DNA of 61,127 nucleotides, the filler included. It is 8 parts of 8 records of this genome, joined end to end, with 100 filler letters (N's around TTAATTAATTAA, not from the genome) between each part and the next. Parts side by side here need not be neighbours in the genome. Positions count along the whole stretch, not along the records: positions 37,866 to 43,904 come from SRR31156797_30962; 7 more parts are not named here. One strand, written 5' to 3'. The position numbers were made by a program, and so were the translations under genes. Shown piece after piece: positions 1-61,127 of the stretch. The stretch's first letter is position 1, and every line of letters starts with the position of its first letter. The notes under the pieces were generated by a model. That model was not told where the DNA came from. It worked only from the letters and a program-made list of their open reading frames with translations, and made no database searches.

Positions 1-1259
1 TTTAAACTTTTGTTAATGGTGTTGTATGGTGCGGTAACCACTTCGTCGCCTTCACCAAGGCCTTTTAAAACCTCAATGCTGTTGTTGTCCTGGATTCCTG
101 TTTCAACCTCAACTTTTCGAACTTTACCATCGGCATAAACAAACACCACTTCCTGTTTTTCTTCGCGCTGAGGTGTTTCTTCGTCGTTGTCCGAATTTTC
201 GGTATTATCATCTTTTACTTCAACGGTACCACCACTTTCTTTTTTAATTCGGGTAGTAACGGCAGAAATTGGAACCGATATAACGTTATCGCGGGTTTCG
301 GTAAGAATATCAACTGTAGCTGACATACCCGGGCGGAAAGGATAGAGGTTTCCAGTTTCCGGATCGATCAGGTCTTCATACGAATCTTTGAGCAATAATA
401 CTTTTACATCGAAATTGGTAACCTGGTCGGCAGTGGTGCCGGTAGTACTGGCCGAGTTGGCAATTTCGGTAACAATACCTTTGAATTTGCGGTTCAGGTA
501 GGCGTCAACCTCCACCAGTGCGGTATCGAATTTCATTACTTTAACAATGTCGTTTTCGTTAACTTCTACCTGAACTTCCATACGGTTTAAGTCTGCAACA
601 GTCATCATCTCGGTACCAACCATCATACTGGTTCCAACCACACGTTCACCTTTTTCAACTTCCAGAGCCGAGATCGTTCCTGTAATAGGGGCATAGATCT
701 TTGTTTTTGTCAATTGTTCCTCTGCTTCTTCCAACGAAGCTTCGGCACTGCGTACTGAGTATTCCGCAGCTCGCACTTCAGCTTGCGAAACTTTAAATGC
801 TGCTTCGGCCGACTCGAATTCGGAAACCGGAATTGTTCCTTTTTCAAACAACTGTTTAGACCTTTTGTACTGTAACTCTTGCTCAATCTCTTGTGCCTGA
901 GCCTGGGCTAACCTTGCTTTCGACGAATTTACCGAAGCTTCTGCGCGATTTACCTGCGATTCGTACATTTCGGGTTTAATCACACACAATAAATCACCTT
1001 TTTGTACCGGCTCTCCTTCTTGTACTTGCAACTGAACAATCTCACCTGCTACATCAGGGCTGATTTTAACCTCTGTTTCGGGTTGAATTTTTCCGTTGGC
1101 AGTAATAAACTCGGTTATGGTTTTGCTTGCAACTTTCTGGGTGGCAACTTTTATGGTGAGATCGTTGCCAAACCAACCTTGTTTTTTACCCACAACAAGA
1201 ACAATAATTGCAACGACTGCAATGGCTATAACAATAGGAAGTATCTTTTTTTGCTTCAT
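1..1259 (-). CDS. Efflux RND/MacA-type periplasmic adaptor subunit (3' end runs off the window)
   Basis: Hand translation from ATG 1259: MKQKKILPIVIAIAVVAIIVLVVGKK (membrane anchor), ANGKIQPETEVKISPDVAGEIVQLQVQEGEPVQKGDLL (lipoyl half), coiled coil, IYAPITGTI, RPGMSATVDI, VETGIQD. Missing from the ORF track because it has no stop in the window. Confidence 0.9.
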   Translation of the reverse strand, partial: MKQKKILPIVIAIAVVAIIVLVVGKKQGWFGNDLTIKVATQKVASKTITEFITANGKIQPETEVKISPDVAGEIVQLQVQEGEPVQKGDLLCVIKPEMYESQVNRAEASVNSSKARLAQAQAQEIEQELQYKRSKQLFEKGTIPVSEFESAEAAFKVSQAEVRAAEYSVRSAEASLEEAEEQLTKTKIYAPITGTISALEVEKGERVVGTSMMVGTEMMTVADLNRMEVQVEVNENDIVKVMKFDTALVEVDAYLNRKFKGIVTEIANSASTTGTTADQVTNFDVKVLLLKDSYEDLIDPETGNLYPFRPGMSATVDILTETRDNVISVPISAVTTRIKKESGGTVEVKDDNTENSDNDEETPQREEKQEVVFVYADGKVRKVEVETGIQDNNSIEVLKGLGEGDEVVTAPYNTINKSL

Positions 1260-1353
1260 TTTGAAGGAAGTTTTTTTTATATGTAAAGAATCGACATCTA
1301 AAATTACAAGAAAATTTCAATCTGCGCTCAAATTTCTCCAAGTGTTTCTGTTG

Positions 1354-2604
1354 TTATTCTTTTATTAGCATCCGGGCAGTTAGCCTGCTGTGTTGTTCCA
1401 GGTAAATATCTTTTTGGCTAACCATCCAATCCAAAACATCTTCGGTGTAATGCCTGATAGTTACCAGCGTTAGGTCAGTATTGTATCTGATTTTATAATG
1501 CACCGATAATTCGTCAAAAATTTCACTTAGGTTTTCATCCGAAGCGTCGGCCACAATATTCAGGTCGATTGCCGACTGCTGCATCAAGGTTACCTTAATG
1601 CGCTTGTCCATTAGAAATTTGACTACCCGTTCAATATCACTAATATCAATAATAGAAAAATCAAGTGCCGAAAGTGTGATAAGTACCTGGTTTTCTTTTA
1701 ATATAAAAATTGGAGGTAGTTCCAGCTTGTGGTTAATTTGATGAATGGTCGTACCTTCATCCTGAGGTTCAATAAACGATTTTACTAAAAGAGAGATTCC
1801 TTTGTTATGCAGCGGTTGCATGGTTTTGGGATGAATAACTTTGGCTCCTGAATTGGTCATCTCAACCGCCTCTTTGTACGAAAGTTCATTGATTTTTACG
1901 GCATCATCCATTTTTTTAGGGTCAGCACTTAAAATTCCTGGCACATCTTTCCAAATCGAAACATTGTCAGCCATTAAAGAACTCCCGATAATAGCTGCAG
2001 TAAAATCCGATCCTTCGCGACCCAGTGTGGTGGTGAGATTTGTTATGGTAGATCCCATAAAACCCTGGGTAATGTACAGGTTGGTGCCGTTAAATGAGAA
2101 TTCTTTCTTCATCAGGTCTTCTGTCCAGGTCCAGTTAACCTTTGCATCGCGGAAAGTATCGTCGGTTTTTAAGCAGGTCCGAATGTCTACCCACCTGTTT
2201 GCATGTCCGGCAGCATTCATGTATTCGCTTATAATGTTGGTTGAAATCAACTCTCCGTAACAAATAATCTGATCGTATTCAAAATTATAATCGTACGAGG
2301 GGCGTGTATTTAGTTTGTGTTCAAGCTCTGAAAATAACTTGTATACCGTTAAAGGCATTCCTTTTTCACCAAACAGTTCGTCGATAATTTGGAGGTGATA
2401 GGTTTTGAGGTCATTAAAAATAGCTTCGGTTTCGTTTTTGCTTTTGAAATAGGCTTTTATTAATATTTCCATCAGGTCGGTACTTTTTCCCATTGCAGAA
2501 ACTACAACCGCTAAATTGCCTTTTTCACTTTTTATGATCTCAAAAACATTTTTTACAGCATCGGCGCTTTTTACCGAAGCTCCGCCAAATTTGAATACCT
2601 TCAT
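1354..2604 (-). CDS. lysC: Aspartate kinase (monofunctional)
   Basis: N-terminal VFKFGGASV, VVVSAMG, TTLGREGSDFTAA, WKDVPG, ADP, GAKVIHP motifs of the amino-acid kinase family. Confidence 0.9.
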   Translation of the reverse strand: MKVFKFGGASVKSADAVKNVFEIIKSEKGNLAVVVSAMGKSTDLMEILIKAYFKSKNETEAIFNDLKTYHLQIIDELFGEKGMPLTVYKLFSELEHKLNTRPSYDYNFEYDQIICYGELISTNIISEYMNAAGHANRWVDIRTCLKTDDTFRDAKVNWTWTEDLMKKEFSFNGTNLYITQGFMGSTITNLTTTLGREGSDFTAAIIGSSLMADNVSIWKDVPGILSADPKKMDDAVKINELSYKEAVEMTNSGAKVIHPKTMQPLHNKGISLLVKSFIEPQDEGTTIHQINHKLELPPIFILKENQVLITLSALDFSIIDISDIERVVKFLMDKRIKVTLMQQSAIDLNIVADASDENLSEIFDELSVHYKIRYNTDLTLVTIRHYTEDVLDWMVSQKDIYLEQHSRLTARMLIKE

Positions 2605-2654
2605 AATCTTTGCTTAATGTCGTAACCAAAATACTACGAGCAAGTTTAACCTTG

Positions 2655-2662
2655 CAAAGCTA
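2655..2662 (-). promoter_or_regulatory. Bacteroidota-type -7 promoter element (TAnnTTTG) upstream of aspartate kinase
   Basis: Minus strand reads TAGCTTTG about 50 nt upstream of the start at 2604. Confidence 0.5.
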
Positions 2663-2765
2663 AAATTTTTCATATTTTGTATTACTAATCTTTATCATCC
2701 AAAATTTCTTAATGGATGTGTTATCTTAGATGCCTTCAAAAAAACACTCAAAAAAAACTGCGCAA

Positions 2766-5147
2766 ATGAAGTATTCTTATTTATTTCTTTTTTTTCTGAC
2801 GGGATTAACCGCTTTTGGTCAGATTCAGAAAAATAACAAAAGCCCTTTAACCATTGAAACCATTATGCAAGATCCTGCTCAGTGGATAGGAACTTCTCCG
2901 TCAGATATAAGGTGGGCAGAAGACGGATCGAAGATCTATTTTAATTGGAATCCCCAGCAGGATACCCTGGAAGCACTTTATGCTTACAGTGTAGCAACAA
3001 AACAAATTGAAAAGGTTGCTTTGGATGAAAGAAGGAGCTTGTCTGGGAAATATGGATCATACAACAGAGACAAAAACCAAAAAGTTTATGTTCGTAAGGG
3101 GAATGTGTTTTTGCTGGATTTAGAATCGGGAAAAGAAAAAAAACTAACAAACTGGCTCGATCAGTGTTCATCTCCGGAATTCGTGATGAGTGACATTAAA
3201 GTGGCATTTACAAAAAACAATAACTTGTTTACTCTTGATTTGTCAAATGGTTTGGTTACACAGCTTACCAATTTTGTAAAAGGAAATGACACCCCTAAAA
3301 AAATGAGCCGGGGGCAGGAAAAGTGGTTGGAAGATCAGCAAAAAGAATTATTTGAAGTTTTGAATGAGCGAGCGACAAAAGAAGAAGCACGTAAAAATAA
3401 ACGGGAAGTAGAAAAAGATGAAAAGCCAGTAACGATTTATACCGGTAAAAAGAAAGTTGGAAGGCTTTCTTTAAGTCCAAGTGGTAATTTTGTAATCTTC
3501 TCGTTATACGACAGGGCCTCAGGTGCAAAATCGACTTCGGTAACACATCACATTACCAAATCGGGTTATACCGAAGACCAAAATGCCCGACCAAAGGTTG
3601 GAAGCCCGCACGGAAATGAAGAAATGGGGATTTATGATGTAAAGAATAATAAAGTAGTTGAGATTGAAAAGTCGACTATAACGGGTTTAAAGGATTTGCC
3701 GGATTATTTAAGCGATTATCCTGAAAAAATGCCAAAAGAAGGAGAAGAGATGCCCGACCGAAAGGTAAATTTAAGAGGACCCCTCTGGAATGAAACAGAA
3801 GATTTAGCCGTGGTTGTCGCACTTTCGGAAGATAACAAAGATCGCTGGATTCTTCTGCTGGACCCGTCAACCGGAAAACTGGAATTACTCGATCGCCAAC
3901 GTGACGAAGCATGGGTAGGTGGCCCGGGCATTGGAGGCTGGGGCTATTCAACTGGTAATATTGGATGGATGCCCGGAGGTAAATCGCTTTGGTTTCATTC
4001 CGAAGAATCGGGGTATTCTCACCTTTACTCAGTTGATATTTACACCAAAGAAAAAACCACACTTACAAAAGGTGAGTTTGAAGTGTCAAACGCATTTATT
4101 TCAAAAAACAAAAAACATTTTTACCTGACTGCAAACAAAGTGCACCCCGGAGTAAAGCATTTTTATAAGATGCCGGTTTGGGGAGGAAAACTTACCCAAA
4201 TTACAGCGGTTGATGGAGGAAATGAGGTCTCAATTTCTCCGGATGAAAAATACCTGGCTATTCGCCATTCTGAAGCCAATAAACCCTGGGAACTTTACTT
4301 GCAGAAAAACGAGCCGAAAGCTGAGCCCGAACAGTTAACGCAATCAACAACCAGAGCTTTTAATAAATACCAGTGGCGTATTCCGGAATATATTACATTC
4401 GAAGCAAAAGACGGAGCAAAAGTACATGCACGTTTGTACCGGCCTGATTCGCCTGAGAAACAAGGACCAGCAGTAATTTTTGTTCATGGTGCAGGGTATT
4501 TGCAGAACGCACATAAATGGTGGAGCAGCTATTTTCGCGAATACCAGTTTCATAATATTCTGGTGGATAATGGCTATACGGTACTGGATATTGACTACCG
4601 CGCAAGTGCAGGATATGGCCGGGATTGGCGTACCGGAATTTATCGGTGGATGGGGGGTTTAGATTTGTCAGATCAGGTAGATGGTGCAAAGTTCCTGACT
4701 GAAAAATACGATGTTTCGCCAGAACGTATTGGGATTTACGGTGGTTCGTACGGCGGTTTTATTACACTGATGGCCATGTTTAATCATCCCGATGTTTTTA
4801 AGGCGGGAGCAGCACTACGTTCGGTTACCGATTGGGCACATTATAATCATGGTTATACCTCAAATATTTTAAATACCCCGGTAGAAGATAGTTTAGCATT
4901 TGTAAAAAGTTCACCTATTTATTTTGCCGAAGGCTTGGAAGGAGCTTTATTGATGTGCCACGGAATGGTCGACGATAATGTGCAGTTTCAGGATATTGTT
5001 CGTTTAACCCAGCGTTTAATTGAGCTGGGCAAGGAAAACTGGGAGCTAGCTGTTTATCCGGTAGAACCGCATGGTTTTCGGGAACCCAGCAGCTGGACAG
5101 ATGAGTATAAACGAATATATAAACTGTTTGAAGAAAACCTGAAATAA
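2766..5147 (+). CDS. S9 family (dipeptidyl-peptidase IV-like) serine peptidase, exported
   Basis: Signal peptide from ATG 2766 (MKYSYLFLFFLTGLTAFG; ORF track starts 2730), beta-propeller region, catalytic GGSYGG, DDNV, HGF. Confidence 0.9.
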   Translation: MKYSYLFLFFLTGLTAFGQIQKNNKSPLTIETIMQDPAQWIGTSPSDIRWAEDGSKIYFNWNPQQDTLEALYAYSVATKQIEKVALDERRSLSGKYGSYNRDKNQKVYVRKGNVFLLDLESGKEKKLTNWLDQCSSPEFVMSDIKVAFTKNNNLFTLDLSNGLVTQLTNFVKGNDTPKKMSRGQEKWLEDQQKELFEVLNERATKEEARKNKREVEKDEKPVTIYTGKKKVGRLSLSPSGNFVIFSLYDRASGAKSTSVTHHITKSGYTEDQNARPKVGSPHGNEEMGIYDVKNNKVVEIEKSTITGLKDLPDYLSDYPEKMPKEGEEMPDRKVNLRGPLWNETEDLAVVVALSEDNKDRWILLLDPSTGKLELLDRQRDEAWVGGPGIGGWGYSTGNIGWMPGGKSLWFHSEESGYSHLYSVDIYTKEKTTLTKGEFEVSNAFISKNKKHFYLTANKVHPGVKHFYKMPVWGGKLTQITAVDGGNEVSISPDEKYLAIRHSEANKPWELYLQKNEPKAEPEQLTQSTTRAFNKYQWRIPEYITFEAKDGAKVHARLYRPDSPEKQGPAVIFVHGAGYLQNAHKWWSSYFREYQFHNILVDNGYTVLDIDYRASAGYGRDWRTGIYRWMGGLDLSDQVDGAKFLTEKYDVSPERIGIYGGSYGGFITLMAMFNHPDVFKAGAALRSVTDWAHYNHGYTSNILNTPVEDSLAFVKSSPIYFAEGLEGALLMCHGMVDDNVQFQDIVRLTQRLIELGKENWELAVYPVEPHGFREPSSWTDEYKRIYKLFEENLK

Positions 5148-5229
5148 GAAATCAATTTCAGCTGGGAGGTGAAGGTACAACCCGAATCAGTGCCTTCGCA
5201 TTTTATTCAACAAAACATACTTATTAAAT

Positions 5230-5808
5230 ATGAAAAAAGTGTTATTGCTGTTGGCCTAAGGATTTGAATTGTATGAAGCCAGTGTTTTTATCGATGTAAT
5301 TGGTTGGAACCTGGAAGAGGGAGACGGATCGACAAAACTATTTACCGGTGCTTTAAAAAAAGAAATAAAAAGTACGTTTAATCAGCGTTTTGTTGTTGAT
5401 TATTTGGTGGATGAAATTGATGTAAACGAGTTTGATGCTTTGGCCATTCCCGGAGGATTTGAAATCTATGGTTTTTACGATGATGCTTATGCCGATCGGT
5501 TTCTTAAGCTTATTCAAGAGTTTTATAATCAGGGAAAAATTATTGCTCCCATTTGTGTTGGAGCCCTTCCTGTTGGCAAAAGTGGGATACTAAAGGGTAA
5601 AAAAGGAACAACATATAATAGGGATGTGAGGAGAGAAGTGCTGGCAGAATATGGGGTACAAGTGCTTCATCAGCCAGTAGTTGAAGATGACGAAATTATT
5701 ACTTCATGGAATCCGTCAACAGCAATACATGTTGCGTATCGTTTGTTGGAAAAGTTAACGACAAAAGAGAATACAGCTAAAGTGCAAAAACTTATGGGAT
5801 TTGTTTAA
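5230..5808 (+). pseudogene. DJ-1/PfpI family protein with premature TAA at codon 10 (or sequencing error)
   Basis: ATG 5230 reads MKKVLLLLA*GFELYEAS in the same frame as the tracked ORF 5269-5808; TAA at 5257-5259; FDALAIPGG and ICVG motifs intact. Confidence 0.75.
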
Positions 5809-5967
5809 TTTTCTGCCAGGTGAAAGTTGTAAAAATGCACATTAAAAAAATTGAAAAAAACATTGAGAATACCATTTAATACCCAGTGTATTCTAAATTA
5901 CTTTTGTTTAATTGCACCATTGTTAAATGGAATGAGAAAAAGAAGTATGTAATCTTTAAGTACTCAA

Positions 5968-6129
5968 ATGGGATCAAAAAAACTTAATAGAATAAAACGA
6001 TTACTGTTGTGGCTTTTGCTTTTTTTAGGTGTGTTAATTGTTGTGTTGCTGGTTTTATCTCCTGTATTAACCAAAAACTACATCAATAAAAATGGTAAAG
6101 ACATAACCGGGCGAAAAATTAGTATTGAA
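5968..6129 (+). CDS. N-terminus of a membrane-anchored DUF748/AsmA-like protein (truncated by contig end)
   Basis: Basic N-terminus, TM helix, then SPVLTKNYINKNGKDITGRKISIE, resembling DUF748-type starts; only 54 codons available. Confidence 0.5.
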
Positions 6130-6229
6130 NNNNNNNNNNNNNNNNNNNNNNNNNNNNNNNNNNNNNNNNNNNNTTAATTAATTAANNNNNNNNNNNNNNN
6201 NNNNNNNNNNNNNNNNNNNNNNNNNNNNN
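6130..6229. other. Artificial contig spacer
   Basis: 100 nt of N with central TTAATTAATTAA (stops in all six frames). Confidence 0.98.
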
Positions 6230-9200
6230 AGCCGCGCGGTAATGACCGATTCTCCCCGGCCAAATGATTTTTCCCCGTCGACTGCCGCGGCCATGATCCG
6301 ATAACGGGTCAGGTTGTCCGGCAATTTCAGGGGAATTTTCGCCCGGCCCGAGGCATCTGTTTTAACCCCGGGGACAAAAGCGGCCAAGGGATTGAAATCC
6401 ATTCTCATGCGGAAAGGCGCCTCGCCGCCCGGCGCCTCGCCTTCCGGCGCTTCTCCTTCCTCAAGACTGAGAGCCATGATTTCCGCGGCAGCGCCGGCTT
6501 GAAAATCGTCTAACATTAAATCATCATATTCATCATATTGCTGCTTTTCAGCCAGAATCCGCCTGGCCCTTTCCGGATCGTCCAAGACGATATTTCTCCG
6601 TGAATGATCAGAATATACATCCGGCGGACGTTTAGGATAAAAATCATTTAATGGATCCGGAGATTTGAATCCCGTCAGGGCAAGTATGGCTTCGTCCACA
6701 ACAACAATAGCTATTTCGCCATTTTCAACCGGACGGTCCTGGTCGTCCGAGAGAACCGCTTCTATAACGGTTTCACCGCCAGGCTCAATTTCTTTTTGAC
6801 CGGGCGTAACTTGCAGATACATTTGACGCGTTATCGGCGGCGTGGGGATAAGGATCGAACCGGAAGCGTACGCAGGACGGAAGCTTTTCTCATCGCCCTG
6901 CCCGGTGGATGTCTCGGCTCGAGGAGTCGCGCCAGTCAAGTCCACCCGGAAATGAATGTTTGGAACGTGGTCTTCCGTAACTGGAACCCGCCAGGTTAAC
7001 GAAGGGCCGGCCATCGAAATTCTGTGTTTCTCCAACAAACCTGACCGCGTTATAAAAACCAAACCTTCCGCCGGCCAGAAGGGCGACTGAATCAGTATTT
7101 CCGCATCATCCCCCGGCGCATATTCAGGCCGGTCGGGAATCAGACTCACTTTTTCCTGTTCCACCCGGTCAACCGTGGGTCGACGCCCCCCGCCGCCCCA
7201 AATTATGATTTCAGTCTTATTAATGCGCCCGGACTTGTCATGAACCTGAGCAATAATTTTGTATTCGCCTCCCCGTTCAAAAACGCAGTCATAGACGACC
7301 GGGTCTTCAGCCGTAATCACTGTCTCTGTAAAAACATCTTCTTCCGTTTCCCGCCATTTCCCATTCTGGAACGAATAATCAATCCTGACAGCGGTTATGT
7401 TTATTTCCCGGCCGGCCAGAGAACTTCCATCCAAATCACAGGCAATTATCTCAATCGATAGAGGCTTGCCCGATTGTATAAACGGACGGGCCGACTTCAA
7501 GCCCACGTATTCGTCGGCAGGATGAACCAGAATTATCCGGTTGGCCGACCAGGCCTGCCTGTTTAAATCCATTACCGTGGCTTGTGATGTTATTGATGTC
7601 GGCCCAGCCGCCGGGACAGACGCAAAATCAATGCCCAGGCTATGTTTCCCCAGGGCGTCCAGGCGGCCGGAATAAGATTTTGATTCGGCCGGCCCCGTAT
7701 CGTCATCATGATAGAAAAACCAAGGCGGAGACCATTTGCCGAAAGAGAAATCATCCCGGCCCGGTGGGTAAAATTGAGCTGGTGTTGATGTGATCAGCCA
7801 TTCCACTTCTGCGCCCGGAAGTGTTCCGCCGGCGTAATAACCGGCCTCAACTATTAATGAGCAGCTATCACCTTGCAGATGAGGCCCTTCATCAGATTTC
7901 ACCGATACTTCAAATTCCGGACGCCGAAATTCCTGCACCTGGACCCCGTGATAATAAGCCCGGCCTTCAAAATTTCCTTTTCCACCGGCTGCCTTCAAAG
8001 AAAGGCCTGCCTCCCCCAGGTTCATGTTTTCAGGCAGGTTCAATTTGAAATCAAATCCGCCTAACGCGCCCGGAATAACTTTACCTTTGGCCAACTCGTT
8101 TCCCATTGGCCCGGTCAGTCGGTATTCGATCCAACGCACGGCATCACCGACAAGACCGATGTCGCCCCTCGGCCCCGCGCCTTCCCTTCTTATCCAGCCC
8201 TTGACATGGACTTCTTCCCCGGGACGATATATGCCTCGGTCGTCAAAGACGCACCATCTAAGCCTGTCAACCGGTGAGCGCCGTCGCCACGTTCCGCTTT
8301 CCCAACCATATTGATACTCGGTCAGAATGACAGAATCCGATCCCTTGCTGGCAATAATGGCTTTGGAAGCGCCCTTTGTTTTTCCCGGCAATTCAATTTG
8401 AGCCAGACCGCTCGAATCAGTAACCGAATCAGGACCATTAGGATACATTTCTACTGAAACTCCCTCCATTGGAGTTCCATCAGACAATCGCGCGGCCCAT
8501 ATAACCATTTTTTCATAATCGTAAAAGACATCCAGGCCGATTTCAGTCTTCTGCACCCAGGCCTTTATAGACTCGGGCATTTCCCTCCCGGGTTTTACCA
8601 AGGATCGAAATTTACCCAAATTAGGCTTTATATGGACGATGGCCTGGCCCACACCGTCCTTTAAGGCCGGCTCAAGGTCAATTATTGTTTCCGCGAGTTC
8701 ATCAGGGGCTGCGCTTACTCCAATTCTTACCTTATTAACCAGCAAGCCCGGTATGTCCCCCTTGCCCCTCAAATGGGCGTTAAAATCCCCCCATTGTTCC
8801 GGTGAAACGCTATAAAGGCTCACATCCAGGTATTCATAGTTAATGGTGAAAACCGAATAAGCCGCCGGGCCAATCGGGTCGACTGTTGAAAAATCGCCCG
8901 CCGGAGCATACATTCCCGGATAGCCTGAAATAACTTTAAATGATACAGACTTTTCACTCCCCAATTCCTGGCCGAAAACATCCTTTATTCCAGGATCCAG
9001 TTGTACTTTATAAACTGTTTGACCCCGGGTCGGGCCGGACAGTTGCATATGCCGGTCGGAAATTTCAATCTTCAATCCTGTAACTTCCGGTTCAACTCGC
9101 ACCATGGACTCTTCAAAGCATTCAACATCAATAGGATTGTTGAATTCGATATTCCAGGGCATAAGGGGGCGGCATTCCTTTTCCCAGTAACAACCGTGCT

Positions 9201-10152
9201 TCAAAACCTTTAAAGGGCTGTAAGTGCTGAATTTGAACCCGGCGTCCTTCTTGGTCCTGACCGGTCCTTCGGCGGAAGGCGTACCCTTTGGAAATACGAC
9301 TGAAACTTTTTTACCCGCGGGTAACTTTTCATTACACCGAAAAGCCATCCAACGATTTTCCGCCGCGGACTCCACCATATGCTTTACTTCAGGATCGGCT
9401 TCAATTTCCTCATCCTCGGCCGGCCGAACGGAGAATTCCTTGCGTCCTGCTTCGACTTTTATGAATTCCAGGATTTCTCTCGGCTTTATATGCTGGTTGA
9501 ATTCGGCAAACATTACCGTATCCAAGGCATACGGCCCGCTATAAGGGTAGCATCTGACAACCTCGAGAGGCGGAGTTGAAAAAGTCCAGGTTAATTCCTT
9601 TTTTAACCTGGCCCCAGTCATTGATTCTGTTCCCTTGGGAATCCTGATTTTATATTCGGTCGCCATGGGAAACCGGCCTTCGGGTTCAAAAAACAGCGTG
9701 GTCGTCCCGACCCAGCGCCACTTTCCTTCCGGCGTGGGATCAAGTATAACCGGGACTTCCATGGCGGCCGTATCATCATATCCAGTAAGAGGGACCATTG
9801 GGCGGGAAAAAACAATGCTGATATTTGCGGCCAGGGGAATATCGCCTTCCGGTGAAAACCGCAGAACCTCCAACTCGCCGCCTTCTTCAGTTGATGGAAC
9901 AGGAGGACCGCCCGCTTTTTCGACAATCGGGACGTCTATGATTTTACCGGTTTTCGGCGGCGGCAATGATTTGTCCGGTATGTGGATTTCCTCGCCTTGA
10001 GTTTCATCTTCCGGCAAATCAGGCATACGGCTCAGGATGCGGCCGAGTTTTTCATCGTCCAGCTTTTCAGCCTGCACGACTTTTATCTTTGCCGGCGCGG
10101 CTTTGCGCTGCTCGCCTTCTCTCAATCGTATTTTAATTTCGCCCATGATCAT
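6230..10152 (-). CDS. Bacterial alpha-2-macroglobulin family protein (C-terminus truncated)
   Basis: Ig-like N-terminal domains, MG2 motif FDDRGIYRPGEEVHVKG, VQEFRRPEFEV, YAPGDDAEILIQSP, VVDEAILAL, acidic bait-like segment, LPDNLTRYRIMAAA. Likely start is the second ATG (10146), given spacing from AGGGGG. Confidence 0.88.
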
Positions 10153-10212
10153 CCCCCTATCCTACTCAATTATAACATGTCCCCATGTTTTTTCTTAAGC
10201 GGGAGCAGGCGC

Positions 10213-11850
10213 CTATATATTCATTACTTTTAACCGTCTCCATAAAGTGCTGTAATCGATGTCCAGAATTCTAACCGCTTCGCTCTTGTTTCCATTGGTA
10301 TGGTTCAAAACGTGTTTTGTGTATCGCTGAATCATTTCTTCCTGGGTTGGAAAGTCGGTGACAAGGGTTGACGGCCCGCCTGAATTCCCGGTTATGCCGG
10401 CCGGGAGGTGTTCCGGAAGAATAAGGTAGTTCGGAGACAGCACTGTTGCATATTCAACGGCATTCATGAGTTCCCGGACATTGCCCGGCCATTGGTGGGA
10501 AGAAATTAATCTAAGAGCTTCGGGAGTGAAACCGGGGTGGTCAGGGCGAAGGCGATCAAGAAAATAGCGGGACAGCGCCAGTATATCCTGCTTTCGGTCT
10601 CGGAGAGGAGGAATTACTATTGGAATAACAGCCAACCGGTAATATAAATCCTCGCGGAATGCCCCGGAGCGGACCATATCCTTAAGGTCGCTGTTTGTGG
10701 CGGCAATTATCCGGGCCTCAACCGTAATATCCCGTACGGCGCCGACCGGGCGGACTTCTCTTTCCTGAATCGCCCTTAACAGCTTGGCCTGTAGTTCCAG
10801 CGGCAAATCGCCGATTTCATCCAACAGAATAGTCCCCCTGCCCGCCTCCACAAACAAACCCTTTTTGTCTCTGTCCGCGCCGGTAAAAGCCCCTTTAACA
10901 TGTCCGAACAGTTCTGATTCAAGAAGGTTGGGCGGAAGGGCCGCGCAGTTGACCGCTCTGAAAGGCTGGTCCGCCCTTCCGGAATACCGGTGGATGTAAC
11001 GCGCCAGGATCTCCTTCCCTGTCCCGCTTTCTCCAACGATAAGTACAGTGGCCGATGTGGGGGCTACCTTATCCGCCAGCGACAGAACCCGGGCCATGGC
11101 TTCACTCCGGTAAACAACGCCGTCTTCATCCGGTGATGACGACCTGTCGACCTGAAGCCTGTGTATCTCCTCCCTTTGACGCTCAACTTCCTCCCAGGCT
11201 TCCTGCAGTTGAGACCTCAAAAGGGCCACGTCTTCATCAATGCTGTACCCGGTTTTTAAGCTGCGCCTGCTTCCGGGCGCAAGCCCCCATTCCTTAATCG
11301 CCCGCCCTTCAAACCTGCAGACTTTCCTGCCCTGGGCCCGGCAGCTCAATTCCTTCACCAACACCTCTTCGCCCAAAACCGCGCTGGCATAGCCGCCGGC
11401 CAGGCCGGCCATAATATGGCAAACATTACTCGAACTTAAACCGTTCTGACGAAGCCACTGGCTTGCTTCAAGCGAGTCCCTCCAAACGCCCTTGATGAGC
11501 AGAGTCTTTTTGTCCCGATCCATTTGGAAATATGTCAGGTCGACATGAGCCAGGCCGACAATGGTCACCAGGTTAATGCCGGCTTTCATCCATTCGTCCA
11601 CTGAATCCCAGTCATACAAATCCGCCATGGCGGTTGCTGTGGACAAACCGGCTTCATATCCATGTTTCTCCAACATCAGGCCGGCCCGTTCCATACCCAT
11701 TATTTCCACCAGGTCGGTTTGCAGAAGACCGAGTGAACGGGTCCCCATTATCATGGTTCTTGAAGCGGCAAACAGGGGCAAGCCCCATTCGCCTTGAAGA
11801 GAAAACACTTCCTTGGCTGACAGGTCTTCCGCTTTCACATGCGCCTCCAA
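10213..11850 (-). CDS. Sigma-54-dependent activator, XylR/DmpR type (XylR_N + V4R + AAA+ + Fis HTH)
   Basis: GESGTGKE Walker A, ESELFGHVKGAFTGA, LLDEIGD Walker B, FREDLYYRL, WPGNVREL, C-terminal HTH; V4R Zn ligands C..E..C..C (VCHI, KELSCRAQGRKVCRF). Confidence 0.93.
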   Translation of the reverse strand: MEAHVKAEDLSAKEVFSLQGEWGLPLFAASRTMIMGTRSLGLLQTDLVEIMGMERAGLMLEKHGYEAGLSTATAMADLYDWDSVDEWMKAGINLVTIVGLAHVDLTYFQMDRDKKTLLIKGVWRDSLEASQWLRQNGLSSSNVCHIMAGLAGGYASAVLGEEVLVKELSCRAQGRKVCRFEGRAIKEWGLAPGSRRSLKTGYSIDEDVALLRSQLQEAWEEVERQREEIHRLQVDRSSSPDEDGVVYRSEAMARVLSLADKVAPTSATVLIVGESGTGKEILARYIHRYSGRADQPFRAVNCAALPPNLLESELFGHVKGAFTGADRDKKGLFVEAGRGTILLDEIGDLPLELQAKLLRAIQEREVRPVGAVRDITVEARIIAATNSDLKDMVRSGAFREDLYYRLAVIPIVIPPLRDRKQDILALSRYFLDRLRPDHPGFTPEALRLISSHQWPGNVRELMNAVEYATVLSPNYLILPEHLPAGITGNSGGPSTLVTDFPTQEEMIQRYTKHVLNHTNGNKSEAVRILDIDYSTLWRRLKVMNI

Positions 11851-11893
11851 AAATGATGTAAAAATATTGATTAAATTTTCTCTTTTCGATTTA

Positions 11894-11927
11894 TTGCAAA
11901 ATACAATACAATTATTGAATTATGCAA
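11894..11927. promoter_or_regulatory. Paired upstream activator sites for the sigma-54 activator
   Basis: TTGCAAAATACAA (11894-11906) and TTGAATTATGCAA (11915-11927): imperfect palindromes 21 bp apart, about 75-110 bp upstream of the -24 GG. Confidence 0.6.
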
Positions 11928-12000
11928 TAATTAATCAGCCCCGGACAATTATCAACGCCATAACATGCTGCAATAATTCATTTATTCAAAGCATGCCATC

Positions 12001-12017
12001 TTGGCGCCATCATTGCT
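12001..12017 (+). promoter_or_regulatory. Sigma-54 (-24/-12) promoter
   Basis: TTGGCGCCATCATTGCT: GG at 12003-4, exactly 10 nt, GC at 12015-16; close match to TGGCAC-N5-TTGC; upstream of the SDR operon and next to a sigma-54 activator gene. Confidence 0.85.
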
Positions 12018-12105
12018 CAAACTTCATTTATTCATTTGAAAATATAAATTCTGCGAATATCTAATTTCGGCGCCATTGTTCGTTGGCCTGCACGGGAGAA
12101 CCAGG

Positions 12106-12909
12106 TTGAAAAGCAACTTTTTTAAAAATAAAAAAATATGGATCACCGGGGCTTCATCCGGAATCGGAGAACATCTGGCCTACGGCCTTTCCAGACAAGG
12201 CGCCCGCCTTATCCTTTCCGCCCGGAATAAAAATGAATTAAACAGGGTGGCTGATAATTGCGGCCTCCCAAAAGACCAAATAGCCGTGCTTCCTCTTGAC
12301 CTGGAAAAAGTGGATGCCTTGGCGCCCATCGGCCGTGAAGCCGTCGAAATATACGGCGGACTTGACATGCTCATTAACAACGGCGGAATCAGCCAGCGAT
12401 CCCTGGTCATGGATACCAGCCTGCAAGTCGACCGCCGCATTATGAATATCGACTACCTGGGACAGGTCGCCCTGACCAAGGCTGTTTTGCCGACAATGCT
12501 CGCCGCAAGTTCCGGTCATATTGTCGTGGTCAGTAGTCTTACCGGAAAAATCGCTACTCCGCTCAGATCATCTTATTGTGCGGCCAAGCACGCCTTGCAT
12601 GGTTTTTTCAATTCTTTGCGCATGGAAGTTCACCAGGACAACATCAAGGTCACTATCGTCTGCCCGGCCAGCATTACCACAAACGTGTCGCTGAACGCCC
12701 TTGCCGGCGACGGCAATAAATATGGAAAAATGGATGAACGGCAGGCAGGCGGAATGAGCGCTGAGAAATGCGTCCGCCGCATAATCCGCGCCCTGGAAAA
12801 AGGCAGGGAAGAGATCGACATCGGGCCGCCTATCATTTACGCGGCCCTGGTTAAAAGGCTATTTCCCGGGCTCTATTCCAAAGCGGTCCGGCGGGCTCGA
12901 GTAACCTGA
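12106..12909 (+). CDS. SDR oxidoreductase (DHRS7-like)
   Basis: WITGASSGIG, NNGG, VVSS, YCAAK; likely TTG start at 12106 after GGGAG (track start 12076). Confidence 0.9.
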   Translation: MKSNFFKNKKIWITGASSGIGEHLAYGLSRQGARLILSARNKNELNRVADNCGLPKDQIAVLPLDLEKVDALAPIGREAVEIYGGLDMLINNGGISQRSLVMDTSLQVDRRIMNIDYLGQVALTKAVLPTMLAASSGHIVVVSSLTGKIATPLRSSYCAAKHALHGFFNSLRMEVHQDNIKVTIVCPASITTNVSLNALAGDGNKYGKMDERQAGGMSAEKCVRRIIRALEKGREEIDIGPPIIYAALVKRLFPGLYSKAVRRARVT

Positions 12910-12984
12910 CGTTTTAAATCCGCACCACAGATCCCGCGCCTTAAAAATCCTGCACGGGACAAAACAAAAGGAGGCTGAACACCG

Positions 12985-13866
12985 ATGAAACCTGACATTC
13001 TTTCCAGTGACAAGGTCATTATCACGGCGGCAATAACCGGAGGAATTCATGGCAAATGGGCCAATGAGACCATCCCGATTACACCTGAGGAGCAGGCCCA
13101 AGACGCCCTGGACTGCTACAATGCAGGGGCTTCAGTGCTTCACCTTCACGTCAGGGGCGAAGACGGACAGAACACTCCGGACATCAGCGTTTATAATCGC
13201 GCGGTCAGCCTTATCGGAGAAAAATGCCCCATTATAAGGCAGATCGGCAACGGCATCGGCGCCCGCCTGGATGAAGGACTCAATATCCTTCAACCGACCG
13301 AAGAAGAAAGACTCAACCTCCTGACCATCGATCCCAAACCTGAAATGCACACTATCAACGCCGGGACCTTTGAATTCAGAACTCCATACGGCGGAGACGT
13401 CTTTCAAAATTCAATGTCCTTCAACGAAAAATACGCGCAAGGCTGCAAGGAAAACGGCTTCGGCCTGGAAATAGAGGTTTATGATCTGAGCCACATCTCC
13501 AATGCCCTGGAGTTGGTTGACAAGGGCTTTTTATCTCCGCCCCTCCATTTCAGCATTGTCCTGGGCATCATGGGCGGCGCCGCGGCCAATGCAGGCAACC
13601 TGTTGCGCATGGTCGAAGAACTCCCCGAAGGTTCAACCTGGCAGGTGGTCACTATCGGCAAGTACCACGTTCGCAGCACGCTCATCGCCATGTCCCTGGG
13701 AGGAAACATCAGAACCGGCCTGGAAGATACAATCTACTATGAAAAAGGAGAAAAAGCCGAAGGCAACGCCCAACTCGTGGAAAGGATGGTTCGCCTGGCC
13801 CGTGAAATAGGGAGGGAACCGGCCACTGTGGATGAAGCCCGACAGATGCTGGGCCTGGCCGGGTAG
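12985..13866 (+). CDS. Beta-keto acid cleavage enzyme (BKACE/DUF849, Kce family)
   Basis: IITAAITG, PITPEEQA, AGASVLHLHVR (HxH Zn ligands), EVYD, GGNIRTGLED, NAQLVER, ATVDEARQML; GGAGG RBS. Confidence 0.92.
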   Translation: MKPDILSSDKVIITAAITGGIHGKWANETIPITPEEQAQDALDCYNAGASVLHLHVRGEDGQNTPDISVYNRAVSLIGEKCPIIRQIGNGIGARLDEGLNILQPTEEERLNLLTIDPKPEMHTINAGTFEFRTPYGGDVFQNSMSFNEKYAQGCKENGFGLEIEVYDLSHISNALELVDKGFLSPPLHFSIVLGIMGGAAANAGNLLRMVEELPEGSTWQVVTIGKYHVRSTLIAMSLGGNIRTGLEDTIYYEKGEKAEGNAQLVERMVRLAREIGREPATVDEARQMLGLAG

Positions 13867-13966
13867 CAGAAGCTGCACTTACAGTGTAGTTTACACATTG
13901 AACCAACAAACATTTTAGGCGCCGCCCGCCGCCGGAACAAATTATGTTCATTAGGAGGACCTGTAA

Positions 13967-15304
13967 ATGTCCGAGCAAAATATTGAATCCAGGCTTAAAC
14001 GGCGTATAGGCTTTCCCGGCCTGTTAGCCATGTGCGTGGGATTAAACATCGGCGGCGCCCTGTTCGCCCTGACCAGCCTGGCGGCAGGCCTGACCGGCCC
14101 CTCCCTTCCCCTGGCCATGCTGGTTTCAGCCATTCCCGCCCTTTTGGCCCTGGCGCCTTACAGCGTGTTGACTTCAGCCATGCCGACCACAAGCGCCACC
14201 TACAGGTACGCTCAACTGGTCCACCCAATGCTCGCCCTGATATGCATGCTGACCCTGGCCGTCTGCATTGTCATCGGCGGCCAGCCCCTTTTCGCCCTGG
14301 CCTTTGGAAAATATCTTAATTCGCTAATTCCCATAGACCCAATTATTTCCGGACTCGCGGTCCTGACAGTCTTCTATGTTATCAACCTGGTAGGAATAAA
14401 CCTGACCGCGCGCATTCAAACCATTCTTTTCGTTGTACTACTGCTTGCGCTCCTGCTCTATGTTGTCGCCGGACTGCCGGAAATCAAATCCGTAAATTTT
14501 AATAATCCTTTTCCCAAAGGCATTGGCGGAGTCTTTTCCGCGGCCGGACTTTTGTTCACTTTTTGCGCCGGCGGATTCTTTGTAGTAGATATCGGCGGTG
14601 AAGTAATAGGCGCTGAAAAAGTTTTTCCCAAAGCACTGTTATGCGGAATGATAATAGTAGTCGTATTTTACCTGTTTATCTTGACCGTTACCGTTGGAGC
14701 CGTCAATTGGAGCGAACTCGAGAATAAGTCGCTTATCGTAGTTGCTGAAACATTCATGCCCAGCGGAATGTTGGCCTTTTTCATTATCGGCGGCGCACTG
14801 GTCGCTTGCGCTACAACCATAAATGTTATCTTCACAATTGTCTCAAGAGGCCTGATGGTCGTATCCAACGAAGGCCTTCTGCCGCCTGTCCTGGGCAGGG
14901 TCAATCAGAGATTCGGAACCCCCCATGGCGGACTGACCGCGGCCTACCTGATATGCGTCCTTTCCCTTGTCCTAAACAATTCACTCATGTTTTTCGGATC
15001 CATGCTCAATCTGGGCCTGGTTTTCGCCATCACCGTGGTCGCCATATCAGGCTTGGTCCTGCCCGGACGCTTTCCCTTTTTATTTTCCAAGTCCGTCATA
15101 AGAATCAAACCTAAATTTCTTAAAATTGCCAGCGCGGCCGTTATCGGACTGAACTGCCTTATTTTTGCATTTTTCTGTATTGCCATTGGGAAAGCGGCCC
15201 TGCTTTTTCTTGGCATCGTTTTATTATGCGGCCTGTATGGATTAAGCAGAAGAATTCGAATCAAGGACGTTGCCAGGAACCTGAGAGAGTCGTACGCCCG
15301 CTGA
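13967..15304 (+). CDS. APC-superfamily amino acid/amine permease
   Basis: About 12 hydrophobic segments, GLNIGGALF in TM1, late GLLPPVLGRVNQRFGTP motif; AGGAGG RBS. Confidence 0.85.
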   Translation: MSEQNIESRLKRRIGFPGLLAMCVGLNIGGALFALTSLAAGLTGPSLPLAMLVSAIPALLALAPYSVLTSAMPTTSATYRYAQLVHPMLALICMLTLAVCIVIGGQPLFALAFGKYLNSLIPIDPIISGLAVLTVFYVINLVGINLTARIQTILFVVLLLALLLYVVAGLPEIKSVNFNNPFPKGIGGVFSAAGLLFTFCAGGFFVVDIGGEVIGAEKVFPKALLCGMIIVVVFYLFILTVTVGAVNWSELENKSLIVVAETFMPSGMLAFFIIGGALVACATTINVIFTIVSRGLMVVSNEGLLPPVLGRVNQRFGTPHGGLTAAYLICVLSLVLNNSLMFFGSMLNLGLVFAITVVAISGLVLPGRFPFLFSKSVIRIKPKFLKIASAAVIGLNCLIFAFFCIAIGKAALLFLGIVLLCGLYGLSRRIRIKDVARNLRESYAR

Positions 15305-15307
15305 TGA

Positions 15308-16144
15308 TTGGAGTTTTATAATTTGCCGCAATACAAAGTTGATAAAAAATTAAACGGAAAAGTCGCCTGGATCACCGGAGCGTCCTCGGGCATTGGAGAA
15401 GCCCTGGCCTATGCCATGGGCAGACAAGGCGCGGTAATCGTGCTTTCATCAAATGAAGAAGATGAACTTGCCCGAGTACAAAACAATTGCCGGGACATGG
15501 GCTTTAAAGCTGAAGCTTTGCCTCTTGATCTTATAAAGCCCGATGAGATGCCCTCCAAAGCCGAATTTGTCGTTTCCAGGTTTGGAGGGATAGACATACT
15601 GGTCAATAACGGCGGCATTAGCCAAAGATCCCTGGCCAGGGACGCCGGCTTTGACGTTGACAAGAAAATTCTGGAGATCGATTATTTTGGTCACATCGCC
15701 CTGACCAAAGCGGTCCTGCCTTATATGGCCTTAAAAAAATCCGGCCATATTGTTGTCACCACGTCCGTGGCCGGCAAAGTCGGCTTCCCTTACCGAACCG
15801 CCTATTGCGGGGCCAAACACGCCCTTCATGGATTTTTCGACTCGTTGCGCGCTGAAATCCGGCCCCACAATATCCATGTAACCCTTATCGTCCCCGCCGC
15901 GGTAAAAACCAGAATCGACTTTAATGCACTCACCGGAAACGGCGCCGCATTCGGCCGCAGGGACAAGGAGATCGGGGCCGGGATTTCTCCTGAAGAATGC
16001 GCTCAAAAGATCATAAAGGCCGTAATCAATAAAAAGGAAGAAGTCCTGATCGGAGGCGGACCCGGCCGACTGGCGGTCCGCGTGCACCGGTTCTCGCCCC
16101 GCCTCTATTCCTACCTCATGAAGAAAGTGGAGGTTGCTTTATAG
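15308..16144 (+). CDS. SDR oxidoreductase (paralog of 12106-12909)
   Basis: WITGASSGIG, NNGGISQRSL, YCGAK, HALHGFFDSLR. Confidence 0.9.
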   Translation: MEFYNLPQYKVDKKLNGKVAWITGASSGIGEALAYAMGRQGAVIVLSSNEEDELARVQNNCRDMGFKAEALPLDLIKPDEMPSKAEFVVSRFGGIDILVNNGGISQRSLARDAGFDVDKKILEIDYFGHIALTKAVLPYMALKKSGHIVVTTSVAGKVGFPYRTAYCGAKHALHGFFDSLRAEIRPHNIHVTLIVPAAVKTRIDFNALTGNGAAFGRRDKEIGAGISPEECAQKIIKAVINKKEEVLIGGGPGRLAVRVHRFSPRLYSYLMKKVEVAL

Positions 16145-17113
16145 ATGCGATTTTTTATAACCGGCGCCAGCGGATTCCTCGGCCGGGCAGTAACAAAAAA
16201 ACTAATTGCGGAAGGCATGAAGTTAACAGTGTTGGTTCTCCCCGGCGACCCCTGGCAGCCCCCTGAAGGAGTATCCATTGCTTACGGCGACATAACCGAC
16301 GCCGGGTCTCTTAAAGGACTTGCCGCCGGTGCGGACGCCATTTTGCACCTGGCCGGCGCTGTCGGGTATGGTGTTTCCTGGGATGCATGCCGCGCGCTCA
16401 ATGTCCTCGGAACCGAAAACATAGCCGCGGAAGCGCTCAATAGCGGCGTCAGGCGGTTCTTTCACATGAGTTCCGTATCCGTTTACGGCCGGATGCCCGA
16501 CACCCCCATAACCGAAGATTTCCCCCTGAAAAAAATTGGCGACCCTTATGGCGACACAAAAATAGAAGCTGAACTGTTATTACAAAATATGGCCGATCAA
16601 AACAGAATCGATCTGACCATAATCCGCCCGACCATGGTTTACGGTCCGGGCGACATGCTTTTTCTTCCCAAGGTCGAGGAAAATCTTAAGTCCGGTTCCG
16701 CGCGCATTATCGGCGCCGGGACCAACCGTGTGGATGCCATTCATATCGATGACGTCGCCGATTTTGTCTGCCTGGCCGTTCAAAAACCGGAATCAGTCGG
16801 CCGGGTGTATAATCTTAATAATCCGGGCAACCCGTCCTGGCAAGAAATGCTGGCGGAAATGGCCCGGACCCTGGGAGCGCCTGCGCCTGACAAAAAACTG
16901 GCCTACAACGCAGCCATTGTCGTTGCCGGTTTTATGGAACTCATGTCGGTCCTGACCCGAAAACCGCCGAGGATGACCAGGTATGCCGTCAGAAATGTCG
17001 GCCGGAGCTATAATTACGTAACCGACCGCATGTCCAGGGAACTTGGCTTTAAACCCACAAGGGACATGCTTCAATATATCAGGGAAAATTTCAACCTTCG
17101 GGAGCAATCATGA
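16145..17113 (+). CDS. Extended SDR, NAD-dependent epimerase/dehydratase (3-beta-HSD-like)
   Basis: ITGASGFLG, HLAG, SSVSVYG, YGDTK (YxxxK), IRPTMVYGPGD. Stop overlaps an ATG at 17110 that may start a further, truncated gene. Confidence 0.88.
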   Translation: MRFFITGASGFLGRAVTKKLIAEGMKLTVLVLPGDPWQPPEGVSIAYGDITDAGSLKGLAAGADAILHLAGAVGYGVSWDACRALNVLGTENIAAEALNSGVRRFFHMSSVSVYGRMPDTPITEDFPLKKIGDPYGDTKIEAELLLQNMADQNRIDLTIIRPTMVYGPGDMLFLPKVEENLKSGSARIIGAGTNRVDAIHIDDVADFVCLAVQKPESVGRVYNLNNPGNPSWQEMLAEMARTLGAPAPDKKLAYNAAIVVAGFMELMSVLTRKPPRMTRYAVRNVGRSYNYVTDRMSRELGFKPTRDMLQYIRENFNLREQS

Positions 17114-17132
17114 TAGGCGACGCAGCTGCACA

Positions 17133-17232
17133 NNNNNNNNNNNNNNNNNNNNNNNNNNNNNNNNNNNNNNNNNNNNTTAATTAATTAANNNNNNNNNNNN
17201 NNNNNNNNNNNNNNNNNNNNNNNNNNNNNNNN
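17133..17232. other. Artificial contig spacer
   Basis: N-run with TTAATTAATTAA. Confidence 0.98.
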
Positions 17233-17290
17233 CTCTCTCACTCTCCCTCTCTCCCTCTCTCCTCCTCTCCTCTTCTCCTCCTCTCTCTCA
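17233..17290. repeat. C/T low-complexity tract at contig start
   Basis: Almost pure C/T (ctctctcactctccctctctccctctctcctcctctcctcttctcctcctctctctc). Confidence 0.7.
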
Positions 17291-17315
17291 GTACCCATTT
17301 CTCAGAGCTCAGTGC

Positions 17316-17346
17316 AAAAAAAACCTCGGCGATGCCGAGGTTTTTT
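17316..17346 (-). terminator. Intrinsic (probably bidirectional) terminator of the TonB-receptor operon
   Basis: AAAAAAAACCTCGGC-GAT-GCCGAGGTTTTTT hairpin just downstream of the minus-strand stop at 17370. Confidence 0.85.
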
Positions 17347-17369
17347 CTCTATGCTTTAAAAAGTAATGA

Positions 17370-18992
17370 TTACTTATTAAGTACCATCTTGGCTGCGCGT
17401 ATGGTGTTATCAACCTGTAGCTGATAAACATATACACCTGAAGCAAGGTTTTCGGCATTGAACATGATATTATGTCCGCCGGCTTCCATGACTTCATTAC
17501 TTAGCAATGTAGCAACGCGTGAACCCGTTACGTCAAATACGGTCAAGGTAACCGTACCTGCATCTTCTAAGGTAAAGGGGATCATTGTTGCAGGGTTGAA
17601 AGGATTCGGATATGCTTTACCCAGGTCAAATGAAACAGGGTTAAAGATACTTCTTACAGAAGTAGTATAGCCGTTTCCATCCAAAATTGCGATCGGGCAT
17701 GTGCCGTCGCCATTCGGGACTGATGAAGTATAAACAACTTCATCTTCAGGATCTGCATCAACGTTACATACGTCAATGACATTGAATCTTCCGCCGCTTT
17801 TAACAACGCCGGTATCAGCTAATGTCAATTCGTAGTTAGCTGGATCGGTAATTGCACCGCTTCCATCATATTCAACTCTGAAAATCATAGCATTGGGAGG
17901 ACCTGATGATTTTGAACCGAAGATAAAATCAACATTTCCGTCACCATCGATATCTCCTTGGTCTCCACCAAAAATGCTTCCACCATCCAGATATTCACTA
18001 CCTGCAAGATCAAACAAAGCTGTTCTGGCTAATGTATCTCCCTCTTCTTGTAGGAGCCAAATGCAACGAGTCGTATCACCATAATAGTATTCACCATTCA
18101 GGATCTCTTCAAAACTATCATTATCGATATCACAAACTTGAGCTACATCAAAGGTAATACCACCCGGGAGCGGATCCATTTCGGAATATTCATATGCTGA
18201 ACCGTTCCATGTAACTTTTGAGATCTTTACTTCATCAAAAAAGTAAGCGTTTGGACCAATTACGGCCACATCCCATTTATTGTCTGCATTATAATTTATA
18301 ATATCAGCTCTGGAATATTCCAGAGTCCAGGCTTCAGTACCGGCACCATCATCGGGAATATCATCTACTGAACATATACCAAATGTCATATCTGATTTAC
18401 GTGAAGCAAAAATAATTTCGTCTGTACCATCAGAATCGATATCTTCGACTGCCCATGAGCAAGGACGAATATTTTGATCATCAAGATCTGTGATCGTCCA
18501 GACGCTTTGTGGTTCCCATTTCATAGTTGAAGGATTTTGAATTCCGAAATTATCGCCACCGGCATGTTCATAAACCCAGATACGATAGGGATTTGTTGCA
18601 CCATTATTAACAATACCCCAGGTCAATTCCATTTTACCGTCGTCATCAAGATCTGTCAATGATAATGTCGGCCAGGTATTCTGAATTATGGTTTCATCAA
18701 AATCCTGAGCATTGGCTTCCCAGACAACAGAATATTCTGTTTCACCAACAGCTCGTTCAAGTTTGTAGATCCTGGGAATGACTTCAGATTCACCATCATT
18801 CCAGTTGTCGTTAACCAGATAGATCTCGGTAGCGCCGTCACCATCAACGTCAACACCCGCAACCATAGCACCCATACCGCCGTTATTCAGGTTGGTATCA
18901 GGGGGAGCAAATGTCGATACGCGAGGAAGTACGGCAAATGCCAGTGAAGAAATGAGTACTGTAAGGAGTACTGCTCTTAACAAATTCTTCAT
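17370..18992 (-). CDS. Secreted FG-GAP/VCBS-like beta-propeller protein with T9SS type A sorting domain
   Basis: Signal peptide; repeated DxDxDG-type loops (DVDGDG, DLDDDG, DIDSDG, DIDNDS, DIDGDG); C-terminal YPNPFNP...SGVYVYQL...KMVLNK. Confidence 0.8.
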   Translation of the reverse strand: MKNLLRAVLLTVLISSLAFAVLPRVSTFAPPDTNLNNGGMGAMVAGVDVDGDGATEIYLVNDNWNDGESEVIPRIYKLERAVGETEYSVVWEANAQDFDETIIQNTWPTLSLTDLDDDGKMELTWGIVNNGATNPYRIWVYEHAGGDNFGIQNPSTMKWEPQSVWTITDLDDQNIRPCSWAVEDIDSDGTDEIIFASRKSDMTFGICSVDDIPDDGAGTEAWTLEYSRADIINYNADNKWDVAVIGPNAYFFDEVKISKVTWNGSAYEYSEMDPLPGGITFDVAQVCDIDNDSFEEILNGEYYYGDTTRCIWLLQEEGDTLARTALFDLAGSEYLDGGSIFGGDQGDIDGDGNVDFIFGSKSSGPPNAMIFRVEYDGSGAITDPANYELTLADTGVVKSGGRFNVIDVCNVDADPEDEVVYTSSVPNGDGTCPIAILDGNGYTTSVRSIFNPVSFDLGKAYPNPFNPATMIPFTLEDAGTVTLTVFDVTGSRVATLLSNEVMEAGGHNIMFNAENLASGVYVYQLQVDNTIRAAKMVLNK

Positions 18993-19022
18993 CGTTTTCT
19001 CCTTTTTCTATTAAGTTATCTT

Positions 19023-19991
19023 TTAAAGATTAATTCCAAGTGACAAACGATTGGTAATGCCAAAATTACCATGATTTGTCAATGCATAATCAAGACTGAT
19101 CATATTCATTTTAAAACCAAACCCACCGCTTAATCCGCCTTCATAAGCTGAAAGTTTATAACCACCTCTTACAAAGACCATATCTTTAAAGGAATATTCC
19201 ATTCCAATATTATATTGTTCAAGGTCGTCATTGGGATGGACCATATCAAAAGCCGCAATAAGTTTACTTGCACCTTTGTTGATCACATCAATAGCGCCAC
19301 CGAATCTAAATGTCATCGGTAATGACCATTTATCGAAATCCACTTCTATGCCGGTCAGGTAAGATCTTGCATAGCTGTAATCAATATAGGACCCGGAAAA
19401 CTGCACTTCATTTGAGAAGTTCATAATGCTCATACCGATCTTAAGATTCCTGAAATCCGAACGATATAGCAATCCGATATCCCAAGCTAAGGTGTTATAG
19501 CCATTCGAACCGTATTTTTCATTTACCCATTTTGCATTCAAACCAATGGATACCTTATCGGTCAAATAACGTCCGTAACTTAAACCAATGGCAAAGTTGC
19601 TCATATATAGCATATCTCCGGTGCCATTGGGTGATTCTTCTGTGGTAACTTCCATATCGCCGAAATTCACATACTTCACGTTCATGGAAAGTGTACCGAT
19701 GTTTTTATCCGAATACGCATACGACAAGGCACCAACATGAATGCCGGCCGGCCATTGATTGTACGCCGCATAAATATCGTTATTGTTGCCATCAACTACC
19801 CCGGCAGGATTCCAAAAAACCGATCCGGATCCTGCGGTTGTTGCGGTTACAGCTTCACCCATGGCGACCTCACGCCCTCCAACACCTATTGTCAGGAATT
19901 GTGCAACAGCAGTTCCGACAGGAGCAAAGGATTCGGCAGAAGCCGTCATAGCAAGACCAATTAATAACAAAGTAATAATTATTTTCTTCAT
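19023..19991 (-). CDS. PorV/PorQ-like (UPF0164) outer-membrane beta-barrel
   Basis: Signal peptide, GTAVAQFLTIGVGGREVAMGEA, VFWNPAG, amphipathic strands, LPMTFRFG, C-terminal NRLSLGINL. Confidence 0.85.
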   Translation of the reverse strand: MKKIIITLLLIGLAMTASAESFAPVGTAVAQFLTIGVGGREVAMGEAVTATTAGSGSVFWNPAGVVDGNNNDIYAAYNQWPAGIHVGALSYAYSDKNIGTLSMNVKYVNFGDMEVTTEESPNGTGDMLYMSNFAIGLSYGRYLTDKVSIGLNAKWVNEKYGSNGYNTLAWDIGLLYRSDFRNLKIGMSIMNFSNEVQFSGSYIDYSYARSYLTGIEVDFDKWSLPMTFRFGGAIDVINKGASKLIAAFDMVHPNDDLEQYNIGMEYSFKDMVFVRGGYKLSAYEGGLSGGFGFKMNMISLDYALTNHGNFGITNRLSLGINL

Positions 19992-20006
19992 TTTTATACT
20001 CCCGCC

Positions 20007-22091
20007 TTATCGAATGATCACGAATTTACCGACATAATTACCTATATCGGAACTGACTTTATAAAGATATACACCCGGAGCCGCTTCTTGATCATTACGT
20101 GTGATCAGATCCCAGATCGCAGTACCCTCGCGTTTTTCCGGCAGGGTTTCGTTCGGACCGCTGACACGGGCATCGGACTCATTGATCTGATCTACAAAAT
20201 CGCCATCAAGAGTGTAAATATCAATGACTGCGTTATCCGGCAGATTGATAAACATCAATTGATGTTCCCAAGGTGATGTACTGGAACTTGGAATAGGATT
20301 ATTCCATGAAGCGGACCCGATATAAGGATTCGGCACTACTCTAATATCATCCAGAGATACTGCAGGTTCGGAAGTCGGCGTTACCGATTGGTAAAGCACT
20401 TCCGACGAATACATGGTTCCATAACCGGGAACGTCATTAGAGATCGTTTGAACACAATAGTAATAATCAAACCCGAATAATTTAGCTGTGGTATCGGTAA
20501 ACATATAATAACTGTCACCGCCAAGATCCATGGGAGGAGGCCAATTAGCTCCGCCTTCTTCAAATCTGGCTACCTCATCCCAGATAAAAGTACCATTCGG
20601 TTGTTTCCTATTGCAGCGAATGACTCGATAACCGTTGAATTTACCATGCGTTTCCGCATCATTTTCCCAGGAAAGCTCAACATTACCCTCTTCGATCACT
20701 TCTTCCAAGCTGAACACAGGAGGTGGGGCAACCAATTCATCAAGATCTACATTGTAATCATGATCAATTATATACTGCGCCATCAACATAATCTTATTCA
20801 ATTCGATCAGTGAATAGATACCGCCGTTCAATTGATCACCACCCACGCCATAAGCCATGGTTACAACAACCGAATCACCTGATTTTAATGTATCAAGCGA
20901 GCCATAAGATGTTAAGGTACGGTAATCTTCTGGATAAAAATATCCGTTCTGCCACTGCGAATAGATGGGATTTACAGCCTCAGTAATATTATGAAAATCA
21001 TTAATATTTATATAATTATTCCAACGCTTGTTATCTGTATCGGGATCATCGTGGATCGTACAGGTCACATAAGATTTGGGTTTTAATTCGGGAACTGTTT
21101 TCAACATTCTCCAACCCAAAAATCCTGCCGAATTGAAAGATCCGTCAATATCAGGATTACCGAAATCATCATCAACATAGTTATAGTCGAAATCCAAAGG
21201 CAGCATGGACAATTCAAGACCCCAATCCTCGGCTTCAACATTTAGGTTATCGCCGTCCCACATGAAGGTCATCATGGAATCCAAGGGATAGGTTTTTAAT
21301 GAATCCAGCATGAATGGTTCAGCCTCTGCCTGACGTTTCATATAAGGTACCAGCGTTACCCAATCCCAACCGGAATAGGTTCCGTTAAGATCCGTATCAG
21401 TGGCATCATCAATGGTAAAGGTTGCATCAGCATTGCTCAATGCATGATCATCCTGGTTTACTCGCTGATCCTCTACATCCCAGTCTGCTCGTTTTGCAAC
21501 ATCACCATCCATTCTGATGGTAAAGGTGAAATCATAAAGATCTCTAAACGTATCAGGGACATAATCGTTGTTGCTGTCCAAACCGATATTCTTGATGGTA
21601 TACTCTACAATGATAAAATCATCTGCGATCGGATTGCTCCATGCATAAGTTCTTTCTTTGATCTCCAATCCCAGAGGATCAGGTTCAGTTGCGGAAGTTC
21701 CATTCACATCCCAGAAACGTGTATAGGTTTCTTGTTCCGCACGAGTTCCGGAAGTTGATACATGAATGGAATCCAAAGGAGCGTATTCGTTATCTCTTTC
21801 ATTAAGAACACTGTATTTGATCGAAGCTCCATCCCTATATCCGGCTGACAGCCATAAAGTCCCGGCATACAAATATGAATTACCCGAACCACCCGGCCAC
21901 TCACAGGAAGGTTCAACCGTTGAGGCATAACTGTCATCACCAAATTCACCGTAGTTGGTCACTCTATTCCATAACATACCGATCTTTTGGACAAAAGTAT
22001 CATAGGATACCACATTGTAATCTGCCCATAATCCGCTTGTAAGCAACAGAAGCGACAATAACAGCACACTAAATTTATTATTCATTTTCAT
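20007..22091 (-). CDS. Secreted acidic protein with FN3-like domain and variant T9SS-like C-terminal domain
   Basis: Signal peptide, CEWPGGSGNSYLYAGTLW, VELSW..GYRV FN3-like region, terminal IRVVPNPY..MFINLP..IYTLDG..WDL..APGVYLYKV..GKFVIIR. Confidence 0.7.
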   Translation of the reverse strand: MKMNNKFSVLLLSLLLLTSGLWADYNVVSYDTFVQKIGMLWNRVTNYGEFGDDSYASTVEPSCEWPGGSGNSYLYAGTLWLSAGYRDGASIKYSVLNERDNEYAPLDSIHVSTSGTRAEQETYTRFWDVNGTSATEPDPLGLEIKERTYAWSNPIADDFIIVEYTIKNIGLDSNNDYVPDTFRDLYDFTFTIRMDGDVAKRADWDVEDQRVNQDDHALSNADATFTIDDATDTDLNGTYSGWDWVTLVPYMKRQAEAEPFMLDSLKTYPLDSMMTFMWDGDNLNVEAEDWGLELSMLPLDFDYNYVDDDFGNPDIDGSFNSAGFLGWRMLKTVPELKPKSYVTCTIHDDPDTDNKRWNNYININDFHNITEAVNPIYSQWQNGYFYPEDYRTLTSYGSLDTLKSGDSVVVTMAYGVGGDQLNGGIYSLIELNKIMLMAQYIIDHDYNVDLDELVAPPPVFSLEEVIEEGNVELSWENDAETHGKFNGYRVIRCNRKQPNGTFIWDEVARFEEGGANWPPPMDLGGDSYYMFTDTTAKLFGFDYYYCVQTISNDVPGYGTMYSSEVLYQSVTPTSEPAVSLDDIRVVPNPYIGSASWNNPIPSSSTSPWEHQLMFINLPDNAVIDIYTLDGDFVDQINESDARVSGPNETLPEKREGTAIWDLITRNDQEAAPGVYLYKVSSDIGNYVGKFVIIR

Positions 22092-22109
22092 TATATGTCT
22101 CCTTTATCC

Positions 22110-25049
22110 CTAGAATTGAACCGACAGGCCTGCACGGAACTGTCTGGGATCATTGTATACTTCAGGATTATAAATGAACGAATTATCAACATCTACACCA
22201 ACGATCGCAGCATCGTTTTCCTGATTGTAATATCTGCTGGATCCGATGTATGAGATATACATGGTGTTGAATACATTGAATACGTCTAAGAAAAGATTCA
22301 TTTTTACCGGACCCATTGATATGAGACGGTTGATCCTTAGATCAAGATTGTATTTCCAAGGTAATCTCAGATCATATGTCTTTCCGGTTCCATAAGAGGA
22401 ATAAGGAAGCCCACTGTTGATATCAAGCTGGAAGTTCGCTCTCCAATTCCTTAGAACAGGCGATAAATGCGCCGGTGTTTTTAAGGTGACGTTCGCATTG
22501 ATCGTATGCGTTTGATCATAGCTAAGCGGGAACATCTTCTTATCTTCATTGAACAGAGGCGTGTTGTAATCATTGTACAAACGGCCCTGAGCGCTTGAGA
22601 AGGTATAGTTGATGTTTGCACCCCAGAAATCGGTCATAGCCTTGTATAAAGCAAATTCCACACCCTTAATGTTCGCATAATCGGCGTTAACGTAAATATC
22701 ACCGTCACTTGAGGTATTCTGGAATACGAATTTCTGATAATTCATCAAGTTTGTTACATCTTTATAATAACCCGTGACCGATACTTTCAATGTAGGTGAG
22801 AACAAGTGCTCGATACTAATATCATAAGACACCGTCTTTTCGGGTTCCAATGAAGGATTTCCGATATCATTGTTCGTCGTGGTCAAATTATCGTAGGACA
22901 GGTTCCTATATAGATAATATGAATCCGGTCTCTGGAAATAATGTCCGTAGGTAAACATCAATTTATCTCTGTCCGTAATGGGATAGGAAATACCAAAACG
23001 AGGTGAGATCTGATGGGTTGGTTTTGCGGTTTGAGGATCGGTTAGGATAGGAACACCGTTCGTATCAACCAATGAGAATGGATCGGTAAAATCAGCCGGA
23101 TATTCGACTTTATCACCAAAACCGTTAGGATTGAAATAGTCGTAACGCAAGCCGACTAAAGCGACCAAGCCCTGGAATTCCATCTTATCCTGAACGTACA
23201 TACCAAAGTCAACATTGTCTTCTTGCCAGATGTCTGTCCTGAAGTAAGACCTTGAGTAAACCGTATCTATGGGATCAAACTCAATAGAGCTCCAACGCAT
23301 GTTGGTTACATCCATATTATTGTGTGTGAATTCAAATCCACCACGAACCTGGTGATTTTGAGTTACCTGACTTTCAAGATCAAATTTCAATTTATTAACA
23401 AAAGATTGCTGATCACGGTAACCGGGATCGTCACCATCGGTCCACCAAATGTTATTCTCACGCAATCTGTCTTCATAATGTGGACCCTCTCCATCAAAAT
23501 CCCAGTTCAAGAATTCCATGACATCGCCATCACCGTCACGGTCTTCCACATCACGCACACCATAAAAGTAATTGGAATTCATGTGCTGGTATTTGATCTC
23601 ATAATAGGTCTTTGAACTTAATTGATGTGTAAAACCTAAATTGAGGGTATACGCTGTTTTTTCACGATCCCAGAGATGGTCCTGGATCCTGGCATCAGTA
23701 TATACTTCTTTAAAATATACTTGATCACGATTTGTTAAAGTGTCATCACCAACGACATAGGTGCCGTATCGAGACAATGCAAACGACGAATCTCCTATCT
23801 CGCTCGGATCCGTTACAAAAAAGTAAACCAAAGCCGTATCTCGTTTATTATTGGGATCCGGATCATAAAAATAGGAATTCTGCCAATACTCGTCATCGGG
23901 ACCATATTTAGAGGCATACAGATAGAAATCATCGGAGATGGTCTTGGAGTACATGGCCGAAGCGGATAATTTCATCTTATCATTCAACTTTGCAGTCAAC
24001 TTACCATAGTATTTTTGACTGTTGTAGGTGTTGTTGATAAAATAGTCCTGCATCTCATCTGCAAGGTCTGCAGAAAAAGAAAATGTCAAGCGGTCACTGT
24101 TTGGAATAATTGGGCCGCTCAGGCTTAATCTCAATACATTTTGCAGTTCATGGCGATAGGCCAGTGTGTACCAGCGGCCGGTGTCCGGTTGGATCATTGC
24201 TTGCAGTGAATCCATATCACCGCCCGGGAAGAAATCATAGGTCTTTTCTACAAAATTATCTAAAGGCATTAAAGCATCATTTACAACCGAACCAAAATTA
24301 GTGGTCATATAAGTTGCTTTACCGCTCAGTTTCTTTGAACCTGCGTCGGTTGCTACGTTAATAACACCGGACTGCACATTACCGAACTCGGCACTTAAAC
24401 CACCCAATGATACTTCCATTTCGGTAATTGCTTCCGTCGGCAATCCCAGTGTAAATCCACCGGTACTTCCCGAATAGGTGCCTGCAGGGTCGCGGACCGG
24501 CATACCGTCCACAACCACCAGAACTTCACCCGAACGGCCGCCACGAAAGTGCGAACCGACAACACCGGGTTGATTCTGTGCAATTGTCATGAAATTATCA
24601 ATAGGTTGGACCTGCATTTCTTCCGAAGACACATTATGTGTCGATGCAAAAGCATCTTCCTGAAGCAATGAACGTGTAGCTACCACAACAACCTCTTCGG
24701 TGCCGATAGCTTCCACTTGCAAGCCAACGTTCAATTCCGTTGTTAAGTTCATGTTCACGCTGATATCTGTTATCAGCATAGAGCCATAACCTACGTAACT
24801 GACCCTGGCTTCATATTGGCCCGGATCTACATTAAGAATAGCATAATAACCCTCTACGTCGGTTGCGGCACCCATGCTGGTGGCATTGCCATCTACTAAA
24901 ATGACAATATTCGCTCCAATAAGAGGTTCATTTGTTTGTTCATCTCTGATTATTCCCGAGATCTTTCCGGTTGTTGCACCAAAAAGTCCGGATATGAGCA
25001 ACAAACATGCTAAAAAGCATAAAAATGCCCTTTTACTGCATCTTACCAT
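22110..25049 (-). CDS. TonB-dependent receptor with N-terminal carboxypeptidase-regulatory-like domain
   Basis: TTGKISGIIRD..EPLIGANI, plug motif HFRGGRSGEVLVVVDG and AEFGNVQSGVIN, GLRYDYF, ISPRFGISYP, GNPSLEPEKT, terminal Phe (GLSVQF). Confidence 0.92.
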   Translation of the reverse strand: MVRCSKRAFLCFLACLLLISGLFGATTGKISGIIRDEQTNEPLIGANIVILVDGNATSMGAATDVEGYYAILNVDPGQYEARVSYVGYGSMLITDISVNMNLTTELNVGLQVEAIGTEEVVVVATRSLLQEDAFASTHNVSSEEMQVQPIDNFMTIAQNQPGVVGSHFRGGRSGEVLVVVDGMPVRDPAGTYSGSTGGFTLGLPTEAITEMEVSLGGLSAEFGNVQSGVINVATDAGSKKLSGKATYMTTNFGSVVNDALMPLDNFVEKTYDFFPGGDMDSLQAMIQPDTGRWYTLAYRHELQNVLRLSLSGPIIPNSDRLTFSFSADLADEMQDYFINNTYNSQKYYGKLTAKLNDKMKLSASAMYSKTISDDFYLYASKYGPDDEYWQNSYFYDPDPNNKRDTALVYFFVTDPSEIGDSSFALSRYGTYVVGDDTLTNRDQVYFKEVYTDARIQDHLWDREKTAYTLNLGFTHQLSSKTYYEIKYQHMNSNYFYGVRDVEDRDGDGDVMEFLNWDFDGEGPHYEDRLRENNIWWTDGDDPGYRDQQSFVNKLKFDLESQVTQNHQVRGGFEFTHNNMDVTNMRWSSIEFDPIDTVYSRSYFRTDIWQEDNVDFGMYVQDKMEFQGLVALVGLRYDYFNPNGFGDKVEYPADFTDPFSLVDTNGVPILTDPQTAKPTHQISPRFGISYPITDRDKLMFTYGHYFQRPDSYYLYRNLSYDNLTTTNNDIGNPSLEPEKTVSYDISIEHLFSPTLKVSVTGYYKDVTNLMNYQKFVFQNTSSDGDIYVNADYANIKGVEFALYKAMTDFWGANINYTFSSAQGRLYNDYNTPLFNEDKKMFPLSYDQTHTINANVTLKTPAHLSPVLRNWRANFQLDINSGLPYSSYGTGKTYDLRLPWKYNLDLRINRLISMGPVKMNLFLDVFNVFNTMYISYIGSSRYYNQENDAAIVGVDVDNSFIYNPEVYNDPRQFRAGLSVQF

Positions 25050-25220
25050 ACACTTCCTTCCTTCGGTTCGGTAAAACTTAAAAACTAATTATTCCGTTAT
25101 TTTCGCTTTTTTCAGCTAATATTAGATTGAAAGTAAGAAAAAGATTTTAAACATTCAATAGATTTTCAAAGCATTTTAAGTTTTTTTTTATTAAACTTCG
25201 CTGAAATCAAGGAGTTAAGC

Positions 25221-26327
25221 ATGAGTCACAATCTAAAGATCACAAAAATCGACATCTATCCATTTAATGTTGCTTCAGAACACGAATTCAAGATCGCCAC
25301 TATGGTGATCAGCGGAGCACAGAACGTATTGATCCACATCCAAACCAATGAAGGCATAGACGGTTGGGGCGAAGCCTCTTCTTTCCGGGCCATTGTAGGT
25401 GAAACACAAATGATCAATCTTGCCGCTGCAAAAGAGATCCGTGAGATGTTGATCGGTAAGAATCCCTTGGATTATGCATCACGAGTTCGTGAAATGGATG
25501 CTTTTCTTCCTCTCAACTCTACGATTAAAAGCGCTTTTGATATGGCCCTGTATGATCTGGCTGCAAAACATGCGGGACTCCCGCTCTATCGCTTCCTGGG
25601 TGGTGAAAAACGTCCCATGGAAACCGACCTGACCATGGGCATAGGCAAACTTGAAGATGCCGGTAAAGATGCTCTTAAGATCGTGAACCAGGGCTTTAGC
25701 AAGATCAAAACAAAAGTGGGTATCGATCCCGAACAGGACGTTCTAAGATTAAGAGCCATCCGCGAAGCTGTCGGCCCCGATGTAAAGATCCGTATCGATG
25801 CCAATCAGGGTTGGGACCGCGTAACGGCTGTTAAAAGTTTGAATCAAATGGAAGAATTGGATATAGAATTTTGCGAACAACCTCTACGCCGCTGGGACCT
25901 TGACGGCATGAAGTACGTTTCTGAAAGAACGTCTATTCCCATTATGGCCGATGAATCGGTCTTCTCCCCCGAAGATGCCATGATGGTTATTCAAAAACAA
26001 GCCGCGCCCATGATCAATATCAAGATCTCGAAATCAGGCGGTATCAAAAACGCCATTATGATCGCAAATATCTGTGAAGCGGCACATATTCCCTGTATGA
26101 CAGGCTGCATGTCTGAATCCGGACTTGCCAATACGGCATTTTGCCACTTTGCCATGGCTCATCCCATTGTGCAATACTTCGATCTTGATGCGAATGTCGG
26201 TCATATCGATGAACCGATCATCGGAGGTGCCATTATTGAAAATGGTATGGTAAGCATCCCCGATGATGTTATCGGAATTGGCGCTTATCCTGATCCGGAG
26301 TTTATTAAGAAGCTGAAAAGCTTATAA
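25221..26327 (+). CDS. Dipeptide epimerase (L-Ala-D/L-Glu epimerase family, enolase superfamily)
   Basis: GWGEA, KTK catalytic motif, DANQGW, EQP, ADES, NIK, DLD motif of dipeptide epimerases; AAGGAG RBS. Confidence 0.85.
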   Translation: MSHNLKITKIDIYPFNVASEHEFKIATMVISGAQNVLIHIQTNEGIDGWGEASSFRAIVGETQMINLAAAKEIREMLIGKNPLDYASRVREMDAFLPLNSTIKSAFDMALYDLAAKHAGLPLYRFLGGEKRPMETDLTMGIGKLEDAGKDALKIVNQGFSKIKTKVGIDPEQDVLRLRAIREAVGPDVKIRIDANQGWDRVTAVKSLNQMEELDIEFCEQPLRRWDLDGMKYVSERTSIPIMADESVFSPEDAMMVIQKQAAPMINIKISKSGGIKNAIMIANICEAAHIPCMTGCMSESGLANTAFCHFAMAHPIVQYFDLDANVGHIDEPIIGGAIIENGMVSIPDDVIGIGAYPDPEFIKKLKSL

Positions 26328-26380
26328 TTAAAATGTCATTAAAGTTGATTTAGAATAATACGATCAAATACAATTCTTCT

Positions 26381-26489
26381 GTAGGGGCGAAATATCTTTC
26401 GTCCCTGTGTTTTTTTGAATGATTTTTCATTTGGGCGAAAAATATTTCGCCCCTACAAAAGAAAAGACGCAGCAATGCTGCGTCTCTAC
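26381..26489. repeat. GTAG-family REP palindromes (one inverted pair plus a second REP type)
   Basis: GTAGGGGCGAAATATCTTTCGTCCC (26381-26405), inverted GGGCGAAAAATATTTCGCCCCTAC (26433-26456), and AGACGCAGCAATGCTGCGTCTCTAC (26465-26489), between convergent genes. Confidence 0.8.
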
Positions 26490-26535
26490 CTCAAATTTCT
26501 AACTTTTATCTTCTACAATAACTAGTCACCAGTCA

Positions 26536-29364
26536 CTATTTCATCAACACCAACTTCTGCGTTACGGTCTCACTTCCCACTTGCAATCTTGCCACATACA
26601 TCCCGCTTGCACACGCGCCGGCATTCCATTTTACTTCGTAAGCACCACTTTCCATTGGCATATCCACCAAGGTTGCGATCTTTTTACCGGAAATATTGAA
26701 AATACATAATTTCACATCGCCATGCTCGGGTAGTTGAAAATTGATGGCTGTTGTGGGATTGAAAGGATTCGGATAACAATCCATGAGAACATGATCCATT
26801 TCATCGGGATATTCTTCGATGGCTACGATCTTGTTTACATTATAAGTGTATGTTTCATCATATAAAGCAGATTGATCATATGCAAACAGGATCCTACGCA
26901 AAGCGGGCGCGCTGGTATAAACTTCTGAATTTAAATTCAAATACATACCTAAACTGTCACCGGCCTTTGCCGGAAAATCGAATGTCAAGGAATCCATGAC
27001 GTGAGTAAAGCTGGTATCTCCTTCTACTGTCAGGATAACAGTGGTATCTATTGCTTCATCAAGATCAATGCTTACTGTTATATTGCTATCTATTGGCGAT
27101 CCAACCATATCAAGATATTCTACAGCCAATCGATAACCGATACGGTTCAAGGCATCGCCATTAAAATGCATATTTTGATTTGAATAACGGTAATAATCAC
27201 AATCGTCAATATCAATGCATCTGGCATAACCGCGCCAATTGGGTATATCCATTTGGGCTGCACGAACAGGTGCTTCATATGGTGAATCAGGGTTCCAGTT
27301 GATCTGCACACAAATAAATGGCAAACTATCCACCTCAGAACTATTCGGGAAACGTTCCCTGATGCTATCAATAAATCTTCTTAAATTACCCGGATACCGG
27401 GAACTTGCCATGGCAGTTTCATCGCTTTCACCTTGAAACCAAAAGAATCCGATGTATTCGAGTTCATATCCATCTTCATGAAAAGCTTCGACTGCATTTT
27501 CATGTTTTTCAACGAACCATTTCCATGTATCCCCTTCGGGTTTCCAATCTTGATACAAACTTGTGCCGCTGTAGGGAGCTTTAATAACCGCCAATGAATC
27601 CGTATAGTTTTTATAAAGCGTCCTGGCAAGCAACATTTCTAAACCAAAACCCTTATCGTAGCCCTTGCAATAATCGTATGAGTAGCCGAATTTTGTCAAT
27701 AAACCCAAAGTTGAATAACCAAAATCACCGTAACAGTACGCCAGATAGTAAGGTATCTGGTTATCAACGGTATCGGAGATAAAATATTTTTGAGGTTCAC
27801 CCATATTCTCGGCATTTGATTGCCCGGAAATGACGATCACTTTCTTCACTTGACGTTTCGCAGTAAAATTCACGCTGTCCAAATGGGTATCCTGGGCTGT
27901 GATAATAATTTCCTCAGGATCAAAAACGTAATTCTTATAAACAGGTACAAAACTGGTATCGAATCCTGCCGGTAGCTCAAAAGAGTAGTAGCCGTCGCTG
28001 TCGGTAACTGCACTGCCGATCTGTACTCCTGCCAGGCCAGAGGAATCTAACATGACTCGACCTCTAATATTCAGGATATTTTTTATTTCAAAAGTATAGG
28101 CATCATCAAGGATTACAGCAGGATCATAAACAAAAGGAATCGTGATCTCGGGGGGGGCAAATTCATATTCATCTGCCGGTACAGGCCTGATATTCAAGCT
28201 GTCGCCCAATTTTGCCGGGAATGTGTATGTTGGTGAATTAATATTACCAATTAAGGCCCTGGTTCCCCCAACGAAAAATCTCATTGAAGGATCGATATTC
28301 CCATTAAAGTTCAAATTCACACTCACACTGCTGTCAATGGGATGTCCTACCAGATCAAGGTAAGTGGTGGCGAGTTTATATCCGATACGATTCAAGGCTA
28401 TACCATTAAAGTGAAGATTTGTATCACTGACGCGGTAGGAATATAGATCATCCACATCGACCCAGGCGGTGTGCGATCTGTTGTTAACTATATTCATCTG
28501 GGCTTGTCTGACCGGTTCCTCATAGATTGCCTCACGATTCCAAATGATCCTTACGCATACGAAAGGTAAAGAATCAACTTCCGACGAATTTGGAAAACAT
28601 TCGCGCATTCTGTCGACTAAATGGTATAGACTGTCACCGTAAATTGCTGAATTATGCGATGACCTGTCACTTTCACCCTGATACCAGAAAAAACCGATGA
28701 ATTCCGGTTCATAGCCTTCGGCATGCAGGGAATCTACACCATTTTTATGCATGTCATTGAACCATAAGCGAGCATCGCCATACTCATCCCAGTTTGTGAT
28801 CAGGCTTGTACCACCCCAACCGATCTTCATAACAGCCAAGGAATCGGTATAATGTTTGAATAGTGTTCTCGCCAGTTGGATCTCAATACCGAAATTCGAC
28901 CAGGAATAAACTCCGAAATTCGACATCAGGCCTAAAACATCCAAACCATGTTCAACTCCGTTATATGCCATATAATACGGTATGTGTTGATCTACATTAT
29001 CGGGAATAAAATATTCGGAGGTACCATGGAATCCGGCATTTGATTGCCCTGCTATCACAATTACTTTTTTAGCCTGTCGGGATGCAAAAATATCTATGCT
29101 GTCCAATACCGTGTCTTGTGAACTGATATTAATAATTGCCGGTTCAAAAAGGAAATGATTCAATTCCGGTGCAAAGCTTGTATCCTTCCCGGCAGGAATA
29201 ACAAATGAAAAATAACCGCTGCCGTTTGTTGAAACGCTTCCGATATCCACACCTTTCAAACCATAGCCATCCAGCATGGCCCGCCCCTGAACGTGAAGGG
29301 AATCAACAGCAAATATTGATGATACGATACTAAGAAAGAACAAGAAAATTGAGATCTTTTTCAT
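26536..29364 (-). CDS. Secreted protein with two sialate O-acetylesterase-like (SASA/SGNH) domains and T9SS type A domain
   Basis: Two copies of GQSNA, FW[YF]QGESD and N[LM]HFNG; C-terminal YPNPFNP..SGMYVARL..QKLVLMK. Confidence 0.85.
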   Translation of the reverse strand: MKKISIFLFFLSIVSSIFAVDSLHVQGRAMLDGYGLKGVDIGSVSTNGSGYFSFVIPAGKDTSFAPELNHFLFEPAIINISSQDTVLDSIDIFASRQAKKVIVIAGQSNAGFHGTSEYFIPDNVDQHIPYYMAYNGVEHGLDVLGLMSNFGVYSWSNFGIEIQLARTLFKHYTDSLAVMKIGWGGTSLITNWDEYGDARLWFNDMHKNGVDSLHAEGYEPEFIGFFWYQGESDRSSHNSAIYGDSLYHLVDRMRECFPNSSEVDSLPFVCVRIIWNREAIYEEPVRQAQMNIVNNRSHTAWVDVDDLYSYRVSDTNLHFNGIALNRIGYKLATTYLDLVGHPIDSSVSVNLNFNGNIDPSMRFFVGGTRALIGNINSPTYTFPAKLGDSLNIRPVPADEYEFAPPEITIPFVYDPAVILDDAYTFEIKNILNIRGRVMLDSSGLAGVQIGSAVTDSDGYYSFELPAGFDTSFVPVYKNYVFDPEEIIITAQDTHLDSVNFTAKRQVKKVIVISGQSNAENMGEPQKYFISDTVDNQIPYYLAYCYGDFGYSTLGLLTKFGYSYDYCKGYDKGFGLEMLLARTLYKNYTDSLAVIKAPYSGTSLYQDWKPEGDTWKWFVEKHENAVEAFHEDGYELEYIGFFWFQGESDETAMASSRYPGNLRRFIDSIRERFPNSSEVDSLPFICVQINWNPDSPYEAPVRAAQMDIPNWRGYARCIDIDDCDYYRYSNQNMHFNGDALNRIGYRLAVEYLDMVGSPIDSNITVSIDLDEAIDTTVILTVEGDTSFTHVMDSLTFDFPAKAGDSLGMYLNLNSEVYTSAPALRRILFAYDQSALYDETYTYNVNKIVAIEEYPDEMDHVLMDCYPNPFNPTTAINFQLPEHGDVKLCIFNISGKKIATLVDMPMESGAYEVKWNAGACASGMYVARLQVGSETVTQKLVLMK

Positions 29365-29482
29365 GTGGACACCTGAATATGTTTAACAGAAAGTTCTGAA
29401 TGGCCAGTCAATTTATACCATTCGTTTTATCCGTATGAATTTATACAGAACTGAATACTTTTCCAAATTATGAATTGTAATA

Positions 29483-29511
29483 AAACGATAAACGATAAAC
29501 GATAAACGATA
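29483..29511. repeat. Heptamer tandem repeat (AAACGAT)n at contig end
   Basis: Four consecutive AAACGAT units running into the spacer. Confidence 0.8.
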
Positions 29512-29611
29512 NNNNNNNNNNNNNNNNNNNNNNNNNNNNNNNNNNNNNNNNNNNNTTAATTAATTAANNNNNNNNNNNNNNNNNNNNNNNNNNNNNNNNN
29601 NNNNNNNNNNN
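29512..29611. other. Artificial contig spacer
   Basis: N-run with TTAATTAATTAA. Confidence 0.98.
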
Positions 29612-31249
29612 AAAAAGAGAATACTTTTCCTTGCAGACAGGAATATTCTGGTAGATCAAGCCAAGACCAATGACTTCAAACCCTTTGGTTCTGCAATGCA
29701 TAAGATCAAAAATAGAAACGCTGAGAAATCTTATGAGATTTATCTTTCACTATATCAAGCTGTTACAGGCAACGAAGAAGAGAAGAATATTTACAAACAA
29801 TTCTCAAGAGATTTCTTTGATCTTGTAGTCGTAGATGAATGTCATCGTGGAAGTGCTGATGAAAACTCTGCATGGAGAGAGATTCTTGAGTATTTTGATT
29901 CAGCTACACAAATCGGGATGACGGCCACTCCCAAAGAAACTAAAACCGTATCAAACATTCATTATTTTGGTGAACCAATCTACACTTACTCACTTAAACA
30001 GGGCATAGAAGATGGATTCCTGGCTCCTTACAAGGTTATACGTATTGATCTTGACAAGGATGTGCTGGGCTGGAGACCTAACAAAGGAAAGATTGACAAG
30101 TACGGTAGACCAATAGAAGACCGCACTTACAATCAGAAGGATTACGATAAAGAATTAGTTCTGGAGAAGAGAACTGAGCTTGTTGCTAAAAAGGTCACTG
30201 AAATTCTCAAAGCTACTGACAGGTTTGGTAAGACTATTGTTTTCTGTGAGAATATTGATCATGCTGAGAGAATGCGACAGGCACTTGTTAATGAGAATCC
30301 AGATCTTGCACAGGATAGTAAATATGTAATGAGGATTACTGGAGATGAGCAGGAAGGAAAGGCAGAACTGGATAATTTCATTATGCCTGAAAGTCGCTAC
30401 CCTGTTATTGCTACAACATCCAAGCTTTTGAGTACCGGAGTGGATGTACAGACATGCAAACTCATTGTTCTTGATAAGCAAATAAAGTCCATGACCGAAT
30501 TCAAGCAGATAATAGGACGTGGAACCCGTATCAATGAGGATTTTGACAAATTATATTTCACAATAATGGACTTCAGGAAAGCAACGGAATTGTTTGCTGA
30601 CCCTGACTTTGACGGAGATCCTGTTGACATATACGTGGGTGGTGGTACCAAGCCACTTAGACCTAACATGCCATCCCAGAAAATCAAACCTTACAAGGTT
30701 GATGATGTGGGTGTTTCTGTTATTGCGGAAAGAGTACAATATTATGGCTCAGATGGCAAGCTGGTTACTGAATCTATCAAGGACTATACTAAGAAGACAA
30801 TGCTTGAAGAGTTCTCATCCCTTGATCTATTTTTGAAGTATTGGTCTGATACCGGAAAGAAACTGGCAATTGTACAGGAACTTGAGGAAAAAGGTCTGTT
30901 GTTGGATGCACTCGCTGGAGAAGTGGGAAGGGATTATGATCCTTTTGATCTTATCTGTCACGTAGCATTTGATCAGCCCGCTTTAAGTCGCAAACAAAGG
31001 GCAAATAATGTTCGTAAGACTGGATATTTTGAAAAGTACGGAGAGAAAGCCCGTGCTGTTCTTGATGCTTTGTTGGATAAATACGCTGATGAGGGTATCA
31101 GAAACCTTGAGGATATTGACGTACTGAAAGTAAAACCATTGAGTGATATTGGAACACCTATTGAGATAATCAAGCTCTTTGGTAACAAGAATAAGTTCCT
31201 TGAAGCTGTTGAGGAAATGGAAACACAGTTATACCTTGCTGAAGCTTAA
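29612..31249 (+). CDS. hsdR: Type I restriction subunit R, EcoAI/EcoEI-like (N-terminus truncated)
   Basis: Frame open from contig start ([16 protein letters not shown]); [30 protein letters not shown] helicase motifs; EcoEI-R-like C-terminus. Confidence 0.93.
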
Positions 31250-31280
31250 TCCTTGATTAGCACAGGATGAGGATAAAACG

Positions 31281-32729
31281 ATGTCAATTAGCACTACTAT
31301 CAAGACTATACAGGATATAATGAGAAAAGACGCTGGTGTCGATGGTGATGCACAGCGTGTAAGTCAGCTTGTTTGGATGTTATTCCTGAAAATATTCGAT
31401 GATAGAGAACAGGAATATGAGTTGATGGATGAGACTTATGTATCTCCTATTCCCGAACATTTAAGGTGGAGAAACTGGGCAAGTGATCCTGAGGGCATAA
31501 CCGGTGAGGAACTGCTTGACTTTGTGAATGATGGTCTGTTCAAAGACCTGAAAAACCTTTCATTTTCTAATGATTCAGATCCGCGTGGTTTCGTAGTACG
31601 TGAAGTTTTTGAAGATTCATATAATTATATGAAAAATGGTACTCTGATACGTCAGGTTGCCAATAAGATCAATGAGATCGACTTTAATGTTTCCAAGGAA
31701 AGACATCTTTTCGGAGATGTATATGAGAAAATTCTAAAAGACCTTCAGAGTGCTGGAAATGCAGGTGAATTCTACACACCAAGAGCAGTTACCGAGTTTA
31801 TGGTACAGATGGTCAACCCGAAGATAGGGGAAAACATACTTGATCCTGCCTGTGGAACAGGTGGTTTTCTTACATCCTCCATTGATCATCTGAGAGAAAA
31901 GGTGGAAAATGTTGAAGATGAGCAAATCCTACAAAGCTCTATTCATGGAGTGGAAAAGAAACCACTTCCTCATTTGCTATGTATAACTAATATGCTCTTA
32001 CATGGAATTGAAGTACCTTCTCAGATTCGCAGAGACAATTCCCTTGCAAGGCCCCTGAGAGATTACAAGCCAACCGATAAAGTGGATGTGATTATAACCA
32101 ATCCTCCCTTTGGAGGTACTGAAGAGGACGGAATTGAATCCGGATTCCCTTCCGCTTATCAGACAAGGGAAACAGCAGACCTTTTCCTTGTGCTCATAAC
32201 CCATCTGCTAAAGGATAATGGACGTGGTGCAATTGTCCTTCCTGACGGTACATTATTCGGAGAAGGTGTCAAGACACGCATTAAAGAGAAGTTGCTCAAT
32301 GAATGCAATCTTCACACCATTGTACGCCTTCCAAACGGCGTATTCAACCCCTACACAGGCATCAAGACTAATCTCCTTTTCTTTAGCAAAGGGGAGCCTA
32401 CAAAGGAAATATGGTACTATGAACATCCATACCCGGATGGCTACAAATCTTACTCCAAGACAAAACCCATGAGAATTCAGGAGTTTGAACCAGAAAAAGC
32501 ATGGTGGAACAACCGTGAGGAAAATGAACTTGCCTGGAAGGTTACAATAGACGATATCAAGGCAAATAACTACAATCTTGATATCAAGAACCCTCACGTC
32601 ATAGACATAGACCATGGCGACCCCGAAGAACTCCTTGAAAACTACAAATCCCTTCTCTCAGATATCTCCAAAACCCGCAACACCCTGAAAAAAGAACTCA
32701 AGGCAGCCCTCGAAGGTAAAAACACATGA
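31281..32729 (+). CDS. hsdM: Type I methyltransferase subunit M (m6A)
   Basis: GEFYTPR, DPACGTGGF (motif I), NPPFGG (motif IV). Confidence 0.95.
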   Translation: MSISTTIKTIQDIMRKDAGVDGDAQRVSQLVWMLFLKIFDDREQEYELMDETYVSPIPEHLRWRNWASDPEGITGEELLDFVNDGLFKDLKNLSFSNDSDPRGFVVREVFEDSYNYMKNGTLIRQVANKINEIDFNVSKERHLFGDVYEKILKDLQSAGNAGEFYTPRAVTEFMVQMVNPKIGENILDPACGTGGFLTSSIDHLREKVENVEDEQILQSSIHGVEKKPLPHLLCITNMLLHGIEVPSQIRRDNSLARPLRDYKPTDKVDVIITNPPFGGTEEDGIESGFPSAYQTRETADLFLVLITHLLKDNGRGAIVLPDGTLFGEGVKTRIKEKLLNECNLHTIVRLPNGVFNPYTGIKTNLLFFSKGEPTKEIWYYEHPYPDGYKSYSKTKPMRIQEFEPEKAWWNNREENELAWKVTIDDIKANNYNLDIKNPHVIDIDHGDPEELLENYKSLLSDISKTRNTLKKELKAALEGKNT

Positions 32730-34435
32730 ATTCAGAATCATTTTTCGAGAACTTCGAGCTGCTTGCGGAATCTCCTAACGCCATTCAGAAACTCCGAGAG
32801 ATGATTTTGCAGATGGCTGTGCAGGGTAAACTTGTACCACAGAATTCAGATGATGAAACGGCAGAAGTGTTGTTGGAGAGGATTAAGAATGAGAAGGAAA
32901 GATTGGCTAAGGAAGGGAAGATTAGAAAGCAGAAAAAATTGCCACTTCTTGACGATAGAGATTTTCCTTATGGAATTCCAAAAAATTGGGCTTGGGTGTA
33001 TTTAGGCCAAATTAGTCAGATTGTCGGTGGCGGAACACCGAAAACAAGTAATCCAAATTATTTTTCAGAAAATGAAATATCTTGGCTAACTCCTGCGGAT
33101 TTATACAGTTTGAAAAGCAAGTATATCGGCAAGGGAAAAAGAGACATAACTGAAAGTGGCTTACAAAATAGTTCTGCACAACTAATGCCAGCAGGATCAG
33201 TTTTATTTTCAAGTCGTGCCCCAATTGGGTATGTTGCAATTGCATTAAATGATCTGGCAACAAATCAAGGATTCAAATCGTGTGTTCCATTCATTATGGG
33301 AATGAATGAATATGTCTATTATTTCTTAAAGTCTGCTGTCAAGGAAATAAATAACAATGCAACAGGGACGACTTTCAAAGAAGTATCTGGTAAAATAGTG
33401 AACCAAATAAAATTCCCTCTCCCCCCGCTCGAAGAACAAAAACGTATCGTAGCCAAAGTAGACCAACTCATGGCACTATGCGACCAGCTGGAATCATTCC
33501 AGCAAAAGAAGAATGAAAGCCGCATCCAGTTAAATAATTCAGCACTCAACAAGATGCTCGATGCCGACAGCCCTGGGGAATTCGCAGAACACTGGCAGCT
33601 TGTTTGTGAGAACTTTGATCAGCTCTATGATGATCTGGATAATGTGGAGAAGCTCAAGCAGGCGATATTGCAGCTTGCGGTGCAGGGTAAGCTTGTGGAG
33701 CAGGATGCGAATGATGAAACGGCTGAAGTGTTGTTGGAGAAGATTAAGGTTGATAAAGAGAGATTGGTAAAAGAAGGGAAGATTAAGAAAAGTATCAAAT
33801 TCGATGAAATAAAAGAGTCTGAAATTCCGTATGGAATTCCTGATAATTGGAAATGGGTTCGATTAATAGATTTATGCGATATAGGAACAGGAAGCACTCC
33901 CTTGAAGACTCAAACAGAATATTATCAAAATGGCACAATTCCATGGATAACTAGCTCGGCTACTTCACTTGAATTTGTTGATAATGCTGAAACACATATT
34001 ACACAAAAAGCCTTAGATGAATGTCATTTGAGACTCTATCCTTCTGGAACTTTAATTATAGCATTATATGGTCAAGGAAAAACACGAGGGCAGGTTGCAG
34101 AAATCCAAATAGAAGCTACTATTAACCAAGCATGTGCTGCCTTAGTTTTCATTGATTCTCTTGAGGTTAACAAACGTTATGTAAAGCTTGTTTTAACGAA
34201 ACAATATGTTGAGTTACGAAGTCTAGCTGCTGGTGGTGCTCAACCAAATCTTAATGTTGGTAAAATAAAAAATGCATTTATCCCACTTCCACCTCTTGAA
34301 GAACAAAAGCGTATCATAGCCAAAGTAGATCAACTCATGACACTATGCGACCAACTTGAAGCAAAGATAAGACAGGCACAATCGGATAGTGATGTATTGA
34401 TGGAAGTGGCTGTGAGTCATCTGCTTGAAGTTTAA
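32726..34435 (+). CDS. hsdS: Type I specificity subunit S
   Basis: Two TRDs framed by repeated ILQxAVQGKLV / PYGIPxNWxWV / LPPLEEQKRIxAKVDQLMxLCDQLE; ATGA overlap with hsdM. Confidence 0.95.
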   Translation: MNSESFFENFELLAESPNAIQKLREMILQMAVQGKLVPQNSDDETAEVLLERIKNEKERLAKEGKIRKQKKLPLLDDRDFPYGIPKNWAWVYLGQISQIVGGGTPKTSNPNYFSENEISWLTPADLYSLKSKYIGKGKRDITESGLQNSSAQLMPAGSVLFSSRAPIGYVAIALNDLATNQGFKSCVPFIMGMNEYVYYFLKSAVKEINNNATGTTFKEVSGKIVNQIKFPLPPLEEQKRIVAKVDQLMALCDQLESFQQKKNESRIQLNNSALNKMLDADSPGEFAEHWQLVCENFDQLYDDLDNVEKLKQAILQLAVQGKLVEQDANDETAEVLLEKIKVDKERLVKEGKIKKSIKFDEIKESEIPYGIPDNWKWVRLIDLCDIGTGSTPLKTQTEYYQNGTIPWITSSATSLEFVDNAETHITQKALDECHLRLYPSGTLIIALYGQGKTRGQVAEIQIEATINQACAALVFIDSLEVNKRYVKLVLTKQYVELRSLAAGGAQPNLNVGKIKNAFIPLPPLEEQKRIIAKVDQLMTLCDQLEAKIRQAQSDSDVLMEVAVSHLLEV

Positions 34436-34556
34436 GCTTAAAGGATGAAGTAAATAACAACATCCTTTACTTTATTGACCTTGCAACGGAGTCCCTTCTG
34501 ATGCAGGTTTTGTTTTTAGTAGTAATGTCTCAGTACGTGATGTTGTTGTGTTGTTC

Positions 34557-34982
34557 TTATTCGTCCTTGATCGGTATTCCTGCAAAGTGCCTGATAAGAT
34601 TGGATATGCTGTTAACATCGTGCTGATTTTTGCGTTTCTTGCAATATTCCATTGCCACAGCCATGACGTCTTTTCCGGTTATTAGCTTCTGTTGTATATT
34701 TTGCCAATCGTTGCAGAATTGCATTACTTCAGGGATATCAATAGCATTGCTGTTCACAGATGATGGACAGGTTGTAGGACTTGTAGAACTTGTAGGACTA
34801 TTTTTGACTTGCTTTTCTCCTATATTTTTTCTTTCAATCCTTATATGGATGAACACTGATTTTAAGCAAAGTATCCAGAATAAAACTACATCTTCAGCTT
34901 TTGCTAGAATCCACTCTGGTGTAACTACTTTATGAGCAAATATTAAAAAAACTTTCACAACTAAAGAATATAAAATATACAA
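34557..34982 (-). other. Doubtful ORF or gene remnant
   Basis: 3' half looks coding (SPTSSTSPT, then helical IPEVMQFCNDWQ...IRHFAGIP); 5' half is very AT-rich without a convincing start. Confidence 0.3.
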
Positions 34983-35330
34983 ATGTACAATACACGAATG
35001 AAAAAAATATCATTTCAAATAAAATAATAGATTTTGAAAGTTAAAAAATCAATATCTTGTGGCGATAGTCAATAAGTAAATATAATATAGCTACAAATAA
35101 TATATTGAACTTTGTATTTCAATGGGGTAAATACAGTTAGTTCGTGGTTAAATGTACACAAATGGTAACATTTAATCAGTTGAACGATTTGGTGGAGTAA
35201 TATACATGCTGAAAAAAATAAGAGGTCAGAATCAGCAACACTTCATTTCATACCAGTTTGTCCTTGTTAAAGGAAATTGCACCCTGGATTTCCAGAATTG
35301 ATTGAAAAAGTACATCGGAAACAAGTAAAC

Positions 35331-37765
35331 ATGGATAGAGATGGACGCAAAACCACAGGGAATAACCTGAATAACAATACAGCAGGATACCGGGTACTAT
35401 TTGAGAATAACCATGCTGCCATGTTGCTGATAGATCCTGTCAGCCTTGATATTGTCGACGCAAATAATGCTGCCTGCAAATATTACGGAAGACCTCTGAA
35501 AGAGATAACACAAAAAAAGGTATTCGAATTAAATCCAATATCTGAAGAAGAGACCAGATCATGTGTAGATAAATCAAGTAGAGGACTACATAATCGTTTT
35601 TTCTACAGTTTTAAATTGCCTGATGGAAAAAAACATGATATTGAAGTCTATACAACCCCGATAAAAATAGAAGATAAGAATCTTCTCTGCTTAACCATCA
35701 ATGACATCACCAGACTCAAAAAAGCAGAAGAGGAGTTGCATCTCGGGGAAAAAAGATTAAAAACACTTGTGGAAATTCTGCAGACAAAACATGATTCTAT
35801 TCATGATGCACTTGATTTTGCACTTGAAGAAGCTATCAAACTCACAGAAAGTAAAGTTGGTTACATTTTCTACTATAGTGAAGAAGAAAAACAGTTCACT
35901 CTTAATTCATGGTCTGGAAATGCAATGAAGGGGTGCAACATTGACGATATACAAACTATTTACAAGCTGGAAACCACAGGTATCTGGGGTGAACCTGTCA
36001 GGCAACGCAGGCCAATTGTTGACAATGACTTCCATGCACCTCACCCATTGAAAAAAGGATATCCACAGGGACATGTGGACATTAACAGATTGTTGACAAT
36101 ACCCATTTTGATAAATGAAAAAATTGTTGCTGTTATCGGAGTTGCCAATAAAGAATCAGATTACACTGAAAATGATACCCTTCAGCTCACTCTTCTTATG
36201 GATTCAGTATGGAAGATCATAGGACAAATAGGGATAGAGAAAGCTCTTAGAGAAAGTGAAAAAAGATACAGGGGTCTCTTTGAGAATAGCATCAGCGGAG
36301 TAGTGATCACTGAGATCATTAGAGATGAAAAAGGAACTCCAATAGACTTTGTTTTTCTGGAAGTAAATGACGTTTTTGAAAAAGATAGCGAGTTTAAAGC
36401 CAAAGACGTAATAGGAAAGCGCGTAACTGAAGTCTACCCAGGAATTGAGAAAGAAAAAAATACATTTCTTGATCTGCACCTGAATGTAGCAATTACTGGA
36501 TCACCTATTATTACTGAAATATATTCTGAAGATCTGAAAAAGTACTTCGGTGTCAATGCATACCAGATAGAAAAGAATATTGTTGCCGGTGTATTTAAGG
36601 ATATTACAAAGCGCAAGGAAATGGAACAAGAACTTGCAGAAAGCAAAGAAAAATTCCAGATGCTTTCAGACCTGACTTTTGAAGGTATTACTATTCATGA
36701 CAAGGGAGTTATCCTTGAGGTCAATGAAGCTGTATGTCGTATGACAGGATACACAAAAGAAGAACTTCTGGGAAAGAATATTCTGGAAATCCTGGCACAT
36801 CCTGATGATATTGATAACATTCTGCAACAGATGAAGAGTGAAAATGCTAAGCCCTATGAGATACGCGTTATACGAAAAGATGGAACTGAATTCCCGGCAG
36901 AAATTGAATCCCATATTATAATGTATAAAGGGCGGAAGGTTCGGGTAGCTGCAACAAGGAACATAACTGAACGTAAAAAAGCTGAGAACAAGTTATTTGA
37001 GAGTGAAGAAAAACTAAGGTTGTTCATAGAGTATGCACCAGCATCGATGGTCATGCTGGATCGCAATATGAGGCATATAGCCGTAAGCCGTCAATTCCTT
37101 GATGACTTTTCCCTTGGTAACAGAGACATAATAGGAATGAACCATTATGATGTCATTCCCCTTGATGAAAAATATAAAGAAATGCACCGACGCGCTCTGC
37201 AAGGAGAAGTTGTCCCCGTAGAAGAAGATCGTGTAGAAGGAGATGATGGTCGTGTGCATTGGTTGCGGGGGGAAGTCCGACCATGGAAAACAGCTGAGGG
37301 TACTATCGGCGGCATCATTGTTTTTATTGAACATATCACTGAAAGAAAAGAAGCTGAACTTGCTCTAAAAGAAAGTGAAGCTCTCCTAAGTGAAGTAAGC
37401 AGGCTCGGCCAAATAGGTGGATGGACCCTGGACATTAAATCCAACAGAGTCACATGGACAGAAGAAGTTGCAAAGATACAGGAAAAAGACGACATTTCTG
37501 ATCCAGAAGCAAGCCTGAATCTTTTCCTGCCAGAATCAAAAGTGCTGCTTGAAAAAGCTCTCAATGATGTTGTGGAAAAAGCGCAACCTTATGATCTGGA
37601 ACTGGAACTCATATCAGCAAAAGGAAATCATAAGTGGGTCAGAGTAATTGGAAAACCAGTAATTGAAGGTCATAAGGTCACAAAGATAACAGGTACACTG
37701 CAGGATATAACAGAGAGCAAAACTACTGAGAATAAGCTTCGTGAGAATGAAGCACTCCTTAATGA
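35331..37765 (+). CDS. Multi-PAS/GAF sensor protein, probably a histidine kinase (C-terminus truncated)
   Basis: Repeated PAS/PAC ends (DITRLKKAE, DITKRKEME, NITERKKAE, HITERKEAE, DITESK) and a GAF (GYPQGHV..GVANKESDY). Likely ATG 35331; track start 35277 is TTG. Confidence 0.85.
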
Positions 37766-37865
37766 NNNNNNNNNNNNNNNNNNNNNNNNNNNNNNNNNNN
37801 NNNNNNNNNTTAATTAATTAANNNNNNNNNNNNNNNNNNNNNNNNNNNNNNNNNNNNNNNNNNNN
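37766..37865. other. Artificial contig spacer
   Basis: N-run with TTAATTAATTAA. Confidence 0.98.
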
Positions 37866-38135
37866 GACCATCCCTCGGGTCTGACGGGTATCAGAAACAG
37901 CAGTATAGCAAACTCCCTATTTATTAACTGCCGGATAAAGGGAAACTTCTTCGCCTTCTCAAGGCTGGAAAACTCCCTCTTTTTGGACTGCCGGTTTATT
38001 GAGGCAGACTGGACCCTTACCGAAAGGGAGGGGGGCTCATTTATCAACTGTCAGAACGGCCCTTCGGAATCACAGATATACAATGACCATCCCCATGGGC
38101 AGTGGAGCCAATGGGAAAGGAATATAGCGGTATGA
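37866..38135 (+). CDS. Pentapeptide-repeat protein, C-terminal fragment
   Basis: Hand translation: ..IRNSS IANSL FINCR IKGNF FAFSR LENSL FLDCR FIEAD WTLTE REGGS FINCQ..NIAV*; 5-residue periodicity; TGA overlaps next ATG (38132). Not in ORF track. Confidence 0.7.
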   Translation, partial: DHPSGLTGIRNSSIANSLFINCRIKGNFFAFSRLENSLFLDCRFIEADWTLTEREGGSFINCQNGPSESQIYNDHPHGQWSQWERNIAV

Positions 38136-38488
38136 ATAAAATGAAAACAGCCCTGAACAATCTGGACAGGGACGTTCTGGAGGACGGTTTCTGCCTGCTC
38201 TATGATGAACTGAAAAAGGGCGGTTCCGTGGAAGAGGCTCCTCTGCAAACTGTGCAGGAACCCCAAATCCCCAACTTCACCAGCCTGATCCTCCATCTGA
38301 AGGATAAATACCCCTTCGAAGAGCTGAAGGATTTTATCGTGGAAGGAGGCCGGGTCATTTGGAAAAGAGGAGGACGGCGCATCGATCTTTCTCGTGAAGA
38401 GCAGGAGATTGTCAGAACGCCTCCTCCCTCTAAAACCGAAACACAGGAAGAGGCTGCCCCCCGATTCCGCCAGCTGGAGATGAATTGA
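38132..38488 (+). CDS. Hypothetical protein
   Basis: In frame with tracked ORF 38102-38488; ATGA coupling at 38132 suggests the start. Confidence 0.65.
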   Translation: MNKMKTALNNLDRDVLEDGFCLLYDELKKGGSVEEAPLQTVQEPQIPNFTSLILHLKDKYPFEELKDFIVEGGRVIWKRGGRRIDLSREEQEIVRTPPPSKTETQEEAAPRFRQLEMN

Positions 38489-38491
38489 AAG

Positions 38492-38686
38492 ATGAGTGAT
38501 CAGAAGAACTATCTGAAAGTAAACAGAACCACCGGGGAACTGGAGTTTCAGGACTTCCCATTCCCAGAGAAGGAAAAGGCCTATCTCAACCAGATCTATC
38601 TGGAGTTCGCCTTCGAACCCCTGGATACCTCAACTGTTGAGAAGATGAACCGTTTTGTGAATGAAAAGCTTGAGGTCGAGCAATGA
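38492..38686 (+). CDS. Small hypothetical protein (64 aa)
   Basis: GGAG upstream, 3 nt after the previous stop, ATGA overlap with the next gene. Confidence 0.65.
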   Translation: MSDQKNYLKVNRTTGELEFQDFPFPEKEKAYLNQIYLEFAFEPLDTSTVEKMNRFVNEKLEVEQ

Positions 38687-39417
38687 ACGATAAAGGTTGC
38701 GAATTTACACTTCCCCTGGGGCTGAAAGATAAAGACGGCGTGCTCCATAGAAAGGGTTTCCTCCGGGATGTGACCGCCGAAGACGAGCTGTTGCTTCAGG
38801 ACTCTGACGGGGTGCGTTTTAACGACAGACAACGGGACCTGGAACTCCTGTCCCGTTTGGTTATCAGCCTTGGCAGCCTCCCCGCGGTTGACTCTGAAAC
38901 CCTGGAAGATCTCTACGAGGCGGACTTCATCTATCTGCAGATGCTCTTCAACAGTCGGAACGAGGGCATATCCCCCTCCTACCGCTGTCCAAACTGCGGG
39001 GCCAAGCGGGATCTGGAACTGTCTGCCCTCTTCGGGGATGACGAGACATCAGGGAGGAAGGAGTCCTGCGGCTTCTCATTACCCCAGGGCAGCGGCCTGA
39101 AACCGGAGATTGGAACCAGAGTGAAGGGCAAGATGACCATGGCCCTCTGCCGCGACTTCCTGACCCTCTACCGGGACCCCAGAACAAAGGAGAATTCCTC
39201 CTGGTTTTACGTGGGCCTCCTGACCCGGACAGTCAAAAAACTGGGAGCGGAGAAATCCATCAACAACGGTGTTATTTCCAGGTTGAACCCCAAGGACTTT
39301 TCCTTCCTGGTGGACCTCTTTAACGAGCTGAACAACGGTGCCATCAGAGACATCAAAGACCTATGCTCCTGCGGTAGCGAGAACAGAGTGGAGCTGCAGC
39401 TCCCGGGGGAAGCATAA
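38683..39417 (+). CDS. Tail assembly chaperone-like protein (gpG-like), two tandem copies of the domain
   Basis: Repeat 1 FTLPLG..DGVLHRKG..TAEDEL..LLSRLVISLG..DFIYLQMLFNSRN..CPNCG; repeat 2 FSLPQG..KG..RDPRTKEN..LLTRTVKKLG..DFSFLVDLFNELN..CSCG. Resembles from memory the family found upstream of DUF6760 in contractile injection system loci. Confidence 0.75.
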   Translation: MNDKGCEFTLPLGLKDKDGVLHRKGFLRDVTAEDELLLQDSDGVRFNDRQRDLELLSRLVISLGSLPAVDSETLEDLYEADFIYLQMLFNSRNEGISPSYRCPNCGAKRDLELSALFGDDETSGRKESCGFSLPQGSGLKPEIGTRVKGKMTMALCRDFLTLYRDPRTKENSSWFYVGLLTRTVKKLGAEKSINNGVISRLNPKDFSFLVDLFNELNNGAIRDIKDLCSCGSENRVELQLPGEA

Positions 39418-39451
39418 GCCGCCTTTCCTCAGATGTATACGGAGAGGCGGC
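39390..39451 (+). promoter_or_regulatory. Programmed -1 ribosomal frameshift signal
   Basis: GGAG 39390-93; G-GGG-GAA 39405-11 in the reading frame; 6-nt spacer; stem GCCGCCTTTCC (39418-28) pairing with GGAGAGGCGGC (39441-51). Confidence 0.75.
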
Positions 39452-39617
39452 CAACCTTGCCTATTACTTCCACTGGAGCCGAACAGAGGTGATGGGCATG
39501 AGCCGGAGAGAGAGACGGAAATGGCTGGGCGAGCTTGATAAGATCAACGGCAGGATCAACAGCGATACCCGCAGCTATGTGGATGCGATAATGAACACGG
39601 AAGGGAGATCACAATGA
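39408..39617 (+). CDS. DUF6760-like -1-frame extension of the chaperone (gpGT-like)
   Basis: GSISRLSSDVYGEAANLAYYFHWSRTEVMGMSRRERRKWLGELDKINGRINSDTRSYVDAIMNTEGRSQ*; no ATG/GTG/TTG between upstream TAG (39375) and GTG 39489, which lies after the YFHWS motif; TGA overlaps ATG 39614. Confidence 0.75.
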   Translation, partial: GSISRLSSDVYGEAANLAYYFHWSRTEVMGMSRRERRKWLGELDKINGRINSDTRSYVDAIMNTEGRSQ

Positions 39618-42600
39618 TAGGGGAATTGACGCGCTACTTCAAAAAGAACTTCTATACCGACAAAGACCGGGAAATCACAGAGGCCTTCGCCCTTTACGAA
39701 AAGGCCCTCTCTAAGGAGGGGGAAGAGTCCCTTGCCATGAAAGACCGGGCCCGTCACACTCTGGAGTCCCAGCTGGTGGAAAGCGGTCAGGCCGAACCCG
39801 AGAGCGTCTACCTGAACCCCGATGAATTCTTTCCTTCGGGCCGCCGTGACGATGACAAGATCGATGATTTCCGCAGGGCAATGACCTGCGGGCACAGCGG
39901 CCAGCAGATGCTCTGGTCCTTTGCCGGCACCACCGGGGCCATGACCATATTAACGGAGAAGCATCTGGAATCTATGGGGCGCAGCCTGGATGACCTGAAA
40001 CCCGCCGGCATGCTCCGCAAAGAGAGGGCAAAGAAGAACAAGAGGCCCCCCGCCGGAACGGTCCGGCTTTACCTCTACGGAGACGGCACGTCCAGCGAGG
40101 TCTACGACAAGGAAAAGGCCAGGCTCCGCTTCGACAGGATGAAGGACAACAGCGGCCATGACTGGTCAATGAAAGGCTACGATCCGAACTACAGGGTTGA
40201 AAAAAAAGGCTGGTTTTCGGCCCTGGACAAGGACGGTCAGTGGGTCCGGGTGGATGAAGAGCGGCCCGGTGATGAAAGCGTAAAAGCCGAAGAGGCGGGG
40301 CCTGCTAAAGAGATCAGGTTGATCCACACCCTGGATGGTCCCCTTGTGATGGACCTGAGCCTGCTTCTCTCCCGTGAGGAAGAGGAGTACTACTATTCCA
40401 TGGACGGAGAGCTCTACGGGGGAGTGAAGAACGACACAGAGGCCAATCGCAAAGCCCTGGAGGAGACATTGGCGGGAGAAAAACCCGTTGGGGTCATCAT
40501 CCCTAAGCGAATGTCCAAGGAAGACAAAGATGCGTACAAGAAACATTTCGGGAATAAAATCCGATTTTACGAAGAGGGGAGCCTGGAGACGGCAAAGGTT
40601 CTGGAGAAGGATAGTGTTGAGCGCGAGAAGGCTCTTTCTGCCAGTGTAAGCCTGGGAGCCTACGCCCGGCTGAAAAGACGGGGACTGAGTGACAAACAGA
40701 TAAAAGAAGCCCTGAAGACGGAGGGCGGAATGGTCACGGTACCCCTTAATCCTTTTCTCCAAAAAGACCGAAGCCTGATCAGTGAAACCATCAGTCCCGA
40801 GACCGAGGCCTGGCTGGACGAGAAGGGGAGTGAAATAGAGAATCCCCAGGATGTGCTTCCCCTGTTGACGGCGGTGCTGCCTCTCTTGAGCTCGAAGGCG
40901 GGCAGTCCGGAGCTGGATGATCAGGCGGTGCTGGATGAGGCAGTACGGCATGCTGATGGTAAGACAGGTGATATTTCAGAACAGAAGATCACCAGCCGCT
41001 GTACCCTGGCTGAGCTTTGCGAGGGGAACAGGCCTGATACGGCTCCTAAGCTATCAACAAGGAACTACGATTTCTTTAATAGTGGGGAGCTAAAACAGGC
41101 TGCAAAAGACATAGGGTTAAACGAAGGTGAAAGGGCTTCTCTGGCCCAGTCCGTAGAATCATTGAATATGCCTCCTGTGGACAGAAAAAACTTCAACAGG
41201 GCTCTTTCTCGCAGCCTCTCCGACTACCGTGCCGTACAGATGAGCACGGGCATGACCGTGGGCGATTTGGTCCGTTCTGTTGATTCCATAGCCATGAAAA
41301 GGCCCGATGCCAAGAGGATAGGGGCAAAGGACGTCTACTACGAACAGACCTTGGGGGATATTTTTTCAGTAGCCTCAACCATGCCTTTGATGACAAGAGA
41401 TATTAGCAAAGAGGAGCTTTATAAGCCTCTGGCTGTAAGTCCTGTTCAGGCGGTAAACGAACAAACAACAGCTGTTAATAATCCCGAAACGGTCCTGGCC
41501 TTAACCGATGAGCTTCTTTCTATCCTGGAGGAGGCGGCTCCCGGAGTAAGCGCCACACCCGATGAGGAGCAGCTGCTTAGACTGGATGAGAACTACAAGG
41601 AGGCGGGAATCCCAGAGGAAACCAGGAAAGAGGCCCTTGCCCGCTGGGAAGAGGCTTCCTTCGCTCCCGGCGAGTTTGAATCGATAGCTTCCCGGCTCAG
41701 GAGTTCCCTTGAAACTCTAGACAGCGAGAATACAGCTTATCCTGTAGCTTCAACAGAGTCACAGACCCCCGAAACCATCATCAACAACCAAAGGCAGGCC
41801 ATCTCCTATGAAAACCAGACCATAGAGACTCTTGCTGATGGTTTCTACAAGGAAACAGAAGGTAAAAAGACCCATGTCCTTCCCAGAGAGGAGCTTTTAC
41901 CGTTTATTGCAGCAGCATCGGCGGGCAACTGGGACTCAGTACCCAAATCCTACAGGGCCCCTATCAGAAACAGCATAAGCCGCTACAGCGGCTCTGCGTC
42001 TTCTCTGGTCGTTAGTGACTTGCTGCCTCCATCGGTCAGCCCGCAGACAAGGTTTGGGGGAATAAACAGAACAATTCCTGTCTCTCAGGATATGAGCCAG
42101 TCTAAGGGTTATGGAAACCTGGGTTATCGTTACAATGCAAACAGCCGCCGTTTGGAAGCCTTGAAACCGGAAGCCAGAGGGACGGTTGCCGAAGGGCTGA
42201 GCAGTCCCCAGATTATGATGGCTCAGATGGCAGAAGCATCTGTCCCATTACCAGGAAACAAAACCCCGGCAACAAAGAGATCCGGAGGACAGCCTCAGAA
42301 AGCGGAGGCTTCCCTGAAAGCTGCTAATGAAATTAAGGGCAAGCCCGGCCCTGCAGTGTTTACACCGCCAAAGAGATTGTCGCTGCATAATACGGGGACA
42401 ATGGGAAGCTCTTTGAATAATACAACAGGTCCAGCTCCTATCAGGGCGGAATCATCGCAGCCAGCTATGGGCAGCTACAACCCCGCCACGTTTACCCATA
42501 CAGGTGTACCGGGAAGACGGGGGGCCGGTATAGGGCAGGTATCGGCAGGACAAATGCCGGCAAGGCAGATTCCTGGCATGCCTTCTTTTCCCCAGGGACA

Positions 42601-42829
42601 AACTACTCCTACTCAAGGAATGTCACCCCAGCCGGAGCTAAGCCGCATGGACCGGATAAATATGAACTATAACGCCGACAAGGCAGCATTAGGAGAAGGC
42701 GACCAGAGGATGCTGGCCAAGACCCAGAGCCATTCTGTGGGGCATGCCGGGGGGAGTGGCAGTCAGAGGAAGAGTGTAAAGACTCTTTTAGTTAGCGATG
42801 TTCTTGATGATGTAAATAGAGGGGTTTAA
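39614..42829 (+). CDS. Large hypothetical protein (1071 aa) in the tape-measure position
   Basis: GGGAG RBS, ATGA coupling, charged/helical body and P/Q/G/S-rich C-terminus; no family recognised. Confidence 0.75.
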   Translation: MIGELTRYFKKNFYTDKDREITEAFALYEKALSKEGEESLAMKDRARHTLESQLVESGQAEPESVYLNPDEFFPSGRRDDDKIDDFRRAMTCGHSGQQMLWSFAGTTGAMTILTEKHLESMGRSLDDLKPAGMLRKERAKKNKRPPAGTVRLYLYGDGTSSEVYDKEKARLRFDRMKDNSGHDWSMKGYDPNYRVEKKGWFSALDKDGQWVRVDEERPGDESVKAEEAGPAKEIRLIHTLDGPLVMDLSLLLSREEEEYYYSMDGELYGGVKNDTEANRKALEETLAGEKPVGVIIPKRMSKEDKDAYKKHFGNKIRFYEEGSLETAKVLEKDSVEREKALSASVSLGAYARLKRRGLSDKQIKEALKTEGGMVTVPLNPFLQKDRSLISETISPETEAWLDEKGSEIENPQDVLPLLTAVLPLLSSKAGSPELDDQAVLDEAVRHADGKTGDISEQKITSRCTLAELCEGNRPDTAPKLSTRNYDFFNSGELKQAAKDIGLNEGERASLAQSVESLNMPPVDRKNFNRALSRSLSDYRAVQMSTGMTVGDLVRSVDSIAMKRPDAKRIGAKDVYYEQTLGDIFSVASTMPLMTRDISKEELYKPLAVSPVQAVNEQTTAVNNPETVLALTDELLSILEEAAPGVSATPDEEQLLRLDENYKEAGIPEETRKEALARWEEASFAPGEFESIASRLRSSLETLDSENTAYPVASTESQTPETIINNQRQAISYENQTIETLADGFYKETEGKKTHVLPREELLPFIAAASAGNWDSVPKSYRAPIRNSISRYSGSASSLVVSDLLPPSVSPQTRFGGINRTIPVSQDMSQSKGYGNLGYRYNANSRRLEALKPEARGTVAEGLSSPQIMMAQMAEASVPLPGNKTPATKRSGGQPQKAEASLKAANEIKGKPGPAVFTPPKRLSLHNTGTMGSSLNNTTGPAPIRAESSQPAMGSYNPATFTHTGVPGRRGAGIGQVSAGQMPARQIPGMPSFPQGQTTPTQGMSPQPELSRMDRINMNYNADKAALGEGDQRMLAKTQSHSVGHAGGSGSQRKSVKTLLVSDVLDDVNRGV

Positions 42830-42831
42830 GG

Positions 42832-43653
42832 GTGAGTGGACAGGAAGAAGTAACATATCCCAAGTACGTGAAGTTAACACGCTTGCTCAATTTAGCGAAT
42901 AACTTCTATCGGAGGGTGACAGATCGGTCAGAAAACATTCAATCCAGGATGCAAAACCCAGACTATGAGTTAAGAAGCGAAAATCTGGTAACCTCCTATG
43001 AAGCAGAAAAAAAAGAACTTGACCTTATACAACCGTTGGATAGTTCCTTGGTCAATCTTTTTTTAATGACATATGGAAGAGATCTCTCTGATGTGAGAAT
43101 CCATACCGGTCCCTATGCCCATGAGATTACTCATAAAGCAGGAGCGGAGGCCCTGACTTCAGGAAATGATATTTATTTCTCTTCCGGAAGCTATGCACCC
43201 CATACAGAAGAGGGAGAAGCTCTTCTATTACATGAAGTGGAGCATGTAAATCAGAACCAGAAAGGACAACCTTTGGCCTATCGAGAAGATGTGGAAAGGG
43301 CCGAAAGAGAGGCCTATAGTCGGGAAGGTTTGAAAGGACTAAACCTGGAGGGAAGTGAGCATTTCGAGAGATGGACGCAAGATGACATTCTTTTCAAGAA
43401 CAAGGAACTGGGCGGCGGTCTGGATACAGTAGAGAAAGATTTAGAAGATTACACGAACGCCGATCCCATTGAGATTTATCGATATATTAGCAATTCCGGT
43501 AGGACTCACGAGTTGACGAAGGATGAATACTGGGAGTGTATCGCGGAAATAAAAGAAAAGCTGAAGGATCTCTTTGAGGAAAAAATGATGTATGGCACAG
43601 AAGAAGAAAGAGTCAGTACCGCCCATCAAATCGTGAAGTTATTTGAAAGATAG
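42832..43653 (+). CDS. DUF4157 (eCIS-associated) domain protein with HExxH
   Basis: YGRDLSDVRIHTG..AGAEALTSGNDIYF..YAPHTEEGEALLLHEVEHVNQ; GTG start after AGAGGGG. Confidence 0.85.
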   Translation: MSGQEEVTYPKYVKLTRLLNLANNFYRRVTDRSENIQSRMQNPDYELRSENLVTSYEAEKKELDLIQPLDSSLVNLFLMTYGRDLSDVRIHTGPYAHEITHKAGAEALTSGNDIYFSSGSYAPHTEEGEALLLHEVEHVNQNQKGQPLAYREDVERAEREAYSREGLKGLNLEGSEHFERWTQDDILFKNKELGGGLDTVEKDLEDYTNADPIEIYRYISNSGRTHELTKDEYWECIAEIKEKLKDLFEEKMMYGTEEERVSTAHQIVKLFER

Positions 43654-43664
43654 GGAGTCAGTTA

Positions 43665-43904
43665 ATGCTTGACGGATATTCAAGGTTAGATATTCAAATG
43701 ATGATGGTGAGTGCTATACAGGCTCTTCAGGATGTCTTGGATGGCAATCGTCCCGGAAGATTTGAAGAAAGCGCATTAAGGGAAATAAAGAATATTGCGG
43801 ACAGTTTTGATAAAAATGAATTAAACGCGTTTATAAAAGAATCTGAATCATATGATAATGATCAGCTAAAGAATATTCTGAATCTATGCAAAACGTGGAT
43901 GTCT
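43665..43904 (+). CDS. Hypothetical protein (truncated)
   Basis: GGGAG RBS; open to contig end. Confidence 0.6.
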
Positions 43905-44004
43905 NNNNNNNNNNNNNNNNNNNNNNNNNNNNNNNNNNNNNNNNNNNNTTAATTAATTAANNNNNNNNNNNNNNNNNNNNNNNNNNNNNNNNNNNNNNNN
44001 NNNN
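43905..44004. other. Artificial contig spacer
   Basis: N-run with TTAATTAATTAA. Confidence 0.98.
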
Positions 44005-44142
44005 GAATAATTCTCAAATTTCATTTAATAAATTTTGCCGCAAAGATAGCCAAACGGATTGATAAGCGGTTGGAAAGTTGAAAGAGATTGATTTATTGTT
44101 TATTATGGAATAAATTTAGTCATTTTCTTCATCCATCATCCT

Positions 44143-44556
44143 TTACAAAGTAGCCCATATGCGGGCCAGGGAAAACCCCGGAGCCTGAATGTTTAAATCC
44201 AAAAAATAACCAAAAGGTGTTTGGGCAGTTTTAAAATCAGCATTCTGTAGTCGTTTCTCAGCCAAATCGAACAATTCTTTTGTAAACTCAATTGATGCTT
44301 TTGATTCAGATAAATGAGCAAACGAATGGAGGATCACACTTTTACAATCATTTTTTCTTGCTGTCCATTTTAAATGGTTGACCAATTTTTTTTCACGACT
44401 TTTCACATCTTTTGCTTCATCACTTTCCTCTACCTGGATAAATGCCAGTATCGAATTGGAAAAAGATGTACCTTCCGTTATATCTTTTGCTGTATCCAGG
44501 TTCTTTTGTGCCGGTTTATACGAAAACTCATCAACATACATTACCAATACCTTCAT
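44143..44556 (-). CDS. Stand-alone archaeal-type threonyl-tRNA synthetase editing domain protein
   Basis: 137 aa; FIQVEESDE, ILHSFAHLS (archaeal YP[F/Y]AHLS) and TPFGYF (archaeal APFGYY) motifs. Confidence 0.8.
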   Translation of the reverse strand: MKVLVMYVDEFSYKPAQKNLDTAKDITEGTSFSNSILAFIQVEESDEAKDVKSREKKLVNHLKWTARKNDCKSVILHSFAHLSESKASIEFTKELFDLAEKRLQNADFKTAQTPFGYFLDLNIQAPGFSLARIWATL

Positions 44557-44572
44557 GCTTTTTCTTTTTCGA

Positions 44573-44580
44573 CAAATATA
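44573..44580 (-). promoter_or_regulatory. Bacteroidota-type -7 promoter element
   Basis: Minus strand TATATTTG (TAnnTTTG) just upstream of ATG 44556. Confidence 0.5.
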
Positions 44581-44599
44581 GCATGTTCAATGAATGAAA

Positions 44600-45073
44600 T
44601 CACTTTTTGGCGGCATTGGCCAATAATTCTTCAGCAAGAGCGGTGGCCCATTTGCAAAGATCGTTTATTTGCTCTTTGGTTAGCCGGGCATCGGAATGTA
44701 TAAAACGATACGATTTGAGAGGCATAGTTTTTCGTTCGGTTTCCTGGCAGATCTCTTCCAGAATGGTAATCTTTTGGAATATATCCATTTGGCTCCAGAC
44801 AGATACATTTAATTCTTTTTTGCCTTCAACTATGTGCTTATCAGTCATCCACGAGATTGGGGCTACTTTATTATACCACCTATAATGGGTATAATCAGAA
44901 TGGCAATCAAGACACGCTTTTACTAATATTTTCTTGATATGCTGTGGTACCTTTTCTTGAGAGAATAAGTGAGAATTTCCAGCCTTTTCCAGATTCTTCT
45001 CTGGTTGAATAAATTGGATACAAGCCAAGGCAAGTAGCAGAATGAAAACCAATAGCCTAAAAATATTTCGCAT
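44600..45073 (-). CDS. Haem-binding domain protein (monohaem cytochrome c)
   Basis: N-terminal TM, CLDCH, WY..VAPISW, MP candidate distal ligand. Confidence 0.85.
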   Translation of the reverse strand: MRNIFRLLVFILLLALACIQFIQPEKNLEKAGNSHLFSQEKVPQHIKKILVKACLDCHSDYTHYRWYNKVAPISWMTDKHIVEGKKELNVSVWSQMDIFQKITILEEICQETERKTMPLKSYRFIHSDARLTKEQINDLCKWATALAEELLANAAKK

Positions 45074-45074
45074 A

Positions 45075-45455
45075 TTACATTCCTTTGACTATAGCCTCCG
45101 CTTCCTTTTTCGACCAATCGAGTAAGAGTTTTTTTTCCTCCTCATTCAGTGCTTTGTCGGGATACTTTTGTGAAAATTTCTTTGGAGGCATTTCATTTTC
45201 TTTAATAACATCCCCAATTTCTTTGTAAGCACTAATTTTTTTAATTTTTGTTAGTGAACCCAGTTTTTTAAAATCAAGTGCTTCTTTACCATCTTCGTTT
45301 TTGGAATCGGTATTATGACAGCCAAAGCAAGACTTGTCAACAGCAGCTTTTACGTTTTCAGGCATTTTAACTTTTTTCTCAGGATCATTGGTGGCTAGAG
45401 CAACTAAACTAATCAGAAAAAAGAAAGCAACGAATACCGGTAGCGATTTTTTCAT
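45075..45455 (-). CDS. Haem-binding domain protein (monohaem cytochrome c), exported
   Basis: Signal peptide, CFGCH, EMPP. Confidence 0.8.
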   Translation of the reverse strand: MKKSLPVFVAFFFLISLVALATNDPEKKVKMPENVKAAVDKSCFGCHNTDSKNEDGKEALDFKKLGSLTKIKKISAYKEIGDVIKENEMPPKKFSQKYPDKALNEEEKKLLLDWSKKEAEAIVKGM

Positions 45456-45602
45456 AACATTTTAATTTTTAGATTTATAAGTTTTGAATTAAAAAACAGG
45501 TAGTTCTGCTTTTTATGAAAATTATACTGATTTATTTTTTTGAATAAAATTTACGTAATTTACGGTCAAAATAAAAATTTACGATACGTAAGTAGAAGTA
45601 AG

Positions 45603-47777
45603 ATGCGCAAATCAATAAAGTTATTTTTTATTCTTTTTTTAATCCACACTTTTGCCCAGGCACAGATTTCTGAAGGTGGATTTCCCATGCAGGTTATTTC
45701 CTTGAAAAGTTTAAAAAAAAATATGGTGGAAATGCCAGAGCTACTACAAAGTGTAATAGATGCTGCTATTGAAAAGAACAATGATAAGCAACTGAAATCG
45801 CTCACTTTCGCACATGCATTTGAAGTCAACATAAATCCTTCCAATTCGGGACAGTGGTATACAACCAATTCGGGGTATAATGTTTGGAAACTTTCAATTG
45901 CTTCAAAAAATGCTTATTCCATAAATCTCATCTTTAATGATTTTGAACTACCCGAAGGTAGTCGTCTGTTTATCTATAACGAAGAAAACAATCATTATCT
46001 GGGAGCTTTTACTTCTGGCAATAATAAAAAATCAAGGAAATTTGCTGTAGCTCCGGTGGCCGGTGATGAGTTAACCGTTCAGTACGAAATTCCGGAAGAG
46101 CTGGGGACACCTTCCGATTTTGAAATAGTTCGGGTGAATCATGACTTTATGGGGATATTGAAAACCTACCGAAGACCTTTGGGAATTTCGGGGGATTGTA
46201 ATGTCGATGTAAATTGTGAGATTGGATATAAATGGGAAGAGCTTAAAAACTCTGTGTGCCGATTGTTTGTGAATGGTGAGGAAGCATGCACAGGTACGCT
46301 TGTAAATAATACTGCTGAAGATCAAAAACCCTATGTTTTATCTGCCTGGCATTGTTATGACGAATGGGATTACGCGGAAACTACTGTTTTTACATTTAAT
46401 TACGAGAGTCCGTATTGCGCTCCGTTGGATGGAGATCCGGTAAATTCATTATCGGGAGCGGTTATGAAAGCTCATTTTGATAGTCTTGATTTTGCATTGG
46501 TTGAAATGAGTGTTATGCCCCCTCCTGATTTCAGACCTTATTATGCTGGTTGGGACAGATCAGCAGGTTTGCCTGATTCATCAATTAGTATTCATCATCC
46601 ACTTGGTGATATTAAAAAGATAACATTTGATAATGATGAGGCAGCCTATGCGACATATACTTCTGCGTCTATAAATAATCCAACAAATGGATCATTTAAA
46701 ATTTATGAATGGGATGATGGGGTTACAGAGGCAGGATCGTCAGGAGGTCCGCTTTTTAATACGAGTGATAATGTGATTGGAACTCTAACCGGGGGAAGGG
46801 CTAGCTGTGGTTATCCTTACGATGATTATTATTCGCGTTTTGCCATGCAGTGGGATTATAGCGATGATACAACAAAACAGCTGAAACACTGGCTCGATCC
46901 AACAAATTCGGGTGTAAGCAGTCTAAGTGGAAACCAATTTAATGAAGGAGAAGACTTGTGTAAAGCATTTACAAATTTATCAGATGTAGACGAACATGGA
47001 AATATTGTAATAACGGTATCGGGAGAGAGTAAAGGCTATTGGGGCGGATCGAACTCGGTAGGAATTGATGAGGTTGTCGAGAAATTTTCTATTCCCGGAA
47101 ATGAGGTGTTAGATGGGGTATCGTTTGGTGTTGGGAAATTGGAAACAAGTACAAACCATACCAAAATAACGGTAAATGTATATAATGGCAGCTCGGAACC
47201 CGAAGATTTAATTTACAGTAAGGTTGTTGACGTAAGAAATTGGGCCGACGATGCAATGAATTATGTTTCATTTGATGAGCTTGTGGAACCTGCCGACACC
47301 TTTTTTGTAGGTTTCGGATTAGATGGCTCCCAAGTTGCCGATTCGTTTGTGGTTTATCAGTCGCTACGTCAAAGCGAAGGATTATCCAATTATTTTTATT
47401 TTAAAAGGGATGGTAGCTGGTATAATTTTGCAGAATCGAATACGGAAAATTATACCATGGTAAATGTGATGGAATTAGTGGCCTGTAATTGTGATATAAT
47501 AACAGATACTCCTAATATTGCCGAACCGGCAGAGACTGTATGGATTTATCCGAATCCAACCCGCCAAACCTTAATAGTTGAATCGGATGAAAGTATTTAT
47601 CCGGAAAGTGTAAAAGTGTTTAATTTGATTGGACAAGAGGTTGATGTTAGATTGGAAGAGGTTGATGAATACAGGATAAAAGTGAATTTGCAGGGACAAA
47701 CTACAGGTGTTTATTTTGTCCGTTTTAAATATGAGGATTCGTTTGTGAGTCGGAAGTTCTCTTATTTGAGTGAGTAA
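45603..47777 (+). CDS. Lysyl-endopeptidase-like trypsin-fold serine protease with T9SS type A domain
   Basis: Signal peptide from ATG 45603; CTGTLVNN, SAWHC, DFALV, IHHP.GD.KK, GSSGGPL; C-terminal IYPNP..GVYFVR. Confidence 0.87.
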   Translation: MRKSIKLFFILFLIHTFAQAQISEGGFPMQVISLKSLKKNMVEMPELLQSVIDAAIEKNNDKQLKSLTFAHAFEVNINPSNSGQWYTTNSGYNVWKLSIASKNAYSINLIFNDFELPEGSRLFIYNEENNHYLGAFTSGNNKKSRKFAVAPVAGDELTVQYEIPEELGTPSDFEIVRVNHDFMGILKTYRRPLGISGDCNVDVNCEIGYKWEELKNSVCRLFVNGEEACTGTLVNNTAEDQKPYVLSAWHCYDEWDYAETTVFTFNYESPYCAPLDGDPVNSLSGAVMKAHFDSLDFALVEMSVMPPPDFRPYYAGWDRSAGLPDSSISIHHPLGDIKKITFDNDEAAYATYTSASINNPTNGSFKIYEWDDGVTEAGSSGGPLFNTSDNVIGTLTGGRASCGYPYDDYYSRFAMQWDYSDDTTKQLKHWLDPTNSGVSSLSGNQFNEGEDLCKAFTNLSDVDEHGNIVITVSGESKGYWGGSNSVGIDEVVEKFSIPGNEVLDGVSFGVGKLETSTNHTKITVNVYNGSSEPEDLIYSKVVDVRNWADDAMNYVSFDELVEPADTFFVGFGLDGSQVADSFVVYQSLRQSEGLSNYFYFKRDGSWYNFAESNTENYTMVNVMELVACNCDIITDTPNIAEPAETVWIYPNPTRQTLIVESDESIYPESVKVFNLIGQEVDVRLEEVDEYRIKVNLQGQTTGVYFVRFKYEDSFVSRKFSYLSE

Positions 47778-47850
47778 AATAGTAGCTTTACGCTTCGTTA
47801 TTTTACCCCGGAACCACCAACTATTCATTTAAATTTAGAAAAAGAATAAG

Positions 47851-48324
47851 CTAATCTTTTGGAAAAGGGAGAGAAGAATGGTGAAGATTTATTTTTATCT
47901 TATTTTCTGCATTACGGAAGCAGCCCATGGTAAATTCTACTTTTGTATCCTGGCTCTGTAAATCAGTAAAAAAATAATTACCCATACATATCGTCTGTTG
48001 GGAGGTAAAAATAAAACCCACATTTTCAAACCGTACCTTAGTCCAGGGCTGAAGTGCAAATCCCATGTCTTCAGGGTAGTTCTTATTATTTCCTATAAAA
48101 TAGGAAATTGCACTTTCCGCACTTAAACGGAACTGAATATCACGTGCTTTGGTGGGTTTAAACATTACTTGACCTTCGCTGTACCCGTAAAAATTCTGAA
48201 CCAATTGTTTTGCAGTTTCAGCAACCGCTTCACCGTTAAGGTGCAATCTTCCTATTTTAACAACTTCGTTACCCCATGCTTTCTGAAAAGTAATAAAGTC
48301 TTCTTTTGTTATGTTTGACTTCAT
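47851..48324 (-). CDS. COG4337-like iota-class carbonic anhydrase
   Basis: QKAWG, YGY..VMFKPT, SYFIG..YPEDMGFALQPW, MGNYFFTD, terminal HHSSLPF. Confidence 0.75.
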   Translation of the reverse strand: MKSNITKEDFITFQKAWGNEVVKIGRLHLNGEAVAETAKQLVQNFYGYSEGQVMFKPTKARDIQFRLSAESAISYFIGNNKNYPEDMGFALQPWTKVRFENVGFIFTSQQTICMGNYFFTDLQSQDTKVEFTMGCFRNAENKIKINLHHSSLPFPKD

Positions 48325-48416
48325 GTGGCTTTAAATTAAGTGTTTAAGATACATAAAAGCATGATATTTTCCGTTATCACTAATTATGTTTCACAAAACA
48401 ACAGGAATAAAAAAAC

Positions 48417-49169
48417 TTAGTTCAAATGTTGGGAGATTATTTTTTGAAGTTGCTTAATGGTTAATTTTTTTGAGATAATCTTTTTTTGTTCATCAAGTAC
48501 ATAAACTCCAGGTGTTTTTCGGCCATCATACTTTATTTTAAATCGCGAAACATGGTCTTTATCCCAAACATTAATCCATTCAAACATATTGTGTTTGGAC
48601 AAAAATTCCCCCCATTCTTCTTTTTTATCCATGGAGTAAATGGCATAAACCGTAAGTCCAAGATCTTTGTTGGGCAGAAAAACTTTTTTATAAAACTGAG
48701 GCACAAATGTTTTACAATGCGAACAATGAGGCTCATAAATTAGTAAAACTGTTAGCTTCGATTCTATTTGGTGAAGATTGATAAACTCACCATCGAAGCT
48801 CTCTAATGTGAGGTCAGGAGCAGTTTTGCCTATCAAATTATCTTTCATAAACATTACATTCTCCCGTATCTTTTCTAATGATTCTTCTGAAGCCCAAAAC
48901 GCTTCCCCATTTAAATAGAAATCGTTGGCAAGGTCTACGAATAGTGCATCCATACCCAGTATTTTACTGTTAATGCTGCTGTTTAAGAAAAATGATGTGG
49001 CAAACTGAAAAATTCTTTTGTTTGATTTTACTTTATTCAAAAAAGTGTAAACATAAGGCTTTACCGAATCGTAGGCAGGGTAAAGTACTTTGTTAAACCA
49101 GGTTTCGAGTTTGGGTTTGTAAAACGGAGTATATAAATATCTTTCGTCGGTATAATCAAAATAATCCCA
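48417..49169 (-). CDS. TlpA/AhpC-TSA thioredoxin-like protein (DUF5106-type; N-terminus truncated)
   Basis: LIGKTAPDL, CSHC (CxxC), TPGVYVLD; frame continues upstream of the tracked start to the contig end (WDYFDYTDERYLYTPFY). Confidence 0.8.
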   Translation of the reverse strand, partial: WDYFDYTDERYLYTPFYKPKLETWFNKVLYPAYDSVKPYVYTFLNKVKSNKRIFQFATSFFLNSSINSKILGMDALFVDLANDFYLNGEAFWASEESLEKIRENVMFMKDNLIGKTAPDLTLESFDGEFINLHQIESKLTVLLIYEPHCSHCKTFVPQFYKKVFLPNKDLGLTVYAIYSMDKKEEWGEFLSKHNMFEWINVWDKDHVSRFKIKYDGRKTPGVYVLDEQKKIISKKLTIKQLQKIISQHLN

Positions 49170-49269
49170 NNNNNNNNNNNNNNNNNNNNNNNNNNNNNNN
49201 NNNNNNNNNNNNNTTAATTAATTAANNNNNNNNNNNNNNNNNNNNNNNNNNNNNNNNNNNNNNNNNNNN
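49170..49269. other. Artificial contig spacer
   Basis: N-run with TTAATTAATTAA. Confidence 0.98.
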
Positions 49270-49270
49270 A

Positions 49271-50452
49271 AGCTGTAGTTCTAGTGGAAGTGATAATAAT
49301 CACAAAACAGGAGAATTAGGAGCAACACACAATAGCGGAATCTGTCATACATTTACAGCTGATGGACGGTGTGTATCTTTACTTAAAGTTCTACTTACAA
49401 ACTTTTGTATTTATGATTGTGCTTACTGTATAAACAAAAAAAGCAATGACATAAAAAGAGCTGCTTTTTCACCAAGAGAGTTAGCTGATATTACAATCAA
49501 TTTTTATAAAAGAAACTATATAGAAGGTCTATTTTTAAGTTCTGGAATTATTCAAAGTGAAGATAACACTATGAATATGATATTAAGAACTCTTAAAATA
49601 CTAAGACATGAATATAGATTTAATGGCTATATCCATGTAAAATTAATTCCAGGCTCTGATGAAAGACTTATTGAGCAAGTAGTGGCTTTAGCAAATAGAG
49701 TTAGTTCAAATATAGAACTTCCAAGTGATAACTCCCTAAAACTTCTAGCACCAAATAAAACCAAACAAAAAGTTTTACAGCCCCTAAAACATGCAAGAGA
49801 AAAAAGTCTAGAAAAAGATACAAAACCAATAGGAATGAGTACTCAACTAATAGTTGGAGCAACACCTGAAAGTGACAAAGATATCTTAAAACTTAGTTCT
49901 GTTTTATATGATAAAGCCTTGTTAAAAAGGGTATATTATAGTGCTTATATTCCAGTAAATGATGATAAAAACCTTCCTGCAATTATAAATAAACCTCCAC
50001 TTTTAAGAGAACATAGACTTTATCAAGCTGATTGGCTTTTAAGATTTTATGATTTTTCTTATGATGAAATAGTAAGTGATGAGTTTCCAAACCTTGATGA
50101 AGAAGTAGACCCAAAAACCTCTTGGGCACTTTTAAACTTACAATATTTTCCAATGGAAATAAACAAAGCAAGTAAAGATGAACTTCTTAGAATCCCAGGA
50201 ATTGGAGTAAGAGGTGTATTTAAAATACTTAAGGCTAGACGTTTTAAATCTTTAGATTTTGATGATTTAAAAAAGCTAAAAATATCTCTAAAAAGAGCAA
50301 AATATTTTATAACTTGTAAGGGGAAATATCATAGTAAAACTCCTTTTTATAAAGAAGATATAAAACAAGCAATAATTGCACCACCTAAAAAGAAAATAAT
50401 ACAACCTTCACTATTTGATATAAACTATAGTCATATAACAGGTGAATTATGA
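49271..50452 (+). CDS. Putative DNA modification/repair radical SAM protein (TIGR03916-like; N-terminus truncated)
   Basis: Upstream frame gives SCSSSG, GICHTFTADGRCVSLLK, CIYDCAYC (CxxxCxxC), YIEGLFLSSG; then LREHRLYQADWLLRFY and HhH LLRIPGIG. Confidence 0.92.
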   Translation, partial: SCSSSGSDNNHKTGELGATHNSGICHTFTADGRCVSLLKVLLTNFCIYDCAYCINKKSNDIKRAAFSPRELADITINFYKRNYIEGLFLSSGIIQSEDNTMNMILRTLKILRHEYRFNGYIHVKLIPGSDERLIEQVVALANRVSSNIELPSDNSLKLLAPNKTKQKVLQPLKHAREKSLEKDTKPIGMSTQLIVGATPESDKDILKLSSVLYDKALLKRVYYSAYIPVNDDKNLPAIINKPPLLREHRLYQADWLLRFYDFSYDEIVSDEFPNLDEEVDPKTSWALLNLQYFPMEINKASKDELLRIPGIGVRGVFKILKARRFKSLDFDDLKKLKISLKRAKYFITCKGKYHSKTPFYKEDIKQAIIAPPKKKIIQPSLFDINYSHITGEL

Positions 50453-51177
50453 TTTTAGTTTATGATAAAACATTTGAAGGTTTTTTAACTTTAGTTTATG
50501 ATGTATACTATGAAAAACTACAGCCAAAAAAAATTCTAACTAAATTTCCAAACACCCTACTTTTAGAAGATATATTAGAAATAAAAACAGATGAAGAAAA
50601 AAGCCTAAAAGTTTTAGAAGCTATGAAGAAGAAGTTTCCTAAAAAGTGCCTTGAACTAATACTTAATATTTTCATGTGTGATACAAAAGAGTTTGAACTT
50701 AATCTTTTAAGATACATCATTTTAGGTTTTAAAGATAGTAATGAACTTTTTAATATAAACCAAAAGGAAGTTTTCTTTTTACAGAACCTAGAAAAAGAGC
50801 TATTTAGACATGTTCATAAAATGACAGGATTTGCTAGATTTGAAGAGCTTGAAGATGGAACTTTATATGCAAAAATTGAAACAAAATTCAATATAGTCTA
50901 CTTCTTAGGAAAACACTTTTTTAAAAGATTAAATAATCAAAACTATATTATCCATGATATTAATAGAAAACTTGCATTTATAAAAAATAGTGACTTTTTA
51001 GGAGTTCAAAATGTTGCATCATTTGAAGAGCCAAAACTATCACAAAATGAACAAAAGTTTAAAAAACTTTGGACTACTTTTTTTGAAGCAGTAGCAATAC
51101 AAACAAGAGAAAATAAAAAGTGTCAACAAAACTTTGTACCCCTATTATATAGAACATATATGACAGAGTTTTTATAA
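50449..51177 (+). CDS. TIGR03915-like putative DNA repair protein (DUF4130)
   Basis: YDKTFEGFLT, HKMTGFARF, HFFKRL..IIHD, LWTTFF..RENKKCQQNFVP; ATGA overlap with the radical SAM gene. Confidence 0.88.
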   Translation: MILVYDKTFEGFLTLVYDVYYEKLQPKKILTKFPNTLLLEDILEIKTDEEKSLKVLEAMKKKFPKKCLELILNIFMCDTKEFELNLLRYIILGFKDSNELFNINQKEVFFLQNLEKELFRHVHKMTGFARFEELEDGTLYAKIETKFNIVYFLGKHFFKRLNNQNYIIHDINRKLAFIKNSDFLGVQNVASFEEPKLSQNEQKFKKLWTTFFEAVAIQTRENKKCQQNFVPLLYRTYMTEFL

Positions 51178-51243
51178 ACTTCTATAAAACACCTACTAAA
51201 AAACAATATTTTTTTATATACTAAAATAAAAAGGGAAACTAAA

Positions 51244-51756
51244 ATGAAAAATATTTTTCTTGTTACGCTAGTCTTATTTTTATTTACAGCTTGTTCATAT
51301 AAAGACCCAAATATAAAAAGTGTACAAACTGTTGATTTAGATAGATATATTGGTTCTTGGTATGAAATAGCAAGGTATGAACATAAGTTTGAAAAAGATT
51401 GTAAAAATGTAACTGCAACTTATAGTATTAAAGAGAATGACAAAATAGAAGTAATCAACAGATGTACTAAAATGACTACAGGTGAAAAGACAGAAGCTAT
51501 TGGAGAAGCTTATGCTGTTGATAATACAAACGCTAAATTAAAAGTCTCTTTCTTTTGGCCTTTTTATGGAGATTATTGGATTATAATGCTTGATAAAAAC
51601 TACTCTTATGCAGTAATTAGTGAACCAAGTAAAAAATATCTTTGGATTTTATCAAGGCAAAAAAAATTAGATGAAAAAATAAAAGAGAAGATTTTAAAAA
51701 GATTAGAGTCTTTGGATTATGATTTATCTAAACTTATTTGGACAGTACAAGAGTAA
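51244..51756 (+). CDS. blc: Outer-membrane lipocalin (Blc-like lipoprotein)
   Basis: Lipobox FTAC, RYIGSWYEIAR, LKVSFFWPFYGDYW, YLWILSR. Confidence 0.88.
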   Translation: MKNIFLVTLVLFLFTACSYKDPNIKSVQTVDLDRYIGSWYEIARYEHKFEKDCKNVTATYSIKENDKIEVINRCTKMTTGEKTEAIGEAYAVDNTNAKLKVSFFWPFYGDYWIIMLDKNYSYAVISEPSKKYLWILSRQKKLDEKIKEKILKRLESLDYDLSKLIWTVQE

Positions 51757-51771
51757 AAAAGTTGTATAGAC

Positions 51772-53238
51772 CTATTGGGGTCTATACACTTTAATATTGT
51801 TATAACCTTTTGAATCAATTAGATACTGAGCATGCAATTGACTTAAAATACCTTTATCACAATAGAAAAGATACTGTTTATCTTGAGGAAGTTTTTCAAA
51901 CTGAGCTTTTAGTTTGAAAAATGGTATCTTTATAGTTTCACAAGAAGTTTCAATACAATCATCACTTTGTCTAATATCAATAATTGTATAATCTCCACTT
52001 GAAATATCACTTACAACATCAACTTTACCTATTTCATTAACATCTTCATCAATTTCATTTACATTTATTGTAATTGCGTCTTCAACAGCTTTATCCAAAA
52101 TCTCATAATTGAATTTTTTTGCTTCTTTTTCCATTCTAGAGAAAGAACCATGAACAATAGGGTTTTTAGAAATAACACCACAATATTCTGGCATAGACTC
52201 TGCAAATCTTCTAGTTCCTATTTGATTTGCCATTTCCATAATTTCAGGTTTATTCATAGTTGCTAATGGTCTTAATACAAGTTTATTTGTAACTTGATCA
52301 ATTAATGCAAGATTTCTTAAAGTCTGACTTGAAACCTGAGCAACACTTTCTCCTGTAAGAAGTGCTTCTATTCCCATCTTATCTGCGATTTTTTCTGATG
52401 CCATAAGCATAAGTCTTTTTAGTGTAACACCCATATATGATTGACTAGTTGAGTTAAAGATTTCTGTAACTACATCTTCAAAAGGAACAGATGTAAAAGT
52501 TATTCTATGAGAGCTTCCATATTTATTCCAAAGGTAATATGCAACCTGCTTAACTCCAATTTCATGAGCTATTCCACCAAGATTAAAGAAAACAAAGTGT
52601 GTTTTAATTCCTCTTTTCATAGTTAAATATGAAGCAATAGTAGAGTCAAATCCACCAGACATAAGTGATAAGATATCACCTTGTGTCCCAATAGGGAAAC
52701 CTGATAGACCTTGATACTTTTGTGTAATAATATTTAATTGCTTGTTAATAAGTTCAATATTTATAGTAACTTCGGCATCTCTTAAATCAACACCTTTTGA
52801 ATCAGGATTTTTTGCAAGCATATATCCACCAATATTTCTTTCAATATCAGTTGATTTAAAATCATGCTCCCCTGTTCTTTTTGCTCTTACTACAAAAGTT
52901 TTTCCTTGTACTTCTTTGGCTGTATATTTATTTACAATCTCTTTCATTTCATCAATTGTTGTGATGTTATCAAATTGTAAAGCCTCTAATACAAGCTCGA
53001 TTCCTGAAGTATTTAGTAAGTTTTGTCTAACTTCTACAACTACTTCAATAGGACATACAATCTCTATTTTGTCAAAAAACTTTTTATACTCTATATCATT
53101 GCTAATTCGCCCTAGTATTGTTCGTATGTTGTTGTAAAGCTGGTCAATCATTTGCCTTTTAGCTTTAGTACCTTTTACCATAACTTCTGGAAAGAACTTA
53201 ACAATAAACTTTTGCGTCTTTGCTTTTGATTCGCTCAT
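51772..53238 (-). CDS. thiI: tRNA 4-thiouridine synthase ThiI with THUMP and C-terminal rhodanese-like domain
   Basis: SLMSGGFDS PP-loop, TGESVAQVSSQT, PEYCG, C-terminal YCDKGILSQLHA. Confidence 0.93.
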   Translation of the reverse strand: MSESKAKTQKFIVKFFPEVMVKGTKAKRQMIDQLYNNIRTILGRISNDIEYKKFFDKIEIVCPIEVVVEVRQNLLNTSGIELVLEALQFDNITTIDEMKEIVNKYTAKEVQGKTFVVRAKRTGEHDFKSTDIERNIGGYMLAKNPDSKGVDLRDAEVTINIELINKQLNIITQKYQGLSGFPIGTQGDILSLMSGGFDSTIASYLTMKRGIKTHFVFFNLGGIAHEIGVKQVAYYLWNKYGSSHRITFTSVPFEDVVTEIFNSTSQSYMGVTLKRLMLMASEKIADKMGIEALLTGESVAQVSSQTLRNLALIDQVTNKLVLRPLATMNKPEIMEMANQIGTRRFAESMPEYCGVISKNPIVHGSFSRMEKEAKKFNYEILDKAVEDAITINVNEIDEDVNEIGKVDVVSDISSGDYTIIDIRQSDDCIETSCETIKIPFFKLKAQFEKLPQDKQYLFYCDKGILSQLHAQYLIDSKGYNNIKVYRPQ

Positions 53239-53301
53239 TATTTAAATACCTTATTATTTTATAAAGTCGCGATTATACCATAAAATATTGATATTTCTAA
53301 A

Positions 53302-53742
53302 TTATACAACCATCACTGGACATTTGGCTAATCCTGTAACCTTATGGGAAACACCACCTAGTAAATATCCTGATAATTCCCCTTGTCCTTTAGAACCAAT
53401 TATGATTAAATCAATATCATTCTCTTTTCTAAATTTTAAAATCTCTTTTGCAGCAGAACCCATTTTAACAAAGGCTCTAACCTTTGTTATTCCTTTTTCT
53501 TTTAGTATCTCTTTTCCCTGAGATACTATCTCTTTAGAAGACTCCCTTAACACATCTTCTAAATTTCCTTTATCAATACTACTATTTAGTGAAGCAAATG
53601 AACCTTCTAGAAAACTATACTTTTTAAAAACAGATAATAAGAAGACTTCAGCATCATATGTTTTTGCAATATTAGTTGCAAAATCCAAAGCCTCTAAAGA
53701 CTTATCAGAACCATCTAAGGGAACTAGTATTTTTGTAAACAT
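53302..53742 (-). CDS. Universal stress protein, TeaD-like
   Basis: ILVPLDGS, VFKKYSFLEGS, KVRAFVK, IGSKG..LLGGVS..CPVMVV; directly downstream of a TRAP large permease. Confidence 0.85.
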   Translation of the reverse strand: MFTKILVPLDGSDKSLEALDFATNIAKTYDAEVFLLSVFKKYSFLEGSFASLNSSIDKGNLEDVLRESSKEIVSQGKEILKEKGITKVRAFVKMGSAAKEILKFRKENDIDLIIIGSKGQGELSGYLLGGVSHKVTGLAKCPVMVV

Positions 53743-53762
53743 TTTTTATTCCTTACTTTTTA

Positions 53763-54490
53763 TTATCTAAAAGCTATATCTCTTAAGAACAATGCAATTT
53801 GTGGGAAGAAAATCAATGCCACAGATACACTTAAAAGAATAAAAATAAAAGGTGGTGTTCCTTTAATAACTTCAAGATATGGTCTTTTAAATACTGCAAT
53901 TGCTGTAAAAATATCACACCCAAATGGTGGGGTTGCAGAACCAATTGCAACTTGTAATGTAATAATAGTTCCAACTAATACGGGGTCAAGACCAACTGCA
54001 TTTACAACTGGTGCAAAAATTGGTACTAAAACTAAAATAACAACAATGGGGTCAACAAACATACAACCTACAAAGAAAGCTATTGAAATAACAGCTAAAA
54101 CTCCATATGGCCCCATCTCACTAATTCCAATTGAGCTTAATATCTCTTGTGGCACTTGTGCATAAGATAAAATCCAAGCAAATCCAGCACCAGCTCCTAC
54201 TAATATAAACACAACTGCTGTTACTAAACCTGTTGATTTAGCTGTTGAGTAGAAATCTTTTAGTTTCATAGTTCTAAAAACTATTCCTTCTAGGAAGATT
54301 GCATAAGCAACACTAACAGCAGCAGCTTCTGTTGGACTAAAAATTCCACCAAAAATACCACCTACAATAATAGCAGGGAAACCTAAAGGCCAAAGTGCTT
54401 TGTATAAAGCTGTAAATCGCTCTTTCCACGAAGCCTTTGGTTCAGTTGGAATATTATGTCTATATGCATAGATAATACTATAAATTGAAA
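53763..54490 (-). CDS. TRAP transporter large permease (DctM; TeaC-like), N-terminus truncated
   Basis: Frame extends to contig end: WPLGFPAIIVGGIFGGIFSPTEAAA, GCMFVDP, IGSATPPFG, FPQIALFLRD. Confidence 0.88.
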
Positions 54491-54590
54491 NNNNNNNNNN
54501 NNNNNNNNNNNNNNNNNNNNNNNNNNNNNNNNNNTTAATTAATTAANNNNNNNNNNNNNNNNNNNNNNNNNNNNNNNNNNNNNNNNNNNN
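54491..54590. other. Artificial contig spacer
   Basis: N-run with TTAATTAATTAA. Confidence 0.98.
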
Positions 54591-54676
54591 TTAGGAGGCG
54601 TGCTCGTTTCATCGCAACTGATCAGTGTTAAGAAAAATAAAAAGGTTAATGCCCACATCAAGTTAGTTTTACGCAT
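54591..54676 (-). CDS. Lipoprotein N-terminus (truncated)
   Basis: GGAGGG RBS then MRKTNLMWALTFLFFLTLISCDETSTPP (lipobox LISC). Confidence 0.6.
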
Positions 54677-54775
54677 AAGAAGTTCCCTCCATCGTCTATT
54701 TAAAATAAAAGCAAAACAAAAGTTACTTAAGTTTATAACGGATAAAGAGGGCTTAAAGTTTTTTTATGAAAGGTT

Positions 54776-55489
54776 TTATAGAGGAAGTTCTCCTGTTTTT
54801 AGAAAATTTTCAGCAAGTTCAGCAATTTTTGGAGCAGCGTTTGTTGCAACTTCATGAAAAACTTTTGTGAAAGATCTATCCATAGTTGGTTCAGGATCAC
54901 GGTTGTTAAGAATCGAGAATTTAAAATAGTCTGCAATTCCACCTGCATCAATGACCTGACCAGATGTGCCAATTGCGATGAAAAGTCCGTTCCTGCATTT
55001 TGCGATCAATTTATAAAGTGTATCATAAGCCGGAGCAGGTTCATGAAACATTACAACGTTATGCCTAATGTGGTCACTTTGACAGTTTGGACAGTTTTTC
55101 CCTTTGATCGATCCATATCTGATATCCCAGATGTTTCCACAATCTTCACATCGCAGATCCCTCAAAGTTCCATGAAGATGATGGATATCGCTGCAGCCGG
55201 CTTTTTCAAGCAGATCATCAACATTTTGAGTAAGAACATGGATGTTTTGAGGATATTTCTTTTTGAGTTGAGCAATCATAAAGTGAGCGGCATTCGGGTT
55301 TTTATCCTTAATATCTGACCTTCTCATGTCATAGAAATCAAGAACCTTGTGCCGGTCTTTTGCAAATCCTTGAGCGGAGCAGACTTCCATAATGTCGTAG
55401 TCTTCCCAAAGACCATTTGAGTCACGGAAAGTTCTTATTCCGGATTCAGCTGAAAGTCCGGCACCTGAAAGCATTAAAATAGGGTTCAT
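54776..55489 (-). CDS. cobB: NAD-dependent protein deacylase (sirtuin)
   Basis: GAGLSAESGIRTFRD, PNAAH, TQNVDDL, HLHG, CEDC..CPNC, IGTSG; ATG 55489 after GAGGTG. Confidence 0.9.
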   Translation of the reverse strand: MNPILMLSGAGLSAESGIRTFRDSNGLWEDYDIMEVCSAQGFAKDRHKVLDFYDMRRSDIKDKNPNAAHFMIAQLKKKYPQNIHVLTQNVDDLLEKAGCSDIHHLHGTLRDLRCEDCGNIWDIRYGSIKGKNCPNCQSDHIRHNVVMFHEPAPAYDTLYKLIAKCRNGLFIAIGTSGQVIDAGGIADYFKFSILNNRDPEPTMDRSFTKVFHEVATNAAPKIAELAENFLKTGELPL

Positions 55490-55633
55490 TTTCACCTCGA
55501 AAGCATATTGTCTGGAAAAGTTTCTGCATTTTGTCGGTTTTTGTCAATAGAATGTGGAATGTTTGTTGACTGTTAGTGCGTTTTCTGTTAATTTCGGGAG
55601 TCGAACTTGTAGTTGATTAACTGAAATTTCGTT

Positions 55634-57175
55634 GTGTCTATGTCAGGAAAACCTAACAGACTTCCCGTTGTCCTTCTTTTTGTAGCGGTATTGCTTTTTC
55701 TTCTTGTTGTTTTCTATGAAGACAACAAAGATTCATCAGATAACCGTGATAGTATTCCGGAAACCACTGAAAAATCTGAAAAAACAGAAAAAAAGACGCC
55801 CGAGCCACAAAAGAAAACTGAAAAAACCCCAGAAAAGGTTGAGTCTGCCGACAAAAAAGAAAAATGTGAGAAACCGAAAGAAGATGTTGAAGCTCCGGGT
55901 CCAGAAAGTGCTCCGGCAAAGAAAAATGCTGAAGAGGAAGAATCCACATTTTCAGATAACGAGCAAGTTGATGAAGATGTTGCAAAAGATAATTCTGCCA
56001 CAGATAGTGGTGGATATATTCATGGTCAGGTTTTACCTCATAAAGGATTTGAAGAAGCACTTTTAAAGCTCCCTGGAATTCAGCTTAGTCATGCAATGGA
56101 GATCAGTAATGCGATAAGATTTAAAGTTGATCTTAGATATCTTAAAGCTGGCGAAGATTTTAAAGTGAAGATATCAAAAGACGGCGAAGTGGAAGAATTT
56201 GTCTATTATCCTGATATTATTACTTTCCATATTCTAAAAAGAAACAGCAAAAGCGGAAAGCTTGAGTATGAATCAAAGATCCTTCCGACAGAAAAAAGAT
56301 ATAGAATTGTTGAAGGTCCAATTGAAACAACTTTAAATCAGGCGCTTATTGATAGAGATGACGTGACAGGAACTATCAGAGCGGTGACAAATGGAATTCT
56401 CAGTTGCGTTGTAAGTTTCAGGACAGATGCAAGAAAGAATGATAAATACCGCATACTTATTGAAGATAAATTCTATAACAATGAGAGAGTGCCAGGATCA
56501 AAGATCCTCTATGTCAGCTATGAAGGAAGACGTGCCGGATTTAACGAAGCTTATCGATATGAAGATGCTGATGAAAAATCTGCATTTAATGCTCACTATA
56601 CAAAAGACGGTAAGGCGCTGATCGCAAATGCTTTGAGACTTCCAGTTGACAGAGTTCATGTTACAAGCCCTTTCGGAACAAGAAGACATCCGGTAACAGG
56701 AAGAAGATCTTTTCATAATGGAGTTGATTATGGTGGACCGACTGGATCTCCAGTCTATGCTGTAGCTCAGGGATCGGTTATTGAAGTTACAAGAACAAAA
56801 TTTGGTGGAAAGAAAATAGTATTAAAACACGCTGACGGAACAAAAACATACTACCTGCATCTGCATAAACAACTCGTAAAACAAGGGCAGGGAGTTAAAC
56901 CGCGTCAAAAGATCGCACTTATGGGAAGAACTGGACGAGTAACTGGTCCTCATCTTCACTTCGGAATTAAAAGCCCTAAGGGTAAGTGGTTGAATCCATT
57001 GAAGAAAAGAATGATAGCAACTCCAAAGCTTAAAGGAAAGAGATTTAGTGTTTTTAAAAAGCAGATGAAGAAAACTGCCGCACTTTTGAAAGATACAGAA
57101 AAGCTTGAAAAATGGCTTAGAGACTATGATCTTGGACCGCAAGCTGATGGTTTTTACGGAAAGTACGATATCTGA
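55634..57175 (+). CDS. M23 family (MepM/LytM-like) peptidoglycan endopeptidase
   Basis: N-terminal TM, charged linker, TSPFGTRRHP, HNGVD, YLHL, TGRVTGPHLHF. Confidence 0.9.
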   Translation: MSMSGKPNRLPVVLLFVAVLLFLLVVFYEDNKDSSDNRDSIPETTEKSEKTEKKTPEPQKKTEKTPEKVESADKKEKCEKPKEDVEAPGPESAPAKKNAEEEESTFSDNEQVDEDVAKDNSATDSGGYIHGQVLPHKGFEEALLKLPGIQLSHAMEISNAIRFKVDLRYLKAGEDFKVKISKDGEVEEFVYYPDIITFHILKRNSKSGKLEYESKILPTEKRYRIVEGPIETTLNQALIDRDDVTGTIRAVTNGILSCVVSFRTDARKNDKYRILIEDKFYNNERVPGSKILYVSYEGRRAGFNEAYRYEDADEKSAFNAHYTKDGKALIANALRLPVDRVHVTSPFGTRRHPVTGRRSFHNGVDYGGPTGSPVYAVAQGSVIEVTRTKFGGKKIVLKHADGTKTYYLHLHKQLVKQGQGVKPRQKIALMGRTGRVTGPHLHFGIKSPKGKWLNPLKKRMIATPKLKGKRFSVFKKQMKKTAALLKDTEKLEKWLRDYDLGPQADGFYGKYDI

Positions 57176-58096
57176 TCAGATTTTTTTTTCTATCCACTCG
57201 ACAATTTCATTAAAAAGATCAAATTTAACAGGTTCTTTGTGAACTTCGTGACGGAATCCTTCCCAGAGTTTAAAGGTGATATCCTTAATTCCTGCTTTTT
57301 TATAATTCTCATAGGTGATCGTTGAAGTCTTTCCATTCTTGCCAACCGGATCCATACTGCCTGCAAAAATAAGCATCGGCATATCTTTGGGGATGCGCTC
57401 AATATTTTTTTCCTTTTGCATATTATCAAGAAAATCAATGAGATCTCTGTAAAACCCGAGTGTGTCCATTGAGCCGCAAAGTGGATCTTCAATAAATTCA
57501 TCAGCAACTTTGGGATCAGTGCTCAGCCAGTCGTAATCTGTTCTTCTGGGCTCAAATGCTTTGTTAAAATCATTCATTCCATTTGTAAAAAAATATGGGA
57601 TGATCTTTTTAGCTCCAAGAAAAGGCAGGATCACTTTAAGAAGAGTCTTGTTGATAAATATCTCAAGCTTAGAGTAGTTTCCAGTTCCTGAAAGGATTAA
57701 AGCTTTATAATCATTTGGAAAAAGGGTGATGATGTTTCTGCTGATAAAGGATCCCATTGAATGTCCAAGCAGGATAATTGGAATCTTTGGATGATCTTTT
57801 TTAATAACTTCGGTAAGTCCGTGGACATCGTTCATGATCTTTGGAAAACCGTCTTTATCATAAAAATGTCCCAGATCTTTTTTGATCTCAGCAGTATGAC
57901 CGTGCCCCCTATGATCTTCTCCATAAACAGCAAATCCTTTTTTGTTAAAGAATTCAGCCATTTCTGAGTATCTTCCAATGTGTTCGTTCATTCCGTGAAC
58001 TATCTGGATCACAGCCTTTATTTCACCTTCAGGAATCCATTTTAAAGCGCTGATCTTAAGATGTTCACTTCCATTATATCTAAATCTTTCCATCAC
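57176..58096 (-). CDS. Alpha/beta hydrolase (lysophospholipase/monoglyceride lipase-like)
   Basis: VHGMNEH..RY, DHRGHG, GHSMGS, GSMDPV, RHE. Confidence 0.88.
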
Positions 58097-59592
58097 TTTT
58101 CATCCTCCCACTTTCTTGATCTTTCAACTGCTTTTTTCCATTTTGAATAATATTTTGATCTATCAGCTTCGCTCATTTTTGAACCGAACCTTTTATCAAC
58201 TTTCCAGTTTTTTTCAATAACTTTAAGATCTTGCCATAGTCCTGTATGAAGTCCCGCAAGATAGGCGGCTCCAAGAGCTGTCGTTTCAATTACCTTTGGT
58301 CTGAAAACAGGGGTGTTTAGTATGTCACTTTGAAACTGCATGAGAAAATTGTTTGAGCAGGCTCCGCCATCAACCTTAAGTTCACAAAGATCAAGGCTGC
58401 TCTCACTATGGATCGTCTCAAAAACATCTTTTGTCTGATAGGCGATAGACTCGAGTGCCGCTCTGATTATATGATATTTTCCTGTTCCTCTGGTAAGTCC
58501 CAGGATCGTTCCTCTGGCATACATATCCCAGTAGGGCGTGCCGAGTCCGACAAAAGCTGGAACAATATAAACACCGCCATTATCTTTTATTCTTGTTGCA
58601 AGATACTCGCTATCAGGAGCGTTATCTAGCATTTTCATTTCATCTCTAAGCCACTGAATAACGGCTCCGCCTATAAAAACTGAGCCTTCAAGAGCGTAAG
58701 TGACCTTATCTCCGATCTGCCAGGCGACAGTTGAAAGAAGTCCCTTTTTTGAGCGTATGATCTTTTCTCCAGTATTCATCATCATGAAGCATCCGGTTCC
58801 ATAGGTGTTCTTTGCCTGACCCTTTGAAAAGCATGCCTGTCCAAAAAGAGAAGCCTGCTGATCACCGGCAATTCCAGTGATAGGAATTGAGATGCCATCA
58901 AAGATCGAAGGATCGGACTGCCCGAACATACCACTTGACGGCTTGACCTCCGGCAGCATGCTGTGAGGAATTTCCAGCTCTTTTAATATGTTGTCGTCCC
59001 AGGACATTTTTTCGATGTTAAAGAGCATGGTTCTTGAGGCGTTTGATACATCTGTCGCATGAACTTTGCCTCCTGAAAGCTTGTAAAGTAGCCAGGAATC
59101 AATAGTTCCAAAGATAAGGGCACCCTTTTGGGCCGCTTTTTTTGCTCCGCTTACATTTTCTAAGATCCAGTTGATCTTTGTGCCTGAGAAATATGCGTCT
59201 AAAACTAAACCGGTTGATTTGCGGATCTTTTTTTCAAGACCTTTCTTCTTTAGTTTGTCACAAATTGAAGCAGTTCTTCTACATTGCCAGACGATAGCAT
59301 TATAAACCGGTTCTCCAGTTTTGCGGTTCCAGACAACAGTTGTTTCTCTTTGATTTGCTATCCCGATGCCTGAGATCTCTTCCGCTTTAATTCCGGACTG
59401 TGCAACAACATCTTTAATTGCAGAAAGTTGAGTGTTCCATATTTCGATCGGATCATGCTCGACCCAGCCCGGTTTCGGGTAGATCTGGCGAAATTCTTTT
59501 TGCGAGACTGCAACAATTGCCCCAGCTTTATCAAAAATAATTGCTCTTGAACTTGTTGTTCCGGCATCAATTGCCAGGATGTAATTCTTCAT
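58093..59592 (-). CDS. glpK: Glycerol kinase
   Basis: [52 protein letters not shown] 59592 after GGGAG. Confidence 0.96.
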
Positions 59593-59714
59593 GAACTCTC
59601 CCAATTAAAATCTGTGCACATATTATCATATTTATAATTAGAATAAATACTTTCTTGAAAAAATCCCTGTTTTTTAATAGAATCGAAAGGTTAATTATTT
59701 ACGAGGGATGTGTA

Positions 59715-61127
<1,413 letters not shown>

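Follow-up and report, generated by a model that had tools for sequence, protein, structure and literature searches.

Chaperone genes read with the help of a frameshift have been described in several phages, P2 E/E+E' and Mu gp41 being examples further to the lambda gpG/gpGT pair. In E. coli dnaX and in IS911, a slippery heptamer is combined with a hairpin at a distance of 5–7 nt and with an upstream Shine–Dalgarno (SD)-like element. For chaperones of the T4 gp26 type, a 2022 study by Vladimirov, Gautam and Davidson reportedly deals, to go by its title, with a mechanism other than frameshifting in T4-like phages. The chaperone frameshift of the lambda gpG/gpGT type is conserved among long-tailed phages (Xu, Hendrix & Duda 2004, cited after PMC10885494), and the heptamer GGGGGAA, the 'fivetwo' motif, appears in PMC10885494 as the slip site of about a thousand SEA-PHAGES chaperone frameshifts. 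It is a documented motif of actinobacteriophage chaperone genes; a preliminary description of the DNA analysed here had named it for mycobacteriophage L5. The injection systems known as CIS or eCIS have been treated separately: in papers on CIS, the parts list runs from Cis1 to Cis16 without a tail-assembly-chaperone (TAC) pair, and several of these papers call the tape measure missing (PMC6899500, PMC10066040, PMC11566945). The word 'frameshift' is absent from PMC6899500, PMC10066040, PMC10020575, PMC11126660, PMC13277306, PMC11566945 and PMC12210884. A search of main texts combining CIS or eCIS with frameshifting or tail assembly chaperones found nothing on a cassette such as the one presented here, although supplementary gene tables may name these ORFs; a search for DUF6760 found no mention of this family.

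The window analysed here, a stretch of DNA of 61,127 nucleotides, contains a gene block in which a chaperone frame is overlapped by a DUF6760 frame. Its features are the following.

37866..38126, plus strand: remnant of a pentapeptide-repeat gene; about 88 aa can be aligned to the 240-aa ORF 3017-3739 of the closest relative, locus L017 (tblastn, 40% identity over 88 aa, E 8e-17)
38102..38488, plus strand: ORF of 128 aa; 48% identity over 114 aa to a 116-aa ORF of L017 (E 8e-33)
38492..38686, plus strand: ORF of 64 aa, its stop overlapping the chaperone start; 41% identity over 58 aa to a 66-aa ORF of L017 (E 1e-14)
38683..39417, plus strand: TAC gene in the 0 frame, 244 aa, from the ORF listing; short, 'G-like' product
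39390..39393, plus strand: GGAG, 11 nt 5' of the heptamer; possible, unproven SD-like stimulator
39402..39408, plus strand: C_CCG_GGG, a canonical X_XXY_YYZ in the 0-frame register that overlaps G_GGG_GAA; alternative slip site
39405..39411, plus strand: slippery heptamer G_GGG_GAA, conserved, with GGG in the P site and GAA in the A site
39412..39417, plus strand: 6-nt spacer between heptamer and stem, holding the stop
39415..39417, plus strand: TAA stop of the chaperone ORF, whose 3' end reads CCG GGG GAA GCA TAA; within the spacer
39418..39451, plus strand: putative stimulatory hairpin, with an 11-bp stem (39418-28/39441-51), one G-U pair and a 12-nt loop
39408..39617, plus strand: -1-frame extension of 68–69 codons plus TGA; DUF6760 domain, 'T-like' part
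39614..42829, plus strand: ORF of 1071 aa at the position of the tape-measure gene; 45% identity over 804 aa to a 1119-aa ORF of L017
42832..43653, plus strand: eCIS_core (DUF4157) protein of 273 aa (PF13699, E 8e-23); beyond it no further injection-system gene is recognisable in the window

Direct reading of the letters, together with an ORF listing, recovered every sequence feature of the cassette listed in the preliminary description and added C_CCG_GGG, which had been missed there. According to the ORF listing, the -1 frame is open from 39378 to 39617, that is, for 79 codons from stop to stop. It holds no ATG, GTG or TTG before the AYYFHW motif, the first GTG/ATG lying in ..TEVMGM.., inside the domain, and its TGA (39615-17) overlaps the ATG at 39614 of the 1071-aa ORF in an ATGA. 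An ATA at 39414 overlaps the chaperone stop. The -1 peptide had been expected to belong to DUF6760, and it matches this Pfam family (PF20546) over residues 8–55 with an E value of 8e-11 and 42.3 bits, the gathering cut-off being 27.

Judged from its sequence, the window cassette directs, with a probability of roughly 85%, programmed -1 frameshifting by the ribosome in a CIS TAC gene, after the manner of lambda gpG/gpGT. Most ribosomes would translate 38683-39417 to its end and yield the 244-aa chaperone. Others, held up on G_GGG_GAA by the 11-bp hairpin that begins 6 nt further on, would move back by one base, the tRNA-Gly re-pairing on GGG and the tRNA-Glu on GGA with a central G-U pair. The slipped ribosomes would then read 68 more codons up to the TGA at 39615-17, giving a chaperone that ends in a DUF6760 domain of three helices and has a predicted length of 311 aa, the value that had been estimated before. 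The junction peptide, first given as ...LPGGSISR, could instead be ...LPGESISR if both tRNAs slip in tandem on G_GGG_GAA. By analogy with lambda, the TAC domain may be what binds both forms to the large downstream protein, and during assembly the DUF6760 tail may dock the resulting complex on the baseplate or the tube.

The arrangement resembles lambda G/GT in that overlapping frames stand between a tube gene (in many of the relatives) and a very large gene, the second of them is shifted by -1 and lacks a start of its own, the slip heptamer is placed close to the 3' end of the first ORF, and the chaperone fold is the same. It differs from lambda in its host, which is not a phage but an injection system without a capsid, found in bacteria and archaea, and in the extension, which belongs to the distinct family DUF6760; a tblastn search with DUF6760 against 50,697 phage records gave no match. 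Further differences are a TAC with a C-terminal CxxC motif, tandem-duplicated in the window, and the strongly conserved, covarying hairpin beside the CIS slip site.

The main comparison comprised 96 loci and the window, with the frame called by homology using a TAC HMM and a DUF6760 HMM. DUF6760 was found in the -1 frame relative to TAC in 94 of these 97 loci, a count that, like the other comparative and covariation counts in this work, takes loci as independent, shared ancestry included. A second sample, drawn evenly from two phyla (401 genomes each, with DUF6760 in 8 and 28 of them), gave the -1 frame in all 36 loci matched by the DUF6760 model, one weak locus (L135) having no match; between them the two samples span bacteria and archaea. 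The distance between the TAC stop and the start of the domain varies from -53 to +31 nt, yet it is always 1 mod 3. Slip sites and start codons were counted in a non-redundant subset of 81 loci. An in-register heptamer is present within the overlap in 77 of these (62 GGGGGRN, 14 A/T-run and one GGGAAAG); the same heptamer classes occur in the body of the same ORFs at a rate of 41 per 10,752 codons, so that a chance heptamer would be expected in about 4.8% of loci. Codon choice was tested in a non-circular way on the 66 loci whose tail is x-G-[E/G]. GGG encodes the Gly in 65 of them, against a background of 22.2%, and in 63 the codon before Gly has G as its third base, against a background of 30.3%, whichever of the amino acids L, P, S, V, M, Q, A, G and K this codon specifies. 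The alternative C_CCG_GGG accompanies the G-run in five of the 81 loci, namely the window, L017, L036, L067 and L083. Among the 62 G-run loci the 0-frame stop follows the heptamer after no (24 loci), one (35) or five (3) sense codons, and loci in which another heptamer takes the place of the G-run carry canonical A/T or GGGAAAY heptamers 13–40 nt upstream of the stop. According to PMC10885494, the SEA-PHAGES TACs have the identical heptamer and the same explanation, with tRNA-Glu re-pairing on GGA by G-U; these cases are annotated phage genes, mostly of high-GC actinophages, whereas the CIS motif is also found in low-GC cyanobacteria, spirochaetes, Myxococcota and archaea, against codon usage.

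In the window, positions 39395-39470 fold with a minimum free energy of -27.6 kcal/mol (z -2.12; 4 of 200 shuffles fold as well), and the 60 nt downstream alone reach a z of -3.72. Across the 62 G-run loci the mean z is -3.0, with z < -2 in 50. When these loci are aligned, the spacer before the hairpin is constant at 6 nt and 86.5% of the stem cells are paired, against 34–62% in slid-partner controls. Both sides have changed in 8 of the 11 stem pairs, compensatory cells number 58 against a shuffle mean of 25.4, and the covariation score is 0.296 against 0.200 in shuffles, each of the last two values being reached by none of 500 shuffles. In the spirochaetes GCUACC/GGUAGC is replaced by GCCGCC/GGCGGC, with amino acids altered on both arms; this variant probably reflects a single event. 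Covariation was tested on the G-run loci, and the hairpins after A/T-run and GGGAAAY heptamers were folded only. The RNAalifold consensus for the 62 loci is another stem, of 5 bp, pairing the G-run with a C-run, which is without covariation and was set aside; the downstream hairpin is preferred because it alone covaries and exceeds the slid controls. The preliminary description had anticipated a constant -1 offset, a conserved in-register slippery heptamer and a covarying stem in homologous loci, and all three were recovered. As in dnaX and IS911, the heptamer is followed by a hairpin at comparable spacing and an upstream SD-like element is possible. Unlike in those systems, an SD-like tetramer 5–22 nt upstream is present in only 40 of the 62 G-run loci, a count confounded by its overlap with conserved Glu/Val (Glu-Val-Glu) codons; moreover, the 0-frame stop lies inside the spacer and the heptamer is G-rich, not A_AAA_AAG.

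The window TAC is a tandem duplication, with domains at residues 7–115 and 130–243 that each end in a CxxC zinc-ribbon-like motif, and an HMM of 81 homologues matches both halves (78.7 and 72.5 bits). The protein matches phrog_508, 'tail assembly chaperone', with an E value of 5.6e-5, and phrog_508 is matched by 59 of the 77 family members. An AlphaFold model of residues 124–244 (pLDDT 77.9, falling below 50 over the last 23 residues) had as its best two matches among 48,161 chains YqbN (3klu; Z 7.6, rmsd 3.7, 92 aligned), which we take to be a TAC, and the HK97 TAC (2ob9; Z 6.7, rmsd 3.3, 83 aligned), the first unrelated chain following at Z 3.5. By this structure search the upstream protein shares its fold with the tail assembly chaperones of phages, in keeping with the identity first assigned to it. 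The best three Foldseek matches of the model agree with that search, but with E values of 0.14–0.9. The sole PDB matches of the TAC sequence profile were zinc-finger CxxC look-alikes, which were discarded. Weak Pfam matches to Phage_TAC_7 and Gp41_Mu are seen in two of the 77 members each. The Pfam family T4_baseplate (PF12322) is matched by six members, with a best E value of 1.2e-8, and phrog_150, 'baseplate hub', by five; the two TAC domains of the window gave no match to PF12322, and L017 scored 18.7 bits, below the cut-off of 24.5. Some CIS TACs are thus like the T4 gp26 type in matching PF12322 or phrog_150, and unlike it the CIS family has the -1 cassette. The DUF6760 model (pLDDT 88.2) consists of a helix at residues 3–21, a short helix at 25–29 and a long one at 33–67, and Foldseek found no meaningful match for it in the PDB (best E 2.2, TM about 0.3). 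A complex prediction for one pair, the tube protein and the DUF6760 of L060, scored 0.01, which gives no answer and is evidence neither way.

The gene neighbourhood relates the window to complete injection-system loci. In L017 the protein of ORF 3017-3739 is a pentapeptide repeat by Pfam and precedes the chaperone block; its remnant marks the 5' edge of the injection-system fragment retained in the window, where 37866-43653 is the only block shared with the full L017/G001 locus. Neither the 128-aa ORF nor the 1071-aa ORF matched a family in Pfam, PHROG or NCBIfam, the latter having no tape-measure match there. The ORF next downstream in the relatives ranges from 103 to 1568 aa, and a homologue of eCIS_core likewise follows in L017 and L026. 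L017 holds the same cassette inside a full CIS locus, G001 has sheath and tube genes 1–10 kb upstream, L026 has a sheath gene, and the Nostoc plasmid carries a complete annotated locus; a gp19-type tube gene stands directly 5' of TAC in 48 of 80 loci (Pfam PF06841 in L060). The eCIS-like operon of the preliminary description is therefore present as a fragment of about 6 kb of such a locus, and no sheath, tube, ATPase or baseplate gene was found in the 61-kb window. With the rest of the machine absent from the window, this copy might be a relic.

Sequence comparison favours the frameshift through an unvarying -1 offset, a heptamer conserved as nucleotides, a spacer fixed at 6 nt, a hairpin that covaries, the chaperone fold and the order tube-TAC-DUF6760(-1), and a chance origin of this conservation appears very unlikely. 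It is unlikely, too, that DUF6760 is generally a separate protein of about 67 aa, produced by termination-reinitiation or weak initiation at a codon overlapping the stop (ATA 39414 in the window, and ATG or GTG at TGA stops), the G-run acting as an SD-like element. The GGGGG could indeed pair with the anti-SD through one G-U, but the gap between G-run and overlap codon, 1–4 nt, is too short for an SD, and the A/T or GGGAAAY heptamers that replace the G-run are not SD-like. A stable hairpin 0–3 nt after the putative start would hinder initiation, whereas its 6-nt distance from the heptamer is ideal for -1 frameshifting. The open -1 stretch is free of ATG, GTG and TTG in 44 of the 81 loci, and many loci have GTA, CTA or TTA at the overlap, all of which speaks against separate initiation. 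A further 15 of the 81 have a start codon only at or after +3, mostly in an ATGA or GTGA overlap from a TGA stop; because ATG or GTG overlaps the stop in such loci, reinitiation could add to slippage there or replace it. PGAP, in the one RefSeq record examined (Nostoc plasmid NZ_CP117771), annotates a separate 'DUF6760 family protein' that starts at an ATA overlapping the stop, with no annotation of slippage. Genuinely separate DUF6760 genes with their own SD and ATG occur in Oscillospiraceae (L059, L066, L073) and probably also in Brevibacillus (L030, L080, L082) and in L040, so that DUF6760 need not strictly be fused. The heptamer-less loci L030, L040, L066, L073 and L134, and L059, where DUF6760 is in frame 0, have a start codon in every case, and L030, L059, L066 and L073 also show a well-spaced SD-like run when the sequences are read by eye. 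The earlier proposal that DUF6760 'genes' are frameshift extensions hence holds for most lineages and fails for Oscillospiraceae and probably Brevibacillus; as the slip would add a 68-residue tail, this widespread 'gene of unknown function' is very probably, for the most part, the second half of a chaperone.

Two other accounts are considerably weaker. RNA polymerase might insert one additional G (in T-run lineages, one additional T) and so fuse the frames in the mRNA, a possibility that we hold to be very improbable. The homopolymer runs among the slip sites, G5–G7 and T6–T7, would suit such transcriptional slippage, but its efficient forms are known from A/T runs of 8–9 or more, and runs of five G are shorter than that; AAATTTT and GGGAAAY, which are also used, are not homopolymers, and a register-specific X_XXY_YYZ with a covarying hairpin at 6 nt is a feature of ribosomal, not polymerase, slippage. 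Less probable still is that the window copy yields no long form because it contains a sequencing error or is a pseudogene decaying within a relic locus. The window does keep a mere fragment of a CIS locus, with a truncated pentapeptide gene and no sheath, tube or ATPase homologue in 61 kb, and assembly indels in the G-run do occur, as seen in L096. However, independent DNA contigs of two other runs (X2 and X3) cross the junction with 0 gaps, so that the cassette is not an assembly error; the four ORFs of the block are all intact, the cassette layout is identical to that of more than 90 other loci, and L017 has the same cassette in a full locus.

Beyond the window, and with somewhat less confidence than for the frameshift in the window itself, we consider it likely that one ancient cassette, made up of G_GGG_GRN, a stop-holding 6-nt spacer and a covarying hairpin, is present in CIS chaperone genes of at least eight bacterial phyla and of archaea, and that DUF6760 supplies the 'T domain' of a G/GT pair missing from the CIS parts list. 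If so, few programmed -1 frameshifts of cellular genes outside phages and IS elements would be as widespread, and it would be a rare conserved archaeal case; every such machine, including those of the sampled Streptomyces and Halobacteriota loci, would make a long chaperone that annotation has overlooked and that tube assembly requires. DUF6760 would gain a function and a mode of expression, the PGAP annotation of the one RefSeq record examined would be corrected, and a TAC pair would be added to the CIS parts list. The cassette would also offer a compact natural -1 signal with plentiful covariation that works, if confirmed, in both bacteria and archaea, and in the engineering of CIS delivery devices omitting or recoding the overlap would silently remove the long form. 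In the species-representative genomes scanned, DUF6760 is found in at least 566 places. As to natural in-frame fusions of TAC and DUF6760 among 80 representative clusters, P0005 and P0076 were rejected for their junk-like N-termini and P0030 as a repeat protein, which leaves one convincing case, P0064, a protein of 172 aa present on two contigs.

The chaperone gene of the window and the reading frame that overlaps its 3′ end are laid out as follows.

Elements of the chaperone–DUF6760 cassette
38683–39417, plus strand: chaperone ORF in the 0 frame, 244 aa, with the 3′ end CCG GGG GAA GCA TAA
39378–39617, plus strand: open −1 frame, its terminal TGA overlapping the ATG of the 1071-aa ORF
39390–39393, plus strand: GGAG upstream of the heptamer
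39402–39408, plus strand: C_CCG_GGG, a canonical X_XXY_YYZ heptamer overlapping the G-run site
39405–39411, plus strand: slippery heptamer G_GGG_GAA
39418–39428 with 39441–39451, plus strand: 11-bp stem with one G-U pair and a 12-nt loop
39614–42829, plus strand: next ORF, 1071 aa, its start overlapping the −1-frame TGA (ATGA)

Heptamer and stem are separated by 6 nt, with the TAA inside this spacer; the region 39395–39470 has a minimum free energy of −27.6 kcal/mol (z −2.1), and the 60 nt 3′ of the heptamer folded alone give a z of −3.7. The first ATG, GTG or TTG of the −1 frame lies only 3′ of the conserved AYYFHW motif, and the translation from 39408 (P0001) matches the Pfam family DUF6760 with an E-value of 8e-11 and 42.3 bits, the curated cut-off being 27. 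The preliminary description had named the ORF end, the G-run heptamer, the GGAG, the spacer and the stem, as well as an open −1 frame that has no start codon before the motif and closes on the next ATG, and had expected a match to DUF6760; all of this was borne out by the sequence, the ORF listing and the profile search, while the overlapping C_CCG_GGG was absent from it. Its products of 244 and about 311 aa agree with the 311 aa predicted for a slip in the window. Residue 243 of the predicted long product would be Glu after a tandem slip on G_GGG_GAA; if the slip took place on C_CCG_GGG, or in the P site alone, it would be Gly.

The cassette shows the standard layout of −1 programmed ribosomal frameshifting, in which a heptamer in register is followed, here after 6 nt, by a stable hairpin; the gene that carries it, and its position there, are those of the lambda G/GT frameshift. 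On these sequence grounds we consider it very probable (roughly 0.85) that a fraction of ribosomes slips back on G_GGG_GAA and then reads the −1 frame into DUF6760, to give a chaperone of 311 aa that ends in a DUF6760 domain, modelled as a helix, a short helix and a long helix (pLDDT 88.2). By analogy, the short and long forms would both use the chaperone domain to bind the large protein encoded downstream, and the DUF6760 tail might recruit tube subunits or the baseplate hub. Translation in the −1 frame would end on the ATG of the next gene in the window, and a 4-nt overlap with the next ORF occurs in 22 of the 70 loci in which that ORF has at least 100 aa; frameshifting may, speculatively, also feed translation of the next gene.

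The frame relation was followed in 16 loci from viral contigs and 80 from species-representative genomes, the latter being the best 80 of 566 tblastn-confirmed places and spanning spirochaetes, Bacillota, Actinomycetota including Streptomyces, cyanobacteria, Myxococcota, Acidobacteriota, Chloroflexota, Planctomycetota, Nitrospirota and archaea. With chaperone and DUF6760 each located by HMM in all three frames, DUF6760 is in frame −1 relative to the chaperone in 94 of 97 cases (96 loci and the window). The exceptions are two frame-0 loci, namely L059, where DUF6760 is a separate gene, and L096, an indel-bearing assembly with one indel in the G-run, together with L029, which is cut by a contig end. 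In L096 (Streptomyces sp. M19 contig_1) the chaperone frame changes mid-gene and the G-run is one G short, which puts DUF6760 in frame; this looks like long-read homopolymer errors rather than biology. For an independent second sample, two phyla were sampled evenly and searched with the Pfam model; DUF6760 was present in 8/401 genomes of one phylum and 28/401 of the other, which is archaeal, and all 36 HMM-matching loci showed the −1 frame, the sub-threshold L135 having no match. The offset is therefore constant across homologous loci, as had been anticipated, over distances from chaperone stop to domain start of −53, −47, −44, −14, −11, −5, +4, +7, +10, +22 and +31 nt, all of them 1 mod 3.

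The expected conservation of a slippery heptamer was likewise found. After removal of near-duplicates (<90% identity over 240 nt kept), 81 loci with the −1 arrangement remained, 77 of which carry a heptamer, against about 4.8% by chance at the rate in the body of the same ORFs. GGGGGRN stands in the 0-frame register in 62 of them, with GAA (40), GGG (10), GAG (7) or GGA (5) as the A-site codon; canonical A/T-run heptamers (T_TTT_TTA/C/G, A_AAT_TTT) account for 14, mostly from Bacillota and one viral-contig group, G_GGA_AAG for one, and four have none. In-register heptamers number 41 per 10,752 codons in the ORF body versus 66 per 891 in the last 14 codons. A motif-independent test on the 66 loci with the chaperone tail x-Gly-[Glu/Gly] gave the same picture: the Gly codon is GGG in 65 (background 22.2% of 677 other Gly codons in the same ORFs), and G is the last base of the codon before it in 63 (background 30.3%), though nine amino acids are encoded there. 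Shared ancestry is not taken into account in the binomial P values, 1e-41 and 1e-29, which are to be read only as far beyond chance; each of the four exceptions has an A/T heptamer further upstream. An upstream Shine-Dalgarno (SD)-like element is present in 40/62 G-run loci, and GGAG is not clearly conserved as a signal. A heptamer was also found in 35 of 36 loci of the second sample, including a haloarchaeal group with G_GGA_AAT or G_GGA_AAC. In this group (L108–L114) the lambda-like heptamer replaces the G-run 16 nt before the stop, and DUF6760 matches the whole 89-position Pfam profile with far higher scores, up to 174 bits; the Pfam model may have been seeded on it.

The same hairpin follows the heptamer after 6 nt in nearly all 62 G-run loci; compared with dinucleotide shuffles, the 60 nt 3′ of the heptamer have a mean z of −3.0, with z < −2 in 50/62. 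When these loci were aligned without fitting to structure (alignment A4) and pairs were counted for the downstream hairpin (6 + 5 bp), standard pairs filled 86.5% of cells, versus 34–62% with the 3′ partners slid by 1–3 columns, and 8 of the 11 pairs had changes on both sides. The stem covariation that had been proposed as a check was evident: neither the 58 compensatory cells (shuffle mean 25.4) nor the covariation score of 0.296 (versus 0.200) was reached by any of 500 shuffles. The basal helix is GCUACC/GGUAGC in most phyla and GCCGCC/GGCGGC in spirochaetes and the window, where codon changes from Tyr to Arg in one arm go with changes from Val to Ala in the other, probably a single event; the distal helix varies repeatedly, one pair being GC in 19, CG in 14, UG in 5 and UA in 1. 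The hairpin pairing also accounts for the use of CCC for Pro of the conserved Tyr-Pro in 45/57 loci. The RNAalifold consensus on A4 was a 5-bp G-run/C-run stem with no covariation (columns 25–29 with 43–47, window 39405–39409 with 39423–39427, plus strand), which joins the slippery G-run to the C/U-run of the hairpin 5′ arm. It and the putative stimulatory hairpin are mutually exclusive, and it could be a switch or incidental.

Three other explanations were weighed. A separate DUF6760 peptide might be started at the codon overlapping the stop (ATA at 39414 in the window), and the RefSeq record of a Nostoc plasmid gives DUF6760 such an ATA start, assigned by PGAP and overlapping TAG. This we regard as unlikely, since it leaves unexplained both the register-specific heptamers and the A/T and GGGAAAY heptamers, which do not resemble an SD and stand at a distance from the stop; moreover, the overlap holds GTA, CTA or TTA in many loci, and a stable hairpin lies right at the supposed start. 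Transcriptional slippage could also make a long form, but it is unlikely on G5 runs and impossible on AAATTTT or GGGAAAT, so that we give it very little credence. That the arrangement is an error or a relic is scarcely credible: the locus is indeed a fragment, but its cassette is intact and recurs in other assemblies, and contigs from two further sequencing runs span the junction with no indel, so the frame arrangement is not an assembly error.

In 44 of the 81 loci, the open −1 stretch lacks any ATG, GTG or TTG as far as four codons beyond the slip site; in 15 such a codon comes no earlier than +3, mostly as an ATGA or GTGA overlap from a TGA stop, and in 22 there is one somewhere upstream. 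A start codon opens the domain in every heptamer-less locus, namely L030 (Brevibacillus), L040, L066, L073, L134 and the frame-0 locus L059; by inspection, a well-spaced SD-like run precedes this codon in L030, L059, L066 and L073, L040 has GGGAG 5 nt 5′ of the start, and in L134 the SD-like run is only 2 nt away. Judged from these loci, an independent start takes the place of a lost slip site. The view that DUF6760 'genes' are frameshift extensions thus holds for most lineages and fails in those where DUF6760 has its own SD and start. In the Oscillospiraceae MAGs (L059, L066, L073) there is no slippery site at the end of the chaperone, and DUF6760 is preceded by an SD and ATG/TTG of its own, and three Brevibacillus loci (L030, L080, L082) probably share this split layout, which could be a natural genetic control for the need of fusion. 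One natural in-frame chaperone–DUF6760 fusion was found (P0064, 172 aa, chaperone HMM E 1e-13, two contigs).

Family profiles and a modelled structure identify the gene upstream of DUF6760 as encoding a tail assembly chaperone. An HMM made from 81 homologues matches the 244-aa protein (P0002) twice, at residues 7–115 and 130–243, and it is therefore a tandem duplication of the usual 120–130-aa unit, as in the closest relative, L017. The PHROG family phrog_508, 'tail assembly chaperone', is matched by 59 of 77 family members, among which Pfam gave T4_baseplate (6), Phage_TAC_7 (2) and Gp41_Mu (2). The AlphaFold model of the second domain (77-row alignment, pLDDT 77.9, last 23 residues unreliable) was searched against 48,161 chains; B. 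subtilis YqbN (3klu) ranked first (Z 7.6, 92 residues aligned) and the HK97 tail assembly chaperone (2ob9) second (Z 6.7, 83 aligned), with unrelated rows from Z 3.5 down, and Foldseek also ranked these entries at the top, with weak E-values. A gp19-type tube gene lies directly 5′ of the chaperone in 48 of 80 non-redundant related loci.

Gene order around the cassette
Nostoc plasmid (RefSeq annotation): cap (DUF4255), sheath, sheath, tube, 'phage tail assembly protein', 'DUF6760 family protein', tube-like, hypothetical, LysM, VgrG/Pvc8, gp25, baseplate
L017: AAA+ ATPase, pentapeptide-repeat protein, 116-aa ORF, 66-aa ORF, 243-aa chaperone, DUF6760, 1119-aa protein, eCIS_core protein
Window: 128-aa ORF, 64-aa ORF, chaperone, DUF6760, 1071-aa ORF, eCIS_core protein

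L017, from an Oceanispirochaeta MAG (G001), has a chaperone 69% identical to that of the window and holds the same block within a full locus, with sheath (PF04984) and gp19-type tube genes (PF06841) 1–10 kb upstream. The window keeps a fragment of about 6 kb and not the eCIS-like operon of the preliminary description, because tblastn of all ORFs of the 40-kb L017 region gave matches confined to 37866–43644, the 5′ end of the block being an 88-aa remnant of the pentapeptide gene. Among the larger window ORFs, eCIS_core/DUF4157 (42832–43653) was the sole injection-system family recognised by Pfam, alongside a type I restriction system, a PAS/GAF sensor, and metabolic and transport genes.

Frameshifting of this kind is well known: according to the PRFect paper (PMC10885494), Xu et al. 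found it in the chaperones of 28 phages, SEA-PHAGES annotates 2,397 joined chaperones, and GGGGGAA occurs in about a thousand SEA-PHAGES-annotated frameshifts, its slip being ascribed to G-U pairing of tRNA-Glu on GGA. No description of a contractile injection system (CIS) chaperone frameshift, and no mention of 'DUF6760', was found in the main-text literature searched, chiefly from open-access journals. The CIS papers searched (PMC6899500, PMC10066040, PMC10020575, PMC11126660, PMC13277306, PMC11566945, PMC12210884) do not contain the word 'frameshift', nor do they apply 'chaperone' to a CIS component; the CIS components named in them include Cis1/2/7/8a, Cis6 (plug), Cis13, Cis14 (tape measure), Cis15 and Cis19. 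DUF6760 had no tblastn match in 50,697 phage records and hence seems specific to injection systems. The CIS case, as read from sequence, appears real, strongly supported and unannotated; it gives a Pfam DUF a new reading and a much-studied machine an additional component. Sixteen IMG/VR 'viral' contigs (L001–L016) carry DUF6760 and, given its absence from the GenBank phage records, may be injection-system loci misfiled as viruses.

Elsewhere in the window, a type I restriction-modification system occupies 29696–34435 (plus strand), with hsdM at 31281–32729 and hsdS at 32726–34435; its R subunit ORF (29696–31249, 517 aa) matches the ResIII profile from about position 89 and may be truncated N-terminally. 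The 168-aa ORF at 53763–54269 (minus strand) matches only positions 256–413 of the 413-position DctM profile and is probably a truncated TRAP-transporter gene. A Por_Secre_tail (type IX secretion) sorting domain is borne by two large secreted proteins, a sialate O-acetylesterase-like protein and a trypsin-like protease (26536–29364, minus strand; 45540–47777, plus strand), which hints at the organism type, though the nearest chaperone relatives are spirochaetes. At 44143–44556 (minus strand), a free-standing 137-aa protein matches the full length of PF08915 (E 1.4e-33), the Archaea-specific editing domain of threonyl-tRNA synthetase, of which a stand-alone copy is unusual in an apparently bacterial genome.
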